NCBI GenBank assembly: GCA_964610245.1
Contig: CAZSVK010000032.1
Coordinates: 1-21,035 of the forward strand
Reading direction: 5' to 3'
DNA length: 21,035 bases
Source of the DNA: an uncultured bacterium
GTDB taxonomy: Bacteria; Muiribacteriota; UBA6191; JACPRK01
Part shown: positions 1 through 21,035 of the stretch, piece by piece
Numbering within the stretch: the stretch's first letter is position 1
How the letters are laid out: each line of letters starts with the position of its first letter
The notes under the pieces: generated by a model
Database searches by the model: none
What the model was told of the DNA's origin: nothing
The model's input: only the letters and a program-made list of their open reading frames with translations
Position numbers and translations under genes: made by a program

Positions 1-35
1 TCGTCGACGGGGTTTTTCCTTTCCCCGAAAAGACA

Positions 36-74
36 GGGGTTAGGGGTTAGGGGTTGGGGGTTGGGGGTCAGGGG
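36..74 (+). repeat. G-rich heptamer tandem repeat (GGGGTTA/GGGGTTG)x5 plus a terminal GGGG; six G4-5 tracts separated by 2-3 nt loops, so G-quadruplex-capable and telomere-like
   Basis: Read directly from the sequence: ggggtta ggggtta ggggttg ggggttg ggggtca gggg at 36-74. It lies in a non-coding stretch downstream (minus sense) of the small membrane protein gene. Confidence 0.8.
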
Positions 75-130
75 CAAGACGGGTCTGACCCACCCTCGTG
101 CCCGAGAGCCTGGGTTGGCCGACGTTCGCC

Positions 131-164
131 GCCCGGGGCAGGTCCCCGACGGACCCGCCCCGGG
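131..164 (-). terminator. GC-rich nested stem-loop 3 nt after the stop of the 87-aa membrane protein gene; possible factor-independent terminator without a U-tract
   Basis: Inverted repeat gcccgggg (131-138) / ccccgggc (157-164) with an inner ggtcc/ggacc pair (141-145 / 151-155). No T-run follows on the minus-sense RNA, so the terminator call is tentative. Confidence 0.3.
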
Positions 165-166
165 CG

Positions 167-430
167 TCAGCGATCTTTGAACGTGAGCGGTGGGAACTCG
201 GGCGGCGGCGCCGCCGGCGATGACGGCGTCCCGCACAGGATGGCCAGGAAGAGCTTCCAGAGCCCGACTGCCGCGAGCCCGAAGACGCCGATCGCGATCA
301 TGATCAGCAGCATCCCCGGGCCGTCACTCGTCCAGTGGGCGTGATTGCCAACCATGATGAGCCCGACTGTGGCGGCCGTCGAGGCCAGGGCCAGAAGGCC
401 GACGAGGAAGAGCCCTGCGATACGCATCAT
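167..430 (-). CDS. small hypothetical membrane protein (87 aa, two predicted TM helices, Pro-rich C-terminus), last gene of the flotillin operon
   Basis: ORF runs from ATG ATG at 430 to TGA at 167-169. Two hydrophobic stretches (LFLVGLLALASTAATVGLIMV and MLLIMIAIGVFGLAAVGLWKLFLAIL). It is co-directional with and downstream of the flotillin gene. No clear RBS is visible. Confidence 0.5.
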   Translation of the reverse strand: MMRIAGLFLVGLLALASTAATVGLIMVGNHAHWTSDGPGMLLIMIAIGVFGLAAVGLWKLFLAILCGTPSSPAAPPPEFPPLTFKDR

Positions 431-521
431 GGTTCCGGGCTCTCTGGCTCAGGCCCGATCGGCACTCTCAAGGACTCCGACTCGCGAGCGTAGGCAAGAC
501 TCTCTCCAGTCATCGGGGGGT

Positions 522-544
522 CGAGGGGCGAACTTCGCCCCTCG
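522..544. promoter_or_regulatory. perfect 23-bp palindrome CGAGGGGCGAA-c-TTCGCCCCTCG in the flotillin/small-protein intergenic region; candidate protein-binding site or RNA hairpin
   Basis: Read directly: 11-bp arms around a single central base. It sits 58 nt downstream of the flotillin stop (TAA 606-608) and 92 nt upstream of the small ORF start (430). No U-tract follows on the minus-sense RNA. Confidence 0.55.
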
Positions 545-605
545 CGAGGGTTCGGGAGCAGCGCTCCCGACAGATTCCCTGTCTTCACGCTTCCACCACT
601 CCAGC

Positions 606-2591
606 TTACCGCTTCCTTCTCGACTCCACGACCGGCTCGGGCGCGGTCGGCGTCGGCGGTTCGGGCGCGGCCGTGGGGGCCGCCCCCTTCTCCTCCGCCG
701 GGCTGGCCGCGCTGGCGACCTTCGCGGCGAGCTCGGCCGCCGCCGAGACCACGCTGGCCAGCTTGCTCGAGGTCGCTGTCTCGGTGAGGAAACCCTCGAC
801 CGACTGCCGGATCGACATGCCCTGGCTGAACGACTCAGCCATGCGGCTGAAGGTGGTCGGGTCTCCGTAGATGGTGAAGTTGCCGCGGGAGAGCATCGTC
901 CCGATCGCCTGGGCCCGTGCGATCTCGACCTGGCCCTGGGTCTCGATCGCCTTCAGGCGCACCTGGAGATCGATGGCCGCCTTGCCATACATCTCCTGGA
1001 CCTCGAGTCGGCGGGACTCGACCTCGACCTTCTGGCGCTCGACCTCGACCAGCCGCTGCTGCACCGTGACGGTGACGCTCTGCTCGGCGGTGGCGCCTTC
1101 CGCCCGCTTCTTGGCCGCCTCGGCGTCCGCGTCGGCTCGCTTCTTCGTGGACTCGGCATCGGCTTCGGCCGATTTCATCCGGGCCTCGTACTCGGCCTGG
1201 GCGGCGGCCTTCTTCGCCTCGGCCTCCTTGAGCACGGTGTACGCCGCGGCGTCGGCTTTGCGCTGCTCGCGGACCAGGTCCTGATCGGCAGCCTTGGAGG
1301 CGGCGATGAGCTTCTGGTCGCCCTCGCGGTTGGCCTGGGCCTTGATCTTGACCGTCTCGATCTCCTGGGCGGCCTTCTCCCGCTCGGCCATCTTGAGCAG
1401 TTGTCCGGCCTCGGCCTCGGCGCGCTGTGTCTGGGCCTCGGCAATGGCCGTGAGCTTCTGCTGCTGCGCGGTCTCGATAGCCTTCTGTTTCTCGACCTCG
1501 GTCAGCTCGCGCTGTCTCTCGGCCTCGATGACCCGCTTCTGGGCCTCGACCATCGCCATCTCGATGGTGTTCTGCTTCTCGACGTCGGCCAGTTCGCGCT
1601 GGCGTTCGCTCGCCAGCACCTTCTGCTGGGCTTCGAGTTCGGCCGCCTTGATGGCGCGGCCTCGCTCGACCTCGCGGGCCTGCACGTACTGCTCCTGCTC
1701 GATCTGGGCCTGCTTCGACTCGGCCTCGCGCTGGGCCTGGATCTTCGCAATCTCCATCTGCTGGCCGGCCTCGGCCTCGGCCTGCTGCTGCTCGAGCTTG
1801 AGGATCTGCAGGCGCGTCTGGACGTTGCGCTCCTTCATCGCCTGCTGCGCGAACTGCTCCGACTCGTTGCGCTTCACCATCGCCTCGGTGGTGATCTCGG
1901 TGATGCGCTTGAGACCCTGGGCGTCGAAGACGTTGTCGGCCTTCAGGTTCTCAGGGGCGGTCTGGTCGAGCTTCGAGATGGTCACGGTCTCGAGCGTCAG
2001 GCCGTTGTGCTTGAGGTCGGGCTCGACCTGCTGCTTGACCTCGGCCGCGAACTCGTTGCGCCGCGTGTTCAGCTCTTCCAGAGTGCGGTTGGCGGCGACC
2101 GAGCGCAGGGCGCTGATCAGCTTGTCGTTGACCAGATTGGCGATCATCTCGGGCTGGTCGGCCAGGGGGCCGAGCGAGCGGGCCGCATTCTGGATGTCCT
2201 CTGCCTGAGGCATTACCCTGATGTAAAACTCGGCTTTCAGATCGGCGCGCAGCTTGTCGGCGGTGATGAGGGAATCGGGGCCCGAACGATCGACGTCGAG
2301 CCGTGTCGTGGTCAGCGGGACACGCACCAGCTCGTGCATCACGGGGATGATGAGCGCACCCCCGTCCAGGATGACCCACGTGCCGCCCCAGCCGGTGCGG
2401 ACGAACGCCTCGTTGGCGGCCGGCCGGACATAGAGCCGGGTCACCGTGGCCACGCTCACTCCGAGGGCGAGCAGCACCACGCCGAAGCCGCTGACGACCA
2501 CCTGGCTGGCCGTGCTGTTCATCACGGGGATCATGTACGGGCCGACGATCAGGACGATCGAGAAACCGATCCAGAGAGCCATCTTACCCAT
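606..2591 (-). CDS. yqiK: flotillin-like SPFH/Band-7 domain protein, YqiK type (661 aa): N-terminal TM helix, SPFH domain, long Glu/Ala/Gln-rich coiled coil with ERQREL-x-VEKQ repeats, Ala/Pro-rich C-tail
   Basis: ATG at 2591 and TAA at 606-608. The N-terminus MGKMALWIGFSIVLIVGPYMIPV is hydrophobic. The SPFH-like region (FVRTGWGGTWVILDGGALIIPVMHELVRVPLTTTRLDV...) matches the flotillin/YqiK pattern from memory. The coiled coil is highly repetitive. The gene sits 4 nt downstream of an NfeD-like gene, the yqiJK arrangement. Confidence 0.85.
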   Translation of the reverse strand: MGKMALWIGFSIVLIVGPYMIPVMNSTASQVVVSGFGVVLLALGVSVATVTRLYVRPAANEAFVRTGWGGTWVILDGGALIIPVMHELVRVPLTTTRLDVDRSGPDSLITADKLRADLKAEFYIRVMPQAEDIQNAARSLGPLADQPEMIANLVNDKLISALRSVAANRTLEELNTRRNEFAAEVKQQVEPDLKHNGLTLETVTISKLDQTAPENLKADNVFDAQGLKRITEITTEAMVKRNESEQFAQQAMKERNVQTRLQILKLEQQQAEAEAGQQMEIAKIQAQREAESKQAQIEQEQYVQAREVERGRAIKAAELEAQQKVLASERQRELADVEKQNTIEMAMVEAQKRVIEAERQRELTEVEKQKAIETAQQQKLTAIAEAQTQRAEAEAGQLLKMAEREKAAQEIETVKIKAQANREGDQKLIAASKAADQDLVREQRKADAAAYTVLKEAEAKKAAAQAEYEARMKSAEADAESTKKRADADAEAAKKRAEGATAEQSVTVTVQQRLVEVERQKVEVESRRLEVQEMYGKAAIDLQVRLKAIETQGQVEIARAQAIGTMLSRGNFTIYGDPTTFSRMAESFSQGMSIRQSVEGFLTETATSSKLASVVSAAAELAAKVASAASPAEEKGAAPTAAPEPPTPTAPEPVVESRRKR

Positions 2592-2595
2592 AGCG

Positions 2596-3597
2596 TTACC
2601 GGCCTTTCACCCTTCGCGCCCCGGGGTGCTTTCTGGCTTGCCGCCCGCGCGCTCGAGCATGCGCCGAAGCGGGTTCCGCCAGGGGCCGAGCATCCGGGTG
2701 CGCATCGATCGGCTCGGCCAGATAGAGGGACTGGGATTCGTCGTAGTCGAGGAAGAGGATCTTGCTTCCGAGTTCGAACTTCGTCCCCGGACTGCCGTGG
2801 ACGTGAACCTCGAGCAGGTTGTGGTTGGGATCGTAGACCTGCGCGTAGGCCCCGCCGTCGCTGAGCGTGCCGGTGATGGTGCCGGTCTGGCCCACGCAAT
2901 CGCAGCGCTGCAGCGCATAGGTTTCCATCCGGGGCAGCACTCGGGCGAACGTCCTGGCGAAGGTCCTGCTGATCGCGAGCCCTCCGCCCATCGCCAGGGC
3001 CATCGAGAGCCAGACGTACACGAGCGGGGGCAACAGCTGGCCGAGCAGGTGGTTGGACACCAGCCCGATGATCCCGAAGGAGAGGGACAGGACGACCAGG
3101 ACCAGCATCAGGGGGGCCCGGTCGGCTCCGGGCAATGCCAGGGCCCACTGCATCCACCCAGGCGAGTGGGCCTCGTCGGTGCCGTGACCCGGCTCCGCGT
3201 CGTGGGCGGTGGCGAGCGTCGCATCGTGCACGACGTCGCCAGACGCCTCGGCATCGTGGTCGACCTCGGCGTGCAGGTCGTGGTCCGCATCGGCGTCCAG
3301 GTCATGGTCGACCTCGACATGTACCTCGTTCCCGAGATCGACGTGTACCTCGTTCTCGATCGCGACATCCAGATCGTGGTCGACGTCGGCATGGAAGTCG
3401 TGGTCGACGTCGGCGTGCAGATCGTGGTCGACGTCGGCGTGCAGGTCATGACCGACCTCCGCATCGTGACCGGCCTCGGCGTCATGGTCGGTATCATGCC
3501 CCTCCGTGCCCGGACCGAGAGCGGCCATCATCGACAGCATGCACGCCGTCAGGACGGGCAGCTCGAAGATCAGGTTCCACCAGGCCAGCCACTCCAT
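2596..3597 (-). CDS. yqiJ: NfeD/YqiJ-like membrane protein (about 334 aa) with an inserted His/Asp-rich (LHADVDHD)n repeat region between the first TM segment and the C-terminal TM plus OB-fold (NfeD) domain
   Basis: The six-frame ORF runs to 4431, but everything upstream of the Met at 3597 is antisense to the epimerase gene. MEWLAWWNLIFELPVLTACMLSMMAALG is a TM segment. The C-terminal part (LMLVLVVLSLSFGIIGLV...CDCVGQTGTITGTLSDGGAYAQVYDPNHNLLEVHVHGSPGTKFELGSKILFLDYD) resembles the NfeD short-form beta-barrel. The stop TAA at 2596-2598 lies 4 nt before the flotillin start. An alternative start is the Met at 3627. Confidence 0.7.
   Translation of the reverse strand: MEWLAWWNLIFELPVLTACMLSMMAALGPGTEGHDTDHDAEAGHDAEVGHDLHADVDHDLHADVDHDFHADVDHDLDVAIENEVHVDLGNEVHVEVDHDLDADADHDLHAEVDHDAEASGDVVHDATLATAHDAEPGHGTDEAHSPGWMQWALALPGADRAPLMLVLVVLSLSFGIIGLVSNHLLGQLLPPLVYVWLSMALAMGGGLAISRTFARTFARVLPRMETYALQRCDCVGQTGTITGTLSDGGAYAQVYDPNHNLLEVHVHGSPGTKFELGSKILFLDYDESQSLYLAEPIDAHPDARPLAEPASAHARARGRQARKHPGARRVKGR
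3253..3492. repeat. intragenic tandem array of about ten 24-bp units (consensus atcgtggtcgacgtcggcgtgcag), inside the yqiJ-like gene; encodes (L/F)HADVDHD on the minus strand
   Basis: Units phase exactly at 24 bp from 3253. Units 3397-3420 and 3421-3444 differ only at their first base. Degenerate copies extend to about 3190 and 3500. Confidence 0.85.
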
Positions 3598-3676
3598 CTC
3601 AGAGGGGACCCTCGCCGGCCCTGGCATCGAACACGGGCGGTTCCACGGCCAGGCGGCGAGCTGAACCCGAGCGCAG

Positions 3677-3682
3677 TATATA
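3677..3682. promoter_or_regulatory. TATATA element in a 165-bp divergent intergenic region (yqiJ-like gene to the left, epimerase operon to the right); candidate -10 box
   Basis: It is the only AT-rich hexamer in this otherwise very GC-rich intergenic stretch, 81 nt upstream of the epimerase start and 80 nt upstream of the yqiJ-like start. No convincing -35 element is visible. Confidence 0.35.
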
Positions 3683-3719
3683 CCAGGACCTCGCCGGTCG
3701 GGCCTCGGGATGCTCCCGC

Positions 3720-3733
3720 CTGCGGTCCCGCAG
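3720..3733. promoter_or_regulatory. 14-bp palindrome CTGCGG-tc-CCGCAG 30 nt upstream of the epimerase start; candidate operator or 5'-UTR hairpin
   Basis: Read directly: 6-bp perfect inverted arms around a 2-nt spacer. Confidence 0.35.
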
Positions 3734-3762
3734 TGGCGCCGGGCAGCCTCAGTTGGTAGAGT

Positions 3763-4761
3763 TTGCGCGTGCAAGTCAGAGGCGGGCGCTTTGCGGTCAC
3801 CGGTGGGGCCGGATTCATCGGGAGCAACCTGGTCCGGGCGCTGCTGGCCGGCGGCGCGGCCAGGGTCGCGGTGCTCGACAACCTGGTCCGGGGCAGGGCC
3901 CGCCATCTGGAAGATCTTGCGGGCGACCGGCGCCTCGAACTGTTGCTCGGCGATCTTCGCGAGAGCTGGCCCGCGGAGGCGGTCGTGCGCGACTGCGACG
4001 CGGTCTATCACCTGGCCGCTCTGCGCATCCCTCGGTGTCAGGAACGGCCGGACGAGTGCCTGGACTCGATGGTTCGCGGCACCTATTCGCTCTTCGACGC
4101 CGCCGCCCGGCATGCCGTGAAGAAAGTGATCTACGCCAGTTCGGTGGCGGTCTACGGACAGCCGGCGCGCCTGCCGGTCGACGAAGAAGCCCCGGCGGCC
4201 CCGACGACTTTCTACGGCGCGGCCAAGGCGGCCGGCGAGGGATTGCTGAGGGCCTTCGGCGCGCGCGGCGCCTTTGGGTGGACCATCCTGAGGTGCTTCA
4301 ACGTGTACGGGCCTCGGATGGACCACGCCGGTCCGCACACCGAGGTCCTCGTCCGGTGGATGCGGGCCCTGCGGTGCGGCCAGCCTCCGAGGGTGTTCGG
4401 CGACGGAGAGACGACGCTCGACCTGGCGCACGTCGACGATGTCGTGACCGCCTACCTGGCGGCCCTGGCTCCCCGGGCGTCGGGGGGCATCTACAACATC
4501 GGCGCCGGTACCCAGGTCTCGCTGGCCTCCCTGGCCCGGATGCTGGCCGCTGCCGCGGGGAGCGGTCTCGAGCCCGAGTTCGCGGCGGCCCCTCCGGCGG
4601 CGCTCGCCCCTCGCATGGAGGCGTCCGTGGAACGGGCCCGTCGCGAGCTGGGGTTCGTGCCTCGTGTGCCCTTGAGCGATGGCCTTGCCTCGCTCTGGCG
4701 CTGGTTCTGCGAGGTCGACGCCCCTTCCGCCGACGCCCGGAACGCCGAGGTGGCGGAATGA
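3763..4761 (+). CDS. NAD-dependent epimerase/dehydratase, extended SDR family (332 aa); nucleotide-sugar 4-epimerase or decarboxylase type
   Basis: N-terminal Rossmann motif VTGGAGFIGSNLV and catalytic S...YGAAK (YxxxK) are present. The start is TTG at 3763 (alternative GTG at 3769). The stop TGA at 4759-4761 overlaps the next start as ATGA. Confidence 0.85.
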   Translation: MRVQVRGGRFAVTGGAGFIGSNLVRALLAGGAARVAVLDNLVRGRARHLEDLAGDRRLELLLGDLRESWPAEAVVRDCDAVYHLAALRIPRCQERPDECLDSMVRGTYSLFDAAARHAVKKVIYASSVAVYGQPARLPVDEEAPAAPTTFYGAAKAAGEGLLRAFGARGAFGWTILRCFNVYGPRMDHAGPHTEVLVRWMRALRCGQPPRVFGDGETTLDLAHVDDVVTAYLAALAPRASGGIYNIGAGTQVSLASLARMLAAAAGSGLEPEFAAAPPAALAPRMEASVERARRELGFVPRVPLSDGLASLWRWFCEVDAPSADARNAEVAE

Positions 4762-6566
4762 CCGCCATCCTGGGGCTGGGCTTCGGCATCGATTCGGCCG
4801 CGGCGCTGGTCGTGGACGGCCGCGTCGACTCCGCGGCCGCGCAGGAGCGGTTCGATCGCCGGAAGCACTCCCGGGCCTTTCCGATGGACGCGCTCAGGTT
4901 CTGTCTGGGCAGGGCCGGCCTCGACCCCGGCGCGCTCGAGCGGGTTGCGTTCTTCTGGAACCCGGGCGAGCACCTGCGAAACTTCGACTCCCGGCGGGGG
5001 ATGACCTACCGCGACCATCGCGAGTTCCTGGAACTGGTGCCCTCGCATCTGCTGGGCCTGGGGCCGGATCCCGGTCCGGCCGACGTGACCGAGCAGACCT
5101 TCCGCTTTGCCGGCGGGCGGAAGCTCACCATCCAGTATGTAGCGCACCACCTGTGCCACGCGGCCGCCGCCTTCTATCCGAGCGGCTACGACGAGGCGGC
5201 CATCCTGACCGCCGACGGCTACGGCGAGAGCACGAGCTTGCTGATGGCGCGCGGCCGCGACACGCGCATCGAATGTCTCGGCCAGGTGAGCTTTCCCAAC
5301 TCGCTGGGCGCCGTCTATGCTGCGGTGACCGAGCACCTGGGGTTTGCCCCCAACTGCGACGAGGGCAAGGTAATGGCCCTGGCCGCCTGCGCCGAGCCGG
5401 CCTTCTCCCGCGAGTTCGAGCAACTCCTGCGGCTGACCGACGAGGGCCGCTTCGAGGTCGACCTGTCGTACTTCTCGTTCTATCGCCCGGCCCGTTCTCG
5501 CTGTTCGGAAAAGTTTCAGGCGGCGTTCGGCCCCGCGAGGTCCCCTGGAGCGTCGCTCGAGAGGCGCCACGAACAGCTCGCGGCCAGCCTGCAGCAGCGC
5601 GTGGAACAGGCGCTCGTGCATGCCGCGCGGCACCTGCGCCGCGTCTCGGGCTGCCGGCGGTTGGTGATGGCCGGCGGGGTGGCCCTGAACACGGTGGCCA
5701 ACAGCCTCGTCCTGGCCGAGGCGGGGTTCGACGAGCTGTGGGTGTGCCCACCGGCGTCGGATGCCGGGGCGGCGATGGGGGCCGCCTTGTACGCGACCCA
5801 CGCGTTGGACGGAGCGCCGCGGGACGGCGCCGAGTACACCGACTTCCTCGGGCCCGACTACTCGGCCGACGAGGTCCGGGCGTTCCTGACGAGCGCCGGC
5901 GCCGCCTTCGAGGAGTGCCCGGAGCCCGCGCGCGAGGCCGCCCGCCGGCTGGCGGCGGGCGAGATCGTCGGCTGGTTCCAGGGCCGGATGGAGTACGGTC
6001 CCCGGGCGCTGGGAAACCGCTCGATTCTTGCCGATCCGCGCCAGGCCTCGATGAAGGACGTTGTGAACTCCCGCGTTAAACACCGCGAGCCGTTTCGCCC
6101 GTTCGCGCCGGCCTGCCCCGAGGAGTCCGCGCCGGCCTACTTCACGGGCGCGCACCCGTCGCCGTACATGATGAGGGTGTTCGGTTTCGCGCCGGGCTGG
6201 GGCGAACGCCTGGCGGCCGTCCGCCACGTCGACGGCACGGCGAGGCTGCAGACCGTGGCGGCCAGGCAGAACGCCAGCTTTCACAGCCTGCTGCTCGCGA
6301 TGGGCGAGGCGACCGGAACGCCGGTCCTCCTCAACACCTCGTTCAACGACGCGGGCGAGCCGATCGTGCGGACCCCGGCCGAGGCGCTCAAGTGCTTCTG
6401 CTCGACGGGGCTCGATTCGCTGTTCCTCGGGCCCTACCTGATTGCGAAACCTGCGGGCGAGCCGCCGCGGGGGGCGAGCGGGTGCAGGGCCGGAGCCCCT
6501 GCGTTCAATGATGACGGCGCAGCACGCGAAGCGGGCCAGCTCGCTCGGGCGCCCGGGCGGGAGTGA
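4758..6566 (+). CDS. carbamoyltransferase, NodU/CmcH/NovN family (602 aa)
   Basis: ATG at 4758 overlaps the upstream stop. The motifs GFGIDSAAALV and YVAHHLCHAAAAFYPSG match the family His-motif from memory. The C-terminal domain has GRMEYGPRALGNRSILADP, highly conserved in this family. The last ~35 aa form an extra tail. Confidence 0.9.
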   Translation: MTAILGLGFGIDSAAALVVDGRVDSAAAQERFDRRKHSRAFPMDALRFCLGRAGLDPGALERVAFFWNPGEHLRNFDSRRGMTYRDHREFLELVPSHLLGLGPDPGPADVTEQTFRFAGGRKLTIQYVAHHLCHAAAAFYPSGYDEAAILTADGYGESTSLLMARGRDTRIECLGQVSFPNSLGAVYAAVTEHLGFAPNCDEGKVMALAACAEPAFSREFEQLLRLTDEGRFEVDLSYFSFYRPARSRCSEKFQAAFGPARSPGASLERRHEQLAASLQQRVEQALVHAARHLRRVSGCRRLVMAGGVALNTVANSLVLAEAGFDELWVCPPASDAGAAMGAALYATHALDGAPRDGAEYTDFLGPDYSADEVRAFLTSAGAAFEECPEPAREAARRLAAGEIVGWFQGRMEYGPRALGNRSILADPRQASMKDVVNSRVKHREPFRPFAPACPEESAPAYFTGAHPSPYMMRVFGFAPGWGERLAAVRHVDGTARLQTVAARQNASFHSLLLAMGEATGTPVLLNTSFNDAGEPIVRTPAEALKCFCSTGLDSLFLGPYLIAKPAGEPPRGASGCRAGAPAFNDDGAAREAGQLARAPGRE

Positions 6567-6573
6567 AGCCGAC

Positions 6574-8592
6574 GTGAGCAAGAAGCCTTTCGCCAACGAG
6601 TCGCTGACCATCGTGATTCCCGCCTACAACGAGGAGGCGTCGCTCGAGACGGTGTTCCGGGAGGTCCGGGAGCACGCTGCCTTGCTGGTGGGCCGACTCG
6701 AGATGATCGTGGTGGACGACGGCTCGACCGACGGTACCGGCGAGGTGGCCGCTCGCCTCGCCCGGGAGCACCCCTCCACGCGGGCCTTTCACCATCTGCG
6801 CAACCAGGGCAGCGGGCAGGCGATCCTGACCGGCGCGCGCCAGGCCCGGACCGCGCTGGTGATGTACGTGCCCGCCGACGGACAGTTCCATCTGCCGGAG
6901 CTGGCGACCTACCTGGAGGCGGCGCGCCGCGGCCAGGTCGTCATGGGGGCTCGGCCTGAGCGGCCCGACTACTCGGCGTTCCGCCGGCTGGCGTCGCGGG
7001 TGTTCCTGCGTCTGGCCAACGCCGTGCTCGGGACCGACTTCGCGGACCTCAACTGGGTGCACCTGTGGCGCCGCGAGGTCTTCGAAGACACCACGCTCAG
7101 AGCGCGAGGCGTGGCCTTCCTCGCCGATCTGGTGGCCCAGGCGCTGGCCCGCGGCATGTCGGTGGTCCAGGTGCCCTCGCTGCAGCAGCCCCGTCGGGGC
7201 GGCCGCGCGAACGGGACCCGGCCGGCGGTGATCGCGCTGGCGGCGTTCGAACTCGGCCGCATCTGGCTGCGCTCTCGCCGCCGCCTGGCCCCCCGGATGC
7301 GCCCCGGCCGAGGAGTTCTCCAGAGCTATCTCGGTGACTTCTGGTGGCCGGGCGGGCGTCACCGGACCGGCTCCGCCACGGCCTCGGGCAGGGGCCAGAC
7401 GGTGCTGCCCAGGTTGGAGGAGGTCGAGCTGGCGCCGGTGATCCGGGCCCCCTGGATGGACTCGGAAGACCGCCTGCTCCTGCCGATCGGCGTGGCGGTC
7501 GAGCCGATGCCCGAGGGGGCCGAGGTGCTGGCCCGGGTCGAAGGCAGGCCGGTGCTGGTGAAGGAAGAGGCCGGCCTCCGCTTCCTGTTCGACGCCGAGC
7601 AGGCCGCTGCCTGGCGACTGACCGAGGCCTTTCTCTGCCGCCGCAGACCGCTTGCGGCCTGGCTCCCTCCCGGCTACATCTCGCTGCTGCCGGGTCCTGT
7701 GCGGCTGGCGCTCCACCGGCTCTCGACCCTTGGGCGTTCGCCTCGCACGGGCCTGGCCGTGTGGCCCGCCGACCCGTCGGTCGAGTGGCTCAGGTGGGCG
7801 CACCTTCAGGCCCGGGGCTCCCGCGGCGAGGACCGGCAACCGCTTCCCTTCTGGCCCGAGGGGAAGCGCTGGGCCCTGGTGGTGACGCACGACGTCGACA
7901 CGGTCGAGGGGCTGGGCTCCGTCCCCATCGTGGCCGATACCGATCGCGAGCTGGGCTTCCGCCCCTGCTGGTACGTGACCGGAGAGGTGGCTCGCGCGGG
8001 TCTCTCTCAGCTCGACGGGCTGGTGGCTCGCGGTCACGAGCTGGGCCTCCACGGGGATCGACACGACCTGCGGCTGGCCTATCTGCCGCGCCCGGAGATC
8101 GAGCGCCGGCTCGAGACCTGTGCCGACCTGATCTCCAGGTGGAAGATGCGCGGCTACCGGTCGCCCGGTCTTCTGATGACGCGCCGCCTCGCTGGGGTCG
8201 TGGCGCGCTTCTTCGAGTACGACAGCTCGGTGCCGGACAGCGACGTCGCCAGCCCCGCGGGCGCGATTCGAGGCTGCGGCACGGTGTTCCCGTTCGCGCG
8301 CCCCGAGGGCGGGCTCGAGTTGCCGCCGACCCTCCCGCTGGAAGACAAGCTCGCCGCCCTGGGCTACCCCCCGCGAGAGATGCTGGGCATCTGGAGGCAG
8401 AAGATTGATTTCATCCGCAAGGTAGGAGGGATGGCGGTCGTGACCACGCACGCCGAACCCCACCTGGGCGGCTCTCGAGAGTTGCTGGAGGTCTACGCCG
8501 AGTTCCTGGGCGGTCTGGCCGGAGACGCCGACGCCTGGGCGGCCCAGCCCTCCGAGGTGGCGGCCTGGTGGGCCCGCCGGGGAGAACGCTGA
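6574..8592 (+). CDS. bifunctional fusion: N-terminal GT2 polyprenyl-phosphate glycosyltransferase (ArnC/GtrB/DPM1-like) plus C-terminal NodB-type polysaccharide deacetylase (ArnD-like); about 672 aa with a ~220-aa middle region of unknown function
   Basis: GT2 motifs read directly and aligned from memory with E. coli ArnC: LTIVIPAYNEEASL (VSVVIPVYNEQESL), IVVDDGSTDGT (LLIDDGSSDNS), VPADGQFHLPEL (LDADLQNPPEEI), PERPDYSAFRRLASRVF (QNRQDSWFRKTASKMI). The C-terminal LVVTHDVDTVEG...GHELGLHGDRHD is a NodB motif-1/2 pattern of the ArnD RIDVDT type. The start GTG at 6574 is 8 nt after the carbamoyltransferase stop, with GGGAG upstream. An alternative start at ATG 6508 would overlap the previous gene. 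Confidence 0.8.
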   Translation: MSKKPFANESLTIVIPAYNEEASLETVFREVREHAALLVGRLEMIVVDDGSTDGTGEVAARLAREHPSTRAFHHLRNQGSGQAILTGARQARTALVMYVPADGQFHLPELATYLEAARRGQVVMGARPERPDYSAFRRLASRVFLRLANAVLGTDFADLNWVHLWRREVFEDTTLRARGVAFLADLVAQALARGMSVVQVPSLQQPRRGGRANGTRPAVIALAAFELGRIWLRSRRRLAPRMRPGRGVLQSYLGDFWWPGGRHRTGSATASGRGQTVLPRLEEVELAPVIRAPWMDSEDRLLLPIGVAVEPMPEGAEVLARVEGRPVLVKEEAGLRFLFDAEQAAAWRLTEAFLCRRRPLAAWLPPGYISLLPGPVRLALHRLSTLGRSPRTGLAVWPADPSVEWLRWAHLQARGSRGEDRQPLPFWPEGKRWALVVTHDVDTVEGLGSVPIVADTDRELGFRPCWYVTGEVARAGLSQLDGLVARGHELGLHGDRHDLRLAYLPRPEIERRLETCADLISRWKMRGYRSPGLLMTRRLAGVVARFFEYDSSVPDSDVASPAGAIRGCGTVFPFARPEGGLELPPTLPLEDKLAALGYPPREMLGIWRQKIDFIRKVGGMAVVTTHAEPHLGGSRELLEVYAEFLGGLAGDADAWAAQPSEVAAWWARRGER

Positions 8593-9416
8593 TGCCTGGA
8601 AAGAGCTACCAGTTCGACACGGTGGGGGTGCTCTACTCGGGCGGCACCGACAGCACGCTCGCGGCGGTCCTGATGTTGCGCGAGGCCCGCAAGGTCGTCC
8701 TGCTGACGTTCGACCCCGGCTACGTCTTCTTCCTGGCGAACACCAAGGTACACGCGCGGATGCTCGCGGAGCGCTTCGGCGAGGAGAGGGTCGAGCAGCG
8801 CATCATCGACGTCCGGCCGCTCGTGGGCAGGCTGCTCTTCGGCGCCGCTCGGAGCGACTTCGAGAAGTACGCCTTCGGTCTGACCAGCCTGGTCTGTCTG
8901 GGCTGCAGGCTGTCGATGCACGCGGCGGCGATCATCCACCTGCTCGAGACCGGCATTCCGTATCTGGCCGATGGGGCGATCCGTCAACAGTGCGACACGC
9001 CGGAACAGATGGAATCGACCCTGGAGAGCCAGCGGGAGCACTACATGGAGCGCTACGGGCTGGTGCACATGTCCCCTCTCTACGAAGAGGCGCGTTCCGA
9101 CCTGGTGCTGCAGGAGATGGGCCTGGCGGCCTTCCCCGCCCTGAAGAAGCAGTTCATCCTGTACGACACGCAGGCGACCTGCCCGTTCGGAGTGAGTGCC
9201 GACGTTTATGCTCGCATCTTCTACCGGCCCTGGCTGATGGGCGACCGCCGGGAGCGCGACGCCGCCTGCTACCGCGAGGACAAGTACCCGGTGATGGAGC
9301 GCGTCATACGCGAGCACTTCGAGTCGAAGGGGCAGAGCATGGAAGAACTCGTGCGGACCATCCGCGCGACCGTCGAGCGAGATCGGCAGTGGAACTCGCA
9401 GGGAGCGGGCCAGTGA
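8592..9416 (+). CDS. PP-loop ATPase of the adenine-nucleotide alpha-hydrolase superfamily (274 aa); QueC/ExsB-like, or a sugar amidotransferase of the WbpG/PseA type
   Basis: SGGxDS PP-loop motif (VLYSGGTDSTLAAVL) 12 residues from the N-terminus. A Cys pair (LVCLGCRL) is present. Strong RBS GGAGAA 5 nt before ATG 8592, which overlaps the upstream stop (TGATG). Confidence 0.7.
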   Translation: MPGKSYQFDTVGVLYSGGTDSTLAAVLMLREARKVVLLTFDPGYVFFLANTKVHARMLAERFGEERVEQRIIDVRPLVGRLLFGAARSDFEKYAFGLTSLVCLGCRLSMHAAAIIHLLETGIPYLADGAIRQQCDTPEQMESTLESQREHYMERYGLVHMSPLYEEARSDLVLQEMGLAAFPALKKQFILYDTQATCPFGVSADVYARIFYRPWLMGDRRERDAACYREDKYPVMERVIREHFESKGQSMEELVRTIRATVERDRQWNSQGAGQ

Positions 9417-9553
9417 GCGACTTGACGGGGCACCGTCTTCGCGCCCTGTTGCGGTGGCCGCTGGCGGTGTTGCTGATCCCGTTCGGGGTTCTCCTCGGGC
9501 TCTGCGGCCTGCTCGACAACATCTGCCGCGGCCTCGCCGACCGGCGCCGCTGA
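9413..9553 (+). CDS. possible small membrane peptide (46 aa), GTG start overlapping the stop of the PP-loop gene
   Basis: VSDLTGHRLRALLRWPLAVLLIPFGVLLGLCGLLDNICRGLADRRR contains one hydrophobic helix. GTGA overlap at 9413-9416. There is no independent support, and it could be a chance ORF given the high GC. Confidence 0.25.
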   Translation: MSDLTGHRLRALLRWPLAVLLIPFGVLLGLCGLLDNICRGLADRRR

Positions 9554-9564
9554 CCGGCGGACGC

Positions 9565-12500
9565 CTATTCGGGCCGGCCGGAACGCTCGCTCGGTTCCTT
9601 CGGCTGAGGGGGGCCGATGACGGGCACGGTGTCGAGCGAGGGCGCCCCCGGCGAGAGCGGCGGCCGCTGCAGCCTGACGACGCCGAAGCCGCTGGCCACG
9701 CCTCCGAGGCCGAGCAGCAGCTCGTGCTCGTCCAGCGGCCGGATCGCCAGCTTGAATGCCACCTTGGATTCGTACGCGGGAAGCGGATCCGGCAGGACTT
9801 CCATCCGCACGAGGATCCGGCCCTCGGGGGTGAAGCCCAGGAGTCGGTTTCCCTCCACCAGAACGTAGAGGTTACCCTTCGGGCCGCAGGTCATGCGAGA
9901 TAGCGCGGTGACGTCCACGGCCCGCCAGAAGTCGAACTCCCTCCCTTCCGCCGAGAGCACGGCGATACCGCCCCTCCGCTGGGTCGTGACGTAGATCCGC
10001 TGCCCGTCCGGCGAGCTGCAGAGCGACGTCGCGCCGAAGCAGTTCCAGGCGGGCTTCGGCTCGCCGTCGGGCTCGAACCGCAGGATCTTCCCCGACAGAG
10101 AGTCGGCGACCAGCACGGTGGACGAGGCCGCGTCGTAGGCGATCCCGCTGAGCCGGTGCGTCTCGCCGGCAAAGGTGACGAGACGGTTCAATTGCCCGTC
10201 CGGTCGGATGAACAGCAGCCGGCTGGCATAGCAGTCGGCCAGGAAGAGCGTGCCGTCGGGCGCGGTCGCGAGCGAGTAGCCGAAGCGCAGGAAGCCCCGG
10301 GTGGGAGGCAACTCGATCGGCCGGTCCTGCTGGTCTCGCAGCCCCTTCCAGGAGCGCACCGGGGCCCCGTCCAGGTCGAGGCAGAGGAGGGGGGCCCGGC
10401 CGTGGCCCAGCAAGTAAATGCGACCGTTCACAAACGCCATGTCTTGCGTGCGCCCTCCGATTTCGGGCTCGACCCAGTATCGGTACCGGACGCTGGCCAC
10501 CGAAAGTTCCGGCTCCACGACCGGTCTGGCGCGGAAGAGCGCGTTCGCCGGGAGCTTGCGCAGGAACACCTCGGACGGCACCTCGGAGAACCGGTCGAAA
10601 GACGGCGGGCGCCAGGAGAACGAGATCGGGCCGACCGTCGTCCGGGCCGTGGTCGCGCGGGCCGAGAAAGCCTGCCAGCCCTCCGGGAACCACCCGGAGA
10701 GGCCGCACCCTCCGGCGCTCGAGCTGGCCGTGCGCTCCCCGATCGAGAGGATGGCACCGCGGGTCCCGTCGAACCGGAAGTCCCACAGTCCCTCCTGGTG
10801 CAGATAGAGCGCCCCGGTCCACCGGTAACCGCGGTCCGGTTGCAGGGCGATGCCCGGCATGTTCAGGCCCGAGACCAGCAGGTCCGGCGACGTGTTCACA
10901 TCCAGCCCGGAGGACAGATAGAGCCCCTGGAAGGAATGGGCCTCCCGCCGGGAAACGGTGTAGAGGTCGAGTCCGCAACCGCTGCCCGCGGGCCCCTCCC
11001 AGCGCTCGTGCCGTCCGCCGGGAAACGTCTCTTCCAGCAACTTCTGCCACTCCTCCTTGCCCAGGACGTAGCTGACGTCGGACCAGGAAGGGAAGACGGG
11101 AAAGAGGTTCAGACCGAGGGCCGAGACCACGCCGAAGTTGTTCAGGAGGAAGGCGAGGTTGGGAGCCATGCCCATCTGTCCCGTGAGGAACGGATAGCGT
11201 ACGGTCGACTGAGAGACGACAACCTGGCGCTCGGGCGCGAGGTGCGCCGCGGCGCGGAGAAGCTTCTCCTGCGGGGGCATCATCCCGATCTGCGAGCACA
11301 TCCTCACCAGGCTGTGGTGCAGGTCCGAGAACTCGGCGGCGATCAGGGCCAGGAACGCGGCCATCAGGACCAGGCCGCGTCGGCCGGTCGCAAGACACGT
11401 CCAGAGTCTGTCGAGCCCCAAGGCGAGCCAGATGTAGAGCGGCACGATGCCGAGCAGGAAGCGGCGCGCGGCGGCAGCCTCGAAGTGCACGACCAGGGGC
11501 GGGAGAAGCGCCAGGGAGATGAGCGAGACCGTCAGCGCGTCGGTCAGCGTGGAACCAGTCGGCGCGGCGGGGGCGAGCGCTCCTGGGCCGGCTGCGCCGC
11601 GGGGGGGGGCTGGCTGCGGCCGCGTCGGGTCCCGGTGCCCGGCCCGCAACAGAGCGAGCGCCCCGAGCAGGGCCAGCGGCACCAGGCTGCGAGGAAGCGG
11701 CACGAACCCCTCCAGATACGGCTCCACTCCGAGGAAGATGCCGGCAACGTCCGGCACCCGCCGCAGGGCGTGTCCCAGCGCCTCGACCGGGGACATCCCT
11801 GCCGTCGTCATCCTCGTCAACCGCCCGGCGTACAGCTCGAGTGTCGAGGCGTCCTGGACGAAAGGCGAGAAGAGGGCGAGCGTGACCACGAACGTCAGCA
11901 AGCAGCCGAGCATCAGCCGGCCGGGCAACGTCCGGCGTGACGACCAGCATCCCAGGGCCAGGATCGTCAGCAGGATGGGCGGGACGATCCGGAAGGCCGG
12001 ATAGGTATGGAGTCCGGCGCCCAGCATCAGCCCCATGCCCAGGAAGTCGGTCAGCCGTCCGGTCGACAGCGCCCGGACCATGAAGAGCAGCGCGCCGGCT
12101 TCGAACACGGCGGGGTAGATGATGGTGTTGGCCTGTCTGCTGAAGTGGCACAGCGTGGGGTCGACGGCGGCGAGCAGCGCGGCCAGGGCCGCGGGCAGAC
12201 GCCGCGCGAGCCTGCGAAACAGCCAGAACAGGAGCACCGGACAGCAGGCCCCGAGCAGCGCCGCCGGAAGCCGGAAGGCGAGCATCGTGGGGCCGAACAG
12301 GCTGAAGCTGAAGGCGTGCAGATAGAAGAACAGCGCCTCCTCGCCCGGCACGGCCCGATCCAGCACCGGGCCCGGTTGCCACGTGTGATTGAGGATGCCG
12401 GCGATGAGCCCGCCGTTGATTCCCTCGTCGAGGTTGGGCGAGGGCGGCCGGAACTCCAACCAATAGAACCTGGCGAGCAATGCCAGCGCGAAGACCGCCA

Positions 12501-12714
12501 GCGTGATGAGCTGGTCCGCCGAGGAGAACGGCTCGGGTCTCGTCGGTTTCTCTTGCGGCCGAGCCGCGCGGTAGAGCAACACCGCCACCGCCGACATCAG
12601 GCACGCGGCCGGCAGCAGGTTCCCCCGCTCGGAGGGCGCCAGAGCGAGGTTGAGCAGACTGGCCCCCGCCAGCCCGAGAAACACCCATCTTCGTCCTGTG
12701 GAACCCTGGACCAC
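9565..12714 (-). CDS. large GT-C-fold membrane glycosyltransferase (GT39 PMT / GT83 ArnT-like, multi-TM N-terminus with DE loop motif) fused to a PA14-like middle domain and a C-terminal NHL-repeat beta-propeller (1049 aa)
   Basis: GTG at 12714 and TAG at 9565-9567. The N-terminal ~450 aa has more than 10 hydrophobic helices, and PNLDEGINGG sits in the first loop; a DE motif there is the PMT/ArnT hallmark. The middle GYRWTGALYLHQEGLWDFRFDGTRGAILSIGERT is PA14-like. C-terminal repeats LFLADCYASRLLFIRPDG, VLVADSLSGKILRFEPDG, IYVTTQRRGGIAVLSAEG and LYVLVEGNRLLGFTPEG are NHL-like. GGAGG lies 11 nt upstream of the start. Confidence 0.8.
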   Translation of the reverse strand: MVQGSTGRRWVFLGLAGASLLNLALAPSERGNLLPAACLMSAVAVLLYRAARPQEKPTRPEPFSSADQLITLAVFALALLARFYWLEFRPPSPNLDEGINGGLIAGILNHTWQPGPVLDRAVPGEEALFFYLHAFSFSLFGPTMLAFRLPAALLGACCPVLLFWLFRRLARRLPAALAALLAAVDPTLCHFSRQANTIIYPAVFEAGALLFMVRALSTGRLTDFLGMGLMLGAGLHTYPAFRIVPPILLTILALGCWSSRRTLPGRLMLGCLLTFVVTLALFSPFVQDASTLELYAGRLTRMTTAGMSPVEALGHALRRVPDVAGIFLGVEPYLEGFVPLPRSLVPLALLGALALLRAGHRDPTRPQPAPPRGAAGPGALAPAAPTGSTLTDALTVSLISLALLPPLVVHFEAAAARRFLLGIVPLYIWLALGLDRLWTCLATGRRGLVLMAAFLALIAAEFSDLHHSLVRMCSQIGMMPPQEKLLRAAAHLAPERQVVVSQSTVRYPFLTGQMGMAPNLAFLLNNFGVVSALGLNLFPVFPSWSDVSYVLGKEEWQKLLEETFPGGRHERWEGPAGSGCGLDLYTVSRREAHSFQGLYLSSGLDVNTSPDLLVSGLNMPGIALQPDRGYRWTGALYLHQEGLWDFRFDGTRGAILSIGERTASSSAGGCGLSGWFPEGWQAFSARATTARTTVGPISFSWRPPSFDRFSEVPSEVFLRKLPANALFRARPVVEPELSVASVRYRYWVEPEIGGRTQDMAFVNGRIYLLGHGRAPLLCLDLDGAPVRSWKGLRDQQDRPIELPPTRGFLRFGYSLATAPDGTLFLADCYASRLLFIRPDGQLNRLVTFAGETHRLSGIAYDAASSTVLVADSLSGKILRFEPDGEPKPAWNCFGATSLCSSPDGQRIYVTTQRRGGIAVLSAEGREFDFWRAVDVTALSRMTCGPKGNLYVLVEGNRLLGFTPEGRILVRMEVLPDPLPAYESKVAFKLAIRPLDEHELLLGLGGVASGFGVVRLQRPPLSPGAPSLDTVPVIGPPQPKEPSERSGRPE

Positions 12715-12837
12715 GATCCTTCACGCCTCCACGCCCGGGGACATTCTAGGGCCAGAAGGCGAGGAAGTCATCCGGGCCGACGCCACACACCCGCTCGTCC
12801 TGGGCGCTTGGGGGAGCCGCGGGACCTGGCGGCGCGT

Positions 12838-14214
12838 TCAGATCAGGTCGTGGCTGGGCGACGAGTTCACGAAACCCGCGAGCCGCTTCAGCCCGAGCCA
12901 GGCGTCGACGGGCCTCGACATGACCCTCCCGAGCTGCCGCAGAGCGTAGCCCGGCCGCAGGTAGAACCGGCGGTAGAACTTCTGCTCGGCAGCGAGGGTG
13001 CTGTCGGGCGCCGTGACGGGTCGGAAGGGGAAGAGCGACGATGGCCGGGAGTCGAGCCCCAGCGAGGTGCCGGGCCAGTACTGGAGGCGGGTGACGATGA
13101 CGAAGTCGAGGTCCCAGTCGATGGCGGCGCGGATGCTGGCGTCGATGTCGGAGGGGGTCTCCCAGGGCGTGCCGACGATGAAGAAGCCGCTCAGCTCGAG
13201 GCCCGCGTCGCGCACCTGGCGGACGAGCCTGGGCATCTGCTCGGCGCGGTAGCCCTTCCGCAGGGAGTCGAGCACGAGTTGCGAGGTGCTCTCCAGACCG
13301 ACGTAGAGGCGGCGGCAGCCGGCGCGTCGCATCTCGGCCAGCAGCGAGGGCTCGAGGCAGTCGAGGCGCGAGAGGGCGGTCCATTCGAGGTCCAACCGCT
13401 CGCGCGACAGCAGACGGCAGAGTTCGAGGAGACGCGGCCGGTCGAGCGGCAGCGTGTCGTCCATGAAGCGGAGGTTGCGGACTCCGTGGCGGCCGGCGAG
13501 CAGGCGGGCCTCGTCGAGGATGTTGCCGGGACTGCGGTAGCGCATCTGGCGGCCGTAGGTGCGCGTGCAGAAGACGCAGGCGTGCGAGCAGCCGCGGGCA
13601 CTGAGGGTGACCGCGATCGGGCCCGGGCGCAGCGGCTCGGCGTAGAGCGAGAGGTCGACCAGCGAGTGGTCGGGCAGCGGCAGCCGGTCGAGGTCGTCGA
13701 TGCGGGGCCGCCGCGGGTTGACCACCGGTTGGCGGCCGTCCCGGAAGGCCAGGCCCGGGACCCCGGCGAGCGTCGTGCGGGTGGCGAGGCAGTCGAGGAG
13801 GTCGGCGAAGACGAGTTCGGGCTCGTCCAGGAGCACGACGTGCAAGGGGCAGTGCTCGAGCACGTCGGCCGGAAACTCGGATGGGAGGTAGCCGGTGGCG
13901 CAGACGGTGGCGTGGGGGTGGTCGGAAACCAGCGCGGCGGCGGCGGCGAGGTCGCCCGGGAAGGTCGAGAAGCCCACGGCGAGCACGATGACGTCCGGCC
14001 CGAAGCGCACCGCCTCTCGGCGCACGCCGTCGAGGTCGAGGTCCCGGGCGACGGCGTCGACGACCAGCACGTCGCTGCCCTTCCAGTCGCGGGCGAGCGC
14101 CGCAAGCCCCATCAGCTCCATCGGAGGCATCAGGAAGTTGGGCGCGTAGTACGACGCGGTCCAGCGGCGCATGACGCGCTCCCGGGCCGGTGGATTGAGG
14201 AAGAGGACTCGCAC
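12838..14214 (-). CDS. B12-binding radical SAM enzyme, class B (458 aa); probable methyltransferase or other radical tailoring enzyme
   Basis: N-terminus MRVLFLNPP starts the cobalamin-binding domain. The radical SAM cysteine triad is CSHACVFC (CxxxCxxC). GTG start at 14214 with GGGGAG upstream. Stop TGA at 12838-12840. Confidence 0.85.
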   Translation of the reverse strand: MRVLFLNPPARERVMRRWTASYYAPNFLMPPMELMGLAALARDWKGSDVLVVDAVARDLDLDGVRREAVRFGPDVIVLAVGFSTFPGDLAAAAALVSDHPHATVCATGYLPSEFPADVLEHCPLHVVLLDEPELVFADLLDCLATRTTLAGVPGLAFRDGRQPVVNPRRPRIDDLDRLPLPDHSLVDLSLYAEPLRPGPIAVTLSARGCSHACVFCTRTYGRQMRYRSPGNILDEARLLAGRHGVRNLRFMDDTLPLDRPRLLELCRLLSRERLDLEWTALSRLDCLEPSLLAEMRRAGCRRLYVGLESTSQLVLDSLRKGYRAEQMPRLVRQVRDAGLELSGFFIVGTPWETPSDIDASIRAAIDWDLDFVIVTRLQYWPGTSLGLDSRPSSLFPFRPVTAPDSTLAAEQKFYRRFYLRPGYALRQLGRVMSRPVDAWLGLKRLAGFVNSSPSHDLI

Positions 14215-14271
14215 GACTCGATTCTACTCCCCCCGCCGGTGAGCGTCACCCGGCCGGATTCGTGGGAGTTC

Positions 14272-14850
14272 CTACGGTGTCCGGAGCCGCCTCGGCGCGA
14301 CCGGGCGGGCGGGGTTGCCGGCGACGACCGCCCCGTCGGGGACGTCTCGCGTCACGACGGCGCCGGCGCCGACGAGCGCGCCCCGGCCGACGACGACCCC
14401 CGGGAGGATGGTGGCGTTGACTCCGATGCGGGCGCCGCTGCGGACGACCGGGCCCTCGAGGTCCCCGGGGCCGCGGACGGGGTACTTGTCGTTGGCGAAG
14501 ACGACGCCCGGGGCGACGAAGACGTCGTCCTCGAGGACGGTGAACTGGGCGAGGTAAACTCCGGAGTGTATCTTGACCCGATCGCCGACCGTGCAGCCGT
14601 AGTCGACGATGCTGTTGCTCCAGATCGAGACCTGGCGCCCGATGCGGGTCTGCTCGCGAACGACGACGTTGTGCCCGGTCTCGAAGTCGTCTCCGATGAC
14701 GACGTTGGTGTAGAGGACGGTGCCCGAGCGCAGACGGGCCCGGGCGCCGAGCACGCCGGGCACGATCTCGATGGCCCGCGAGGGCCGGTAGTCGAGCAGC
14801 ACGCCGGGCTCGAGCCCCGGATTGGCTTGCCCTTCGCTCACGGGACTCAC
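14272..14850 (-). CDS. hexapeptide-repeat (left-handed beta-helix) acyltransferase (192 aa); sugar N- or O-acetyltransferase of the WbbJ/PglD/QdtC type
   Basis: Repeated [LIV]-G-x-x-x-x hexapeptides (IGRQVSIWSNSIVDYGCTVGDRVKIHSGVYLAQFTVLEDDVFVAPGVVFAND). The GTG start at 14850 overlaps the upstream stop (GTGA). Confidence 0.8.
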   Translation of the reverse strand: MSPVSEGQANPGLEPGVLLDYRPSRAIEIVPGVLGARARLRSGTVLYTNVVIGDDFETGHNVVVREQTRIGRQVSIWSNSIVDYGCTVGDRVKIHSGVYLAQFTVLEDDVFVAPGVVFANDKYPVRGPGDLEGPVVRSGARIGVNATILPGVVVGRGALVGAGAVVTRDVPDGAVVAGNPARPVAPRRLRTP

Positions 14851-15323
14851 GGTTTGCCGGCCCCGGTCCTGGCAGGCGCGGGCGCGGGGGGCTCAGCCTT
14901 GGGAGGGGCCTTGCCGAGCGGGTCGGCGACGCAGGGGCTGGGGAGAAAGCCGGACTGCTTGCGCTCGTCGAGACTGGCCTTGGCGTCCTTCTTCTGCAGG
15001 GCGTCGAGCGCCTCGGCGAGCGGCTTGACCCGGCCCGAGAGCTTGCGGTCGTGGCGGGCGTACCAGAGATAACGCCGCAGGCACTTGGCCTCGTGCCTCA
15101 GGGTCTCGGCCTCCATCTTGATCGCCTTGTCCTCGGCGCCGTGCTTGACCAGCAGCCTCTCGCGCTCGAGCCTGAGCCGGAGCCAGCGCAGCGAGGCCTC
15201 GCAGTCCTTGTCGATCGCGGCGCCGGAATCGGGTAGCGGCTCGTCGGAGGCCGCGGCCGGCCCGGATCCCTGGCAGGCGAGCCCGAGGGCGAGGAGCGCG
15301 GCCAGGGCGAGCGGGCGCGTCAT
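14847..15323 (-). CDS. small secreted or lipoprotein-like protein (158 aa) with a signal peptide, four Cys, a charged helical core and a Pro/Ala-rich C-terminal tail
   Basis: ATG at 15323 overlaps the HEAT-2 stop (ATGA). The signal peptide is MTRPLALAALLALGLACQGS. The tail is FLPSPCVADPLGKAPPKAEPPAPAPARTGAGKP. The stop overlaps the acyltransferase start. Confidence 0.6.
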   Translation of the reverse strand: MTRPLALAALLALGLACQGSGPAAASDEPLPDSGAAIDKDCEASLRWLRLRLERERLLVKHGAEDKAIKMEAETLRHEAKCLRRYLWYARHDRKLSGRVKPLAEALDALQKKDAKASLDERKQSGFLPSPCVADPLGKAPPKAEPPAPAPARTGAGKP

Positions 15324-16720
15324 TGCAGGATCTTCGCGAAGGCGCGCAGCTCGGGGGTCTCGGCGATGGCCACGGTCTTGTTGCGGTAGGCCTGGGCGAT
15401 CGCCTTGCCCATCCGGACGAAGGAGGCGCGCATCTTGGCGCGGTACTGGTCGAGGCCGCTGGTGAGGATCTGGGTCTTCAGCTCGCCGTCGGGGGCGAGG
15501 CTGTGCGAGAGGGAGCGCAGGTAGTCCTGGTAGCGCGTGATCTCGTAGTAGTGGACCATCAGGGCCTTGTCCTTGAGCTCGCCGCGGCGGCAGAGTTCGA
15601 AGCCGTCGACGCCTATCTTGAACAGCAGGCGCGAGAGCGTGGCCTTGACCTCCGCCTCGCGCAGCTCCTGGGCGATGTTGAGGATCTCGCGCTTGAAGGT
15701 GCGCTCGACCTTCTCCCGGACACGGGCCTGGAACTCCTCGTCTTCCGGGGTCGCCTTCGCGGGAGGCGTGGGGATGTAGGGCATGTTGGAGCTGGCGTCG
15801 TTCAGTCCCAGCTCCTGGCGCTGCTTGAGCAGCTCCCGGATGTCGACCCCCTTGGCCGCGAGAATCTCGATCGCCTGCTGGCGCACGGTGGGATCGTTGT
15901 CGTCTATCCGGCGGGTGATGGCCGCGACGGCCCTCTCGCCGGTGCAGTCGGCGAGGCACTTCACGGCCCGGAGGCGAACCCCTTCGTAGGCGTCGCTGGC
16001 GGCGCGCACGAGCAGGTCTTCCAGATCGAGCTTGGAGAGCTGGGCAATGGCGTAGACCGCGCTCTCGCGCATCGCGACCTTGTCGCTGTCGAGCATCGAC
16101 GCGAGGTACTCCTTGACGTGAGGATCGCCGAAGCGGCCCAGCGCCTTGACGACGTTGGAGCGCACCCGGTTGTTCTCGTCGTTGAGGAGCGGTACCAGCA
16201 GCGGGATGTGTCGCTTGTCGCCCAGGTCTTCGAACACCTCGACCGCATTCGCCCGCACGCGGTCGTCTGAGTGGGAGAGGAACCTGCTCGTGTCGGCCAG
16301 CACCGACGGGTCGGTGCACCTCCTCAGATTCGCGAGGATCGACGCGATCTTGACCGTGTCGGTCTCCCGCACCAGTTCGGCCACGAGCTGCCGGCCGGCG
16401 GCCGGCGGAGGAGGCGGAGCGGCCGGCTGCTGCGGCGCGGCCTGGGACCTGGCGACGGCCCCGGCGAGCGCCTCCCGGGAGATGGACTGGGTCTGGCGGC
16501 CGCCCGCATCCATGTAGTTGGCCGCCTTCTTGGCGAGGAAGGCAATGTCGCCGTTAGGTCCGGTGCACAGCTCGTTCACCTTGCGGCGGAGGATCTGCAG
16601 CTCTTGCTGGGTGACGCCGTCGTCGAAGCTGATGCGGGTGACGGTCGTCAGGGCGAGCGTCTGGATCTCCGAATCGGAGTCGGACAGATCCTCGATGATG
16701 CGCTGGATCTTGAGGGACAT
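15320..16720 (-). CDS. HEAT-repeat protein, paralog 2 (466 aa): conserved N-terminal segment, Pro/Ala linker, about 5 PBS-lyase-type HEAT repeats, conserved C-terminal domain of unknown function
   Basis: HEAT-like repeats DDRVRANAVEVFEDLGDKRHIPLLVPLLNDENNRVRSNVVKALGRFGD... are present. The C-terminal motif YYEITRYQDYLRSL is shared with the upstream paralog. ATG at 16720 lies 18 nt after the upstream stop. Confidence 0.75.
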   Translation of the reverse strand: MSLKIQRIIEDLSDSDSEIQTLALTTVTRISFDDGVTQQELQILRRKVNELCTGPNGDIAFLAKKAANYMDAGGRQTQSISREALAGAVARSQAAPQQPAAPPPPPAAGRQLVAELVRETDTVKIASILANLRRCTDPSVLADTSRFLSHSDDRVRANAVEVFEDLGDKRHIPLLVPLLNDENNRVRSNVVKALGRFGDPHVKEYLASMLDSDKVAMRESAVYAIAQLSKLDLEDLLVRAASDAYEGVRLRAVKCLADCTGERAVAAITRRIDDNDPTVRQQAIEILAAKGVDIRELLKQRQELGLNDASSNMPYIPTPPAKATPEDEEFQARVREKVERTFKREILNIAQELREAEVKATLSRLLFKIGVDGFELCRRGELKDKALMVHYYEITRYQDYLRSLSHSLAPDGELKTQILTSGLDQYRAKMRASFVRMGKAIAQAYRNKTVAIAETPELRAFAKILQ

Positions 16721-16738
16721 CGCTTGGCGGAAGGCAGG

Positions 16739-18421
16739 TCAGGCTCCGGCGCGGCTGGCCTGGGCCAGCTCGGCCAGGAGCTTGCGGATTGGCTCGCCCT
16801 CGCGAGGCGGGAGCTGCAGCTGCTGGCGCTGGAGGAGTTCGGCGGCCTGGCGGCCAAGCTGGGTGAAGGAGGCCTTGATCTTCTCTTGCAGGTGTTCGAT
16901 GGCCGAGGTCCGGGTGGCATCCTCGGGATCTCCGCGCTTCACCATGTAGTTCCGGAGGAAGTCCTGATAGCGGAGGACCTCGTAGAAGACGCTGTCGAGG
17001 TTCTCGTGAGTGAGCACGTTGAGCCTGCAGAGCTGGTAGATCTCGGTGCCCAGGCCACGGTAGAGTTCCTCGAGATGGGCGGCCTGCTCCGGGGCCGAAG
17101 GGGCCTTGGCCGGGGCCGCCAGAGGCGCGGGGGCCGGCGCTGCCGGTTCGGGCTTCTCGGGGATCGGCGGCGGGGCGGCGGCCTCGGCGGCCGCGCGCTG
17201 GTTCTGGAGCAACACCTTGATGGCCCGGAGCGCTTCGGCGGCGGCCTCGCAGATGTTGATGTCGAGGTCGTTGAGCATGCGCTTGAGGGCGATGACCACG
17301 GCGCGCGTCGGGAAGCGGGCGAGCGCCTTGGTGGCCCGCAGGCGAACGCCCTCGTACGGGTCGTCGAGCGCGTGCAGGAGCAGCGCCTCGACGAACGGCA
17401 TGTCGATCTTGGAGAGAACGTAGACCGCCGTCTCGCGCATGCTCATCGCCGACTGCGCGAGCATGTCCCGGAGCGTGTCTTCGACCCCGGCGTAGCCCAG
17501 CTTCGCCAGAGCGACCGCGGCGTTACCGCGAGCGCGGTTGTTGCGGTCGGCCAGGCGCGGAACCAGCCAGTCGATGTGATGGTGCGTGCCCAGCCGCTCG
17601 AACACCTCGATGGCGTTGGCTCGAACGCGATCGTCGGCGTGCTCCAGGAGCGATCGTAGTGCGTCCAGGTCGGCGGTGGTGCCCTTTGAGGCGAGCTGGA
17701 TCAGACAGGATGCGATGTAGTAGGTCGGAAGCGGCCGCGTGATCGCGTCGAGCAGCTCGGGCCGCGACAGCGAGCTTGCGTCCGGCAGCGGAGGACCTGC
17801 CGGCTTGGCGGGCGCAGTCGGCGCGGGGGCCGGGCGCGGGGGCCGGGGCGGCAGGCCGGCCACGGGCGGCGCGGCTACCGGCGGGGCGGCCTGCGCGATC
17901 GCGGCTGCGGCCGGTGGGGCGGCAGGGATCGCGACCGGGGCCGGGGCCGGCGCGGCGCTGGGTGCGCCTACCAGCGCCGGCGCCCCGGGCAGGACGACCG
18001 CCGCCACCGGCTGCTGCGGCTCGATCGCGATCGGCTGGAGCGGCGCTACCGGGGCGAGCGTCACGGGTATGACCGGCGACTCGAGTGCCTGCACGAACGG
18101 GATGGGCGTGGCAACCACCGGCGCGGCGATCGGCTCGGGTGAGGGCGTCGCGGGGCCGGCCGGTCCTGCCGGGGCCTCCTGGTCGTGGAGGCATGCCTTG
18201 AAGGCCGAATCGATGTGATTGAAGGCCTTGCGCGCCAGGAATACGACGTCGGGATTGTCCGACGACGACAGCGGCTTGAGGCGGGCCGCGATCTCGCGGA
18301 TCTCTGCGGGAGAGTCGACGATCTGCGGGCTGAGCCGCGTGATGCTCATCAGGGCGAAGGTCTTGATCTGCGGATCGGGATGAGCGAGATCGGCGCAGAT
18401 TTTCGCGAGATTGACGGCCAT
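16739..18421 (-). CDS. HEAT-repeat protein, paralog 1 (560 aa) with a long Pro/Ala-rich low-complexity linker
   Basis: The start is the internal ATG at 18421 (MAVNLAKICADL...), preceded by AGGAG with an 8-nt spacer; the ORF-track start at 18463 lacks an RBS. HEAT repeats DDRVRANAIEVFERLGTHHHIDWLVPRLADRNNRARGNAAVALAKLG... are present. The C-terminal motif FYEVLRYQDFLRNY matches paralog 2. Confidence 0.75.
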   Translation of the reverse strand: MAVNLAKICADLAHPDPQIKTFALMSITRLSPQIVDSPAEIREIAARLKPLSSSDNPDVVFLARKAFNHIDSAFKACLHDQEAPAGPAGPATPSPEPIAAPVVATPIPFVQALESPVIPVTLAPVAPLQPIAIEPQQPVAAVVLPGAPALVGAPSAAPAPAPVAIPAAPPAAAAIAQAAPPVAAPPVAGLPPRPPRPAPAPTAPAKPAGPPLPDASSLSRPELLDAITRPLPTYYIASCLIQLASKGTTADLDALRSLLEHADDRVRANAIEVFERLGTHHHIDWLVPRLADRNNRARGNAAVALAKLGYAGVEDTLRDMLAQSAMSMRETAVYVLSKIDMPFVEALLLHALDDPYEGVRLRATKALARFPTRAVVIALKRMLNDLDINICEAAAEALRAIKVLLQNQRAAAEAAAPPPIPEKPEPAAPAPAPLAAPAKAPSAPEQAAHLEELYRGLGTEIYQLCRLNVLTHENLDSVFYEVLRYQDFLRNYMVKRGDPEDATRTSAIEHLQEKIKASFTQLGRQAAELLQRQQLQLPPREGEPIRKLLAELAQASRAGA

Positions 18422-18506
18422 GAACCGGACTCCTGCCGGACGGTGCCGGCATCTGCCGATCATATCGATGCAGCGCCCGAAAGTAAAGGCACCCGGGGCG
18501 TCGGGC

Positions 18507-20666
18507 CTATCTCGGCGAGGGGTTGCGCCGGGGCTCGGGGGGCACCTGCAGCTCGCTGCGGCGGCCGCAGATCGAGAGCCACACCCGCGCCTGCAGTAAC
18601 CGCCAGGCCAGCTCCCGGTCGAGCGGATCGGCCGAGGCTCCGGCGGCCGGATCGCGCGGCCAGTGGGTGATCAGCCGATCTCTCAGCCCGACCCAGGTCC
18701 GGAACTGCGCCTCGTGTTTCTGGAGCCGGTCTTCCGACGTAAGAAGGGCCGCCAGCAGCAGGCGGTTGCGCGTCTGCGCCGTCTCGTAGAAGGCCAGCTC
18801 CGCGGCGGGCGGCATGGCGGCGCCCGAGGCGCCCGACACCGGGGCGAGCCACGAGCTGGTGAGCCGTTCGACGGCGTCGAAGGCGCCCATCAGGATCAGC
18901 GTCCTGAGCGCCGCGGAGGCCAGCGCCAGGTCCTGCATCGTGGGCGCGGCCGGCAGCCGGATCCGGGGCGTGAGCGCCAGCGCGTTATCGACGACCTCCT
19001 TGTGCAGGGCGTCGATCGCTCTGCCCTTCAGGTCGTAGCGCGAAAGGGCCCGGAGGGCCAGCCATCCGGTCCGCCAGACCGGATCGCGCGACTGGATCAG
19101 GATCGGGGGCACCTGGCCCTGGAATCGAACGGCGTCGGACGATAGCCTCTCCATGACGCCGGCGACCTTGAACTCGAGCGAGAAAGAGCCGATCAGGGCG
19201 AAGGTGATGGTCTTGAGGCTTGCCTGGGCGGTCATCGCGTCCCAGCTCAGGACCCGGATGTGCTCCGTCAGGAGGAAGAACCTGACGAGCAGCTCTCCGG
19301 CCATGGGCGCTCCTTCCGGCCCGTTGTTGCGGGCGAGGCTCGCCGCGGCCGGCAGGGCCTGAATGATGGCGTTCTGCGCCCGCTTCCAGATCGCGAAGAT
19401 GCGTTCGAGCAGGACCGGCGTCGAGAGCGAGGCCGGGTCGCGCAGATCCTGGGCGTGGCCTTGCTCGGCCTCGGCCCGGAGCGCCTCGATCGTTCGCGTC
19501 GCCTCCGCGGCAGCCTCCCGGGCCTTCTCGAGCAGCTGCTTGCGGTGGGCCTCGGCCGACGGCTCGGGCTCGGGCGTGGCGACCCGGGCGATCGGAGGCG
19601 CCGCGGCAGGAGGCGCGCCGCTCCGCGCGTAGAGCAGGATCCCGGCCGCGAGCACGGTGGCGAGCAGGGCGACCCCCAGGCCTATCATGACCGAGCGATC
19701 CCTTACCGCCGCCGTGGCGATCTGACTCGACCGGGTCGACGTGCGAGGCCTGGGAGCGCGGGTGACGCGCCGGGCGGCTTCGCGGGCGGCGACCGAATCG
19801 GCGCGGATCATCGTGGCCTCGAGCAGGGTCTGGTCGTTCGCCAAATGCTGCAGGGCGGAGATCAACTCGCGTGCGCCGGCAAACCTGTCTTCCGGCGCCT
19901 TGGCCAGGCAGCGGGCGAGGATGCGATCGAACTCCGGGGGGACCCCGCGGCCGAGAGAGGCCAGCGGCGGCACCGGCGACTTCACGTGCTGCTTGAGGAT
20001 CGCCTGGGGCTCGGGTCCGCCGAAGGGGGGTTCCCCCGCGAGACACTCGAAGAGCACGACGCCGAGGGCGTACAGATCGGACGCGGGGCCGGCCGGCTTG
20101 CCCACGATGGTCTCGGGGGCCAGGTAGGCCGGGGTGCCCATCACGAACCCCTTGCGGGTCTGGACGAGCCCCTCGGTGGCCAGGTCTTTGGCGATGCCGA
20201 GGTCTCCGATGAGTGGCCCCCGGTCGACGGAGAGAAAGATGTTCTCGGGCTTGATATCCCTGTGCAAGATGCCCGCGTCGTGAAGCGTGGCCAGGGCGTC
20301 GGCGCAGGCCAGGACAACATCCACGCTCTGCTGAACCGGGAGCGGCCCCTCGCGGTGCAACTTCTCCCTGAGCGTCTTTCCGTGCACCAGCTCGAAGGCC
20401 AGGAACAGGCGGTGCTCCTGCTCTCCGACTTGCAGGACTCGCACGAGCTGGGGGTGCTGCACCCGCGCGGCGAGGATGCCCTCCTGCAGGAAGCGCTTGC
20501 GCGAGGCCTCGTCGAAGGCCAGATCCGACGTCAGGACCTTGAGCGCGACCGGCCTGTCGAGCGAGATCTGGCGGGCCTTGTAGACGATCCCCATGCCGCC
20601 CTGGCCAAGCTTGCCCTCGATGCGGTAGCCGCCGAGAACGGAGCCGGCCGGGAGTTCGTGTCGCAT
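18507..20666 (-). CDS. Hanks-type Ser/Thr protein kinase (719 aa) with one TM helix and a ~380-aa C-terminal, probably extracytoplasmic, domain of unknown function
   Basis: Kinase motifs GQGGMGIVYKARQ (Gly loop), ALK (catalytic Lys), HRDIKPENIFL, DLGIAKD and GTPAYLAPE are present. The TM segment is VMIGLGVALLATVLAAGILLYA. ATG at 20666 and TAG at 18507-18509. Confidence 0.9.
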   Translation of the reverse strand: MRHELPAGSVLGGYRIEGKLGQGGMGIVYKARQISLDRPVALKVLTSDLAFDEASRKRFLQEGILAARVQHPQLVRVLQVGEQEHRLFLAFELVHGKTLREKLHREGPLPVQQSVDVVLACADALATLHDAGILHRDIKPENIFLSVDRGPLIGDLGIAKDLATEGLVQTRKGFVMGTPAYLAPETIVGKPAGPASDLYALGVVLFECLAGEPPFGGPEPQAILKQHVKSPVPPLASLGRGVPPEFDRILARCLAKAPEDRFAGARELISALQHLANDQTLLEATMIRADSVAAREAARRVTRAPRPRTSTRSSQIATAAVRDRSVMIGLGVALLATVLAAGILLYARSGAPPAAAPPIARVATPEPEPSAEAHRKQLLEKAREAAAEATRTIEALRAEAEQGHAQDLRDPASLSTPVLLERIFAIWKRAQNAIIQALPAAASLARNNGPEGAPMAGELLVRFFLLTEHIRVLSWDAMTAQASLKTITFALIGSFSLEFKVAGVMERLSSDAVRFQGQVPPILIQSRDPVWRTGWLALRALSRYDLKGRAIDALHKEVVDNALALTPRIRLPAAPTMQDLALASAALRTLILMGAFDAVERLTSSWLAPVSGASGAAMPPAAELAFYETAQTRNRLLLAALLTSEDRLQKHEAQFRTWVGLRDRLITHWPRDPAAGASADPLDRELAWRLLQARVWLSICGRRSELQVPPEPRRNPSPR

Positions 20667-20686
20667 GGGAGACTGAAGGCTGCAGC

Positions 20687-21035
20687 CTACAGTCTACTGC
20701 GCAGGATCCCCTTCAGGAAGGCGCCGGTGTGCGAGCGCTTGCTCAGGCGCGCAACCTCCTCGGGTGTACCGGCGGCGACGATCCGGCCGCCCTCGCTGCC
20801 GCCTTCGGGGCCAAGGTCGAGGACGTGATCGGCGCTGCAGATGACCGAGGGGTTGTGCTCGATGACCACGAGACTATCGCCGCGCTCGACCAGCGAGTGC
20901 AGCATCAGCAGCAGGTTCTTGACGTCGCTCGCGTGCAGTCCGGTCGTGGGCTCGTCGAGCACGTAGAGGCTGCGGCCCGAGCTGCGCTTGCCCAGCTCCT
21001 CGGTGAGCTTGATGCGTTGCGTCTCGCCGCCCGAG
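20687..21035 (-). CDS. uvrA: excinuclease ABC subunit A, C-terminal end (partial; the 5' part lies beyond the window)
   Basis: [94 protein letters not shown] closely matches the UvrA C-terminal ABC signature / Walker B / H-loop region recalled from memory. The ORF is open to the window end. Stop TAG at 20687-20689. Confidence 0.9.

Follow-up and report, generated by a model that had tools for sequence, protein, structure and literature searches.

The gene at positions 2596-3597 (minus strand) of the window, the whole stretch of 21,035 nucleotides analysed here, is a real gene and encodes a YqiJ/NfeD-type membrane partner of a bacterial flotillin. Between its first two transmembrane (TM) helices the product carries a 120-residue loop. 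Judged from the homologous sequences, such a Lys/Arg-free, Asp/His-rich TM1-TM2 loop is the norm in the family, organised as (Asp-x)n with His the commonest x in most members. We infer, with moderate confidence, that the loop is a putative divalent-cation binder; this is our best guess as to its function. The features of the locus are as follows.

606-2591, minus strand: YqiK-type flotillin, 661 aa (Band_7 domain and identity to YqiK)
2596-3597, minus strand: yqiJ-like (DUF1449 / NfeD2) gene, 333 aa plus stop codon 2596-2598 (ORF and translation)
3520-3582, minus strand: TM1, residues 6-26, including the conserved W-W-N-L motif (AF2 helix, pLDDT 85-96)
3157-3516, minus strand: Asp/His-rich loop, residues 28-147, K/R-free and predicted disordered (composition, pLDDT, dN/dS)
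3253-3492, minus strand: ten in-frame 24-nt (8-codon) units, consensus L-H-A-D-V-D-H-D (Tandem Repeats Finder; register and pairwise identities)
3373-3444, minus strand: the three youngest adjacent units (identities 3/4 = 23/24, 3/5 = 21/24, 4/5 = 20/24)
3112-3156, minus strand: short amphipathic helix 148-154 and G-x-G-[RK]-x-P motif preceding TM2 (AF2; conservation)
2938-3111, minus strand: TM2-TM3 helical hairpin, residues 163-220 (AF2 helices 163-185 and 191-220, pLDDT 90-97)
2710-2886, minus strand: NfeD-type OB-fold domain, five strands, residues 238-296 (AF2 pLDDT 89-96; Foldseek)
2599-2706, minus strand: basic, low-confidence C-terminal tail, residues 298-333 (10 K/R, 3 D/E; pLDDT 55-58)

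In the AF2 model an N-terminal TM helix is followed by the 120-residue loop, predicted to be disordered, then by the TM2-TM3 hairpin and the OB fold of the C-terminal part. TM1 residues W6, N8 and L9 are at least 90% conserved in 115 aligned sequences, as are G157, G159 and P162 of the motif preceding TM2, which reads P-G-A-D-R-A-P in this protein. G175, G178 and N182 are conserved in the hairpin. The C-terminal tail is probably disordered in the model. A PDB sequence search with the whole protein gave no match at E≤1, so a fold search was needed. Foldseek matched the protein to YbbJ in 8z5g (E 5e-5), to YuaF (2k14) and to PH1510-C (3wwv).

An hhalign comparison of the family alignment with E. 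coli YqiJ gave 97.1% probability (E 6e-11) over TM2-TM3-OB. The Pfam YqiJ_N profile (PF21001) scores 21.7 bits, slightly below its 23-bit cut-off, and YqiJ_OB (PF07290) is not reported for the protein at E≤0.01. Among the matches listed, PF21001 is present in the precomputed annotation of about three quarters of the homologues. The neighbouring gene lies downstream, with a 4-nt spacer between the yqiJ-like stop codon (2596-2598) and its ATG at 2591. Its product matches Pfam Band_7 (E 8e-9) and shares 35% identity with E. coli YqiK across 470 aa (E 3e-71); its relatives carry the source names YqiK or flotillin. The pair recurs wherever a fetched related locus continues beyond the gene (L001, L002, L005, L008 and L009). 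The product is therefore a small membrane partner co-transcribed with a YqiK-type flotillin, in an ordinary YqiJ/YqiK pair. The initial annotation, made from the sequence alone, had proposed a YqiJ/NfeD-like flotillin partner; the profile comparison, the NfeD proteins as best structural matches and the YqiK homologue downstream all agree with it. The other neighbours in the window are glycan-synthesis genes, a HEAT-repeat protein and a Ser/Thr kinase, and unrelated genes stand beside the pair at the other loci.

To our knowledge, no long acidic or His-rich loop is known in the short NfeD proteins YbbJ (QmcA-YbbJ cage), B. subtilis YuaF and P. horikoshii PH1510-C, or in S. aureus NfeD. These proteins share with ours a membrane-anchored OB fold docking on a cytoplasmic SPFH protein (PMC11222466 for S. 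aureus NfeD with FloA), but they pair with stomatin-like or FloA-type SPFH proteins and not with long flotillins of YqiK type. The "NfeD2" partner of YqiK is E. coli YqiJ (DUF1449; PF21001 plus PF07290) (Hinderhofer et al. 2009, PMC2636767). That protein has the same TM1, loop, TM2-TM3 hairpin and OB fold, and its gene also lies directly upstream of a YqiK-type flotillin gene. With its 209 aa, it makes a usual size of about 200 aa, as first suggested for such partners, a fair figure for the characterised member. The two proteins are about 25% identical over TM2-OB. In E. coli YqiJ the loop is small (…GALDAHLDHYDSITTGH…), at about 35 aa, whereas the one studied here has 120 aa arranged as regular 8-residue repeats. 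The basic C-terminal tail is an addition relative to E. coli YqiJ.

Loop 28-147 contains 28 Asp, 20 His and 11 Glu; Lys and Arg are absent, which leaves the loop with a net charge of -39. It includes seven D-H-D triplets. In the monomer model, residues 40-131 have pLDDT below 50 and the loop has no predicted structure. Homologues were searched with the loop-less C-terminal 189 aa only, so that the loop could not bias the family search. Across the 141 representatives having both TM1 and TM2, the TM1-TM2 loop has a median length of 43 aa, with Asp and His fractions of 0.20 and 0.13. D+H+E reaches at least 0.30 in the loops of 122 of them, and Thorarchaeota homologues also carry the loop. Only 2 of the 141 have loops of at least 100 aa. 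Family hits as a whole number at least 663. The present one is thus at the long extreme of the family, at about three times the median. The tract had been described at the outset as an insertion; it is the family's own TM1-TM2 loop, neither foreign nor lineage-specific.

Within the family loops, acidic residues avoid one another (19 adjacent pairs observed vs 405 expected, z -28) and recur at lags 2, 4, 6 and 8 (z +24 to +31). For His, the periods are 4 and 8. Its share of the loop varies from 4% to 25% across the family, and some loops are nearly pure (D-A/V/L)n. On these sequence statistics, alternating Asp is the invariant family-wide trait and His is secondary. The first description, of a dense His/Asp array of metal-binding type, is therefore apt insofar as the composition fits metal binding, but it places the emphasis on the more variable of the two residues. 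We found no published description of this family-wide loop, a feature of most YqiJ-type proteins running from several bacterial phyla to Asgard archaea, K/R-free, strictly alternating in Asp-x and often His-rich.

At the DNA level, Tandem Repeats Finder reports a period of 24 over 3254-3459 (8.6 copies, 73% matches, no indels), and ten 8-codon units tile 3492-3253 exactly in the coding frame. Mean pairwise identity is 64% among all ten units vs 31% for in-frame 24-mers elsewhere in the gene. Such an array is real and far beyond what chance would give. The initial annotation gave about ten near-identical 24-bp repeats at 3253-3492. The number and the coordinates are exact, but near-identity is confined to four or five units: units 3, 4, 5, 9 and 10 have 16-23 of 24 positions in common, mostly at least 19, and the remaining units have diverged. 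It had also noted two units differing by one base; these are the adjacent units 3 (3421-3444) and 4 (3397-3420), which differ by a synonymous GAT/GAC change. Units 3 and 10 are likewise one base apart. Because GAC-GTC codon pairs are palindromic, the array was scanned for hairpins and cruciforms. One inverted repeat only, a weak one of 27 nt with 70% complementarity, was seen. GTCGAC is enriched throughout the window, not only within the array.

The repeat is translated, as first proposed. A start ahead of the repeat, with an N-terminus of the form MxxLxWWNL, is conserved in more than 100 homologues; TM1 and the WWNL motif, likewise ahead of the loop, are conserved in 115 aligned ones; and the GC3 of the 2596-3597 frame (0.85) and the dN/dS values are a coding signature. 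The 333-aa product begins with MEWLAWWNL. We rejected a 611-aa mechanical ORF reaching a GTG at 4431, which overlaps a divergent epimerase gene (3763-4761, plus strand), while homologues begin at MEWLAWWNL. This extended frame and the plus-strand ORFs overlapping the gene, normal in high-GC DNA, could at most cause confusion. An assembly artefact is equally hard to sustain: the ENA and Logan assemblies of the close relative P0002/L001, made independently, agree in every base, and the near-identical block is just 72 nt long. The chance that the repeat is untranslated, with the true start downstream, or is an artefact, the two possibilities that the initial annotation had named against itself, is negligible.

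Against that relative, which is 89% identical, the loop has a dN/dS of 0.19 vs 0.14 for TM2-OB, a less secure value for the loop because its dS is raised (0.49 vs 0.20), possibly through misalignment or conversion among repeats. By this comparison the loop is under purifying selection here. Total length is unchanged in the relative, where two 2-codon indels offset each other. Single-protein scans of genome and metagenome contigs gave only distant relatives (33-46% identity), so that repeat copy number was compared with this one relative only; on that comparison the variation in length between strains that had been anticipated for the minisatellite is not borne out. Close relatives in other lineages can be as much as 15 aa apart in loop length where TM2-OB is 85-92% identical, and the gap reaches 46 aa at about 80% identity. 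Loops of 45-94 aa occur in the nearest clade (P0003, P0004, P0121 and P0122). Natural length variants span about 10 to about 130 residues. Other lineages have 24-nt arrays of their own (9 copies with 96% match in L005, 7.5-9 copies in L006, 5 in L008). In the present lineage, tandem duplication of the 24-nt (8-residue) unit has expanded the loop to about three times the family median, and gain and loss of units may tune its length over evolutionary time.

These length changes also bear on whether the tract is neutral low-complexity sequence, produced by replication slippage in a permissive loop and tolerated rather than selected. Strong length variation among close relatives, arrays that are young at the DNA level and low pLDDT would all agree with such an origin. 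The loop dN/dS of 0.19 does not, nor do the total length kept through two compensating indels at 89% identity and the composition and alternation retained across bacterial phyla and Asgard archaea. We regard neutrality as improbable.

The initial annotation suggested that a topology prediction should place the repeat in the cytoplasm or the periplasm. The cytoplasm is favoured, and we infer fairly strongly, from the charge distribution and domain fusions, that the loop shares the cytoplasmic side of the membrane with the OB domain and with the SPFH domain of the flotillin. Averaged over the family, K+R is 0.1 in the N-tail, 0.92 in the six residues preceding TM2 and 4.4 following TM3. In S. 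aureus FloA-NfeD (PMC11222466) and in E. coli QmcA-YbbJ (Tan et al. 2024, cited in PMC13086221), the SPFH cage and the OB domain of NfeD are both cytoplasmic. A periplasmic loop, comparable to the His-rich one of ZnuA, would capture or sense extracytoplasmic metal, with TM1 as a signal-anchor and the N-terminus in the cytoplasm. Acidic K/R-free segments are readily translocated, one homologue is auto-annotated as RcnA-like by JGI, and a strongly acidic cytoplasmic segment flanking the C-terminal end of TM1 would run against the usual positive-inside pattern. Nevertheless, the conserved K/R directly before TM2 and the basic residues after TM3 indicate that both ends of the TM2-TM3 hairpin are cytoplasmic, the N-tail does not have the positive n-region of a signal peptide, and the OB domain must reach a cytoplasmic flotillin. 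The fusions, a C-terminal Ser/Thr kinase domain in one family member and, in others, a zf-HC2-like domain at the N-terminus together with an additional TM helix, fit an N-terminus outside with the loop and the C-terminus inside. A periplasmic loop is thus very unlikely. On this topology, YqiJ protomers arranged in a ring beneath a flotillin assembly would bring hundreds of carboxylates and imidazoles together at the membrane.

We know of no SPFH-NfeD system to which metal or ion homeostasis is currently assigned. That the protein is of YqiJ type and that its cytoplasmic loop acts as a low-affinity, high-capacity binder of divalent cations is, as a whole, an explanation that we hold tentatively, at slightly less than an even chance. 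The mixed His/Asp loops would favour Zn, Ni, Co, Fe(II) and Mn, and the Asp-only variants Mg and Ca. Cation binding or protonation would neutralise the alternating acidic face, and the tract would then condense. Condensation would couple the local metal or pH state to the NfeD-flotillin assembly, or buffer metal at the microdomain.

The 20 His and 39 Asp/Glu per 120 residues are a weak link to metal. In Shewanella, free iron and siderophore output changed when the flotillin SO1377 was knocked out (Gao et al. 2006, PMC1468410), and a metallochaperone role was proposed for its DUF1449 partner, SO1376, in the same two-gene unit of S. oneidensis. This 2006 study qualifies the initial statement that a metal-linked flotillin-associated protein had not been described, although we found no paper on the loop itself. 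The Shewanella case is the only published metalloprotein or metallochaperone proposal for a DUF1449 partner. It drew on Cys/His residues and weak transporter similarities of a 212-aa protein, and not on an Asp/His repeat loop (PMC1468410). An E. coli yqiJ deletion was Ag-sensitive in a Keio screen (PMC6071238), and loss of yqiJ by frameshift in Salmonella gave no phenotype in iron-poor egg white (PMC6137255). Neither in the window nor at loci L001 and L005-L009 is the pair flanked by conserved metal-homeostasis genes. Since the His fraction is as low as 4% in some members and some loops are near-pure (D-A/V/L)n, a His-specific transition-metal role cannot be ancestral.

Other functions have to be weighed against cation binding. 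The loop may be a polyanionic electrostatic or entropic spacer that acts through charge and bulk, metal binding being incidental; it could, for example, exclude proteins, nucleic acid or anionic lipid headgroups under the flotillin assembly, or set the spacing of NfeD protomers. The universal Asp and absence of K/R beside a variable His, the predicted disorder, the evolutionary plasticity of loop length and a neighbourhood without metal genes would all suit such a role. Yet a pure bristle should be indifferent to residue order, and adjacent acidic residues are strongly depleted in the family. Every second position is His or hydrophobic, with the even-lag signal described above, and alternate hydrophobics are unexpected for an entropic spacer. 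We consider this role possible but doubtful. Histidine has a pKa of about 6-7, and the interleaved His and Asp could instead make the loop a sensor of cytoplasmic or membrane-surface pH, whose net charge and compaction would change and gate the NfeD-flotillin assembly. The dense D-H-D triplets and the His periods of 4 and 8 relative to Asp point in this direction. As His is scarce (4-8%) in many family members and cytoplasmic pH is tightly buffered, pH sensing has only a small chance of being the main role.

Flotillins and their NfeD partners are widespread in bacteria, and their molecular role is debated between scaffolding, chaperoning of unfolded proteins and membrane fluidity. The family-wide loop makes cation or pH responsiveness of the NfeD-flotillin complex a concrete hypothesis, and it may account at the molecular level for the iron phenotype of the Shewanella flotillin mutant, long left without an explanation. 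A broader proposal, which we rate as unlikely, is that the alternating (Asp-x)n/His loop is a conserved module making flotillin assemblies cation-responsive or cation-storing. With dozens of loops in each assembly, the cytoplasmic face of the membrane would acquire a polyanionic lining rich in imidazole, possibly inside the flotillin dome, and this lining would condense into amphipathic beta-structure upon binding of divalent metal or protons. Flotillin microdomains of bacteria and archaea would then have a direct tie to metal or ion homeostasis, and the capacity of the lining would be tuned as repeats are gained and lost.

Several database matches and one known repeat type were compared with the repeat and set aside. 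The NCBIfam ZrgA match reaches 14.8 bits against a 185-bit cut-off and reflects composition or periodicity. The C-terminal triple beta-helix of T4 gp5 (Pfam Gp5_trimer_C; 18.2 bits here and 20.4 for P0005, cut-off 30.9) shares the 8-residue period alone. MSCRAMM Ser-Asp adhesins (SdrC, SdrD, ClfA and ClfB), at about 20 bits against NCBIfam cut-offs of 999-2500, are compositional matches to D-x dipeptides. In the Ca-binding RTX beta-roll the repeat is a nonapeptide (GGxGxDxUx); the period here is 8 and not 9, and the GGxG motif is absent from the units.

Two further resemblances are of a different kind. His/Asp-rich flexible loops occur in metal-handling proteins: ZnuA, RcnA and the ZIP and CDF transporters. 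Like them, the present loop is a dense tract of His and acidic residues, K/R-free and flexible (pLDDT below 50), but its residues alternate strictly as (Asp-x)n, with a super-period of 8 residues, instead of forming His runs. Pfam and NCBIfam give no transporter or solute-binding domain in the protein, and the relation is one of functional analogy, not homology. The same likeness extends to His-rich disordered proteins reported to oligomerise with Zn (PMC6571702). The other resemblance, to eukaryotic, extracellular and unrelated proteins, is likeness only, and we know of no mineral or Ca link for YqiJ proteins. Acidic (Asp-X)n tracts of biomineralisation matrix proteins are proposed to bind Ca2+ as beta-sheets. 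In them too, Asp strictly alternates with small or hydrophobic residues, and a strand of this kind would have one fully acidic face.

The yqiJ-like gene encodes a membrane protein whose first two transmembrane helices are joined by an Asp/His-rich segment (the loop, residues 28-147). An AF2 model was built from a 115-sequence alignment. The features are as follows.

Window 2596-3597, minus strand: yqiJ-like ORF, 333-aa product beginning MEWLAWWNLIFELPVLTACMLSMMAALGPGTEGHD…
Window 3492-3253, minus strand: ten 8-codon units in the coding register, tiled end to end
Residues 6-26: TM1 (AF2)
Residues 40-131: part of the loop with pLDDT below 50 (AF2)
Residues 148-154: short helix (AF2)
Residues 163-185 and 191-220: TM2-TM3 hairpin (AF2, pLDDT 90-97)
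Residues 238-296: five-stranded beta domain (AF2, pLDDT 89-96)
Residues 298-333, window 2599-2706, minus strand: basic low-confidence tail (AF2)

The top Foldseek match of the model in the PDB is YbbJ from the E. coli QmcA-YbbJ SPFH-NfeD cage (8z5g, E 5e-5), and ranks 3 and 4 are the NfeD OB domains of YuaF (2k14) and PH1510-C (3wwv). E. coli YqiJ matches the family profile with 97.1% probability (E 6e-11). The gene of a 661-aa Band_7 protein starts 4 nt past the yqiJ-like stop codon. Over 470 residues this protein shares 35% identity with E. coli YqiK (E 3e-71), and databases list its relatives as YqiK or flotillin, the closest named organisms being Ca. Wallbacteria (73%) and Ca. Riflebacteria (69%). 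The pair is present in all fetched related loci that reach beyond the yqiJ-like gene, and corresponds to the NfeD2-SPFH2 operon of Hinderhofer et al. 2009 (PMC2636767). By structure and operon the protein belongs to the YqiJ/NfeD2 family, with a borderline standing on Pfam models (YqiJ_N, 21.7 bits against a cut-off of 23; no YqiJ_OB match reported for the protein). Profile match, NfeD folds and adjoining flotillin gene bear out its initial annotation as a YqiJ/NfeD-like flotillin partner.

The 24-nt array in the yqiJ-like gene is genuine. Tandem Repeats Finder detects it at 3254-3459 (period 24, 8.6 copies, 73% matches, no indels), and tiling in the coding register yields ten units at 3253-3492, exactly as initially annotated. 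The unit peptides are TDHDAEAG, HDAEVGHD, LHADVDHD, LHADVDHD, FHADVDHD (1-5) and LDVAIENE, VHVDLGNE, VHVEVDHD, LDADADHD, LHAEVDHD (6-10). The observation that two repeats are identical save one base is correct: unit 3 (3421-3444) differs from unit 4 (3397-3420) by one synonymous base, as it does from unit 10. The description of the repeats as near-identical holds for about half of the array, units 3, 4, 5, 9 and 10, which have 16-23 of 24 positions in common, mostly at least 19; the remaining units have diverged, and mean pairwise identity is 64%, versus 31% for in-frame 24-mers elsewhere in the gene. The whole loop lacks Lys and Arg altogether and, with 28 Asp, 20 His and 11 Glu, carries a net charge of -39. 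The protein does not qualify as a gp5 beta-helix, MSCRAMM SD-repeat or RTX protein. Val-Asp and Asp-Val codon pairs make the palindrome GTCGAC, of which the window has 25 copies where about 11 would be expected; 5 of the 25 are inside the array (window 3259-3432). GAC is the reverse complement of GTC, so an (Asp-Val)n tract has the same reading on either strand, which explains Val/Asp-rich mechanical ORFs on the plus strand.

Two findings could have undone the initial reading: a start codon downstream of the repeat, leaving it untranslated, or an assembly artefact. Both are ruled out. TM1 and a W-W-N-L motif precede the loop in homologues too (W6, N8 and L9 at least 90% conserved in the 115-sequence alignment), and GC by codon position is 0.75/0.41/0.85 in the gene and 0.91/0.30/0.81 in the loop. 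The single close relative found for this lineage, P0002, is 89% identical, lies on a syntenic contig and was obtained as the same assembly independently by ENA and Logan. Comparison with it gives a dN/dS of 0.19 for the loop and of 0.14 for TM2-OB. P0002 also has 333 residues, two compensating 2-codon indels separating the loops. The repeat is therefore translated and real.

The loop is not an insertion, as it had been called, but a family trait. Since the first homologue search was open to repeat bias, a second used only the C-terminal 189 residues (TM2, TM3, OB and tail) against 1.84 billion cluster representatives. Among the best 150 matches, 141 had recognisable TM1 and TM2 and were used for loop statistics. 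Median loop length is 43 aa (10th-90th percentile 15-73), with median fractions of 0.20 Asp, 0.13 His and 0.05 Glu and about 2% K/R pooled. D+H+E reaches at least 0.30 in 122 of the 141 loops, and His at least 0.10 in 93. E. coli YqiJ (209 aa) has the loop in rudimentary form, …GALDAHLDHYDSITTGH…. Only 2 of the 141 loops have at least 100 aa; the 120-aa loop studied here stands at the long end of a continuum in which other clusters reach 113-134 aa and the nearest clade has 45-94 aa. Candidatus Thorarchaeota homologues (P0106, P0115, P0082) carry (E/D-H-D/E-V)n loops of 113-117 aa with ~21-23% His, so that the loop extends beyond bacteria to Asgard archaea.

Residue order is strict. Across the 121 loops with 20 aa or more, neighbouring acidic residues number 19 versus 405 expected (z -28), and acidic residues recur at lags 2, 4, 6 and 8 (z +24 to +31). 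For His the recurrent lags are 4 and 8; hydrophobic residues, too, recur at even lags. Thus, the loop goes beyond acidic low complexity: it is ordered as an (Asp-x)n tract and has a super-period of 8 residues. Of 150 family members, 82 have a run of at least four acid-x dipeptides, versus 6 of 119 control flotillins.

Period-24 DNA arrays are also found in this loop at three loci from other lineages: L005 (9.0 copies, 96% match, cleaner than the one studied here), L006 (7.5-9 copies, 71-75%) and L008 (5.1 copies, 70%). Loop length differs by up to 15 residues between proteins 85-92% identical over TM2-OB, and by up to 46 residues at about 80% identity. These arrays and length gaps indicate that gain and loss of 8-codon units recur across the family.

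The charge distribution would place the loop on the cytoplasmic side. In the alignment, mean K+R is 0.10 in the N-tail, 0.67 in the entire loop versus 27 D+E, 0.92 in the six-residue G-x-G-[RK]-x-P motif directly before TM2, and 4.4 in the 27 residues following TM3. Basic residues before TM2 and after TM3 argue that both ends of the hairpin are cytoplasmic, in which case the loop and OB domain would face the cytoplasm, and the short N-tail the exterior; the resulting acidic cytoplasmic flank of TM1 is atypical. Domain fusions in family proteins agree with this topology: in P0169 a Ser/Thr kinase is added at the C-terminus (Pkinase, E 7e-44); in P0146 a zf-HC2-like putative anti-sigma zinc finger (21.6 bits, slightly under cut-off) is added at the N-terminus, along with exactly one extra TM helix; the N-terminal extension of P0172 resembles that of P0146 by eye, extra helix included, with no Pfam match. 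The fusions also suggest that some lineages use the protein in signalling. In S. aureus FloA-NfeD, the OB domain of NfeD and the SPFH assembly are cytoplasmic (PMC11222466), as are the OB/SPFH parts of E. coli QmcA/YbbK-YbbJ, a cage of 26 heterodimers according to Tan et al. 2024, as cited in PMC13086221.

The loop would most likely act through multivalent, low-affinity binding of divalent cations. With one loop per protomer, a flotillin-NfeD assembly would present carboxylates and imidazoles at very high density at the cytoplasmic membrane face. Neutralisation by metal or protons could condense the alternating tract, since only Asp or His would line one face, and His or hydrophobic residues the opposite one; a pH sensor is a rival reading. 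Capture of metal in the periplasm is another, and both charge distribution and domain fusions speak against it. The loop might also be a pure electrostatic spacer or neutral low-complexity sequence, but the strict residue order speaks against each.

Two phenotypes weakly support cation binding. Knock-out of the Shewanella flotillin SO1377 lowered free iron three-fold and also siderophore (PMC1468410), and the E. coli yqiJ deletion is among 119 Ag-sensitive hits of a Keio screen (PMC6071238). Counting against a metal role are the absence of conserved metal genes near the pair in the window and related loci, the variable His content across the family, and a Salmonella yqiJ frameshift with no egg-white phenotype (PMC6137255). 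His-rich loops of metal transporters resemble the loop in composition only. The metal link had been thought undescribed. This stands for the loop itself, as no Asp/His loop description was found in full-text literature on YqiJ, DUF1449 and NfeD, but not for the general idea: the authors of the SO1377 study speculated on a metallochaperone role for its DUF1449 partner SO1376 (PMC1468410). The part worth following is the undescribed, family-wide (Asp-x)n/His loop.

The tail (residues 298-333) is strongly basic: 10 of its 36 residues are K/R, giving it a charge opposite to that of the loop, and the nearest homologues carry other tails. An intra- or intermolecular loop-tail interaction is conceivable. 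In-frame DNA duplications also occur in the flotillin coiled-coil region, at 1472-1636 (period 87, 1.9 copies) and 1105-1169 (period 33, 2.0 copies); both genes of the pair thus grew through internal tandem duplication.

Downstream of the flotillin gene, 175 nt past its stop codon, lies an ORF of 87 aa (window 167-430, minus strand) that has two or three hydrophobic segments and no Pfam match. The syntenic locus L001, which holds P0002, has an 87-aa counterpart at the same position (9280-9543). The ORF may encode a third component of the locus, a small membrane protein. A tandem heptamer, AGGGGTT, is found at window 35-74 (5.7 copies, 90% match), in or beside small mechanical ORFs. Finally, a HEAT-repeat protein and a Ser/Thr kinase are encoded at 16739-18463 and 18507-20666 (both minus strand), ~13-17 kb from the pair. 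The unrelated locus L006 has a HEAT-repeat gene (2165-3571) two genes upstream of its yqiJ-like gene, which may be a coincidence.

Follow-up and report, generated by a model that had tools for sequence, protein, structure and literature searches.

A conserved gene cluster that may build a modified amino sugar on a polyprenyl-phosphate carrier

Genes and domains of the cluster

We analysed a 21,035-nucleotide stretch of DNA from an uncultured bacterium (hereafter the window), in which the genes between 3763 and 14850 were called by GC3 frame analysis. Every domain call was borne out: an SDR, a carbamoyltransferase, a GT2-CE4 fusion, a PP-loop protein, a PMT_2 GT-C, a B12-radical SAM enzyme (rSAM) and a hexapeptide N-acetyltransferase. 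Three calls in the window proteins lie under the Pfam cut-offs (Polysacc_deac_1, DUF7411/QueC and B12-binding), two of which are backed by other evidence. The four plus-strand genes and the gene of a small transmembrane (TM) peptide have overlapping or nearly abutting junctions, as read from the junction sequences. Note that the cluster proteins miss all the curated equivalog cut-offs by wide margins, and that no window protein passes any Arn equivalog model of NCBIfam.

The first gene (3763..4761, plus strand) encodes an extended SDR of the UDP-hexose/HexNAc 4-epimerase-like (GalE/WbpP) type, with the motifs SSVAVYG...YGAAK and a Pfam Epimerase match of 1.6e-53. A preliminary description had proposed that it stands in for the dehydrogenase/decarboxylase half of ArnA. 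Instead, the protein scores best as a putative UDP-Glc/GlcNAc 4-epimerase, with 148 bits for the NCBIfam GalE model versus 29.5 for the ArnA model, and its top PDB matches are the 4-epimerases 7ys8, 6wjb and 6dnt. Its stop overlaps the start of the next gene (ATGA), which encodes a NodU/CmcH-type carbamoyltransferase (4758..6566, plus strand) with a Kae1-like N-terminal and a YrdC-like C-terminal domain (Pfam Carbam_trans_N 2.2e-51, Carbam_trans_C 1.5e-67). The NodU model, its best curated match, gives 171.5 bits against a cut-off of 1000 bits, so this enzyme is not a NodU equivalog.

The following gene (6574-8592, plus strand, in the frame set by GC3 analysis) encodes the GT2-CE4 fusion of 672 aa. 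Its GT2 domain (6574..7290; Pfam Glycos_transf_2 2.3e-22) carries the motifs VVDDGS (residues 46-51) and PADGQ (100-104), and amphipathic helices at 135-152 and 217-238. Its PDB matches by sequence are ArnC (2.3e-13; the top match, at 26% identity), DPMS (6e-11) and GtrB (1.1e-5), which a family profile strengthened to 2e-17 to 1e-10, and the same three are the top fold matches. The domain thus belongs to the polyprenyl-phosphate (polyprenyl-P) glycosyltransferase class, as had been proposed, and its closest relatives are polyprenyl-P enzymes rather than cytoplasmic Leloir GT2s. The ArnC model gives it 63.8 bits against a 529-bit cut-off, and standalone GT2 orthologues score best with either the PpgS or the ArnC model. 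Members of this class bind the metal through residues 3 and 5 of their DADLQ motif (PMC12690121); these positions are retained in PADGQ as D102 and Q104, and the first DXD aspartate is replaced by proline. By hydropathy, the domain has no TM helix, whereas ArnC and GtrB have two.

The remainder of the fusion starts with a linker or N-terminal domain of the deacetylase half (7294..7860, plus strand), which has no Pfam match and a model pLDDT of about 40-83 in ten-residue blocks. This linker matches the N-terminal part of standalone deacetylases of ~410 aa (33% identity in the related locus L168, 31% in L173). The CE4 (NodB-superfamily) de-N-acylase domain (7864..8592, plus strand) shows the ArnD-like motifs THDVDT (438-443), LHGDRHD (492-498), YRSPG (528-532), PPTLPLEDK (584-592) and THAEPHLGG (625-633). 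Residues D440, D442, H493, H497, R529 and H626 are conserved across the cluster-bearing loci. Polysacc_deac_1 scores 17.3 bits on the fusion, under its 23.1 cut-off, and the ArnD equivalog model has no match among the window proteins. The domain is remotely ArnD-like, in keeping with the fused NodB/ArnD-like deacylase proposed earlier, and the catalytic Asp/His metal triad is present. The window protein is a gene fusion, since L168 and L171 encode the GT2 and the deacetylase in two neighbouring genes, and L173 in two genes that lie ~6 kb from each other.

The stop of the fusion gene overlaps the ATG (TGATG) of a gene for a PP-loop (AANH) adenylating enzyme (8592..9416, plus strand; 274 aa; SGGTDS at 16-21), which is YcfA-like. 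The Pfam DUF7411/QueC match lies just under its cut-off (27 vs 28.7 bits), a profile of the family finds YcfA (9kq6) at E 1.3e-23, and Foldseek with the model (pLDDT 89.5) returns YcfA as the best match at a target-normalised TM of about 0.8. YcfA, from 6-thioguanine biosynthesis, is the closest solved relative, at only 22% identity. Its Asp19, Gln129, Glu134 and Gln135 drive amide-carbonyl adenylation and nucleophile addition (PMC12494993), and align with D20, Q133, E138 and Q139 of the PP-loop protein (274-aa numbering, i.e. the 282-aa alignment numbering minus 8); all four are invariant except Q133, which is nearly so. Unlike YcfA, the family has an invariant CxxC...C triad (C102, C105, C197), and no YcfC-like lyase lies near the gene. 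YcfA acts on GTP, whereas the substrate here is presumably a sugar substituent.

The preliminary description missed a conserved gene for a single-TM peptide of 46 aa (9413-9553, plus strand; motif LIPxGVxLGxxGL), whose GTG start overlaps the PP-loop stop (GTGA). L003, L006 and L168 have homologous small ORFs (45, 63 and 53 aa, respectively) 3' of their PP-loop genes, and tblastn detects the peptide in L004, L006 and L173. An ORF of 57 aa, a candidate counterpart, occupies the same position in L171.

Two minus-strand genes follow. The GT-C glycosyltransferase (9565..12714; 1049 aa) matches Pfam PMT_2 at 4e-16 (60 bits), has about 10-12 TM segments within residues 1-540 by hydropathy, and holds in its first loop a D-E motif (NLDEGING, at residue 94). 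Its C-terminus of ~500 aa is soluble and ends in an NHL-like beta-propeller; PDB matches are weak and fall on beta-propellers (2p4o and TRIM71 NHL). No pairwise similarity to E. coli ArnT was found, nor any to solved GT-C structures that is detectable by sequence. The B12-binding (class B) rSAM (12838..14214) carries CSHACVFC (CxxxCxxC, residues 209-216) and matches Pfam Radical_SAM at 3.2e-21; its B12-binding match (1.1e-5, 25.7 bits) is under the 32.1 cut-off. The best NCBIfam models are HpnJ (142.7 against a 577.6 cut-off) and BchE.

Recurrence in related loci and the acetyltransferase

The genes of 3763-14214 form a copy of a conserved cluster that has not been described previously. In support of this, the SDR, carbamoyltransferase, GT2, CE4 and PP-loop genes are all found in L004, L006, L003, L168, L171 and L173 (30-68% identity), and several distant lineages carry the cluster genes, including the small TM peptide, the rSAM and the PMT_2 GT-C. 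The cluster is real, and its genes occur together in distant lineages, in line with the preliminary description. The SDR is kept at 30-53% identity in L006, L003, L168, L171 and L173, the carbamoyltransferase at 44-67% throughout the nine related loci outside Wallbacteria in the comparison table, and the PP-loop protein at 42-68% across nine related loci. The rSAM (66% identical in L003, 45% in L168, 43% in L173, 30% in L171) is present at every SDR-to-PP-loop locus on a contig that reaches far enough to include it. The proposed GT-C is likewise borne out, with PMT_2 genes in five loci (the window, L004, L003, L168 and L173) across distant lineages; L003 keeps both parts, at 29-37% (N-terminal) and 34-37% (C-terminal) identity.

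L169, L170, L171 and L172 showed no PMT_2 gene within 10 kb. All four keep the carbamoyltransferase, the GT2 and the PP-loop protein, so this trio, the most widely conserved part, may also work without the GT-C. The deacetylase is kept in L171 and missing from the other three. As previously noted, the window holds neither an aminotransferase nor a flippase. Relatives encode a DegT aminotransferase that scores about equally as PseC (260 bits) and ArnB (258.5 bits), and a GFO/IDH/MocA dehydrogenase resembling UDP-GlcNAc 3-dehydrogenase; in L168 and L173, flippase-like (MprF-like) PF03706/TIGR00374 proteins adjoin the GT2 and the deacetylase.

Whether the left-handed beta-helix N-acetyltransferase (14272..14850, minus strand; Pfam Hexapep 6.2e-24) belongs to the cluster is uncertain. 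By its PDB matches (QdtC 3fs8, 3.5e-40; 4mzu, 1.8e-29; WlbB 3mqg, 3.3e-22) it falls in the QdtC/FdtD/WlbB class, whose substrates are 3-amino nucleotide sugars. The family is very large and generic, with over 4,400 homologues (E<=1e-20). The gene is translationally coupled to HEAT/kinase genes, with a 4-nt overlap between its start and the stop codon of the small-protein gene that precedes it in that module, and a promoter-like site (14249-14221) lies between it and the rSAM gene. It was found in no other cluster locus, the contigs of L004, L005 and L006 being too short to tell. Because of this absence and this coupling, the role proposed for the enzyme, transient N-acetylation, is unsupported. 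UDP-HexNAc brings the acetyl group into the Flm and PpgS pathways, which therefore need no acetyltransferase of their own. L174 has an acetyltransferase homologue (64% identical) beside a short GT2.

Known systems and alternative readings

Our results suggest, at a probability of roughly 0.6, that the cluster would assemble a modified amino sugar on polyprenyl-P at the cytoplasmic face of the inner membrane, from which the GT-C would transfer it to an acceptor outside the cytoplasm. The systems of Francisella (FlmF2/NaxD/FlmK) and Bordetella (LgmA/C/B), which modify lipid A with GalN or GlcN, follow the same order of GT2, lipid-linked deacetylation and GT-C. An ArnC-like GT2 makes Und-P-HexNAc, the N-acetyl serves as a transient protecting group, and after deacetylation an ArnT-like GT-C moves the HexN. 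Their deacetylases NaxD and LgmC are of the YdjC family, not CE4, and these systems are not known to have the carbamoyltransferase, the PP-loop enzyme, the rSAM or the GT2-deacetylase fusion. One source describes FlmF2 as an ArnC-like GT and cites the NaxD deacetylase paper (PMC8149597).

The mycobacterial and corynebacterial arabinogalactan GalN system (Rv3634c epimerase, PpgS, Rv3632, Rv3779) runs from the epimerase through PpgS with the small Rv3632, then a flippase and a deacetylase (neither identified), to the Rv3779 GT-C (PMC9671496). Its parallels with the cluster are a UDP-HexNAc 4-epimerase, a polyprenyl-P GT2 that is short, TM-less and accompanied by a small membrane protein, de-N-acetylation of the sugar on its lipid, and an extracytoplasmic transfer of the amino sugar by a GT-C (PMC9671496). 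Among curated models, PpgS fits the L168 GT2 orthologue best; PpgS scores here are only 38-58 bits, for a cut-off of 370 bits. The cluster differs in encoding the deacetylase, fused to the GT2, in adding the carbamoyltransferase, the YcfA-like enzyme and the B12-rSAM, and in its acceptor, which cannot be arabinogalactan.

Part of the Arn-like reading of the preliminary description stands: the polyprenyl-P GT2, the on-carrier CE4 de-N-acylation with ArnD-like motifs (DVDT, HExGLH...H, TLP..D, HAE), the subsequent GT-C, and the conservation of these genes together. The SDR as ArnA does not, and the transient N-acetylation is unsupported. The window lacks ArnA (formyltransferase and decarboxylase), ArnB and ArnE/F of the lipid A Ara4N system (ArnA/B/C/D/T/E/F); TM helices are missing from the GT2, pairwise comparison shows no relation of the GT-C to ArnT, and the acyl group, formyl in Arn, is presumably acetyl here. 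A strict analogue, in which the acetyltransferase N-acetylates the sugar for the GT2, the CE4 removes the same acetyl and the SDR replaces the ArnA decarboxylase, has a precedent in ArnC, which takes only the N-formylated donor (PMC12690121). The acetyltransferase class (QdtC, WlbB) would suit the 3-dehydrogenase-like and aminotransferase genes of relatives, and the L174 homologue adjoins a GT2. We consider it improbable, since L003, L168, L171 and L173 keep the deacetylase without the acetyltransferase, whose family is generic and whose gene is coupled to the HEAT/small-protein module and separated from the rSAM by the promoter-like site; the SDR is 4-epimerase-like, not ArnA/UXS-like, and neither a formyltransferase nor a UDP-sugar 6-dehydrogenase is present.

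Somewhat less doubtful, yet still unlikely, is a direct route to aminoglycolipids like that of HpnI/K/J(/L), GpgSDF or HexSDF, where the GT2 would glycosylate a resident membrane lipid instead of polyprenyl-P, the deacetylase free the amine, the rSAM remodel the sugar (e.g. by HpnJ-like ring contraction) and an MprF-like protein flip the completed lipid, with a separate role for the GT-C. These pathways share with the cluster a glycosyltransferase and a de-N-acetylase acting on membrane-bound HexNAc; HpnI, HpnK and HpnJ make the BHT cyclitol ether (PMC5462960), and operons of GT, CE4 deacetylase and MprF-like flippase give GlcN-PG and HNHDRG (PMC11483062, PMC10128005). HpnJ is the best curated rSAM model (142.7 bits in the window, 194 in L168), the second SDR of L003 scores best as HpnA, and the rSAM and the MprF/HpnL-type PF03706 proteins next to GT2/deacetylase in L168 and L173 fit this route equally well. 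L169, L170 and L172, without GT-C or deacetylase nearby, also speak for it, as does L171, without GT-C. However, the nearest GT2 relatives in sequence and fold are polyprenyl-P enzymes, HpnI-type models are not among the GT2 matches, all Hpn models are far under cut-off, and the annotation of HexS is MGDG synthase, not GT2. Glycosyltransferases in these pathways are of other types, with bacteriohopanetetrol, phosphatidylglycerol or glycosyl-diradylglycerol as acceptors, and they lack the GT-C, a PMT_2 user of polyprenyl-P-sugar donors that is co-conserved in five loci. The parallel of GT2, NodB-like, NodU-like and hexapeptide acetyltransferase genes with NodC/NodB/NodU/NodL is superficial, even with NodU as the top carbamoyltransferase model: it scores 171 against 1000 bits, the GT2 is short and non-processive (NodC model 16.9 bits, N-terminal part only), and a NodA-like acyltransferase is absent. 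A Nod-factor-like lipo-oligosaccharide system, or ordinary polysaccharide/O-antigen neighbours without a shared pathway, is thus very improbable, and is largely refuted by the conservation of the gene set and much of its order across lineages at 30-68% identity, with overlapping junctions.

Predicted pathway

In the polyprenyl-P reading, whose steps we infer from homology and gene context, the GalE-like SDR would, by its family, supply a UDP-HexNAc epimer, and the TM-less PpgS/ArnC-type GT2, by its sequence and fold class, would load the N-acetyl sugar on polyprenyl-P. One may speculate that the 46-aa TM peptide anchors or stimulates this GT2, as Rv3632 does for PpgS. The fused CE4, with its catalytic residues in place, would then strip the N-acetyl from the putative lipid-linked substrate. 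Tailoring would fall to the NodU-type carbamoyltransferase, the B12-rSAM and the YcfA-like enzyme, whose probable task is to activate the carbonyl of an amide, ureido or carbamate group for replacement by N or S. The lipid-linked sugar would be flipped, a step that the MprF-like PF03706 protein of relatives, with no counterpart in the window, could serve, and the PMT_2 GT-C with its periplasmic beta-propeller would place it on an envelope acceptor. The most likely product is an amino sugar, de-acetylated and tailored further on a membrane lipid carrier, that decorates the cell envelope. The cluster would thus keep the logic of the Arn, Flm and PpgS pathways with new tailoring enzymes, and its conserved trio of carbamoyltransferase, GT2 and YcfA-like adenylating enzyme points to uncharted sugar chemistry.

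Organization and conservation of the cluster

Since the window has a GC content of about 70%, most of its long ORFs are spurious, and the real genes were picked by their third-position GC. On the plus strand these encode an SDR (3763-4761), a carbamoyltransferase (4758-6566), a 672-aa fusion of an N-terminal GT2 to a C-terminal CE4 (NodB-superfamily) de-N-acylase domain (6574-8592) and a YcfA-like PP-loop protein (8592-9416), followed by a previously unnoticed 46-aa peptide with a single TM segment (9413-9553). The junctions are tight: SDR and carbamoyltransferase overlap in ATGA, fusion and PP-loop protein in TGATG, and the GTG start of the peptide overlaps the PP-loop stop (GTGA), while 7 nt lie between the carbamoyltransferase and fusion genes. 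The complete operon takes less than 6 kb. Converging on it from the minus strand are the genes for a 1049-aa PMT_2 glycosyltransferase (GT-C; 9565-12714), a B12-radical SAM enzyme (rSAM; 12838-14214) and a hexapeptide transferase (14272-14850). Every domain named in the preliminary description was found by Pfam and NCBIfam searches; the CE4, PP-loop and B12-binding matches lie under Pfam's own threshold, the first two being secured by profile and fold evidence.

The preliminary description had made its reading depend on joint conservation, and the genes are indeed kept together in related loci. The SDR, carbamoyltransferase, fusion, PP-loop and peptide genes occur in the same order in L004 and L005 (near-identical contigs), L006 (57% identical) and L003 (46% identical); in L003 they are joined by an rSAM of 66% identity, and by a GT-C that is orthologous in its membrane and propeller parts. 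The same cluster is present in L168, a Vicinamibacteria contig, with GT2 and deacetylase unfused. Its order is SDR, carbamoyltransferase, GT2 (232 aa), deacetylase (410 aa), PP-loop protein and a 53-aa peptide, then LPG_synthase_TM, a second SDR, rSAM, an unknown gene, a YfhO-like GT-C, a PMT_2 GT-C and a GFO/IDH/MocA protein. Variants of the cluster were found in L171 and L173, and a reduced set (carbamoyltransferase, GT2 and PP-loop protein) in L169, L170 and L172. The PP-loop protein has more than 120 close homologues, and of 1.84 billion representatives searched exhaustively, 11 matched it at E<=1e-30 and 167 at E<=1e-10. The cluster is therefore real, and its most widely conserved core consists of the carbamoyltransferase, the GT2 and the PP-loop protein. 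A literature search on DUF7411 and on this combination of enzymes found nothing; neither the natural GT2-CE4 fusion nor the conserved trio of tailoring enzymes has been described.

Some relatives hold additional redox enzymes inside the cluster: a second B12-rSAM and a DUF362/ferredoxin protein in L173 (8589-14493), and a SPASM-type rSAM and an ankyrin-repeat protein in L171 (2657-6174). Upstream of the cluster in the window, on the minus strand, lie an SPFH/flotillin-like protein of 661 aa that includes a long coiled coil (606-2591) and a YqiJ/NfeD-like membrane protein (2596-3597), whose long His/Asp-rich repeat (HDLHADVDHD...) looks like a metal-binding tract; this pair is not related to the cluster. 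At the other end is the C-terminal fragment of an ABC-type ATPase (20687-21034, minus strand), UvrA-like by eye with an LDEPTTGLH signature, a short piece for which Pfam gave no significant match. Rfam detected neither an RNA family nor a riboswitch in the window.

Between the cluster and this fragment, a minus-strand module (14847-20666) encodes a secreted-looking protein of 158 aa (14847-15323), two HEAT-repeat proteins and a Ser/Thr kinase. It is 50-69% identical to, and syntenic with, L001 11998-15596 and L002 16457-21998, two Candidatus Wallbacteria MAG loci, the HEAT and kinase proteins alone reaching 61-69%. In both MAGs the module adjoins a homologue of the fusion and the rest of the cluster is absent; either the window organism is a relative of the Wallbacteria, or the module and the GT2-CE4 protein are linked in function. 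The Wallbacteria-type fusion homologues (P0004, P0006 and P0007; L001 10001-12001 and L002 10001-11998) have lost the CE4 His-His motif (LLGDRFD, LLATDSE), P0006 and P0007 the D-x-D motif as well, and in all three the Gln of the GT2 motif PADGQ is replaced by Arg. They are possibly pseudoenzymes or repurposed proteins.

The GT2-CE4 fusion and its probable lipid carrier

The GT2 domain belongs to the polyprenyl-phosphate class rather than to the cytoplasmic Leloir enzymes. Among solved structures, three ArnC entries and the Pyrococcus DPMS are closest to it in sequence, with GtrB next, and its identity to E. coli ArnC is 26% over 217 residues. In support of this, the first 13 Foldseek matches to the AlphaFold model of the fusion (mean pLDDT 68.8, the GT2 domain mostly around 70-90) were ArnC, DPMS or GtrB only. 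Polyprenyl-phosphate glycosyltransferases of this class combine a GT-A domain carrying a DADLQ motif with two amphipathic juxtamembrane helices and two TM helices, and the third (Asp) and fifth (Gln) residues of the motif bind the metal, as do D96 and Q98 of GtrB (PMC12690121). In the window protein the motif reads PADGQ (residues 100-104), so D102 and Q104 are kept and the first Asp is replaced by Pro. Helices 135-152 and 217-238 of the model occupy the juxtamembrane positions within the ArnC-aligned region, their amphipathicity being judged by eye only.

Unlike ArnC, GtrB and PfDPMS, the window GT2 has no C-terminal TM helices: no TM helix was found in the fusion, and no hydropathy segment reaches 1.6 across its 672 aa. 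The standalone GT2 orthologues are likewise only 225-242 aa long. A precedent is PpgS, the mycobacterial polyprenyl-phosphate-GalNAc synthase, which requires the small membrane protein Rv3632 (PMC9671496). PpgS is the top model for the 232-aa GT2 of L168 and, since its profile spans only 226 residues, it too would lack TM helices. By analogy with Rv3632 and PpgS, the 46-aa peptide may tether the TM-less GT2 to the membrane or activate it. In L003, L006 and L168 a homologous peptide (LIPxGVxLGxxGL) is encoded after the PP-loop gene, and tblastn matches to the 46-aa peptide were obtained in L004, L006 and L173. Note that the ArnC equivalog (NCBIfam PRK10714) scores 63.8 bits against a cut-off of 529, and no curated equivalog cut-off was reached; the GT2 is thus predicted to act like ArnC or PpgS as a member of neither family.

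The CE4 domain retains its metal-binding and catalytic residues, with the Asp-His-His triad and the catalytic Asp, Arg and His accounted for by D440/D442, H493/H497, R529 and H626, although its score does not reach the Pfam PF01522 gathering threshold of 23.1 bits. Homology to ArnD is detectable, with the motifs DVDT, HExGLH..H, P.TLP..D and HAE in common. In hhalign comparisons with ArnD, the shallow alignment of the fusion family (A1) gave a probability of 3.7% and a more diverse CE4 alignment (A5) gave 85%. The ArnD model PRK15394 (cut-off 382 bits), which scores 523 bits with E. coli ArnD as positive control, did not match the window domain or three orthologues at E<=5. Full-length fusions are rare (seven clusters in a collection of 5.8 billion proteins), and scanning genome and metagenome contigs with the fusion profile returned matches to the GT2 domain (query residues ~1-270) and no further full-length fusion. 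What is one gene in the window is a pair of separate neighbouring genes in L168 and L171, which the fusion has joined.

Proposed sugar precursor and transfer from the carrier

The SDR had been proposed to stand in for the dehydrogenase/decarboxylase half of ArnA, which our results contradict. It scores 148 bits with GalE and 29.5 with ArnA, and its best PDB matches (7ys8, 6wjb and 6dnt) are deposited as UDP-glucose 4-epimerase and NAD-dependent epimerase/dehydratase family proteins. UXS and ArnA rank below these 4-epimerases, and the GalE-like SDR is therefore no substitute for ArnA. Nor does the window encode a formyltransferase such as the other ArnA domain.

As to the hexapeptide enzyme, its annotation as an N-acetyltransferase holds: by its PDB matches (3fs8, 3.5e-40; 4mzu, 1.8e-29; 7s3u, 2e-23; 3mqg, 3.3e-22) its best solved relatives are QdtC, a WxcM-like protein and WlbB, enzymes that N-acetylate 3-amino nucleotide sugars. 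The transient acetylation proposed for it is unproven, and the gene was found in no other cluster locus. Its family has thousands of ~60%-identical members. Since UDP-HexNAc already bears an acetyl group, the deacetylase would not need this enzyme. The gene overlaps that of the 158-aa protein by 4 nt, which itself overlaps the first HEAT gene. Sigma-70-like sites with an identical TAGAAT -10 precede the rSAM (14249-14221, minus strand) and the GT-C (12771-12743, minus strand), two such sites being found in short gaps against 0.4 expected, which suggests that both genes are transcribed from promoters of their own, independently of the acetyltransferase. Possibly this enzyme caps a 3-amino group whose synthesis is encoded elsewhere. 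At a further locus (L174, 10001-11297), a 64%-identical acetyltransferase homologue adjoins a 234-aa GT2 that is 31% identical to the window GT2 domain; neither the carbamoyltransferase nor the PP-loop gene is present there.

The GT-C reaches 60.1 bits with PMT_2 (cut-off 26.1), and its N-terminal domain has some 10-12 hydrophobic segments with an acidic first-loop motif, NLDEGING, at residue 94. It has no sequence similarity to E. coli ArnT (BLASTP E 1.8), and its family profile found no solved relative in the PDB. Because tblastn gave no match between it and the PMT_2 proteins of L168 and L173, orthology there means Pfam membership alone. As had been described, the 21-kb window encodes no aminotransferase or flippase equivalent to ArnB or ArnE/F. 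In the relatives, DegT aminotransferases occur in L003, L169, L171, L172 and L173 (adjoining the PP-loop gene in L169 and L172); that of L003 scores 260 bits with PseC and 258.5 with ArnB, both sugar 4-aminotransferase models. GFO/IDH/MocA dehydrogenases, with UDP-GlcNAc 3-dehydrogenase as best model, are also present, and L168 and L173 carry a PF03706/TIGR00374 flippase-like protein of another family than ArnE/F.

Taken together, the Arn-like interpretation stands in outline for the lipid carrier, de-N-acylation on the carrier and GT-C transfer. The closest system in logic is the mycobacterial GalN pathway, ahead of Flm/Lgm and Arn: it starts with an epimerase, continues with PpgS and its small membrane helper and with a flippase and a deacetylase that are both unidentified, and ends with a GT-C (PMC9671496). 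The main alternative is that an aminoglycolipid is made directly, as in the Hpn, Gpg or Hex systems. The HpnJ-like rSAM, the MprF-like protein of the relatives and the loci devoid of a GT-C speak for it; the class of the GT2 and the co-conservation of the GT-C argue against it, and the resemblance of the rSAM to HpnJ is distant (142.7 bits against an equivalog cut-off of 577.6). A Nod-factor pathway was rejected, the GT2 being short and non-processive and NodA absent.

A conserved set of probable tailoring enzymes

The model of the 274-aa PP-loop protein (pLDDT 89.5) has YcfA as its top Foldseek match (target-normalised TM ~0.8), and the family profile matches YcfA at E 1.3e-23. TtuA, LarE, QueC and argininosuccinate synthetase rank lower among the fold matches. 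The SGGxDS motif is present as SGGTDS (residues 16-21). When the catalytic Asp19, Gln129, Glu134 and Gln135 of YcfA were aligned, the D, E and second Q were invariant in the PP-loop family and the first Q nearly so. Three Cys residues, spaced CxxC...(~92 aa)...C, are also invariant throughout the family alignment (A3) and absent from YcfA; in their spacing they are reminiscent of the [4Fe-4S] ligands in TtuA-type thiolases. YcfA itself adenylates guanine at its amide carbonyl and attaches a thiol (PMC12494993). Taken with the carbamoyltransferase, which always occurs with the PP-loop protein, this suggests that a carbamoyl, ureido or acetamido carbonyl may be activated and then substituted by N or S. 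The rSAM is probably of class B, with the CxxxCxxC motif and a B12-binding match of 25.7 bits (cut-off 32.1); HpnJ and BchE are its nearest models, and it falls far short of their cut-offs.

We tentatively propose, at a probability of about one in four, that the widely conserved trio of NodU-type carbamoyltransferase, TM-less polyprenyl-phosphate GT2 and YcfA-like adenylating enzyme with its family-specific three-Cys site, together with the B12-rSAM, makes an unprecedented envelope-sugar substituent on the lipid carrier. As an example, a carbamoyl or ureido group could pass through an adenylated intermediate to a thiocarbamoyl, amidino/guanidino or cyclic ureido group. At under 6 kb, the plus-strand operon lends itself to direct testing by heterologous expression and lipidomics.

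The natural GT2-deacetylase fusion argues for a physical coupling of glycosyl transfer and de-N-acetylation at the cytoplasmic face of the membrane, and offers the mycobacterial GalN pathway and similar systems a candidate type of deacetylase. The carbamoyltransferase, YcfA-like enzyme and B12-rSAM form a compact, strongly conserved and uncharacterised set that probably installs new sugar chemistry. Carrier-based decoration with amino sugars, as by Arn, Flm/Lgm and PpgS, sets surface charge, resistance to polymyxin and antimicrobial peptides, phage adsorption and immune recognition, and the cluster would carry this logic into poorly known phyla. If the proposed substituent is real, it would represent a new class of cell-surface modification in uncultivated Acidobacteriota, Myxococcota-like and Wallbacteria-related lineages.

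Follow-up and report, generated by a model that had tools for sequence, protein, structure and literature searches.

A gene fusion joining a glycosyltransferase domain of the polyprenyl-phosphate clade to a CE4 deacetylase-type unit in an uncultured bacterium

The locus and its fusion gene

The window analyzed here, a stretch of 21,035 nucleotides from an uncultured bacterium, carries an open frame from 6442 to 8592 on the forward strand, within an operon whose genes are translationally coupled by ATGA and TGATG overlaps (Table 1). The fusion gene likely starts at the GTG codon at 6574, which lies 8 nt past the upstream stop codon (6564-6566), and the 672 amino acids counted from this codon equal the length of a homolog that is 96% identical (P0001).

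Table 1. Features of the locus, with the evidence for each.
Feature	Coordinates	Strand	Details	Evidence
SDR sugar-nucleotide epimerase/dehydratase	3763..4761	+	first operon gene	Pfam, NCBIfam, conserved neighbor
NodU/CmcH-type carbamoyltransferase	4758..6566	+	start overlaps SDR stop (ATGA)	Pfam, NCBIfam, conserved neighbor
Shine-Dalgarno-like GGGAG	6558..6563	+	10 nt before GTG start	read from sequence
Fusion gene, whole	6574..8592	+	672 aa + stop; GTG start, TGA 8590-8592	ORF list, GC3 frame, full-length homologs
GT-A glycosyltransferase (GT2) domain, polyprenyl-phosphate GT clade	6574..7293	+	residues 1-240	Pfam, NCBIfam, PDB sequence, Foldseek, motif table, hydropathy
Inter-unit linker	7294..7410	+	residues 241-279, ~40 aa	pLDDT, alignment, charge count
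Accessory N-terminal domain of deacetylase unit	7411..7869	+	residues 280-432, ~150 aa; small beta domain 280-337, helical region 338-432	
CE4/NodB deacetylase barrel	7870..8589	+	residues 433-672	catalytic residues
PP-loop (SGGxDS) ATPase-like, DUF7411/QueC-like	8592..9416	+	ATG overlaps fusion TGA (TGATG)	Pfam
GT-C glycosyltransferase, PMT_2 domain	9565..12714	-	1049 aa	Pfam
B12-binding radical SAM enzyme	12838..14214	-	best NCBIfam match HpnJ	Pfam, NCBIfam
Hexapeptide-repeat sugar acetyltransferase (NeuD/PglB/VioB-like)	14272..14850	-		Pfam, NCBIfam

An earlier note on this DNA had claimed that a single polypeptide carries both a GT2 and a NodB/CE4 domain, and had proposed that the continuity of the frame be checked and the same fusion be sought in relatives. 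Third-position GC is high in the fusion frame from ~6540 to 8500, with no switch of frame, and full-length homologs with the same architecture were found in other assemblies at 96, 87, 57, 46, and 46% identity; two further Wallbacteria MAGs also carry the full-length fusion, and the overall identity range is 41-96%. At least seven other independent assemblies share the continuous GT2-CE4 architecture, and the linker motif FWWPG is conserved among them. The claim of a single polypeptide is thereby borne out on both counts. The two units also occur naturally as separate adjacent genes, in the same frame with one stop codon between them at one locus (L018) and as overlapping genes at another (L022), and an assembly or sequencing frameshift could in principle have joined two such neighbors here. 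However, independent assemblies repeat this arrangement at 41-96% identity, so the fusion is not a frameshift artifact; the unbroken GC3 frame and the conserved full-length homologs together rule out a frameshift or misassembly. As read from the sequence, the locus holds one genuine gene that fuses a GT2 domain to a CE4 unit of the N-acyl deacetylase type.

Domains of the fusion protein

The N-terminal domain was matched by Pfam PF00535 at residues 12-147 (E 2e-22), and the motif table placed the GT2 motifs DDGS at 48-51 and PADGQF at 100-105, together with R127, R137, and D158. The best PDB matches by sequence (phmmer) were ArnC (1.4e-13), DPMS (3e-11), and GtrB (5e-6), and the top Foldseek matches were ArnC, GtrB, and PfDPMS; by both methods, the GT-A fold is most similar to the solved ArnC/GtrB/DPMS members of the polyprenyl-phosphate clade. 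The NCBIfam models with full-length matches to the domain are those for ArnC, AglJ, Dol-P hexose transferase, and PpgS, and its other nearest relatives are fusions to GtrA or PMT domains. ArnC orthology is ruled out, since the ArnC equivalog model NF007986 (residues 10-199) scored 63.9 bits against a curated cut-off of 529. The description of this domain as ArnC-like in the earlier note is thus correct with respect to fold and clade, but membership in the Arn system is contradicted by this score and by the proline at position 100.

In polyprenyl-phosphate glycosyltransferases, the first Asp of the DADLQ(N/D/H) motif is the proposed catalytic base and the second Asp and the Gln bind metal, and in ArnC, R128 and R137 hold the phosphate of the acceptor, UndP (PMC12690121). 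In the fusion protein, PADGQF replaces DADLQ such that D102 and Q104 are kept and P100 takes the place of the first Asp. In both BLASTP and phmmer alignments, R127 and R137 fall opposite ArnC R128 and R137, and they are conserved in the orthologs except P0004; counterparts of ArnC D102, Q104, R128, and R137 are all present in the domain. The first Asp is a proline in all CE4-associated orthologs of the clade, and because this replacement holds throughout, the acceptor or the mechanism may differ; if these enzymes still glycosylate polyprenyl phosphate, the proposed general role of the catalytic base would need revising.

No transmembrane (TM) helix was found in the fusion protein, in which the highest Kyte-Doolittle mean over 19 residues, 1.54, lies within the GT2 fold. 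The GT2 domain closes with a basic amphipathic helix (residues 217-238) that is not followed by the TM helices that otherwise mark the clade; however, clade members without TM helices exist, e.g., PpgS (PMC9671496). The hydropathy of the region between the two catalytic domains is likewise too low for a membrane anchor, and this role is ruled out. The earlier note had reported no clear TM helices and a middle region that does not obviously span the membrane, and both statements agree with these values.

The same note had described the middle region as ~220 uncharacterized residues. Pfam and PDB sequence searches indeed returned no match for it, but it is not a mere spacer: a linker of ~40 residues is followed by a folded, conserved domain of ~150 residues. 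The linker is predicted to be disordered (pLDDT < 50 in both models) and is basic (six K/R versus one D/E), and most of the fused forms share its FWWPG motif (256-260), which P0005 has lost. Residues 280-432, in contrast to the linker, fold with high confidence (pLDDT mostly > 90), and this accessory domain recurs as the N-terminal half of stand-alone deacetylases, ~400-430 aa long, that make up a large family of hundreds of proteins. An exhaustive search recovered 341 cluster representatives of this family below 1e-30, most of which cover profile positions ~36 to 425, and the fusion protein aligns with the family from end to end, with both accessory domain and barrel present. Database names for the stand-alone family offer nothing beyond "hypothetical protein". 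An AF2 model of the two-domain unit from a 60-sequence alignment reached a pTM of 0.92; the full-length AF2 model, built from a six-sequence alignment (pLDDT 65, pTM 0.42), leaves the inter-domain geometry too uncertain to use.

The C-terminal domain has the distorted beta/alpha barrel fold of CE4 enzymes, and the CE4 catalytic set (Asp base, Asp-His-His metal triad, Arg, and catalytic His) is complete: HDVDT at 439-443 (D440 and D442), LHGDRHD (H493 and H497), RSP (R529), and TTHAEPH (H626). Across 60 sequences, D440, H493, H497, R529, and H626 never vary, and conservation of D442 is at least 90%. As a single sequence, the domain scores 17.4 bits against PF01522 (E 0.0044), below the gathering score of 23.1; however, 54 of the 60 aligned family members are matched by this model (best E 5.6e-12), and a profile of six homologs matches PDB 3rxz over the whole CE4 domain (E 2.5e-18). 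The NodB domain with an HDVDT motif that the earlier note had proposed is therefore upheld by the profile, the relatives, and the motif, although the single sequence does not reach the Pfam threshold. The closest structural relatives of the barrel appear to be 3rxz, HpPgdA, and the allantoinase PuuE rather than ArnD. It should be noted that the function of this nearest CE4 subgroup is unclear or is not deacetylation, which counts against the interpretation favored below.

Related loci and the proposed function

Genes for the carbamoyltransferase, GT2, CE4, PP-loop, and radical SAM proteins co-occur at no fewer than six loci in several phyla. The PP-loop protein and the radical SAM enzyme of the window are 51% and 47% identical, respectively, to their counterparts at locus L003, and PMT_2 GT-C genes occur in the window as well as at L002 and L005/L006. 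The GT-C protein of the window likely uses a sugar linked to a lipid phosphate. Among NCBIfam models, HpnJ matches the radical SAM enzyme best, at a score (142.7 bits) far under the cut-off of 577. No Arn genes surround the fusion gene, the neighbors of which are instead the carbamoyltransferase, PP-loop ATPase, B12-radical SAM, and PMT_2 GT-C genes; no partner membrane protein or flippase is obvious in the window, which lacks the PF03706 membrane protein encoded at L003. Hopanoid or other lipid-scaffold genes were seen neither in the window nor at the related loci, and the literature yielded no relevant report of a cluster with a polyprenyl glycosyltransferase, a deacetylase, and a carbamoyltransferase.

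The two units are also encoded separately at L003/L004, where one operon contains an orthologous 230-aa GT2 protein, which is 44% identical to the fused GT2 domain over residues 11-233, and a 432-aa protein with the accessory domain and the CE4 barrel. At L015, the C-terminus of the neighboring GT2 protein has hydrophobic stretches, as read from the translation and unscored, that are consistent with a TM hairpin of the ArnC/GtrB type. Among the best 150 family members, the CE4 unit is joined most often to GT2 (six of nine long members); the unit is also fused to the B12-radical SAM enzyme (P0211, P0223, and L015) and to the SDR epimerase (P0130). As other lineages join the CE4 unit to other enzymes of the cluster, fusion indicates a shared pathway and not necessarily adjacent steps. 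All CE4 catalytic residues are lost in the Wallbacteria fusions at L011 and L014, and P0004 has lost both metal-site His residues of the CE4 domain as well as D102 of the GT2 domain.

The fusion, the two folds with their catalytic residues, the conserved cluster, and the relationships between split and fused genes are the observations on which a functional proposal can be built. We favor, with a probability of roughly 55%, a bifunctional enzyme that performs two consecutive steps of a conserved, uncharacterized envelope amino-sugar pathway. On the cytoplasmic side of the membrane, the GT-A domain would take an N-acylated hexosamine, most likely N-acetylated, from a nucleotide sugar and attach it to a lipid phosphate carrier; the amphipathic helix at 217-238 and the linker, both of them basic and the latter also rich in Trp, probably keep the protein at the membrane. 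The accessory domain and the metal-dependent CE4 barrel would then strip the N-acyl group from the lipid-linked product. Transfer of the sugar to polyprenyl phosphate is suggested by the PMT_2 GT-C genes in the window and at L002 and L005/L006, and it is the fusion to and co-occurrence with GT2 that point to an undecaprenyl-phosphate-linked N-acyl amino sugar as the substrate of the CE4 unit. Judging from the neighboring genes, the HpnJ-like B12-radical SAM enzyme, the carbamoyltransferase, and the PP-loop ATPase may later tailor the product, and the PMT_2 GT-C may finally transfer it onto an envelope acceptor. The coupling of glycosyl transfer and deacylation in one chain, as the earlier note had suggested, is the best-supported prediction of function.

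It is also possible, though unlikely, that the acceptor is not polyprenyl phosphate and that the GT2 domain, like HpnI acting on bacteriohopanetetrol, adds the sugar to a different lipid or to a small-molecule alcohol; the CE4 domain would deacetylate the glycoside and the HpnJ-like enzyme would contract the amino sugar to an aminocyclitol, yielding a natural product or the head group of a glycolipid and not a donor for the GT-C. The triad of GT2, deacetylase, and B12-radical SAM enzyme parallels HpnI/HpnK/HpnJ, the CE4 unit is fused either to GT2 or to the radical SAM enzyme, the GT2 domain lacks a TM helix, and the Asp proposed to activate the phosphate in polyprenyl-phosphate glycosyltransferases is replaced by Pro, all of which, with HpnJ as the best match of the radical SAM enzyme, are in keeping with such an acceptor. 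However, the HpnJ score falls far short of its cut-off, the HpnB glycosyltransferase model gives only 30.6 bits on the GT2 domain, and visible hopanoid or lipid-scaffold genes are absent from the window and the related loci; moreover, the GT2 domain is nearest to ArnC, DPMS, and GtrB and retains the Arg pair that in ArnC contacts the phosphate of UndP, and PMT_2 GT-C genes, users of polyprenyl-phosphate sugars, recur in the cluster.

That the two halves do not act consecutively is a doubtful explanation, in which the CE4 domain would act on a soluble intermediate (for instance, an acetamido or carbamoyl sugar bound to a nucleotide or, as for PuuE, a cyclic amide) and the fusion would serve only co-expression or complex assembly. 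Most family members are stand-alone CE4 units, others are joined to the SDR epimerase or the radical SAM enzyme, and the closest structural relatives include an allantoinase and proteins with no assigned substrate. PuuE is metal-independent, however, whereas the metal-dependent Asp-Asp/His-His/Arg/His set is invariant here; in addition, GT2 is the commonest fusion partner and directly adjoins CE4 at L018 and L022, and the transfer of a HexNAc followed by de-N-acetylation of the glycoside, as in ArnC/D and HpnI/K, fits consecutive action. A catalytically dead domain, or two, with a structural or regulatory role is highly improbable in the window protein, which retains D48/D49, D102, Q104, R127, R137, D158, D440, D442, H493, H497, R529, and H626 and is encoded within a complete biosynthetic operon, even though the residue losses at L011 and L014 and in P0004 suggest that such proteins have arisen among the Wallbacteria orthologs.

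The ~400-aa proteins with accessory domain and CE4 barrel, which form hundreds of unannotated clusters at 50% identity, gain a functional anchor, as the fusion ties them to a glycosyltransferase of the lipid-carrier type and to a conserved cluster. They would also be candidates for the deacetylation of lipid-linked HexNAc, for which the enzyme is still missing in, e.g., the mycobacterial galactosamine pathway. Since the protein is a single soluble polypeptide without TM helices, the coupled reaction should be easier to reconstitute. More speculatively, and with little confidence, the cluster could represent a widespread, undescribed pathway in uncultured phyla, in which a Pren-P-GT-like enzyme without the proposed catalytic-base Asp makes a lipid-linked HexNAc that is de-N-acetylated by a new two-domain CE4 enzyme, remodeled, perhaps through contraction of its ring to an aminocyclitol, by a radical SAM enzyme of the HpnJ/Cds kind, carbamoylated, and transferred to the envelope by a GT-C; its range would, just as tentatively, take in Wallbacteria relatives, Cloacimonadota, Omnitrophota, Myxococcota, and Elusimicrobia. 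If this were true, both the envelope decoration, which would be cationic or carbamoylated, and the deacetylase acting on the lipid-linked sugar would belong to new classes.

Comparison with known systems

Proteins annotated as [quoted passage not shown] (e.g., P0094 from Amycolatopsis and P0100) combine GT2 and PF01522 in one chain, as in the window; however, their Pfam assignments (PF13632, PF03142) point to a processive GT2 of the PgaC/NodC/chitin-synthase type, and they resemble the window protein over only 13-21% of its length. The stand-alone CE4 proteins 3rxz (M. smegmatis), HpPgdA (3qbu), and PuuE/1z7a lack both the 150-aa N-terminal accessory domain and a GT2 domain, and their substrates are unassigned or unrelated to the one predicted here (allantoin for PuuE).

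In the mycobacterial and corynebacterial PpgS-Rv3632-Rv3779 galactosamine system, a polyprenyl-phosphate HexNAc synthase without TM helices makes a lipid-linked HexNAc that requires deacetylation by a deacetylase yet to be identified, and a GT-C places the amino sugar on the envelope (PMC9671496). The PpgS model nevertheless scores only 38 bits on the GT2 domain against a cut-off of 370, and the window shows no small membrane partner resembling Rv3632. In the hopanoid pathway, a GT2 enzyme (HpnI) adds GlcNAc, a deacetylase (HpnK) follows, and a B12-type radical SAM enzyme (HpnJ) contracts the ring (PMC13459092, PMC5462960). All three enzyme types are present in the window cluster, but the Hpn acceptor is bacteriohopanetetrol, the window has no hopanoid genes, and its proteins score far under the Hpn cut-offs. 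HpnK, moreover, is presumably a YdjC-type deacetylase and not a CE4 enzyme.

The ArnC and ArnD proteins of the E. coli and Salmonella arnBCADTEF system offer the closest comparison for the GT2 domain, which belongs to the same GT-A clade and has ArnC as its best PDB match by sequence and fold, and in both settings a GT-C (ArnT in the Arn system) is encoded nearby. Dissimilar from Arn, in which two proteins are used, the window encodes one polypeptide, in which the GT2 domain lacks the TM hairpin of ArnC, has PADGQF in place of DADLQN, and stays well under the ArnC cut-off, and in which the CE4 domain appears closer to 3rxz and HpPgdA than to ArnD and follows the additional 150-aa domain. ArnA, ArnB, and ArnE/F have no counterparts in the window, which instead encodes the carbamoyltransferase, PP-loop ATPase, and B12-radical SAM enzyme. 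The order of ArnC followed by ArnD, and of HpnI followed by HpnK, is the same as that of the two steps proposed here. As the setting is a conserved, uncharacterized envelope-sugar pathway, the fusion is a new version of a known two-step logic, in which a sugar is placed onto a lipid carrier and then deacylated, and not a new kind of system.

Reading frame and setting of the fusion gene

At a G+C content of approximately 70% in the window, long spurious ORFs are plentiful; the coding one was the ORF at 6442-8592 (+), where third-position GC in frame remained at 0.8-0.97 between approximately 6540 and 8500 except for one 60-nt dip at 7980, and where another frame led only after 8520. This agrees with the earlier note, which had placed a glycosyltransferase (GT2) and a deacetylase in one frame. 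The stop codon of the upstream gene lies at 6564-6566, and GGGAG at 6558-6563 precedes a GTG at 6574. Translated from this GTG, the protein has 672 aa, as many as its closest homologue, P0001, and the N-terminus MSKKPFANE is identical in the two proteins. The fusion stop codon, TGA (8590-8592), overlaps the ATG of the next gene (8592) as TGATG (8590-8594), and the SDR (epimerase/dehydratase) and carbamoyltransferase genes overlap as ATGA (4758-4761); 3763-9416 is therefore a tightly coupled four-gene operon, and the overlaps indicate translational coupling along it.

A word-index search returned five full-length homologues that aligned end to end: P0001 (96% identity), P0002 (87%), P0003 (57%, Cloacimonadota MAG) and P0004 (46%, Wallbacteria MAG), each at 100% coverage, and P0005 (46%, 99% coverage). 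Continuous ORFs of 665-668 codons with the same architecture (668 in the stop-to-stop reading) also occur in two other Wallbacteria MAGs (L011 and L014), so the single ORF proposed earlier held in related genomes. P0121, P0178, P0199 and P0251 are additional fusions of GT2 to the CE4 unit (accessory domain plus deacetylase barrel). A sequencing frameshift was ruled out, since independent assemblies at 41-96% identity share the unbroken frame.

Features of the fusion protein (residues) and of its surroundings in the window (nucleotides)
Feature	Coordinates	Strand	Remarks
ORF	2446-3759	+	no Pfam or NCBIfam match
SDR epimerase/dehydratase	3763-4761	+	
NodU-type carbamoyltransferase	4758-6566	+	
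Fusion	6574-8592	+	
Linker of fusion	residues 241-279		disordered in both models; basic; FWWPG in most fused forms, lost in P0005
Accessory domain of fusion	residues 280-432		small beta domain and helical region packed on barrel; pLDDT mostly >90
PP-loop DUF7411/QueC-like protein	8592-9416	+	
PMT_2 GT-C	9565-12714	-	PMT_2 confined to residues 128-285 of 1049; long C-terminal part without Pfam match
B12-radical SAM	12838-14214	-	best NCBIfam match HpnJ, 142.7 bits (cut-off 577)
Hexapeptide sugar acetyltransferase	14272-14850	-	
HEAT-repeat pair and Ser/Thr kinase (first of two stretches)	15320-18463	-	
HEAT-repeat pair and Ser/Thr kinase (second of two stretches)	18507-20666	-	

Between 2600 and 3760 the best GC3 frame switches twice, and one or two small minus-strand genes may lie there.

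Domains of the fusion protein

Pfam PF00535 matched residues 12-147 (E 2e-22), and the NCBIfam models spanning the whole GT2 domain were ArnC, AglJ, Dol-P hexose transferase and PpgS, all polyprenyl-/dolichyl-phosphate sugar transferases and all matched far under their equivalog cut-offs (ArnC, 63.9 vs 529). PDB sequences ranked ArnC (1.4e-13) ahead of PfDPMS (3e-11), PcManGT and GtrB, and Foldseek with the AF2 model placed ArnC, GtrB and DPMS on top. These data show that the GT2 domain belongs to the ArnC/DPMS/GtrB clade; its earlier description as ArnC-like stands for fold and clade, but not at the ArnC equivalog cut-off.

The ArnC structure paper (PMC12690121) sets out a DADLQ(N/D/H) motif for the family; it proposes that the first Asp is the base activating the acceptor phosphate, that the second Asp and the Gln coordinate the metal, and that the UndP phosphate is held by R128 and R137. 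The fusion has 100-PADGQF-105 (6871-6888), in which D102 and Q104 are kept and the first Asp is Pro; in alignments the two ArnC arginines correspond to R127 and R137, and D48/D49 and D158 are also present. Pro at this position is common to all deacetylase-linked GT2s in the motif table (the window, P0001-P0005 and the GT2s of loci L003, L018, L021 and L022), and the next-nearest GT2s, fused to GtrA or PMT domains, carry DADGQF. Across the deacetylase-linked clade, DCAFK has become NWVHLW, and the Asp proposed as base in ArnC, GtrB and DPMS has become Pro. As the earlier note had seen at the end of this domain, no TM helix was found in the fusion (maximum 19-residue hydropathy 1.54, inside the fold); the GT2 domain terminates in a basic amphipathic helix (217-238).

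Exhaustive HMMER comparison of residues 245-672 with 1.84 billion cluster representatives yielded 3077 relatives, of which 341 scored below 1e-30. Most among the best 150 were stand-alone proteins of approximately 350-470 aa aligned from profile position ~36 to 425, so that the greater part of the "middle region" is present in them; only 9 of the 150 exceeded 600 aa. The middle region, described earlier as uncharacterised, consists of a linker and a folded accessory domain. The accessory domain matched no Pfam family and nothing in the PDB by sequence or by structure; it is built into the deacetylase unit and is not a spacer. Its beta part (7411-7584, residues 280-337) gave repeated non-significant matches to C-terminal strands of class I glutamine amidotransferases (PdxT, E 0.64; HisH, E 1.8), and the family's FxFDPxE aligns with their QFHPE.

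The single fusion sequence scored 17.4 bits against PF01522, below the 23.1 cut-off, and so missed the NodB match expected of it, which the family supplied: a profile of residues 245-672 from six fusion proteins matched PDB 3rxz, an M. smegmatis polysaccharide deacetylase, over the whole barrel (E 2.5e-18), then HpPgdA, 3s6o, chitin deacetylases and PuuE, and 54 of 60 family members matched PF01522 individually. The 3rxz and PF01522 matches make the CE4 assignment of the barrel secure despite the sub-threshold score. In the 60-sequence family alignment D440, E489, H493, H497, R529 and H626 do not vary and at least 90% of the sequences keep D442; the conserved columns correspond to CE4 motifs 1 (base and metal Asp), 2 (His-His), 3 (Arg) and 5 (catalytic His). 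A specific link to ArnD is weak: hhalign gave a probability of 43%, with HxxxH and the catalytic His aligned. One chain carries two intact catalytic domains.

Split and fused forms in related loci

The order epimerase, carbamoyltransferase, fusion, PP-loop is kept in L002 (P0005) and L009 (P0003), and L002 also has GFO/MocA, DegT and PMT_2 genes. Stand-alone homologues (L003/L004, L005/L006, L007, L013, L020 and L022) lie with carbamoyltransferase, epimerase and DegT genes, and several of these loci also have PP-loop, radical SAM (rSAM) and separate 230-aa GT2 genes. The separate GT2 is 44% identical to the window GT2 over residues 11-233 and has YVPADGQF and NWVHLW; the PP-loop and rSAM proteins are 51% and 47% identical to those of the window. 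The gene cluster is conserved and includes GT-C transferases. In L003, a PF03706 (LPG_synthase_TM, flippase-like) membrane protein (14418-15425) follows the stand-alone GT2; no equivalent was found in the window.

In L018 (Myxococcota), a 242-codon GT2 gene and a 396-codon CE4-unit gene share one frame (9146-11065) with one stop codon (9872-9874) between them, an arrangement that, as read from the sequence, is one point mutation or one read-through short of fusion; in L022 the two genes overlap. L015 (Omnitrophota) joins the CE4 unit to rSAM instead (8369-11005), and its adjoining GT2 has C-terminal hydrophobic stretches, read by eye from the translation, consistent with an ArnC/GtrB-type TM hairpin. 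Further CE4-unit fusions are to B12-binding rSAM (P0211 and P0223, 870-878 aa) and to SDR epimerase (P0130, 691 aa); GT2 is the most frequent partner. By this "Rosetta stone" pattern of split and fused genes, GT2, CE4 unit, rSAM and SDR are members of one pathway.

The Wallbacteria orthologues look catalytically dead from their motifs. The CE4 motifs of L011 and L014 (both 9260-11266) read HGLA, LLATDSELH, RVA and DLEPR, with all catalytic Asp, His and Arg lost, and P0004 (L001/L010) has LLGDRFD in CE4 and PAGGRF in GT2. Carbamoyltransferase, PP-loop and rSAM neighbours are absent from L011, L014 and L001/L010. The HEAT-repeat proteins of the window (466 and 574 aa) share 63-69% identity with fusion-gene neighbours in the Wallbacteria MAGs L001, L010, L011 and L014, and a Ser/Thr kinase shares 59-60%; the fusion protein itself is far below these values (41-46%). 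These identities suggest that the window derives from a relative of Wallbacteria and that the HEAT pair is a conserved neighbour.

Proposed function and comparison with known systems

GT-C transferases use polyprenyl-phosphate sugars. The GT2 half would attach an N-acyl hexosamine to a lipid phosphate, after which the CE4 unit would remove the acyl group from the lipid-linked product, a reading to which we give a probability of roughly 55%. The same two-step logic is found in ArnC followed by ArnD (PMC12690121). HpnI followed by HpnK, and then the radical SAM enzyme HpnJ, is a further precedent, and the logic is presumed to apply to PpgS/Rv3779, whose deacetylase is not yet identified. Our estimate is held back because the first Asp of the DXD is missing, the fusion has no TM helices and the window no obvious membrane partner, the substrates of the nearest CE4 structures are not known, and other loci join the CE4 unit to different enzymes of the pathway. 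The strongest rival, though an improbable one, keeps the chemistry and changes the acceptor: a route resembling HpnI/K/J would end in a glucosaminyl or aminocyclitol lipid or metabolite.

No name was found in source annotations for the stand-alone CE4-unit family, and a literature search found no description of the gene cluster. The fusion differs as well from proteins annotated "bifunctional polysaccharide deacetylase/GT2", which match only 13-21% of the fusion query and, by their Pfam sets, carry a GT2 of the processive PgaC/NodC type. Altogether, the fusion is real and informative, and its pathway is of a recognisable though uncharacterised type. The fusion would work like ArnC plus ArnD, as the Arn-like proposal had it, yet does not belong to the Arn system, from which it differs in its sub-equivalog ArnC score, altered motif, lack of TM helices, CE4 subgroup and neighbouring genes.

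Follow-up and report, generated by a model that had tools for sequence, protein, structure and literature searches.

The window analysed here, a stretch of 21,035 nucleotides, carries on its minus strand a 1049-codon open reading frame in which a sequence-only reading had recognised a GT-C glycosyltransferase fused to PA14-like and NHL propeller domains. The locus raises the question of whether such a fusion is real and what its outer domains may do for the enzyme. The gene and its parts are listed below.

9565..12714, minus strand: whole gene including the stop codon, encoding a 1049-aa GT-C glycosyltransferase with PA14-like and NHL-type propeller domains (open reading frame list, translation, GC3 of 0.89, orthologues)
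12743..12771, minus strand: promoter-like site, ATGACT-17-TAGAAT, a consensus match only, in the 123-bp gap upstream of the gene
12538..12714, minus strand: N-terminal residues 1–59, up to two hydrophobic helices (5–24 and 33–51) and a basic cytoplasmic loop, assigned with low confidence (Kyte-Doolittle scan, model)
11287..12537, minus strand: GT-C transmembrane catalytic core, residues 60–476, 11 transmembrane (TM) helices
11860–12333, minus strand: Pfam PMT_2 match, residues 128–285 (Pfam scan)
12424..12429, minus strand: D96-E97, putative catalytic DE motif in the first extracytoplasmic loop ('NLDEGING'; translation, subfamily alignment)
10933..11274, minus strand: predicted extracytoplasmic alpha/beta domain after the last TM helix, residues 481–594 (model secondary structure)
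10549..10929, minus strand: PA14-like beta-sandwich without the DcisD motif, residues ~596–722 (PDB profile, hhalign, model, Foldseek)
9655..10512, minus strand: six-bladed NHL-type beta-propeller, residues ~735–1020
9568..9654, minus strand: proline-rich disordered C-terminal tail, residues 1021–1049 (pLDDT 32–35, dN/dS 0.61)

The open reading frame is a real gene. It begins with GTG, with a GGAGG 11–15 nt 5' of this codon, and the GC content of its three codon positions (0.68/0.51/0.89, in a window of 70% GC) rules out a high-GC shadow frame. The overlapping open reading frames at 9872–12724 (minus), 10156–11940 (plus) and 12007–15072 (plus) show the GC patterns of shadow frames. The orthologues of the window protein are P0001, P0002 and P0022 (near-identical and 89%/75%); the start of P0002, the 89% orthologue, coincides with that of the 1049-aa frame, and in the NCBI-derived copy P0001 the start lies 10 codons downstream of the GTG. 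The single promoter-like site in the upstream gap compares with 0.2 expected in shuffled sequences. A chimeric assembly is ruled out as the source of the fusion because 18 independent co-linear relatives carry the same combination of domains. Compared with the 89% orthologue, dN/dS lies between 0.19 and 0.37 in each folded domain (0.25 in the GT-C core, 0.19 in the alpha/beta domain), and every domain of the protein is under purifying selection.

The membrane core and its predicted orientation

The assignment to the GT-C/PMT_2 enzymes made in the sequence-only reading is borne out by Pfam, in which PMT_2 (PF13231) matches residues 128–285 with an E value of 4e-16 (60.1 bits against a cut-off of 26.1). 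The same family is matched in 18 of the 19 subfamily members, and the core displays the multi-spanning organization of the GT-C fold. In the family profile the DE motif aligns with the 'FDE' of loop 1 of yeast Pmt1; E97 occurs in 18 of the 19 members, and D96, R148, R167, R193 and R418 are invariant across all 19. A phmmer search of residues 1–600 against the PDB returned nothing relevant.

The model places ten TM helices between the loop bearing the DE motif and residue 476. Short loops rich in lysine and arginine fall on the predicted inner side and long acidic loops (residues 87–144 and 287–337) on the outer side, so that, by helix count and charge bias (the positive-inside rule), the C-terminal half would be located outside the cytoplasm, as had been supposed. 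The full-length model was built from a 9-sequence alignment (an 18-sequence alignment with NHL-only proteins was dropped, as these proteins smeared over the TM region) and its pTM is 0.58, hence the placement of the domains relative to each other is unreliable. Helices modelled within residues 1–59 have pLDDT values of 41–64, and the alpha/beta domain has values of about 50–84.

The PA14-like and NHL-type domains

Of the three families for which the sequence-only reading proposed a Pfam scan, only PMT_2 is detected in the single sequence, whereas PA14 and NHL emerge with family profiles. Pfam PA14 (PF07691) gives no match for the whole protein, nor for the isolated segment at E ≤ 1, and is matched in only 2–4 of the 19 subfamily members; Pfam NHL (PF01436) gives no match in a single-sequence scan of the window protein and is found in 4 of the 19 (best 2.7e-29). 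Single-sequence searches are thus uninformative for both domains and family profiles are needed.

With a subfamily profile of the PA14-like segment, the top match in the PDB is 6qdi, a PA14-domain protein (3.7e-5), and the same profile finds Vip4Da1 (9e-4) and residues 58–142 of anthrax PA (~2e-3). Comparison by hhalign with the PA14 domain of P0006 gives a probability of 94.4% (E 9e-8). The segment is modelled with a pLDDT of 89.1 and a pTM of 0.84, and all 17 Foldseek matches of this model at E ≤ 0.001 are PA14 domains or PA14-containing proteins, the top PDB matches being the PA14 domain of RsgI (TMq 0.71–0.76), MpPA14, Flo1/Flo5, anthrax PA and Epa. Judged from these profiles and the predicted structure, residues ~596–722 adopt a degenerate PA14-fold sandwich.

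Carbohydrate binding is common among PA14 domains (PMC6852018, PMC8092209), and in those of the lectin type calcium and carbohydrate are bound through the DcisD(-N) motif; PA14 modules devoid of DcisD have been reported as unable to bind polysaccharide alone (PMC6852018). This calcium/sugar motif is absent from the PA14-like domain of the window protein, which has T651-R652 at the DD position in two independent alignments. Within the subfamily DD occurs at this position in only one of the 19 members, and by alignment-column count it is present in 22 of 149 PA14 domains of the canonical relatives. By sequence, then, the equation of PA14 with carbohydrate binding cannot simply be transferred to this domain: since DcisD is absent, acceptor recognition is plausible but unproven and sugar binding should not be assumed.

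The remaining segment is related to propellers by several comparisons. The family profile retrieves from the PDB Pizza6 (2.3e-13), TRIM71 (7e-10), Thin (1e-8) and PknD (1.4e-5), and it matches NHL-annotated proteins at 1e-23 to 1e-4; in a single BLASTP comparison the window protein matches the NHL region of P0006 at 4e-10. The model contains six blades, each of four antiparallel strands, where at least four had been proposed from the sequence. On profile and model evidence residues ~735–1020 are an NHL-type propeller. Propeller positions conserved in at least 80% of the 19 members comprise D861 and glycines only, and throughout the C-terminal half the conserved residues are almost all glycine, tryptophan or proline, E678 and D861 being the only polar ones; no conserved binding site in this half is evident from the sequences of the 19 members.

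A recurrent architecture and its known counterparts

The combination of domains, thought at the outset to be undescribed, recurs: in a survey based on representative search and Pfam, local phmmer shows GT-C, PA14 and NHL combined in at least 65 of the 169 proteins retrieved, and the eight proteins sampled from this set all pass the Pfam gathering thresholds for the three families. Named examples come from Chloroflexota/Anaerolineae MAGs, and in JGI annotation proteins of this kind already go by the name 'ArnT-like glycosyltransferase/sugar lactone lactonase'. Nor is the protein exceptional in size, as had been suggested, with many relatives of 1000–1300 aa. A literature search on GT-C/PMT_2/GT39 enzymes with PA14, NHL or beta-propeller domains found no paper on the architecture and no characterised member; the single mention is a 'PMT2/PA14 hypothetical protein' listed in passing in a table of Chloroflexi genes (PMC8756737).

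Within this larger, uncharacterised and mainly metagenomic PMT_2-PA14-NHL family, the window protein falls in a subfamily that is rare and divergent. The subfamily includes 18 co-linear relatives (every one of the clusters looked up is a singleton), its members share 21–38% identity, and a scan of GTDB species genomes with the window protein found no relative. Uncharacterised proteins of the larger family such as P0006 (1256 aa), P0049 (TAK32112.1, a 'hypothetical protein' from a Chloroflexota MAG) and the Anaerolineae members have the same domain order (GT-C core, PA14, six-bladed NHL propeller), share the region of the DE motif and show 39% identity over the PMT_2 core; P0006 is co-linear with the window protein over PA14 and NHL (hhalign probability 97.8%). 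These relatives possess two canonical PA14 domains and Pfam-passing NHL repeats and are about 150–250 aa longer, whereas the window protein has one shortened PA14-like domain and blades that are silent in Pfam.

Among known systems, Pmt1/Pmt2/Pmt4 (GT39; PDB 6p25, 6p2r, 9e61) have a MIR beta-trefoil inserted within a loop, whereas the PA14-like domain and the propeller are appended C-terminally here, and the profile similarity to the PMTs is marginal (E 4.8e-4). ArnT (GT83; PDB 5f15), the undecaprenyl-phosphate-L-Ara4N:lipid A transferase, has neither PA14 nor propeller, and no ArnT family model matched the window protein. TMTC1-4 and TMEM260 are GT-C enzymes with TPR modules. They resemble the window protein, as do AftD and EmbC with their CBMs, in joining a GT-C core to a large non-catalytic module, extracytoplasmic or lumenal, to which binding of the acceptor is ascribed (for AftD, 10.1101/2019.12.22.885152). 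The module is built of CBMs or TPRs in those enzymes and of PA14-like and NHL propeller folds here.

Two further counterparts concern the outer domains themselves. The propeller of Mycobacterium tuberculosis PknD (PDB 1rwi), from which the Pizza proteins were designed, is an extracellular NHL sensor with no known ligand, joined to a kinase via a single TM helix. B4GALNT3 is a soluble-domain Golgi enzyme, not a GT-C. Its likeness to the window protein lies in having PA14 inside a glycosyltransferase, its own PA14 being a lectin domain that binds glycans and targets the substrate (PMC13018970, PMC11254600) and that of the window protein lacking DcisD.

Proposed acceptor selection and competing explanations

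The explanation that we favour, with some reserve, is that of a GT-C enzyme which uses a lipid-linked donor and whose C-terminal domains outside the cell membrane hold or select the acceptor. An integral-membrane, PMT_2/GT39-like protein would expose D96-E97 in the first outward loop of its 11-helix core and, by analogy with PMT and ArnT, would use a polyprenyl-phosphate-sugar as donor on the outward side of the cytoplasmic membrane. Beyond the core the chain would continue outside as the alpha/beta domain, the degenerate PA14 sandwich and the six-bladed NHL-type propeller, three domains whose most likely task, on the model of analogous enzymes, is to hold the acceptor (protein or envelope polymer) beside the active site or to select it there. 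The donor may be made by the product of an adjacent gene:

6442..8592, plus strand: neighbouring GT2, a 716-aa open reading frame with a weak C-terminal deacetylase-like match (Pfam, NCBIfam)

This GT2 matches Glycos_transf_2 (2.5e-22) and, weakly, Polysacc_deac_1 (0.0048) in Pfam. Its nearest NCBIfam models are those of ArnC, dolichyl-P-hexose and PpgS-type synthases, the best match being ArnC (1.4e-17, 63.7 bits against a cut-off of 529), and its distant homologues include proteins in which a GT2 domain is fused to PMT_2 and GtrA. By sequence similarity it is a candidate polyprenyl-phosphate-sugar synthase, of the DPM1/ArnC-like kind, that may be associated with the window enzyme. It forms part of a sugar-modification cluster, convergently transcribed relative to the gene, with an SDR epimerase, a NodU-like carbamoyltransferase and a NeuD-type acetyltransferase; a Ser/Thr kinase and HEAT-repeat proteins are encoded upstream on the same strand as the gene. 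The 89% orthologue alone retains the synteny, and a conserved neighbourhood sought near P0003, P0004, P0005 and P0006 gave unrelated contexts, so that neither donor nor acceptor can be read from the context. In GTDB species genomes the neighbouring epimerase finds only loci of 23–35% identity in unrelated phyla.

The nature of the acceptor admits two narrower proposals, both of them tentative. The PA14-like domain and the propeller could bind polysaccharide and the enzyme extend or decorate an envelope glycan, its donor derived from the adjacent epimerase, carbamoyltransferase and GT2-deacetylase. The presence of this cluster, with its acetyltransferase, the frequency of carbohydrate binding among PA14 domains and the CBM precedent of AftD are consistent with a glycan acceptor; the absence of DcisD, the convergent orientation of the cluster and its restriction to the 89% orthologue argue against it, as does the fact that the better-known ligands of NHL propellers are proteins or RNA. 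It is about equally conceivable that the PA14-like plus NHL module recognises a folded protein acceptor and that these enzymes represent a hitherto unrecognised bacterial class of domain-specific protein O-glycosyltransferases. If so, the window family and the larger PMT_2-PA14-NHL family would be analogous to the eukaryotic TMTC/TMEM260 enzymes with a different recognition fold, and the donor might be an unusual lipid-linked sugar, carbamoylated or de-N-acylated, from the adjacent cluster.

Somewhat less probable is a C-terminal module that serves as anchor, scaffold or sensor (a tether to the wall or outer layer, a means of oligomerisation or a receptor for an external ligand) and takes no part in acceptor selection. 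Its closest solved bacterial relatives are indeed extracytoplasmic sensor modules (PknD, 1rwi; RsgI PA14, 6qe7/6qdi) and the upstream kinase and HEAT-repeat genes would suit such a role, but the covalent partner of the module is no signalling domain; it is a catalytic GT-C core whose DE motif is intact, and no such kinase neighbourhood appears around other family members. We consider it improbable that the enzyme is bifunctional, its propeller being no binding module but a second catalyst that acts on the glycan or the acceptor as a lactonase, lyase or hydrolase, like the propellers of SMP-30/gluconolactonase, Vgb lyase, PAL or strictosidine synthase. This is suggested by the JGI name 'sugar lactone lactonase YvrE' on some relatives and by weak matches to Pfam SGL (PF08450) in the window protein (E 0.11, 12.6 bits against a cut-off of 26.3) and in P0005 (E 0.0013), but the best sequence and fold matches are non-catalytic NHL proteins (Brat, TRIM71, Thin and the PknD-derived Pizza), and the conserved propeller positions of the 19 members contain no metal-binding or catalytic polar set. 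A catalytically dead GT-C scaffold that merely anchors an extracytoplasmic PA14/NHL binding protein is very hard to reconcile with the retention of the DE motif, the invariant core arginines and the low dN/dS of the core, even though the subfamily is so divergent and scores fall below the NCBIfam equivalog cut-offs for Pmt (NF058602, 15.1 bits against 800) and Agl23 (TIGR03663, 42.9 bits against 126).

The GT-C/PA14/NHL fusion is real, but it represents a divergent version of an uncharacterised architecture found repeatedly among environmental bacteria, and most of its carriers belong to uncultured lineages. The accessory domains of the window gene are invisible to routine Pfam annotation, which shows that the architecture is under-annotated. 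It is the GT-C enzymes that determine to which proteins or envelope polymers sugars are added on the external side of the membrane, and how they choose their acceptors is known for few of them (PMTs with their MIR domains, TMTCs with TPRs, AftD/EmbC with CBMs); the recurrent family in which a PMT_2 core is joined to PA14 and NHL domains is a new case in which the selection of acceptors by bacteria can be tested.

The gene and its glycosyltransferase core

The G+C content of the window is about 70%, which accounts for its abundant long spurious open reading frames (ORFs). For the minus-strand ORF at 9565-12714, GC at the three codon positions (0.68/0.51/0.89) follows the pattern of a true gene; in its translation hydrophobic helices come first and beta-rich repeats last. 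The ORF starts with GTG at 12714, with GGAGG 11-15 nt on the 5' side, and a weak sigma-70-like site lies within the 123-bp gap between it and the upstream gene. NCBI-derived data contain a near-identical protein (P0001, 1039 aa) starting 10 codons later, two orthologues (P0002, 89% identical; P0022, 75%) come from independent assemblies, and the existence and length of the gene are confirmed. The ORFs at 9872-12724 (minus strand, 950 aa), 10156-11940 (plus strand, 594 aa) and 12007-15072 (plus strand, 1021 aa) were rejected as shadow ORFs by their shifted codon-position GC; they overlap real genes in other frames.

The GT-C identity proposed in the sequence-only reading is supported by Pfam: PMT_2 (PF13231) matches residues 128-285 with 60.1 bits (threshold 26.1 bits; E 4e-16), the matches to Pfam PMT and STT3 being sub-threshold. 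A profile of eight N-terminal halves from the subfamily (the window protein and 18 co-linear relatives) matched yeast Pmt1 (6p25) at E 4.8e-4 and aligned the subfamily motif 'dlDEgiNG' with Pmt1 'vvFDEvHFG', the loop-1 DE motif. Among the 19 members D96 is invariant and E97 occurs in 18; R148, R167, R193 and R418 are likewise invariant. The Pmt and Agl23 equivalog models of NCBIfam give scores far under their cut-offs and, as judged from these profiles, the protein is a PMT_2-type GT-C enzyme and not an orthologue of any named enzyme.

The structure model places helices at residues 65-87, 144-169, 172-191, 199-218, 221-234, 239-258, 265-287, 342-360, 386-402, 415-441 and 445-476. Ten membrane crossings thus follow the DE-motif loop, which would put the C-terminal domains and that loop on one side of the membrane. 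The charge bias of the loops agrees with this arrangement: short predicted-inside loops (e.g., 170-172 and 259-267) are rich in Arg/Lys and, in the long loops 87-144 and 287-337, Asp plus Glu exceed Lys plus Arg. Helix count and charge bias support, without proving, the predicted extracytoplasmic location of the C-terminal half, as the sequence-only reading had held; its term 'periplasmic' is to be taken as outside the cytoplasmic membrane.

The C-terminal domains and their conservation

In the model an alpha/beta domain (residues 481-594) lies between the last transmembrane helix and the PA14-like domain. The Pfam scan recommended in the sequence-only reading recovered PMT_2, and the single sequence matched neither PA14 nor NHL (SGL alone, at E 0.11); taken literally, the failure of the repeats to match NHL profiles counted against the proposed fusion, a verdict that more sensitive tests reversed.

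The PA14-like segment was aligned (residues 592-724 with the equivalent stretches from the 18 co-linear relatives), and the best PDB match of the resulting profile was the PA14-domain protein 6qdi (3.7e-5), followed by a sulfatase, an NKG2-D chain (a 22-residue stretch only), Vip4Da1 (9e-4) and residues 58-142 of anthrax protective antigen (about 2e-3). The isolated PA14 domain of P0006, a relative with the canonical PMT_2+PA14+NHL architecture, was matched by hhalign with a probability of 94.4%. Modelled separately with AlphaFold (pLDDT 89.1, pTM 0.84), the segment gave 17 Foldseek matches at E <= 0.001, every one a PA14 domain or PA14-containing protein, including RsgI anti-sigma sensors (TMq 0.71-0.76), a Marinomonas adhesin lectin, Lg-Flo1 and anthrax protective antigen. 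Pfam PA14 matches four of the 19 isolated subfamily segments, that of the window protein not being among them; profile and predicted structure together make the assignment of the PA14 fold sound. In both alignments T651-R652 stand at the position of the DcisD calcium/sugar motif of lectin-type PA14 domains, a column at which DD occurs in 1/19 subfamily relatives and in 22 of the 149 PA14 domains of canonical relatives. An RsgI PA14 module without DcisD was reported to bind no calcium and, by itself, no pectin (PMC6852018), so that carbohydrate binding cannot be inferred here from the PA14 fold.

Residues 764-976 align with the NHL region of P0006 (BLASTP, E 4e-10 for that single comparison); to P0006 as a whole Pfam assigns PMT_2, a pair of PA14 domains and NHL repeats. 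A five-member C-terminal alignment was co-linear with P0006 from its second PA14 domain through the propeller (hhalign, probability 97.8%, E 1e-12), and the corresponding profile retrieved NHL-annotated proteins from a set of 5.8 billion (E 1e-23 and weaker) and, from the PDB, Pizza6 (2.3e-13), TRIM71, Thin, YncE, the teneurin NHL domain and PknD. The model contains six groups of four strands (residues 737-1016, pLDDT 85-94) which, with the NHL profile matches, point to a six-bladed NHL-type propeller; the earlier suggestion of at least four NHL blades is therefore borne out, with six. A Pro-rich tail follows (pLDDT about 33).

dN/dS of each region, computed against the 89% identical orthologue
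GT-C core: 0.25
Alpha/beta domain: 0.19
PA14-like domain: 0.37
Propeller: 0.22
Tail: 0.61

Purifying selection on the folded accessory domains is about as strong as on the catalytic core. Gly, Trp or Pro occupies almost every conserved C-terminal position among the 19 relatives (G634, G642, G679, W701, P722, G821, G840, G904, G924, G947, G965, P975), with E678 and D861 as the only polar residues; an invariant ligand site is not visible in these C-terminal sequences, and it is the fold itself that is conserved.

Genomic context

The GT-C gene is convergent with a plus-strand sugar-modification cluster (3763-9416).

Genes in the vicinity of the GT-C gene
3763-4761, plus strand: SDR epimerase/dehydratase
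about 4758-6566, plus strand: NodU-like carbamoyltransferase
6442-8592, plus strand: GT2, ORF of 716 aa (orthologues 670-680 aa) with a weak polysaccharide-deacetylase-like C-terminus
8568-9416, plus strand: PP-loop DUF7411 protein
12838-14850, minus strand, directly upstream of the GT-C gene: HpnJ-like B12-binding radical-SAM enzyme (1.6e-41, below cut-off) and NeuD/PglB-type hexapeptide acetyltransferase
15320-20666, minus strand (that of the GT-C gene): two HEAT-repeat proteins (466 and 574 aa), then, upstream, a Ser/Thr protein kinase of 719 aa

The NCBIfam matches of the GT2 protein are ArnC (best), dolichyl-phosphate hexose transferase and PpgS, all far under their cut-offs; with its deacetylase-like tail the protein might be an ArnC+ArnD-like fusion. 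Among its distant homologues the GT2 domain occurs in fusions with PMT_2 and with GtrA, which by Rosetta-stone reasoning hints that the neighbouring GT2 may make the polyprenyl-phosphate sugar used by a GT-C enzyme. Of the full-length GT2 homologues that carry organism names, the closest (41-46%) belong to Candidatus Wallbacteria MAGs. Only the 89% orthologue has this gene neighbourhood too; P0003, P0004, P0005 and the canonical P0006 are located in other contexts. Support for the proposed donor supply by the neighbouring cluster is therefore modest, and the context does not reveal the acceptor.

Elsewhere in the window, an SPFH/Band 7 protein (606-2591, minus strand) adjoins a YqiJ/NfeD-like ORF of 611 aa (2596-4431, minus strand). 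The codon-position GC pattern of the latter shifts around 3500-4000, and the real gene is therefore probably shorter; on the orthologous contig (L002) a 333-aa gene is called there.

Distribution of the architecture and proposed role

An exhaustive HMMER search with a full-length family profile, covering 1.84 billion representatives, gave 26,172 matches at E <= 1e-3, 174 of them at E <= 1e-30. About 16 representatives were co-linear with nearly the entire profile. These, with other co-linear sequences retrieved, constitute the 18 relatives of the divergent subfamily, within which identity is 21-38% except for two close orthologues. Many other matches are proteins of 1100-1300 aa matched in several stretches, and a length of 1049 aa, which the sequence-only reading took as unusually large for a PMT/ArnT-type transferase, is not so for this architecture. 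In a domain census of 169 collected proteins, using Pfam-verified P0006 segments as local phmmer probes, 65 carried GT-C, PA14 and NHL and 22 more GT-C and PA14; all eight proteins sampled exceeded the Pfam gathering thresholds for PMT_2, PA14 and NHL. Named carriers are 'hypothetical protein' entries of Chloroflexota and Anaerolineae MAGs, and JGI automatic names of relatives read 'ArnT-like glycosyltransferase/sugar lactone lactonase'. The architecture, held to be undescribed in the sequence-only reading, is thus present at database level; the literature searched yielded no study of it, the one trace being a 'PMT2/PA14 hypothetical protein' listed incidentally in a table of Chloroflexi genes. 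Within the subfamily Pfam matches PMT_2 in 18/19 members, NHL in four (best 2.7e-29) and PA14 in two, so that it grades into the canonical family.

On contig L006 a second PMT_2+PA14 gene (5812-8571, 919 aa) lies 1.4 kb upstream of the P0006 gene (10001-13771) and shares its strand, which suggests a local duplication of this enzyme type. P0002 (89%), P0003 and P0004 (36% identity) are on contigs L002, L004 and L001 of one metagenome sample (ENA ERZ27284380), reflecting either several paralogues in one genome or co-occurring related organisms. Among 185,579 GTDB species representatives the GT-C protein had no close relative, and the epimerase search gave only loci 23-35% identical (best 33-35%); the lineage carrying the window is probably poorly sampled.

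The domains are identified, co-linear in order, conserved and under purifying selection; a function of the accessory modules in acceptor recognition, as first proposed, is plausible by analogy. Comparable modules are the MIR domains of PMTs and the TPRs carried by TMTC and TMEM260. Further cases are AftD, a GT-C enzyme with CBMs (10.1101/2019.12.22.885152), and B4GALNT3, a glycosyltransferase with a PA14 lectin domain (PMC13018970). The reading we favour, with somewhat better than even confidence, is a GT-C transferase that would use a lipid-linked sugar donor and whose outward-facing alpha/beta, PA14-like and NHL-propeller domains would bind or position the acceptor, either protein or glycan. 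The C-terminal module could instead be a tether or sensor, as the NHL domain of PknD and the PA14 domain of RsgI are sensor domains. Catalysis by the propeller itself, of the lactonase or lyase type, has low probability because the NHL domains that the propeller matches best are non-catalytic and no catalytic residues were seen to be conserved, and an inactive GT-C core is very improbable given the conserved DE motif. We group the protein with the known GT-C enzymes that carry appended binding modules outside the cytoplasm; within the PMT_2-PA14-NHL design, which is widespread but uncharacterised, it is a rare and divergent member.

What the first reader, a model, noticed from the sequence alone, without database searches (positions are those of the whole stretch)
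15320..18421. Tandem paralogous HEAT-repeat proteins with a shared, unrecognised C-terminal motif inside a glycan-modification operon
Two adjacent genes encode proteins with the same four-part layout: a conserved N-terminal ~80 aa, a Pro/Ala linker, about 5 PBS-lyase-type HEAT repeats, and a ~100-aa C-terminal domain carrying the motif (F/Y)YE(I/V)xRYQD(F/Y)LR. I could not match that motif to any known family from memory. Cytoplasmic HEAT scaffolds are unexpected between a Ser/Thr kinase and envelope glycosylation enzymes, all co-directional and partly translationally coupled. They may organise a membrane-associated complex or be kinase targets. The repeated Pro/Ala-rich segment of paralog 1 (about 17800-18180) is also low-complexity DNA prone to slippage.
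Basis: partly seen in the sequence, partly recalled or inferred. Interest (0 to 1): 0.6.

Follow-up and report, generated by a model that had tools for sequence, protein, structure and literature searches.

The report
Conserved tandem HEAT-repeat scaffold paralogs
Two neighbouring genes encode related HEAT-repeat proteins that share a helical end domain matching no known family. They belong to a very rare set of two to four paralogs kept in the same order in a few uncultured bacterial lineages; the function is untested, and a multi-subunit cytoplasmic scaffold is my best guess.

Summary
Genes at 16739-18421 and 15320-16720 (minus strand) are true paralogs (35% identity, E=2e-45). Both have the same four parts: a 73-aa N-terminal mini-HEAT head, a disordered Pro/Ala tether, a HEAT solenoid, and a 115-140-aa C-terminal helical bundle carrying (F/Y)YE(I/V)xRYQD(F/Y)LR.

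The C-terminal domain matches nothing in Pfam, NCBIfam, PDB sequences or PDB folds. In 1.84 billion representative proteins it occurs in only about 45. Apart from short fragments, every hit places it at the C-terminal end of a 430-640-aa protein; every one I read in full has this same architecture.

The family splits into four orthologous clades whose gene order (1-2-3-4) is fixed. Six lineages (38-73% GC, including Riflebacteria) carry all four. Wallbacteria, including this window, keep clades 3 and 4, with a transmembrane Ser/Thr kinase upstream and a small secreted protein downstream.

The glycan enzymes downstream (acyltransferase, B12-radical-SAM, GT-C) are specific to this window and are not a property of the family.

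My best reading, which is inferred and not shown: a hetero-oligomeric cytoplasmic HEAT scaffold assembled through the C-terminal bundle, and coupled to a kinase in Wallbacteria. It is a new domain and a new variant of a known kind (HEAT scaffolds). Interest is moderate.

The parts
16739..18421 (-). Paralog 1 (560 aa), a clade-3 member of the family. N-domain nt 18203-18421. Pro/Ala linker aa 74-221. HEAT solenoid about nt 17204-17758. Second Pro/Ala linker. C-terminal helical domain nt 16742-17092, with the motif FYEVLRYQDFLR at 16952-16987.
   Evidence: ORF. Start codon and Shine-Dalgarno. Pfam HEAT_2 6.5e-19. C-domain HMM E=1.9e-40. Clade assignment. Coordinates.
15320..16720 (-). Paralog 2 (466 aa), a clade-4 member. 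N-domain nt 16505-16720. HEAT solenoid nt 15812-16396. C-terminal helical domain nt 15323-15748, with the motif YYEITRYQDYLR at 15515-15550. A conserved short motif, PYIPTP (aa 313-318), lies in the disordered second linker.
   Evidence: BLASTP to paralog 1, E=2e-45. Pfam HEAT_2 8.4e-26. AF2 full length pLDDT 87.7. AF2 of the C-domain alone pLDDT 93.8. Coordinates. Orthologues at 64-68% identity in Wallbacteria.
18507..20666 (-). Hanks-type Ser/Thr kinase (719 aa). It has one hydrophobic segment near aa 325-346 and a roughly 370-aa C-terminal region with no family match. It lies directly upstream of paralog 1. A terminator-like site (18506-18491) and a promoter-like site (18487-18459) sit in the gap.
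   Evidence: Pkinase 9.6e-48. Orthologues at 41% identity over the full length sit directly upstream of the pair in Wallbacteria loci L002 and L009. Promoter and terminator scan.
14847..15323 (-). Small secreted protein (158 aa) with an N-terminal signal-like segment, a helical look and two conserved Cys. Its ATG overlaps the stop codon of paralog 2 (ATGA). It is conserved downstream of the pair only in Wallbacteria.
   Evidence: Sequence. 52-53% identity to the gene after the pair in L001, L002 and L009. No Pfam, NCBIfam or PADLOC hit.
14272..14850 (-). Hexapeptide-repeat (left-handed beta-helix) acyltransferase. Its GTG start overlaps the stop of the small protein gene (GTGA). It is the first of the window-specific envelope-sugar genes, followed by the B12-radical-SAM gene (12838-14214) and the GT-C/PMT_2 gene (9565-12714).
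   Evidence: Translation. Hexapep 6.2e-24. Radical_SAM and PMT_2. None of these is found next to the pair in any other locus.

Best explanation
The two genes are subunits 3 and 4 of an anciently duplicated, co-transcribed set of up to four cytoplasmic HEAT-repeat proteins.

Shown:
- Each protein has a 73-aa mini-HEAT head, a disordered Pro/Ala tether of very variable length, a 6-7-repeat near-consensus PBS-type HEAT solenoid, a second tether, and a 115-140-aa helical-bundle domain that matches no described family.
- The four paralog clades predate the split of the carrying lineages and keep a fixed gene order, with zero-gap or 4-nt-overlap junctions.

Inferred:
- The C-terminal bundles, whose most conserved feature is the hairpin G..(F/Y).LCR ... 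(F/Y)YE(I/V)L(R/K)YQ(D/E)FLR, join the paralogs into a hetero-oligomer.
- The HEAT solenoids and heads, held on flexible tethers, bind client proteins. The whole would then act as a multivalent cytoplasmic scaffold.
- In Wallbacteria (this window) only subunits 3 and 4 sit at the locus, flanked by a transmembrane Hanks kinase and a small secreted protein. Here the scaffold is probably the cytoplasmic adaptor or substrate of that kinase. T317 in the conserved PYIPTP motif of the disordered linker is a candidate phospho-site.
- The envelope-sugar genes downstream are a local neighbourhood and not part of the family's core function.
For: - Paralogy and shared layout.
- C-domain folds confidently: pLDDT 93.8 with four helices, the first 50 residues long (longer than the helices it packs against).
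- Rarity and fixed architecture: 45 hits in 1.84e9 representatives; apart from short fragments, all hits lie at the C-terminal end of 430-640-aa proteins, and the 26 read in full share the layout. 7 loci in 185,579 species genomes. 3 loci in 241 million metagenome records.
- Four orthologous clades with conserved order 1-2-3-4 in L003, L010, L012, L013, L017 and L018, spanning 38-73% GC.
- Tight junctions in L013: genes at 5517-7151, 7152-8657, 8654-10000 and 10001-11608.
- Clade 3 is always followed by clade 4.
- Kinase and small secreted protein are conserved around the pair in Wallbacteria.
- The PYI(P/S)TP motif is present in the close clade-4 orthologues P0002-P0004 and falls in the pLDDT<50 segment 311-320.
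Against: - No interaction was tested or modelled; only monomer predictions were possible.
- The C-domain is predicted to fold as a self-contained bundle, so it need not oligomerise.
- Its fold is a generic helical bundle and carries no functional signature.
- Neighbouring genes differ widely between lineages: kinase; TPR plus Cu-oxidase_4/PgeF; VWA; Nramp. No client can therefore be named.
- Most contigs are short MAG fragments. Absence of clades 1-2 from Wallbacteria genomes is shown only for this locus.
Confidence: 0.4

Rival explanations
1. The pair are substrates or adaptors of the adjacent Ser/Thr kinase, and they organise or regulate the membrane enzymes that modify an envelope glycan (acyltransferase, B12-radical-SAM, GT-C, GT2).
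For: In the window all of these genes are co-directional, with ATGA and GTGA overlaps running from paralog 2 into the acyltransferase. The kinase is adjacent in 3 of 3 Wallbacteria loci that have upstream sequence, and a GT2-fusion orthologue (41-46% identity) lies within a few kb on the opposite strand in 4 of 4 Wallbacteria loci. A conserved PYIPTP motif sits in a disordered linker. In other lineages the array follows Cu-oxidase_4 (the PgeF/YfiH family, linked to peptidoglycan editing according to the established literature), which is again an envelope context.
Against: The acyltransferase, radical-SAM and GT-C genes are absent next to the pair in L001, L002 and L009. There, ATP-grasp/alpha-E/transglutaminase genes or a methyltransferase follow instead. 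Six four-gene arrays have neither a kinase nor a glycosyltransferase nearby. A terminator-like and a promoter-like site separate the kinase from paralog 1.
Confidence: 0.15
2. The pair is a heterodimeric E/F-type lyase-like enzyme, analogous to CpcE/CpcF or NblB. The two HEAT paralogs together would attach, remove or chaperone a cofactor on a target protein.
Against: Scores are far below the family cut-offs (62 bits against 300 for NblB; 24 against 330 for CpcE). Designed consensus HEAT proteins and unrelated eukaryotic HEAT scaffolds score higher, so the similarity is generic to the repeat type. No phycobiliprotein or bilin genes occur in any locus. E/F lyases lack the N-head, the tethers and the C-domain.
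Confidence: 0.07
3. The proteins are cytoskeleton- or organelle-associated tethers. Mad23 is the precedent: a HEAT plus coiled-coil protein that links magnetosomes into sub-chains. The layout also loosely resembles the TOG-linker-coiled-coil design of polymer regulators. On this view the HEAT domains hold a filament or compartment and the C-domain mediates self-association.
For: The architecture is a HEAT solenoid plus a helical or coiled-coil end domain on disordered tethers. A published precedent shows that a bacterial HEAT plus coiled-coil protein organises an organelle chain and interacts with coiled-coil partners (bioRxiv 10.1101/2025.02.24.639979). The same paper lists Riflebacteria among phyla with putative magnetotactic members.
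Confidence: 0.13
4. The paralogs act independently as separate adaptors with different clients. The tandem arrangement would then only reflect their origin by duplication.
For: No interaction data exist. The clades have diverged to 20-35% identity. Clade 1 is very variable in length, 528-893 aa.
Against: Gene order and co-occurrence have been retained across lineages whose orthologues are only 35-50% identical and whose GC content ranges from 38 to 73%. Zero-gap and overlapping junctions imply coupled expression.
Confidence: 0.15

Closest known systems
PBS-lyase-type (E-Z) HEAT-repeat proteins: CpcE/CpcF bilin lyases, NblB, MTH187/alphaRep consensus repeats, E. coli YibA
   Different: Scores lie far below the equivalog cut-offs for NblB, CpcE and CpcF. 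The family has an extra N-terminal head, two long disordered tethers and a C-terminal helical domain that none of those proteins has. There is no phycobilisome context. The arrays hold up to four paralogs.
Mad23 of deep-branching magnetotactic bacteria (HEAT repeats plus coiled-coil; links magnetosomes into sub-chains)
   Same: A bacterial cytoplasmic protein that combines HEAT repeats with a helical or coiled-coil interaction module, and that acts as a scaffold through protein-protein contacts.
   Different: No magnetosome genes occur in any locus here. Sequence relationship was not tested. Mad23 is a single gene within a mad/mam cluster, not a fixed array of paralogs.
Eukaryotic solenoid-hinge-appendage adaptors (AP-complex large subunits) and TOG-linker-coiled-coil proteins (Stu2/XMAP215); this is an architectural analogy only
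   Different: There is no evidence of homology beyond the repeat fold. The terminal domain is an all-helical bundle, not a beta-sandwich ear. The sizes are much smaller. No partner subunits (medium or small chains, or tubulin-like proteins) are encoded nearby.

Membership tests
HEAT repeat superfamily (Pfam HEAT_2 / HEAT / HEAT_PBS) | Tandem ~30-40-aa helix-turn-helix repeats scoring above the Pfam gathering thresholds | tested here: met
   HEAT_2 scores 68.4 and 90.5 bits against a cut-off of 27.7. HEAT_PBS scores 40.3 against 20.9 for paralog 2. AF2 shows 14 paired helices at 109-303.
E/F-type bilin lyases and NblB (NCBIfam CpcE, CpcF, NblB equivalogs) | Whole-protein score above the curated equivalog cut-off | tested here: not met
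   NblB 61.8 bits against 300; CpcE 24.3 against 330; CpcF 23.9 against 220.
E/F-type bilin lyases and NblB | Genomic association with phycobiliprotein or bilin genes | tested here: not met
   None in the window or in about 12 related loci.
Any described family for the C-terminal domain (Pfam-A, NCBIfam, PDB) | A significant sequence-profile or fold match covering the ~115-140-aa domain | tested here: not met
Envelope glycan-modification operon component | Conserved synteny with the glycosyltransferase, acyltransferase and radical-SAM genes across related genomes | tested here: not met
   rSAM, GT-C and hexapeptide acyltransferase have no orthologue near the pair in L001, L002 or L009 or in any other lineage. 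Only a GT2-fusion on the opposite strand recurs in Wallbacteria.
Ser/Thr-kinase-coupled module | Kinase gene adjacent to the HEAT genes in related genomes | tested here: inconclusive
   Met in Wallbacteria: window, L002 and L009, 41% identity over the full length. Not met in six four-gene arrays. A kinase lies about 3.4 kb away in L015.
Ser/Thr-kinase-coupled module | Phosphorylation of the HEAT proteins by the kinase | not testable with these tools
   Only a candidate site can be named: T317 in PYIPTP, in the disordered linker.
Mad23-type magnetosome chain scaffold | Sequence homology to Mad23 and location within a mam/mad gene cluster | not tested
   No Mad23 sequence was available to compare. 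No mam or mad genes appear in any locus examined.
Known anti-phage defence systems (PADLOC) | Specific match to a defence-system protein model | tested here: not met
   Only repeat-level hits to a 1972-position HEAT-ARM model, and generic kinase-domain hits.

The most novel reading that the evidence does not exclude
The four clades encode the subunits of a previously undescribed hetero-tetrameric (or higher-order) HEAT-solenoid complex. It would be specific to Riflebacteria, Wallbacteria and a few deep uncultured lineages, and nucleated by a new helical assembly domain. It would be a bacterial counterpart, by analogy and not by descent, of eukaryotic multi-subunit solenoid adaptors: a multivalent tether or coat at the cytoplasmic face of the envelope. 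In Wallbacteria it would have been reduced to two subunits and placed under the control of a transmembrane Hanks kinase.
Probability: 0.2. Interest if true: 0.65.

Novelty: new variant of a known kind. Interest (0 to 1): 0.42.

Why it matters
HEAT solenoids are common. A self-contained array of four paralogous multi-domain HEAT proteins is not something I could match to any described system. This array shares a domain with no Pfam, NCBIfam or PDB counterpart and keeps its gene order across genomes from 38 to 73% GC.

If the subunits do assemble, this would define a new bacterial scaffold complex and a new assembly domain in candidate phyla that have almost no experimental biology. The Wallbacteria version would offer a simple test case of a Hanks kinase wired to a dedicated scaffold.

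If they do not assemble, the result is still a clean definition of a new domain family, and a correction: the glycan-operon link is local.

Tried and rejected
- The word-indexed protein search with the C-domain alignment returned only one fragment and wasted one search. The exhaustive representative search did the job instead.
A clade-3-only alignment worked.
- I first read L003 158-787 and L018 3-293 as stand-alone C-domain proteins. I rejected this. Both ORFs are open to the contig edge, and they match clade-1 C-domains best, at 43-62% identity. They are truncated clade-1 genes.
- The AFDB Foldseek library was unavailable.
- The exact-sequence look-up of the window's own contig failed.
- Cluster look-ups gave only 'HEAT repeat domain-containing protein' or 'hypothetical' as names.
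- Taxonomic placement of the L013 lineage through its trigger factor failed. The best identity to anything else was 34%.
- Three literature searches found no description of the family.
- A defence-system role was rejected.
- The lyase reading was rejected on score cut-offs and context.
- I considered the terminal helix (aa 456-465) as a membrane-targeting amphipathic helix and rejected it. It is not conserved as a basic amphipathic helix across clades, and it packs into the bundle at high confidence.
Full report
**What is there.** The window is about 70% GC. On the minus strand it carries a co-directional gene run:
- a Hanks-type Ser/Thr kinase (18507-20666; Pkinase 9.6e-48);
- paralog 1 (16739-18421);
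- paralog 2 (15320-16720);
- a small secreted protein (14847-15323);
- a hexapeptide acyltransferase (14272-14850);
- a B12-binding radical-SAM enzyme (12838-14214);
- a 1049-aa GT-C/PMT_2 protein (9565-12714).

The junctions are as follows. Between the kinase and paralog 1 there is an 85-nt gap holding a terminator-like and a promoter-like site. Between the paralogs the gap is 18 nt. ATGA and GTGA start/stop overlaps lead into the next two genes. Paralog 1 should start at the ATG at 18421: it has a GGAG 8 nt upstream, and all orthologues begin M/V-AVNLAKI.

**Check of the observation.** The two proteins are real paralogs, with 35% identity over 333 aa (E=2e-45) and 32% over the first 73 aa. 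Only the middle of each hits Pfam (HEAT_2, HEAT, HEAT_PBS).

AlphaFold2 of paralog 2, with a 37-sequence family alignment (pLDDT 87.7, pTM 0.51), gives three folded modules joined by two disordered linkers:
- a four-helix N-terminal head (1-72);
- a 14-helix HEAT solenoid (109-303, so 6-7 repeats rather than 5);
- a four-helix C-terminal domain (325-465).

The linkers fall at 77-100 and 311-320. The C-domain predicted alone reaches pLDDT 93.8, with helices at 2-51, 58-80, 86-119 and 129-138. It spans the end of helix 1, the turn and helix 2.

The claim of 'low-complexity DNA prone to slippage' is weak at the DNA level, where only 13-15-nt units repeat 2-3 times. The tether itself is 148 aa with 42 Pro and 40 Ala. 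Its length ranges from about 31 to 154 aa among clade-3 orthologues.

**The C-terminal domain is unrecognised.**
- No Pfam or NCBIfam hit falls in this region.
- A Pfam scan of all 38 aligned C-domains found no family hit by more than three members (best E 0.006).
- A profile search of PDB sequences gave nothing below E 0.05.
- Foldseek against PDB gave a best E of 0.85 and TM<0.5.
- The AFDB library was unavailable.

So the domain is a helical bundle with no specific known relative, within the limits of these searches.

**How widespread it is.** A profile of the C-domain searched exhaustively against 1.84 billion representative proteins found 45 hits at E<=0.001 (33 at E<=1e-10). About a dozen are short fragments. 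In all the others the domain sits at the C-terminal end of a 430-640-aa protein. The 26 I read in full show the same N-head, linker, HEAT, linker, C-domain layout, except one spurious weak hit.

A pattern scan of one genome for each of 185,579 species found seven loci: three Candidatus Wallbacteria, one Candidatus Riflebacteria, one 3.4-kb contig labelled Cloacimonadota, and two unnamed MAGs. A scan of 241 million metagenome records added three more. Sources name the proteins only 'HEAT repeat domain-containing protein' or 'hypothetical'. The window protein's nearest relatives are Wallbacteria proteins at 64-68% identity.

**The pair is part of a conserved array.** Scanning all fetched loci with the C-domain HMM shows tandem family members everywhere. 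A neighbour-joining tree of 26 members resolves four orthologous clades. Paralog 1 belongs to clade 3 and paralog 2 to clade 4.

Six lineages carry all four clades in the fixed order 1-2-3-4:
- L003 (Riflebacteria);
- L010;
- L012;
- L013 (also seen as L004 and L014);
- L017;
- L018.

Their GC content spans 38-73%. Junctions in L013 are zero-gap or 4-nt overlaps.

Two apparent 'stand-alone C-domain' genes, at the starts of L003 and L018, are truncated clade-1 genes cut by the contig edge.

Clade 3 is followed directly by clade 4 in every locus where the contig allows the check. Wallbacteria (window, L002, L009) have only clades 3 and 4 at this locus, with the kinase directly upstream.

Clade 3 is the most conserved. 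Its C-domain hairpin is nearly invariant.

**Neighbourhoods.**
- Within Wallbacteria, the kinase (41% identity over the full length) and the small secreted protein (52-53%) flank the pair. A GT2-fusion gene recurs on the opposite strand within a few kb (41-46%).
- The acyltransferase, radical-SAM and GT-C genes of the window have no counterpart in the other Wallbacteria loci. There, ATP-grasp/alpha-E/transglutaminase genes or a methyltransferase follow the pair.
- In L010, L012 and L013 the four-gene array is the tail of a tight run of GAF-GGDEF, (TatD), TPR and Cu-oxidase_4 (PgeF/YfiH family) genes, with overlapping junctions.
- In Riflebacteria a VWA protein follows the array.
- In L017 an Nramp transporter follows it.

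The only invariant is the array itself.

**Interpretation.**

Shown:
- a rare family found only in this one architecture;
- a new C-terminal helical domain;
- four ancient paralog clades with fixed order and coupled junctions;
- coupling to a kinase and a secreted protein in Wallbacteria only.

Inferred (confidence about 0.4):
- The paralogs assemble through the C-domain into a hetero-oligomeric cytoplasmic scaffold. Its solenoids and heads, on flexible tethers, bind clients.
- In Wallbacteria this scaffold is the adaptor or substrate of the transmembrane kinase.
- The motif PYI(P/S)TP lies in the disordered second linker of paralog 2 and of its close orthologues P0002-P0004. It gives a concrete candidate site, T317.

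Rival readings are given with their evidence in the structured fields:
- a glycan-operon regulator;
- an E/F-lyase-like enzyme;
- a Mad23-like or TOG-like cytoskeletal tether (for the Mad23 precedent);
- independent adaptors.

None is excluded outright, but each lacks conserved context.

**Novelty and verdict.** HEAT scaffolds are a known kind. The new elements are the C-terminal domain, the head-tether-solenoid-tether-bundle layout, and the conserved four-paralog array. Three literature searches found no description of the family. I rate it a new variant of a known kind, of moderate interest. It is a well-defined unknown in candidate phyla, with a directly testable assembly hypothesis but no functional evidence yet. 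The glycan-operon framing is a local feature of this genome only.

Noticed in passing
window 2596-3597 (-), directly upstream of the flotillin-like gene at 606-2591 (-): A membrane protein with a weak YqiJ_N hit (an NfeD-like partner of the SPFH/Band_7 protein) carries a long His/Asp-rich repeat, (HDLHADVD)n, of about 110 aa between its first hydrophobic segment and the rest of the protein. This could be a metal-binding or low-complexity insert.
   Followed up: partly
L010 3074-11284; L012 2647-14095; L013 2935-11608: In three lineages whose orthologues share only about 35-40% identity, the four HEAT paralogs form the tail of a tight TPR, Cu-oxidase_4 (PgeF/YfiH family), HEAT x4 run with overlapping junctions. 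GAF-GGDEF and HD-GYP genes (and TatD in L010 and L013) lie upstream. The reason for the PgeF link is unexplained.
   Followed up: partly
window 14847-15323 (-); L001 3195-3806; L002 6095-6718: The small secreted protein after paralog 2 is conserved only in Wallbacteria (52-53% identity). It has a signal-like N-terminus, two conserved Cys (DKDC...EAKCL) and no family match. It may be a periplasmic partner of the kinase's extracytoplasmic region.
   Followed up: partly
window 18507-19600 (-): kinase residues ~350-719: The roughly 370-aa region after the kinase's single hydrophobic segment has no Pfam or NCBIfam match. It is nevertheless conserved with the Wallbacteria orthologues, where 41% identity extends over the full length.
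   Followed up: no
L012 10376-14095: The clade-4 gene of this array contains an assembly gap (a run of X in translation). It also has an exceptionally long Pro-rich second linker with repeated PPGPPPVEKQRSA units.
   Followed up: no
L013 20266-21606: The trigger factor of the organism carrying this four-gene array has at most 34% identity to any other protein in the 5.8-billion-sequence collection. This suggests a very poorly sampled, deep lineage.
   Followed up: no
window 6442-8592 (+): A GT2 domain is fused to a C-terminal region of about 450 aa with no Pfam hit. Orthologues at 41-46% identity lie on the opposite strand near the HEAT pair in all four Wallbacteria loci. It is the only envelope-related gene whose proximity is conserved.
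   Followed up: partly
L015 8154-11656: One locus pairs a clade-2-like member (551 aa) with an unrelated 609-aa HEAT protein that lacks the C-domain. A Ser/Thr kinase and an FHA-sigma54 activator lie within about 4 kb.
   Followed up: no
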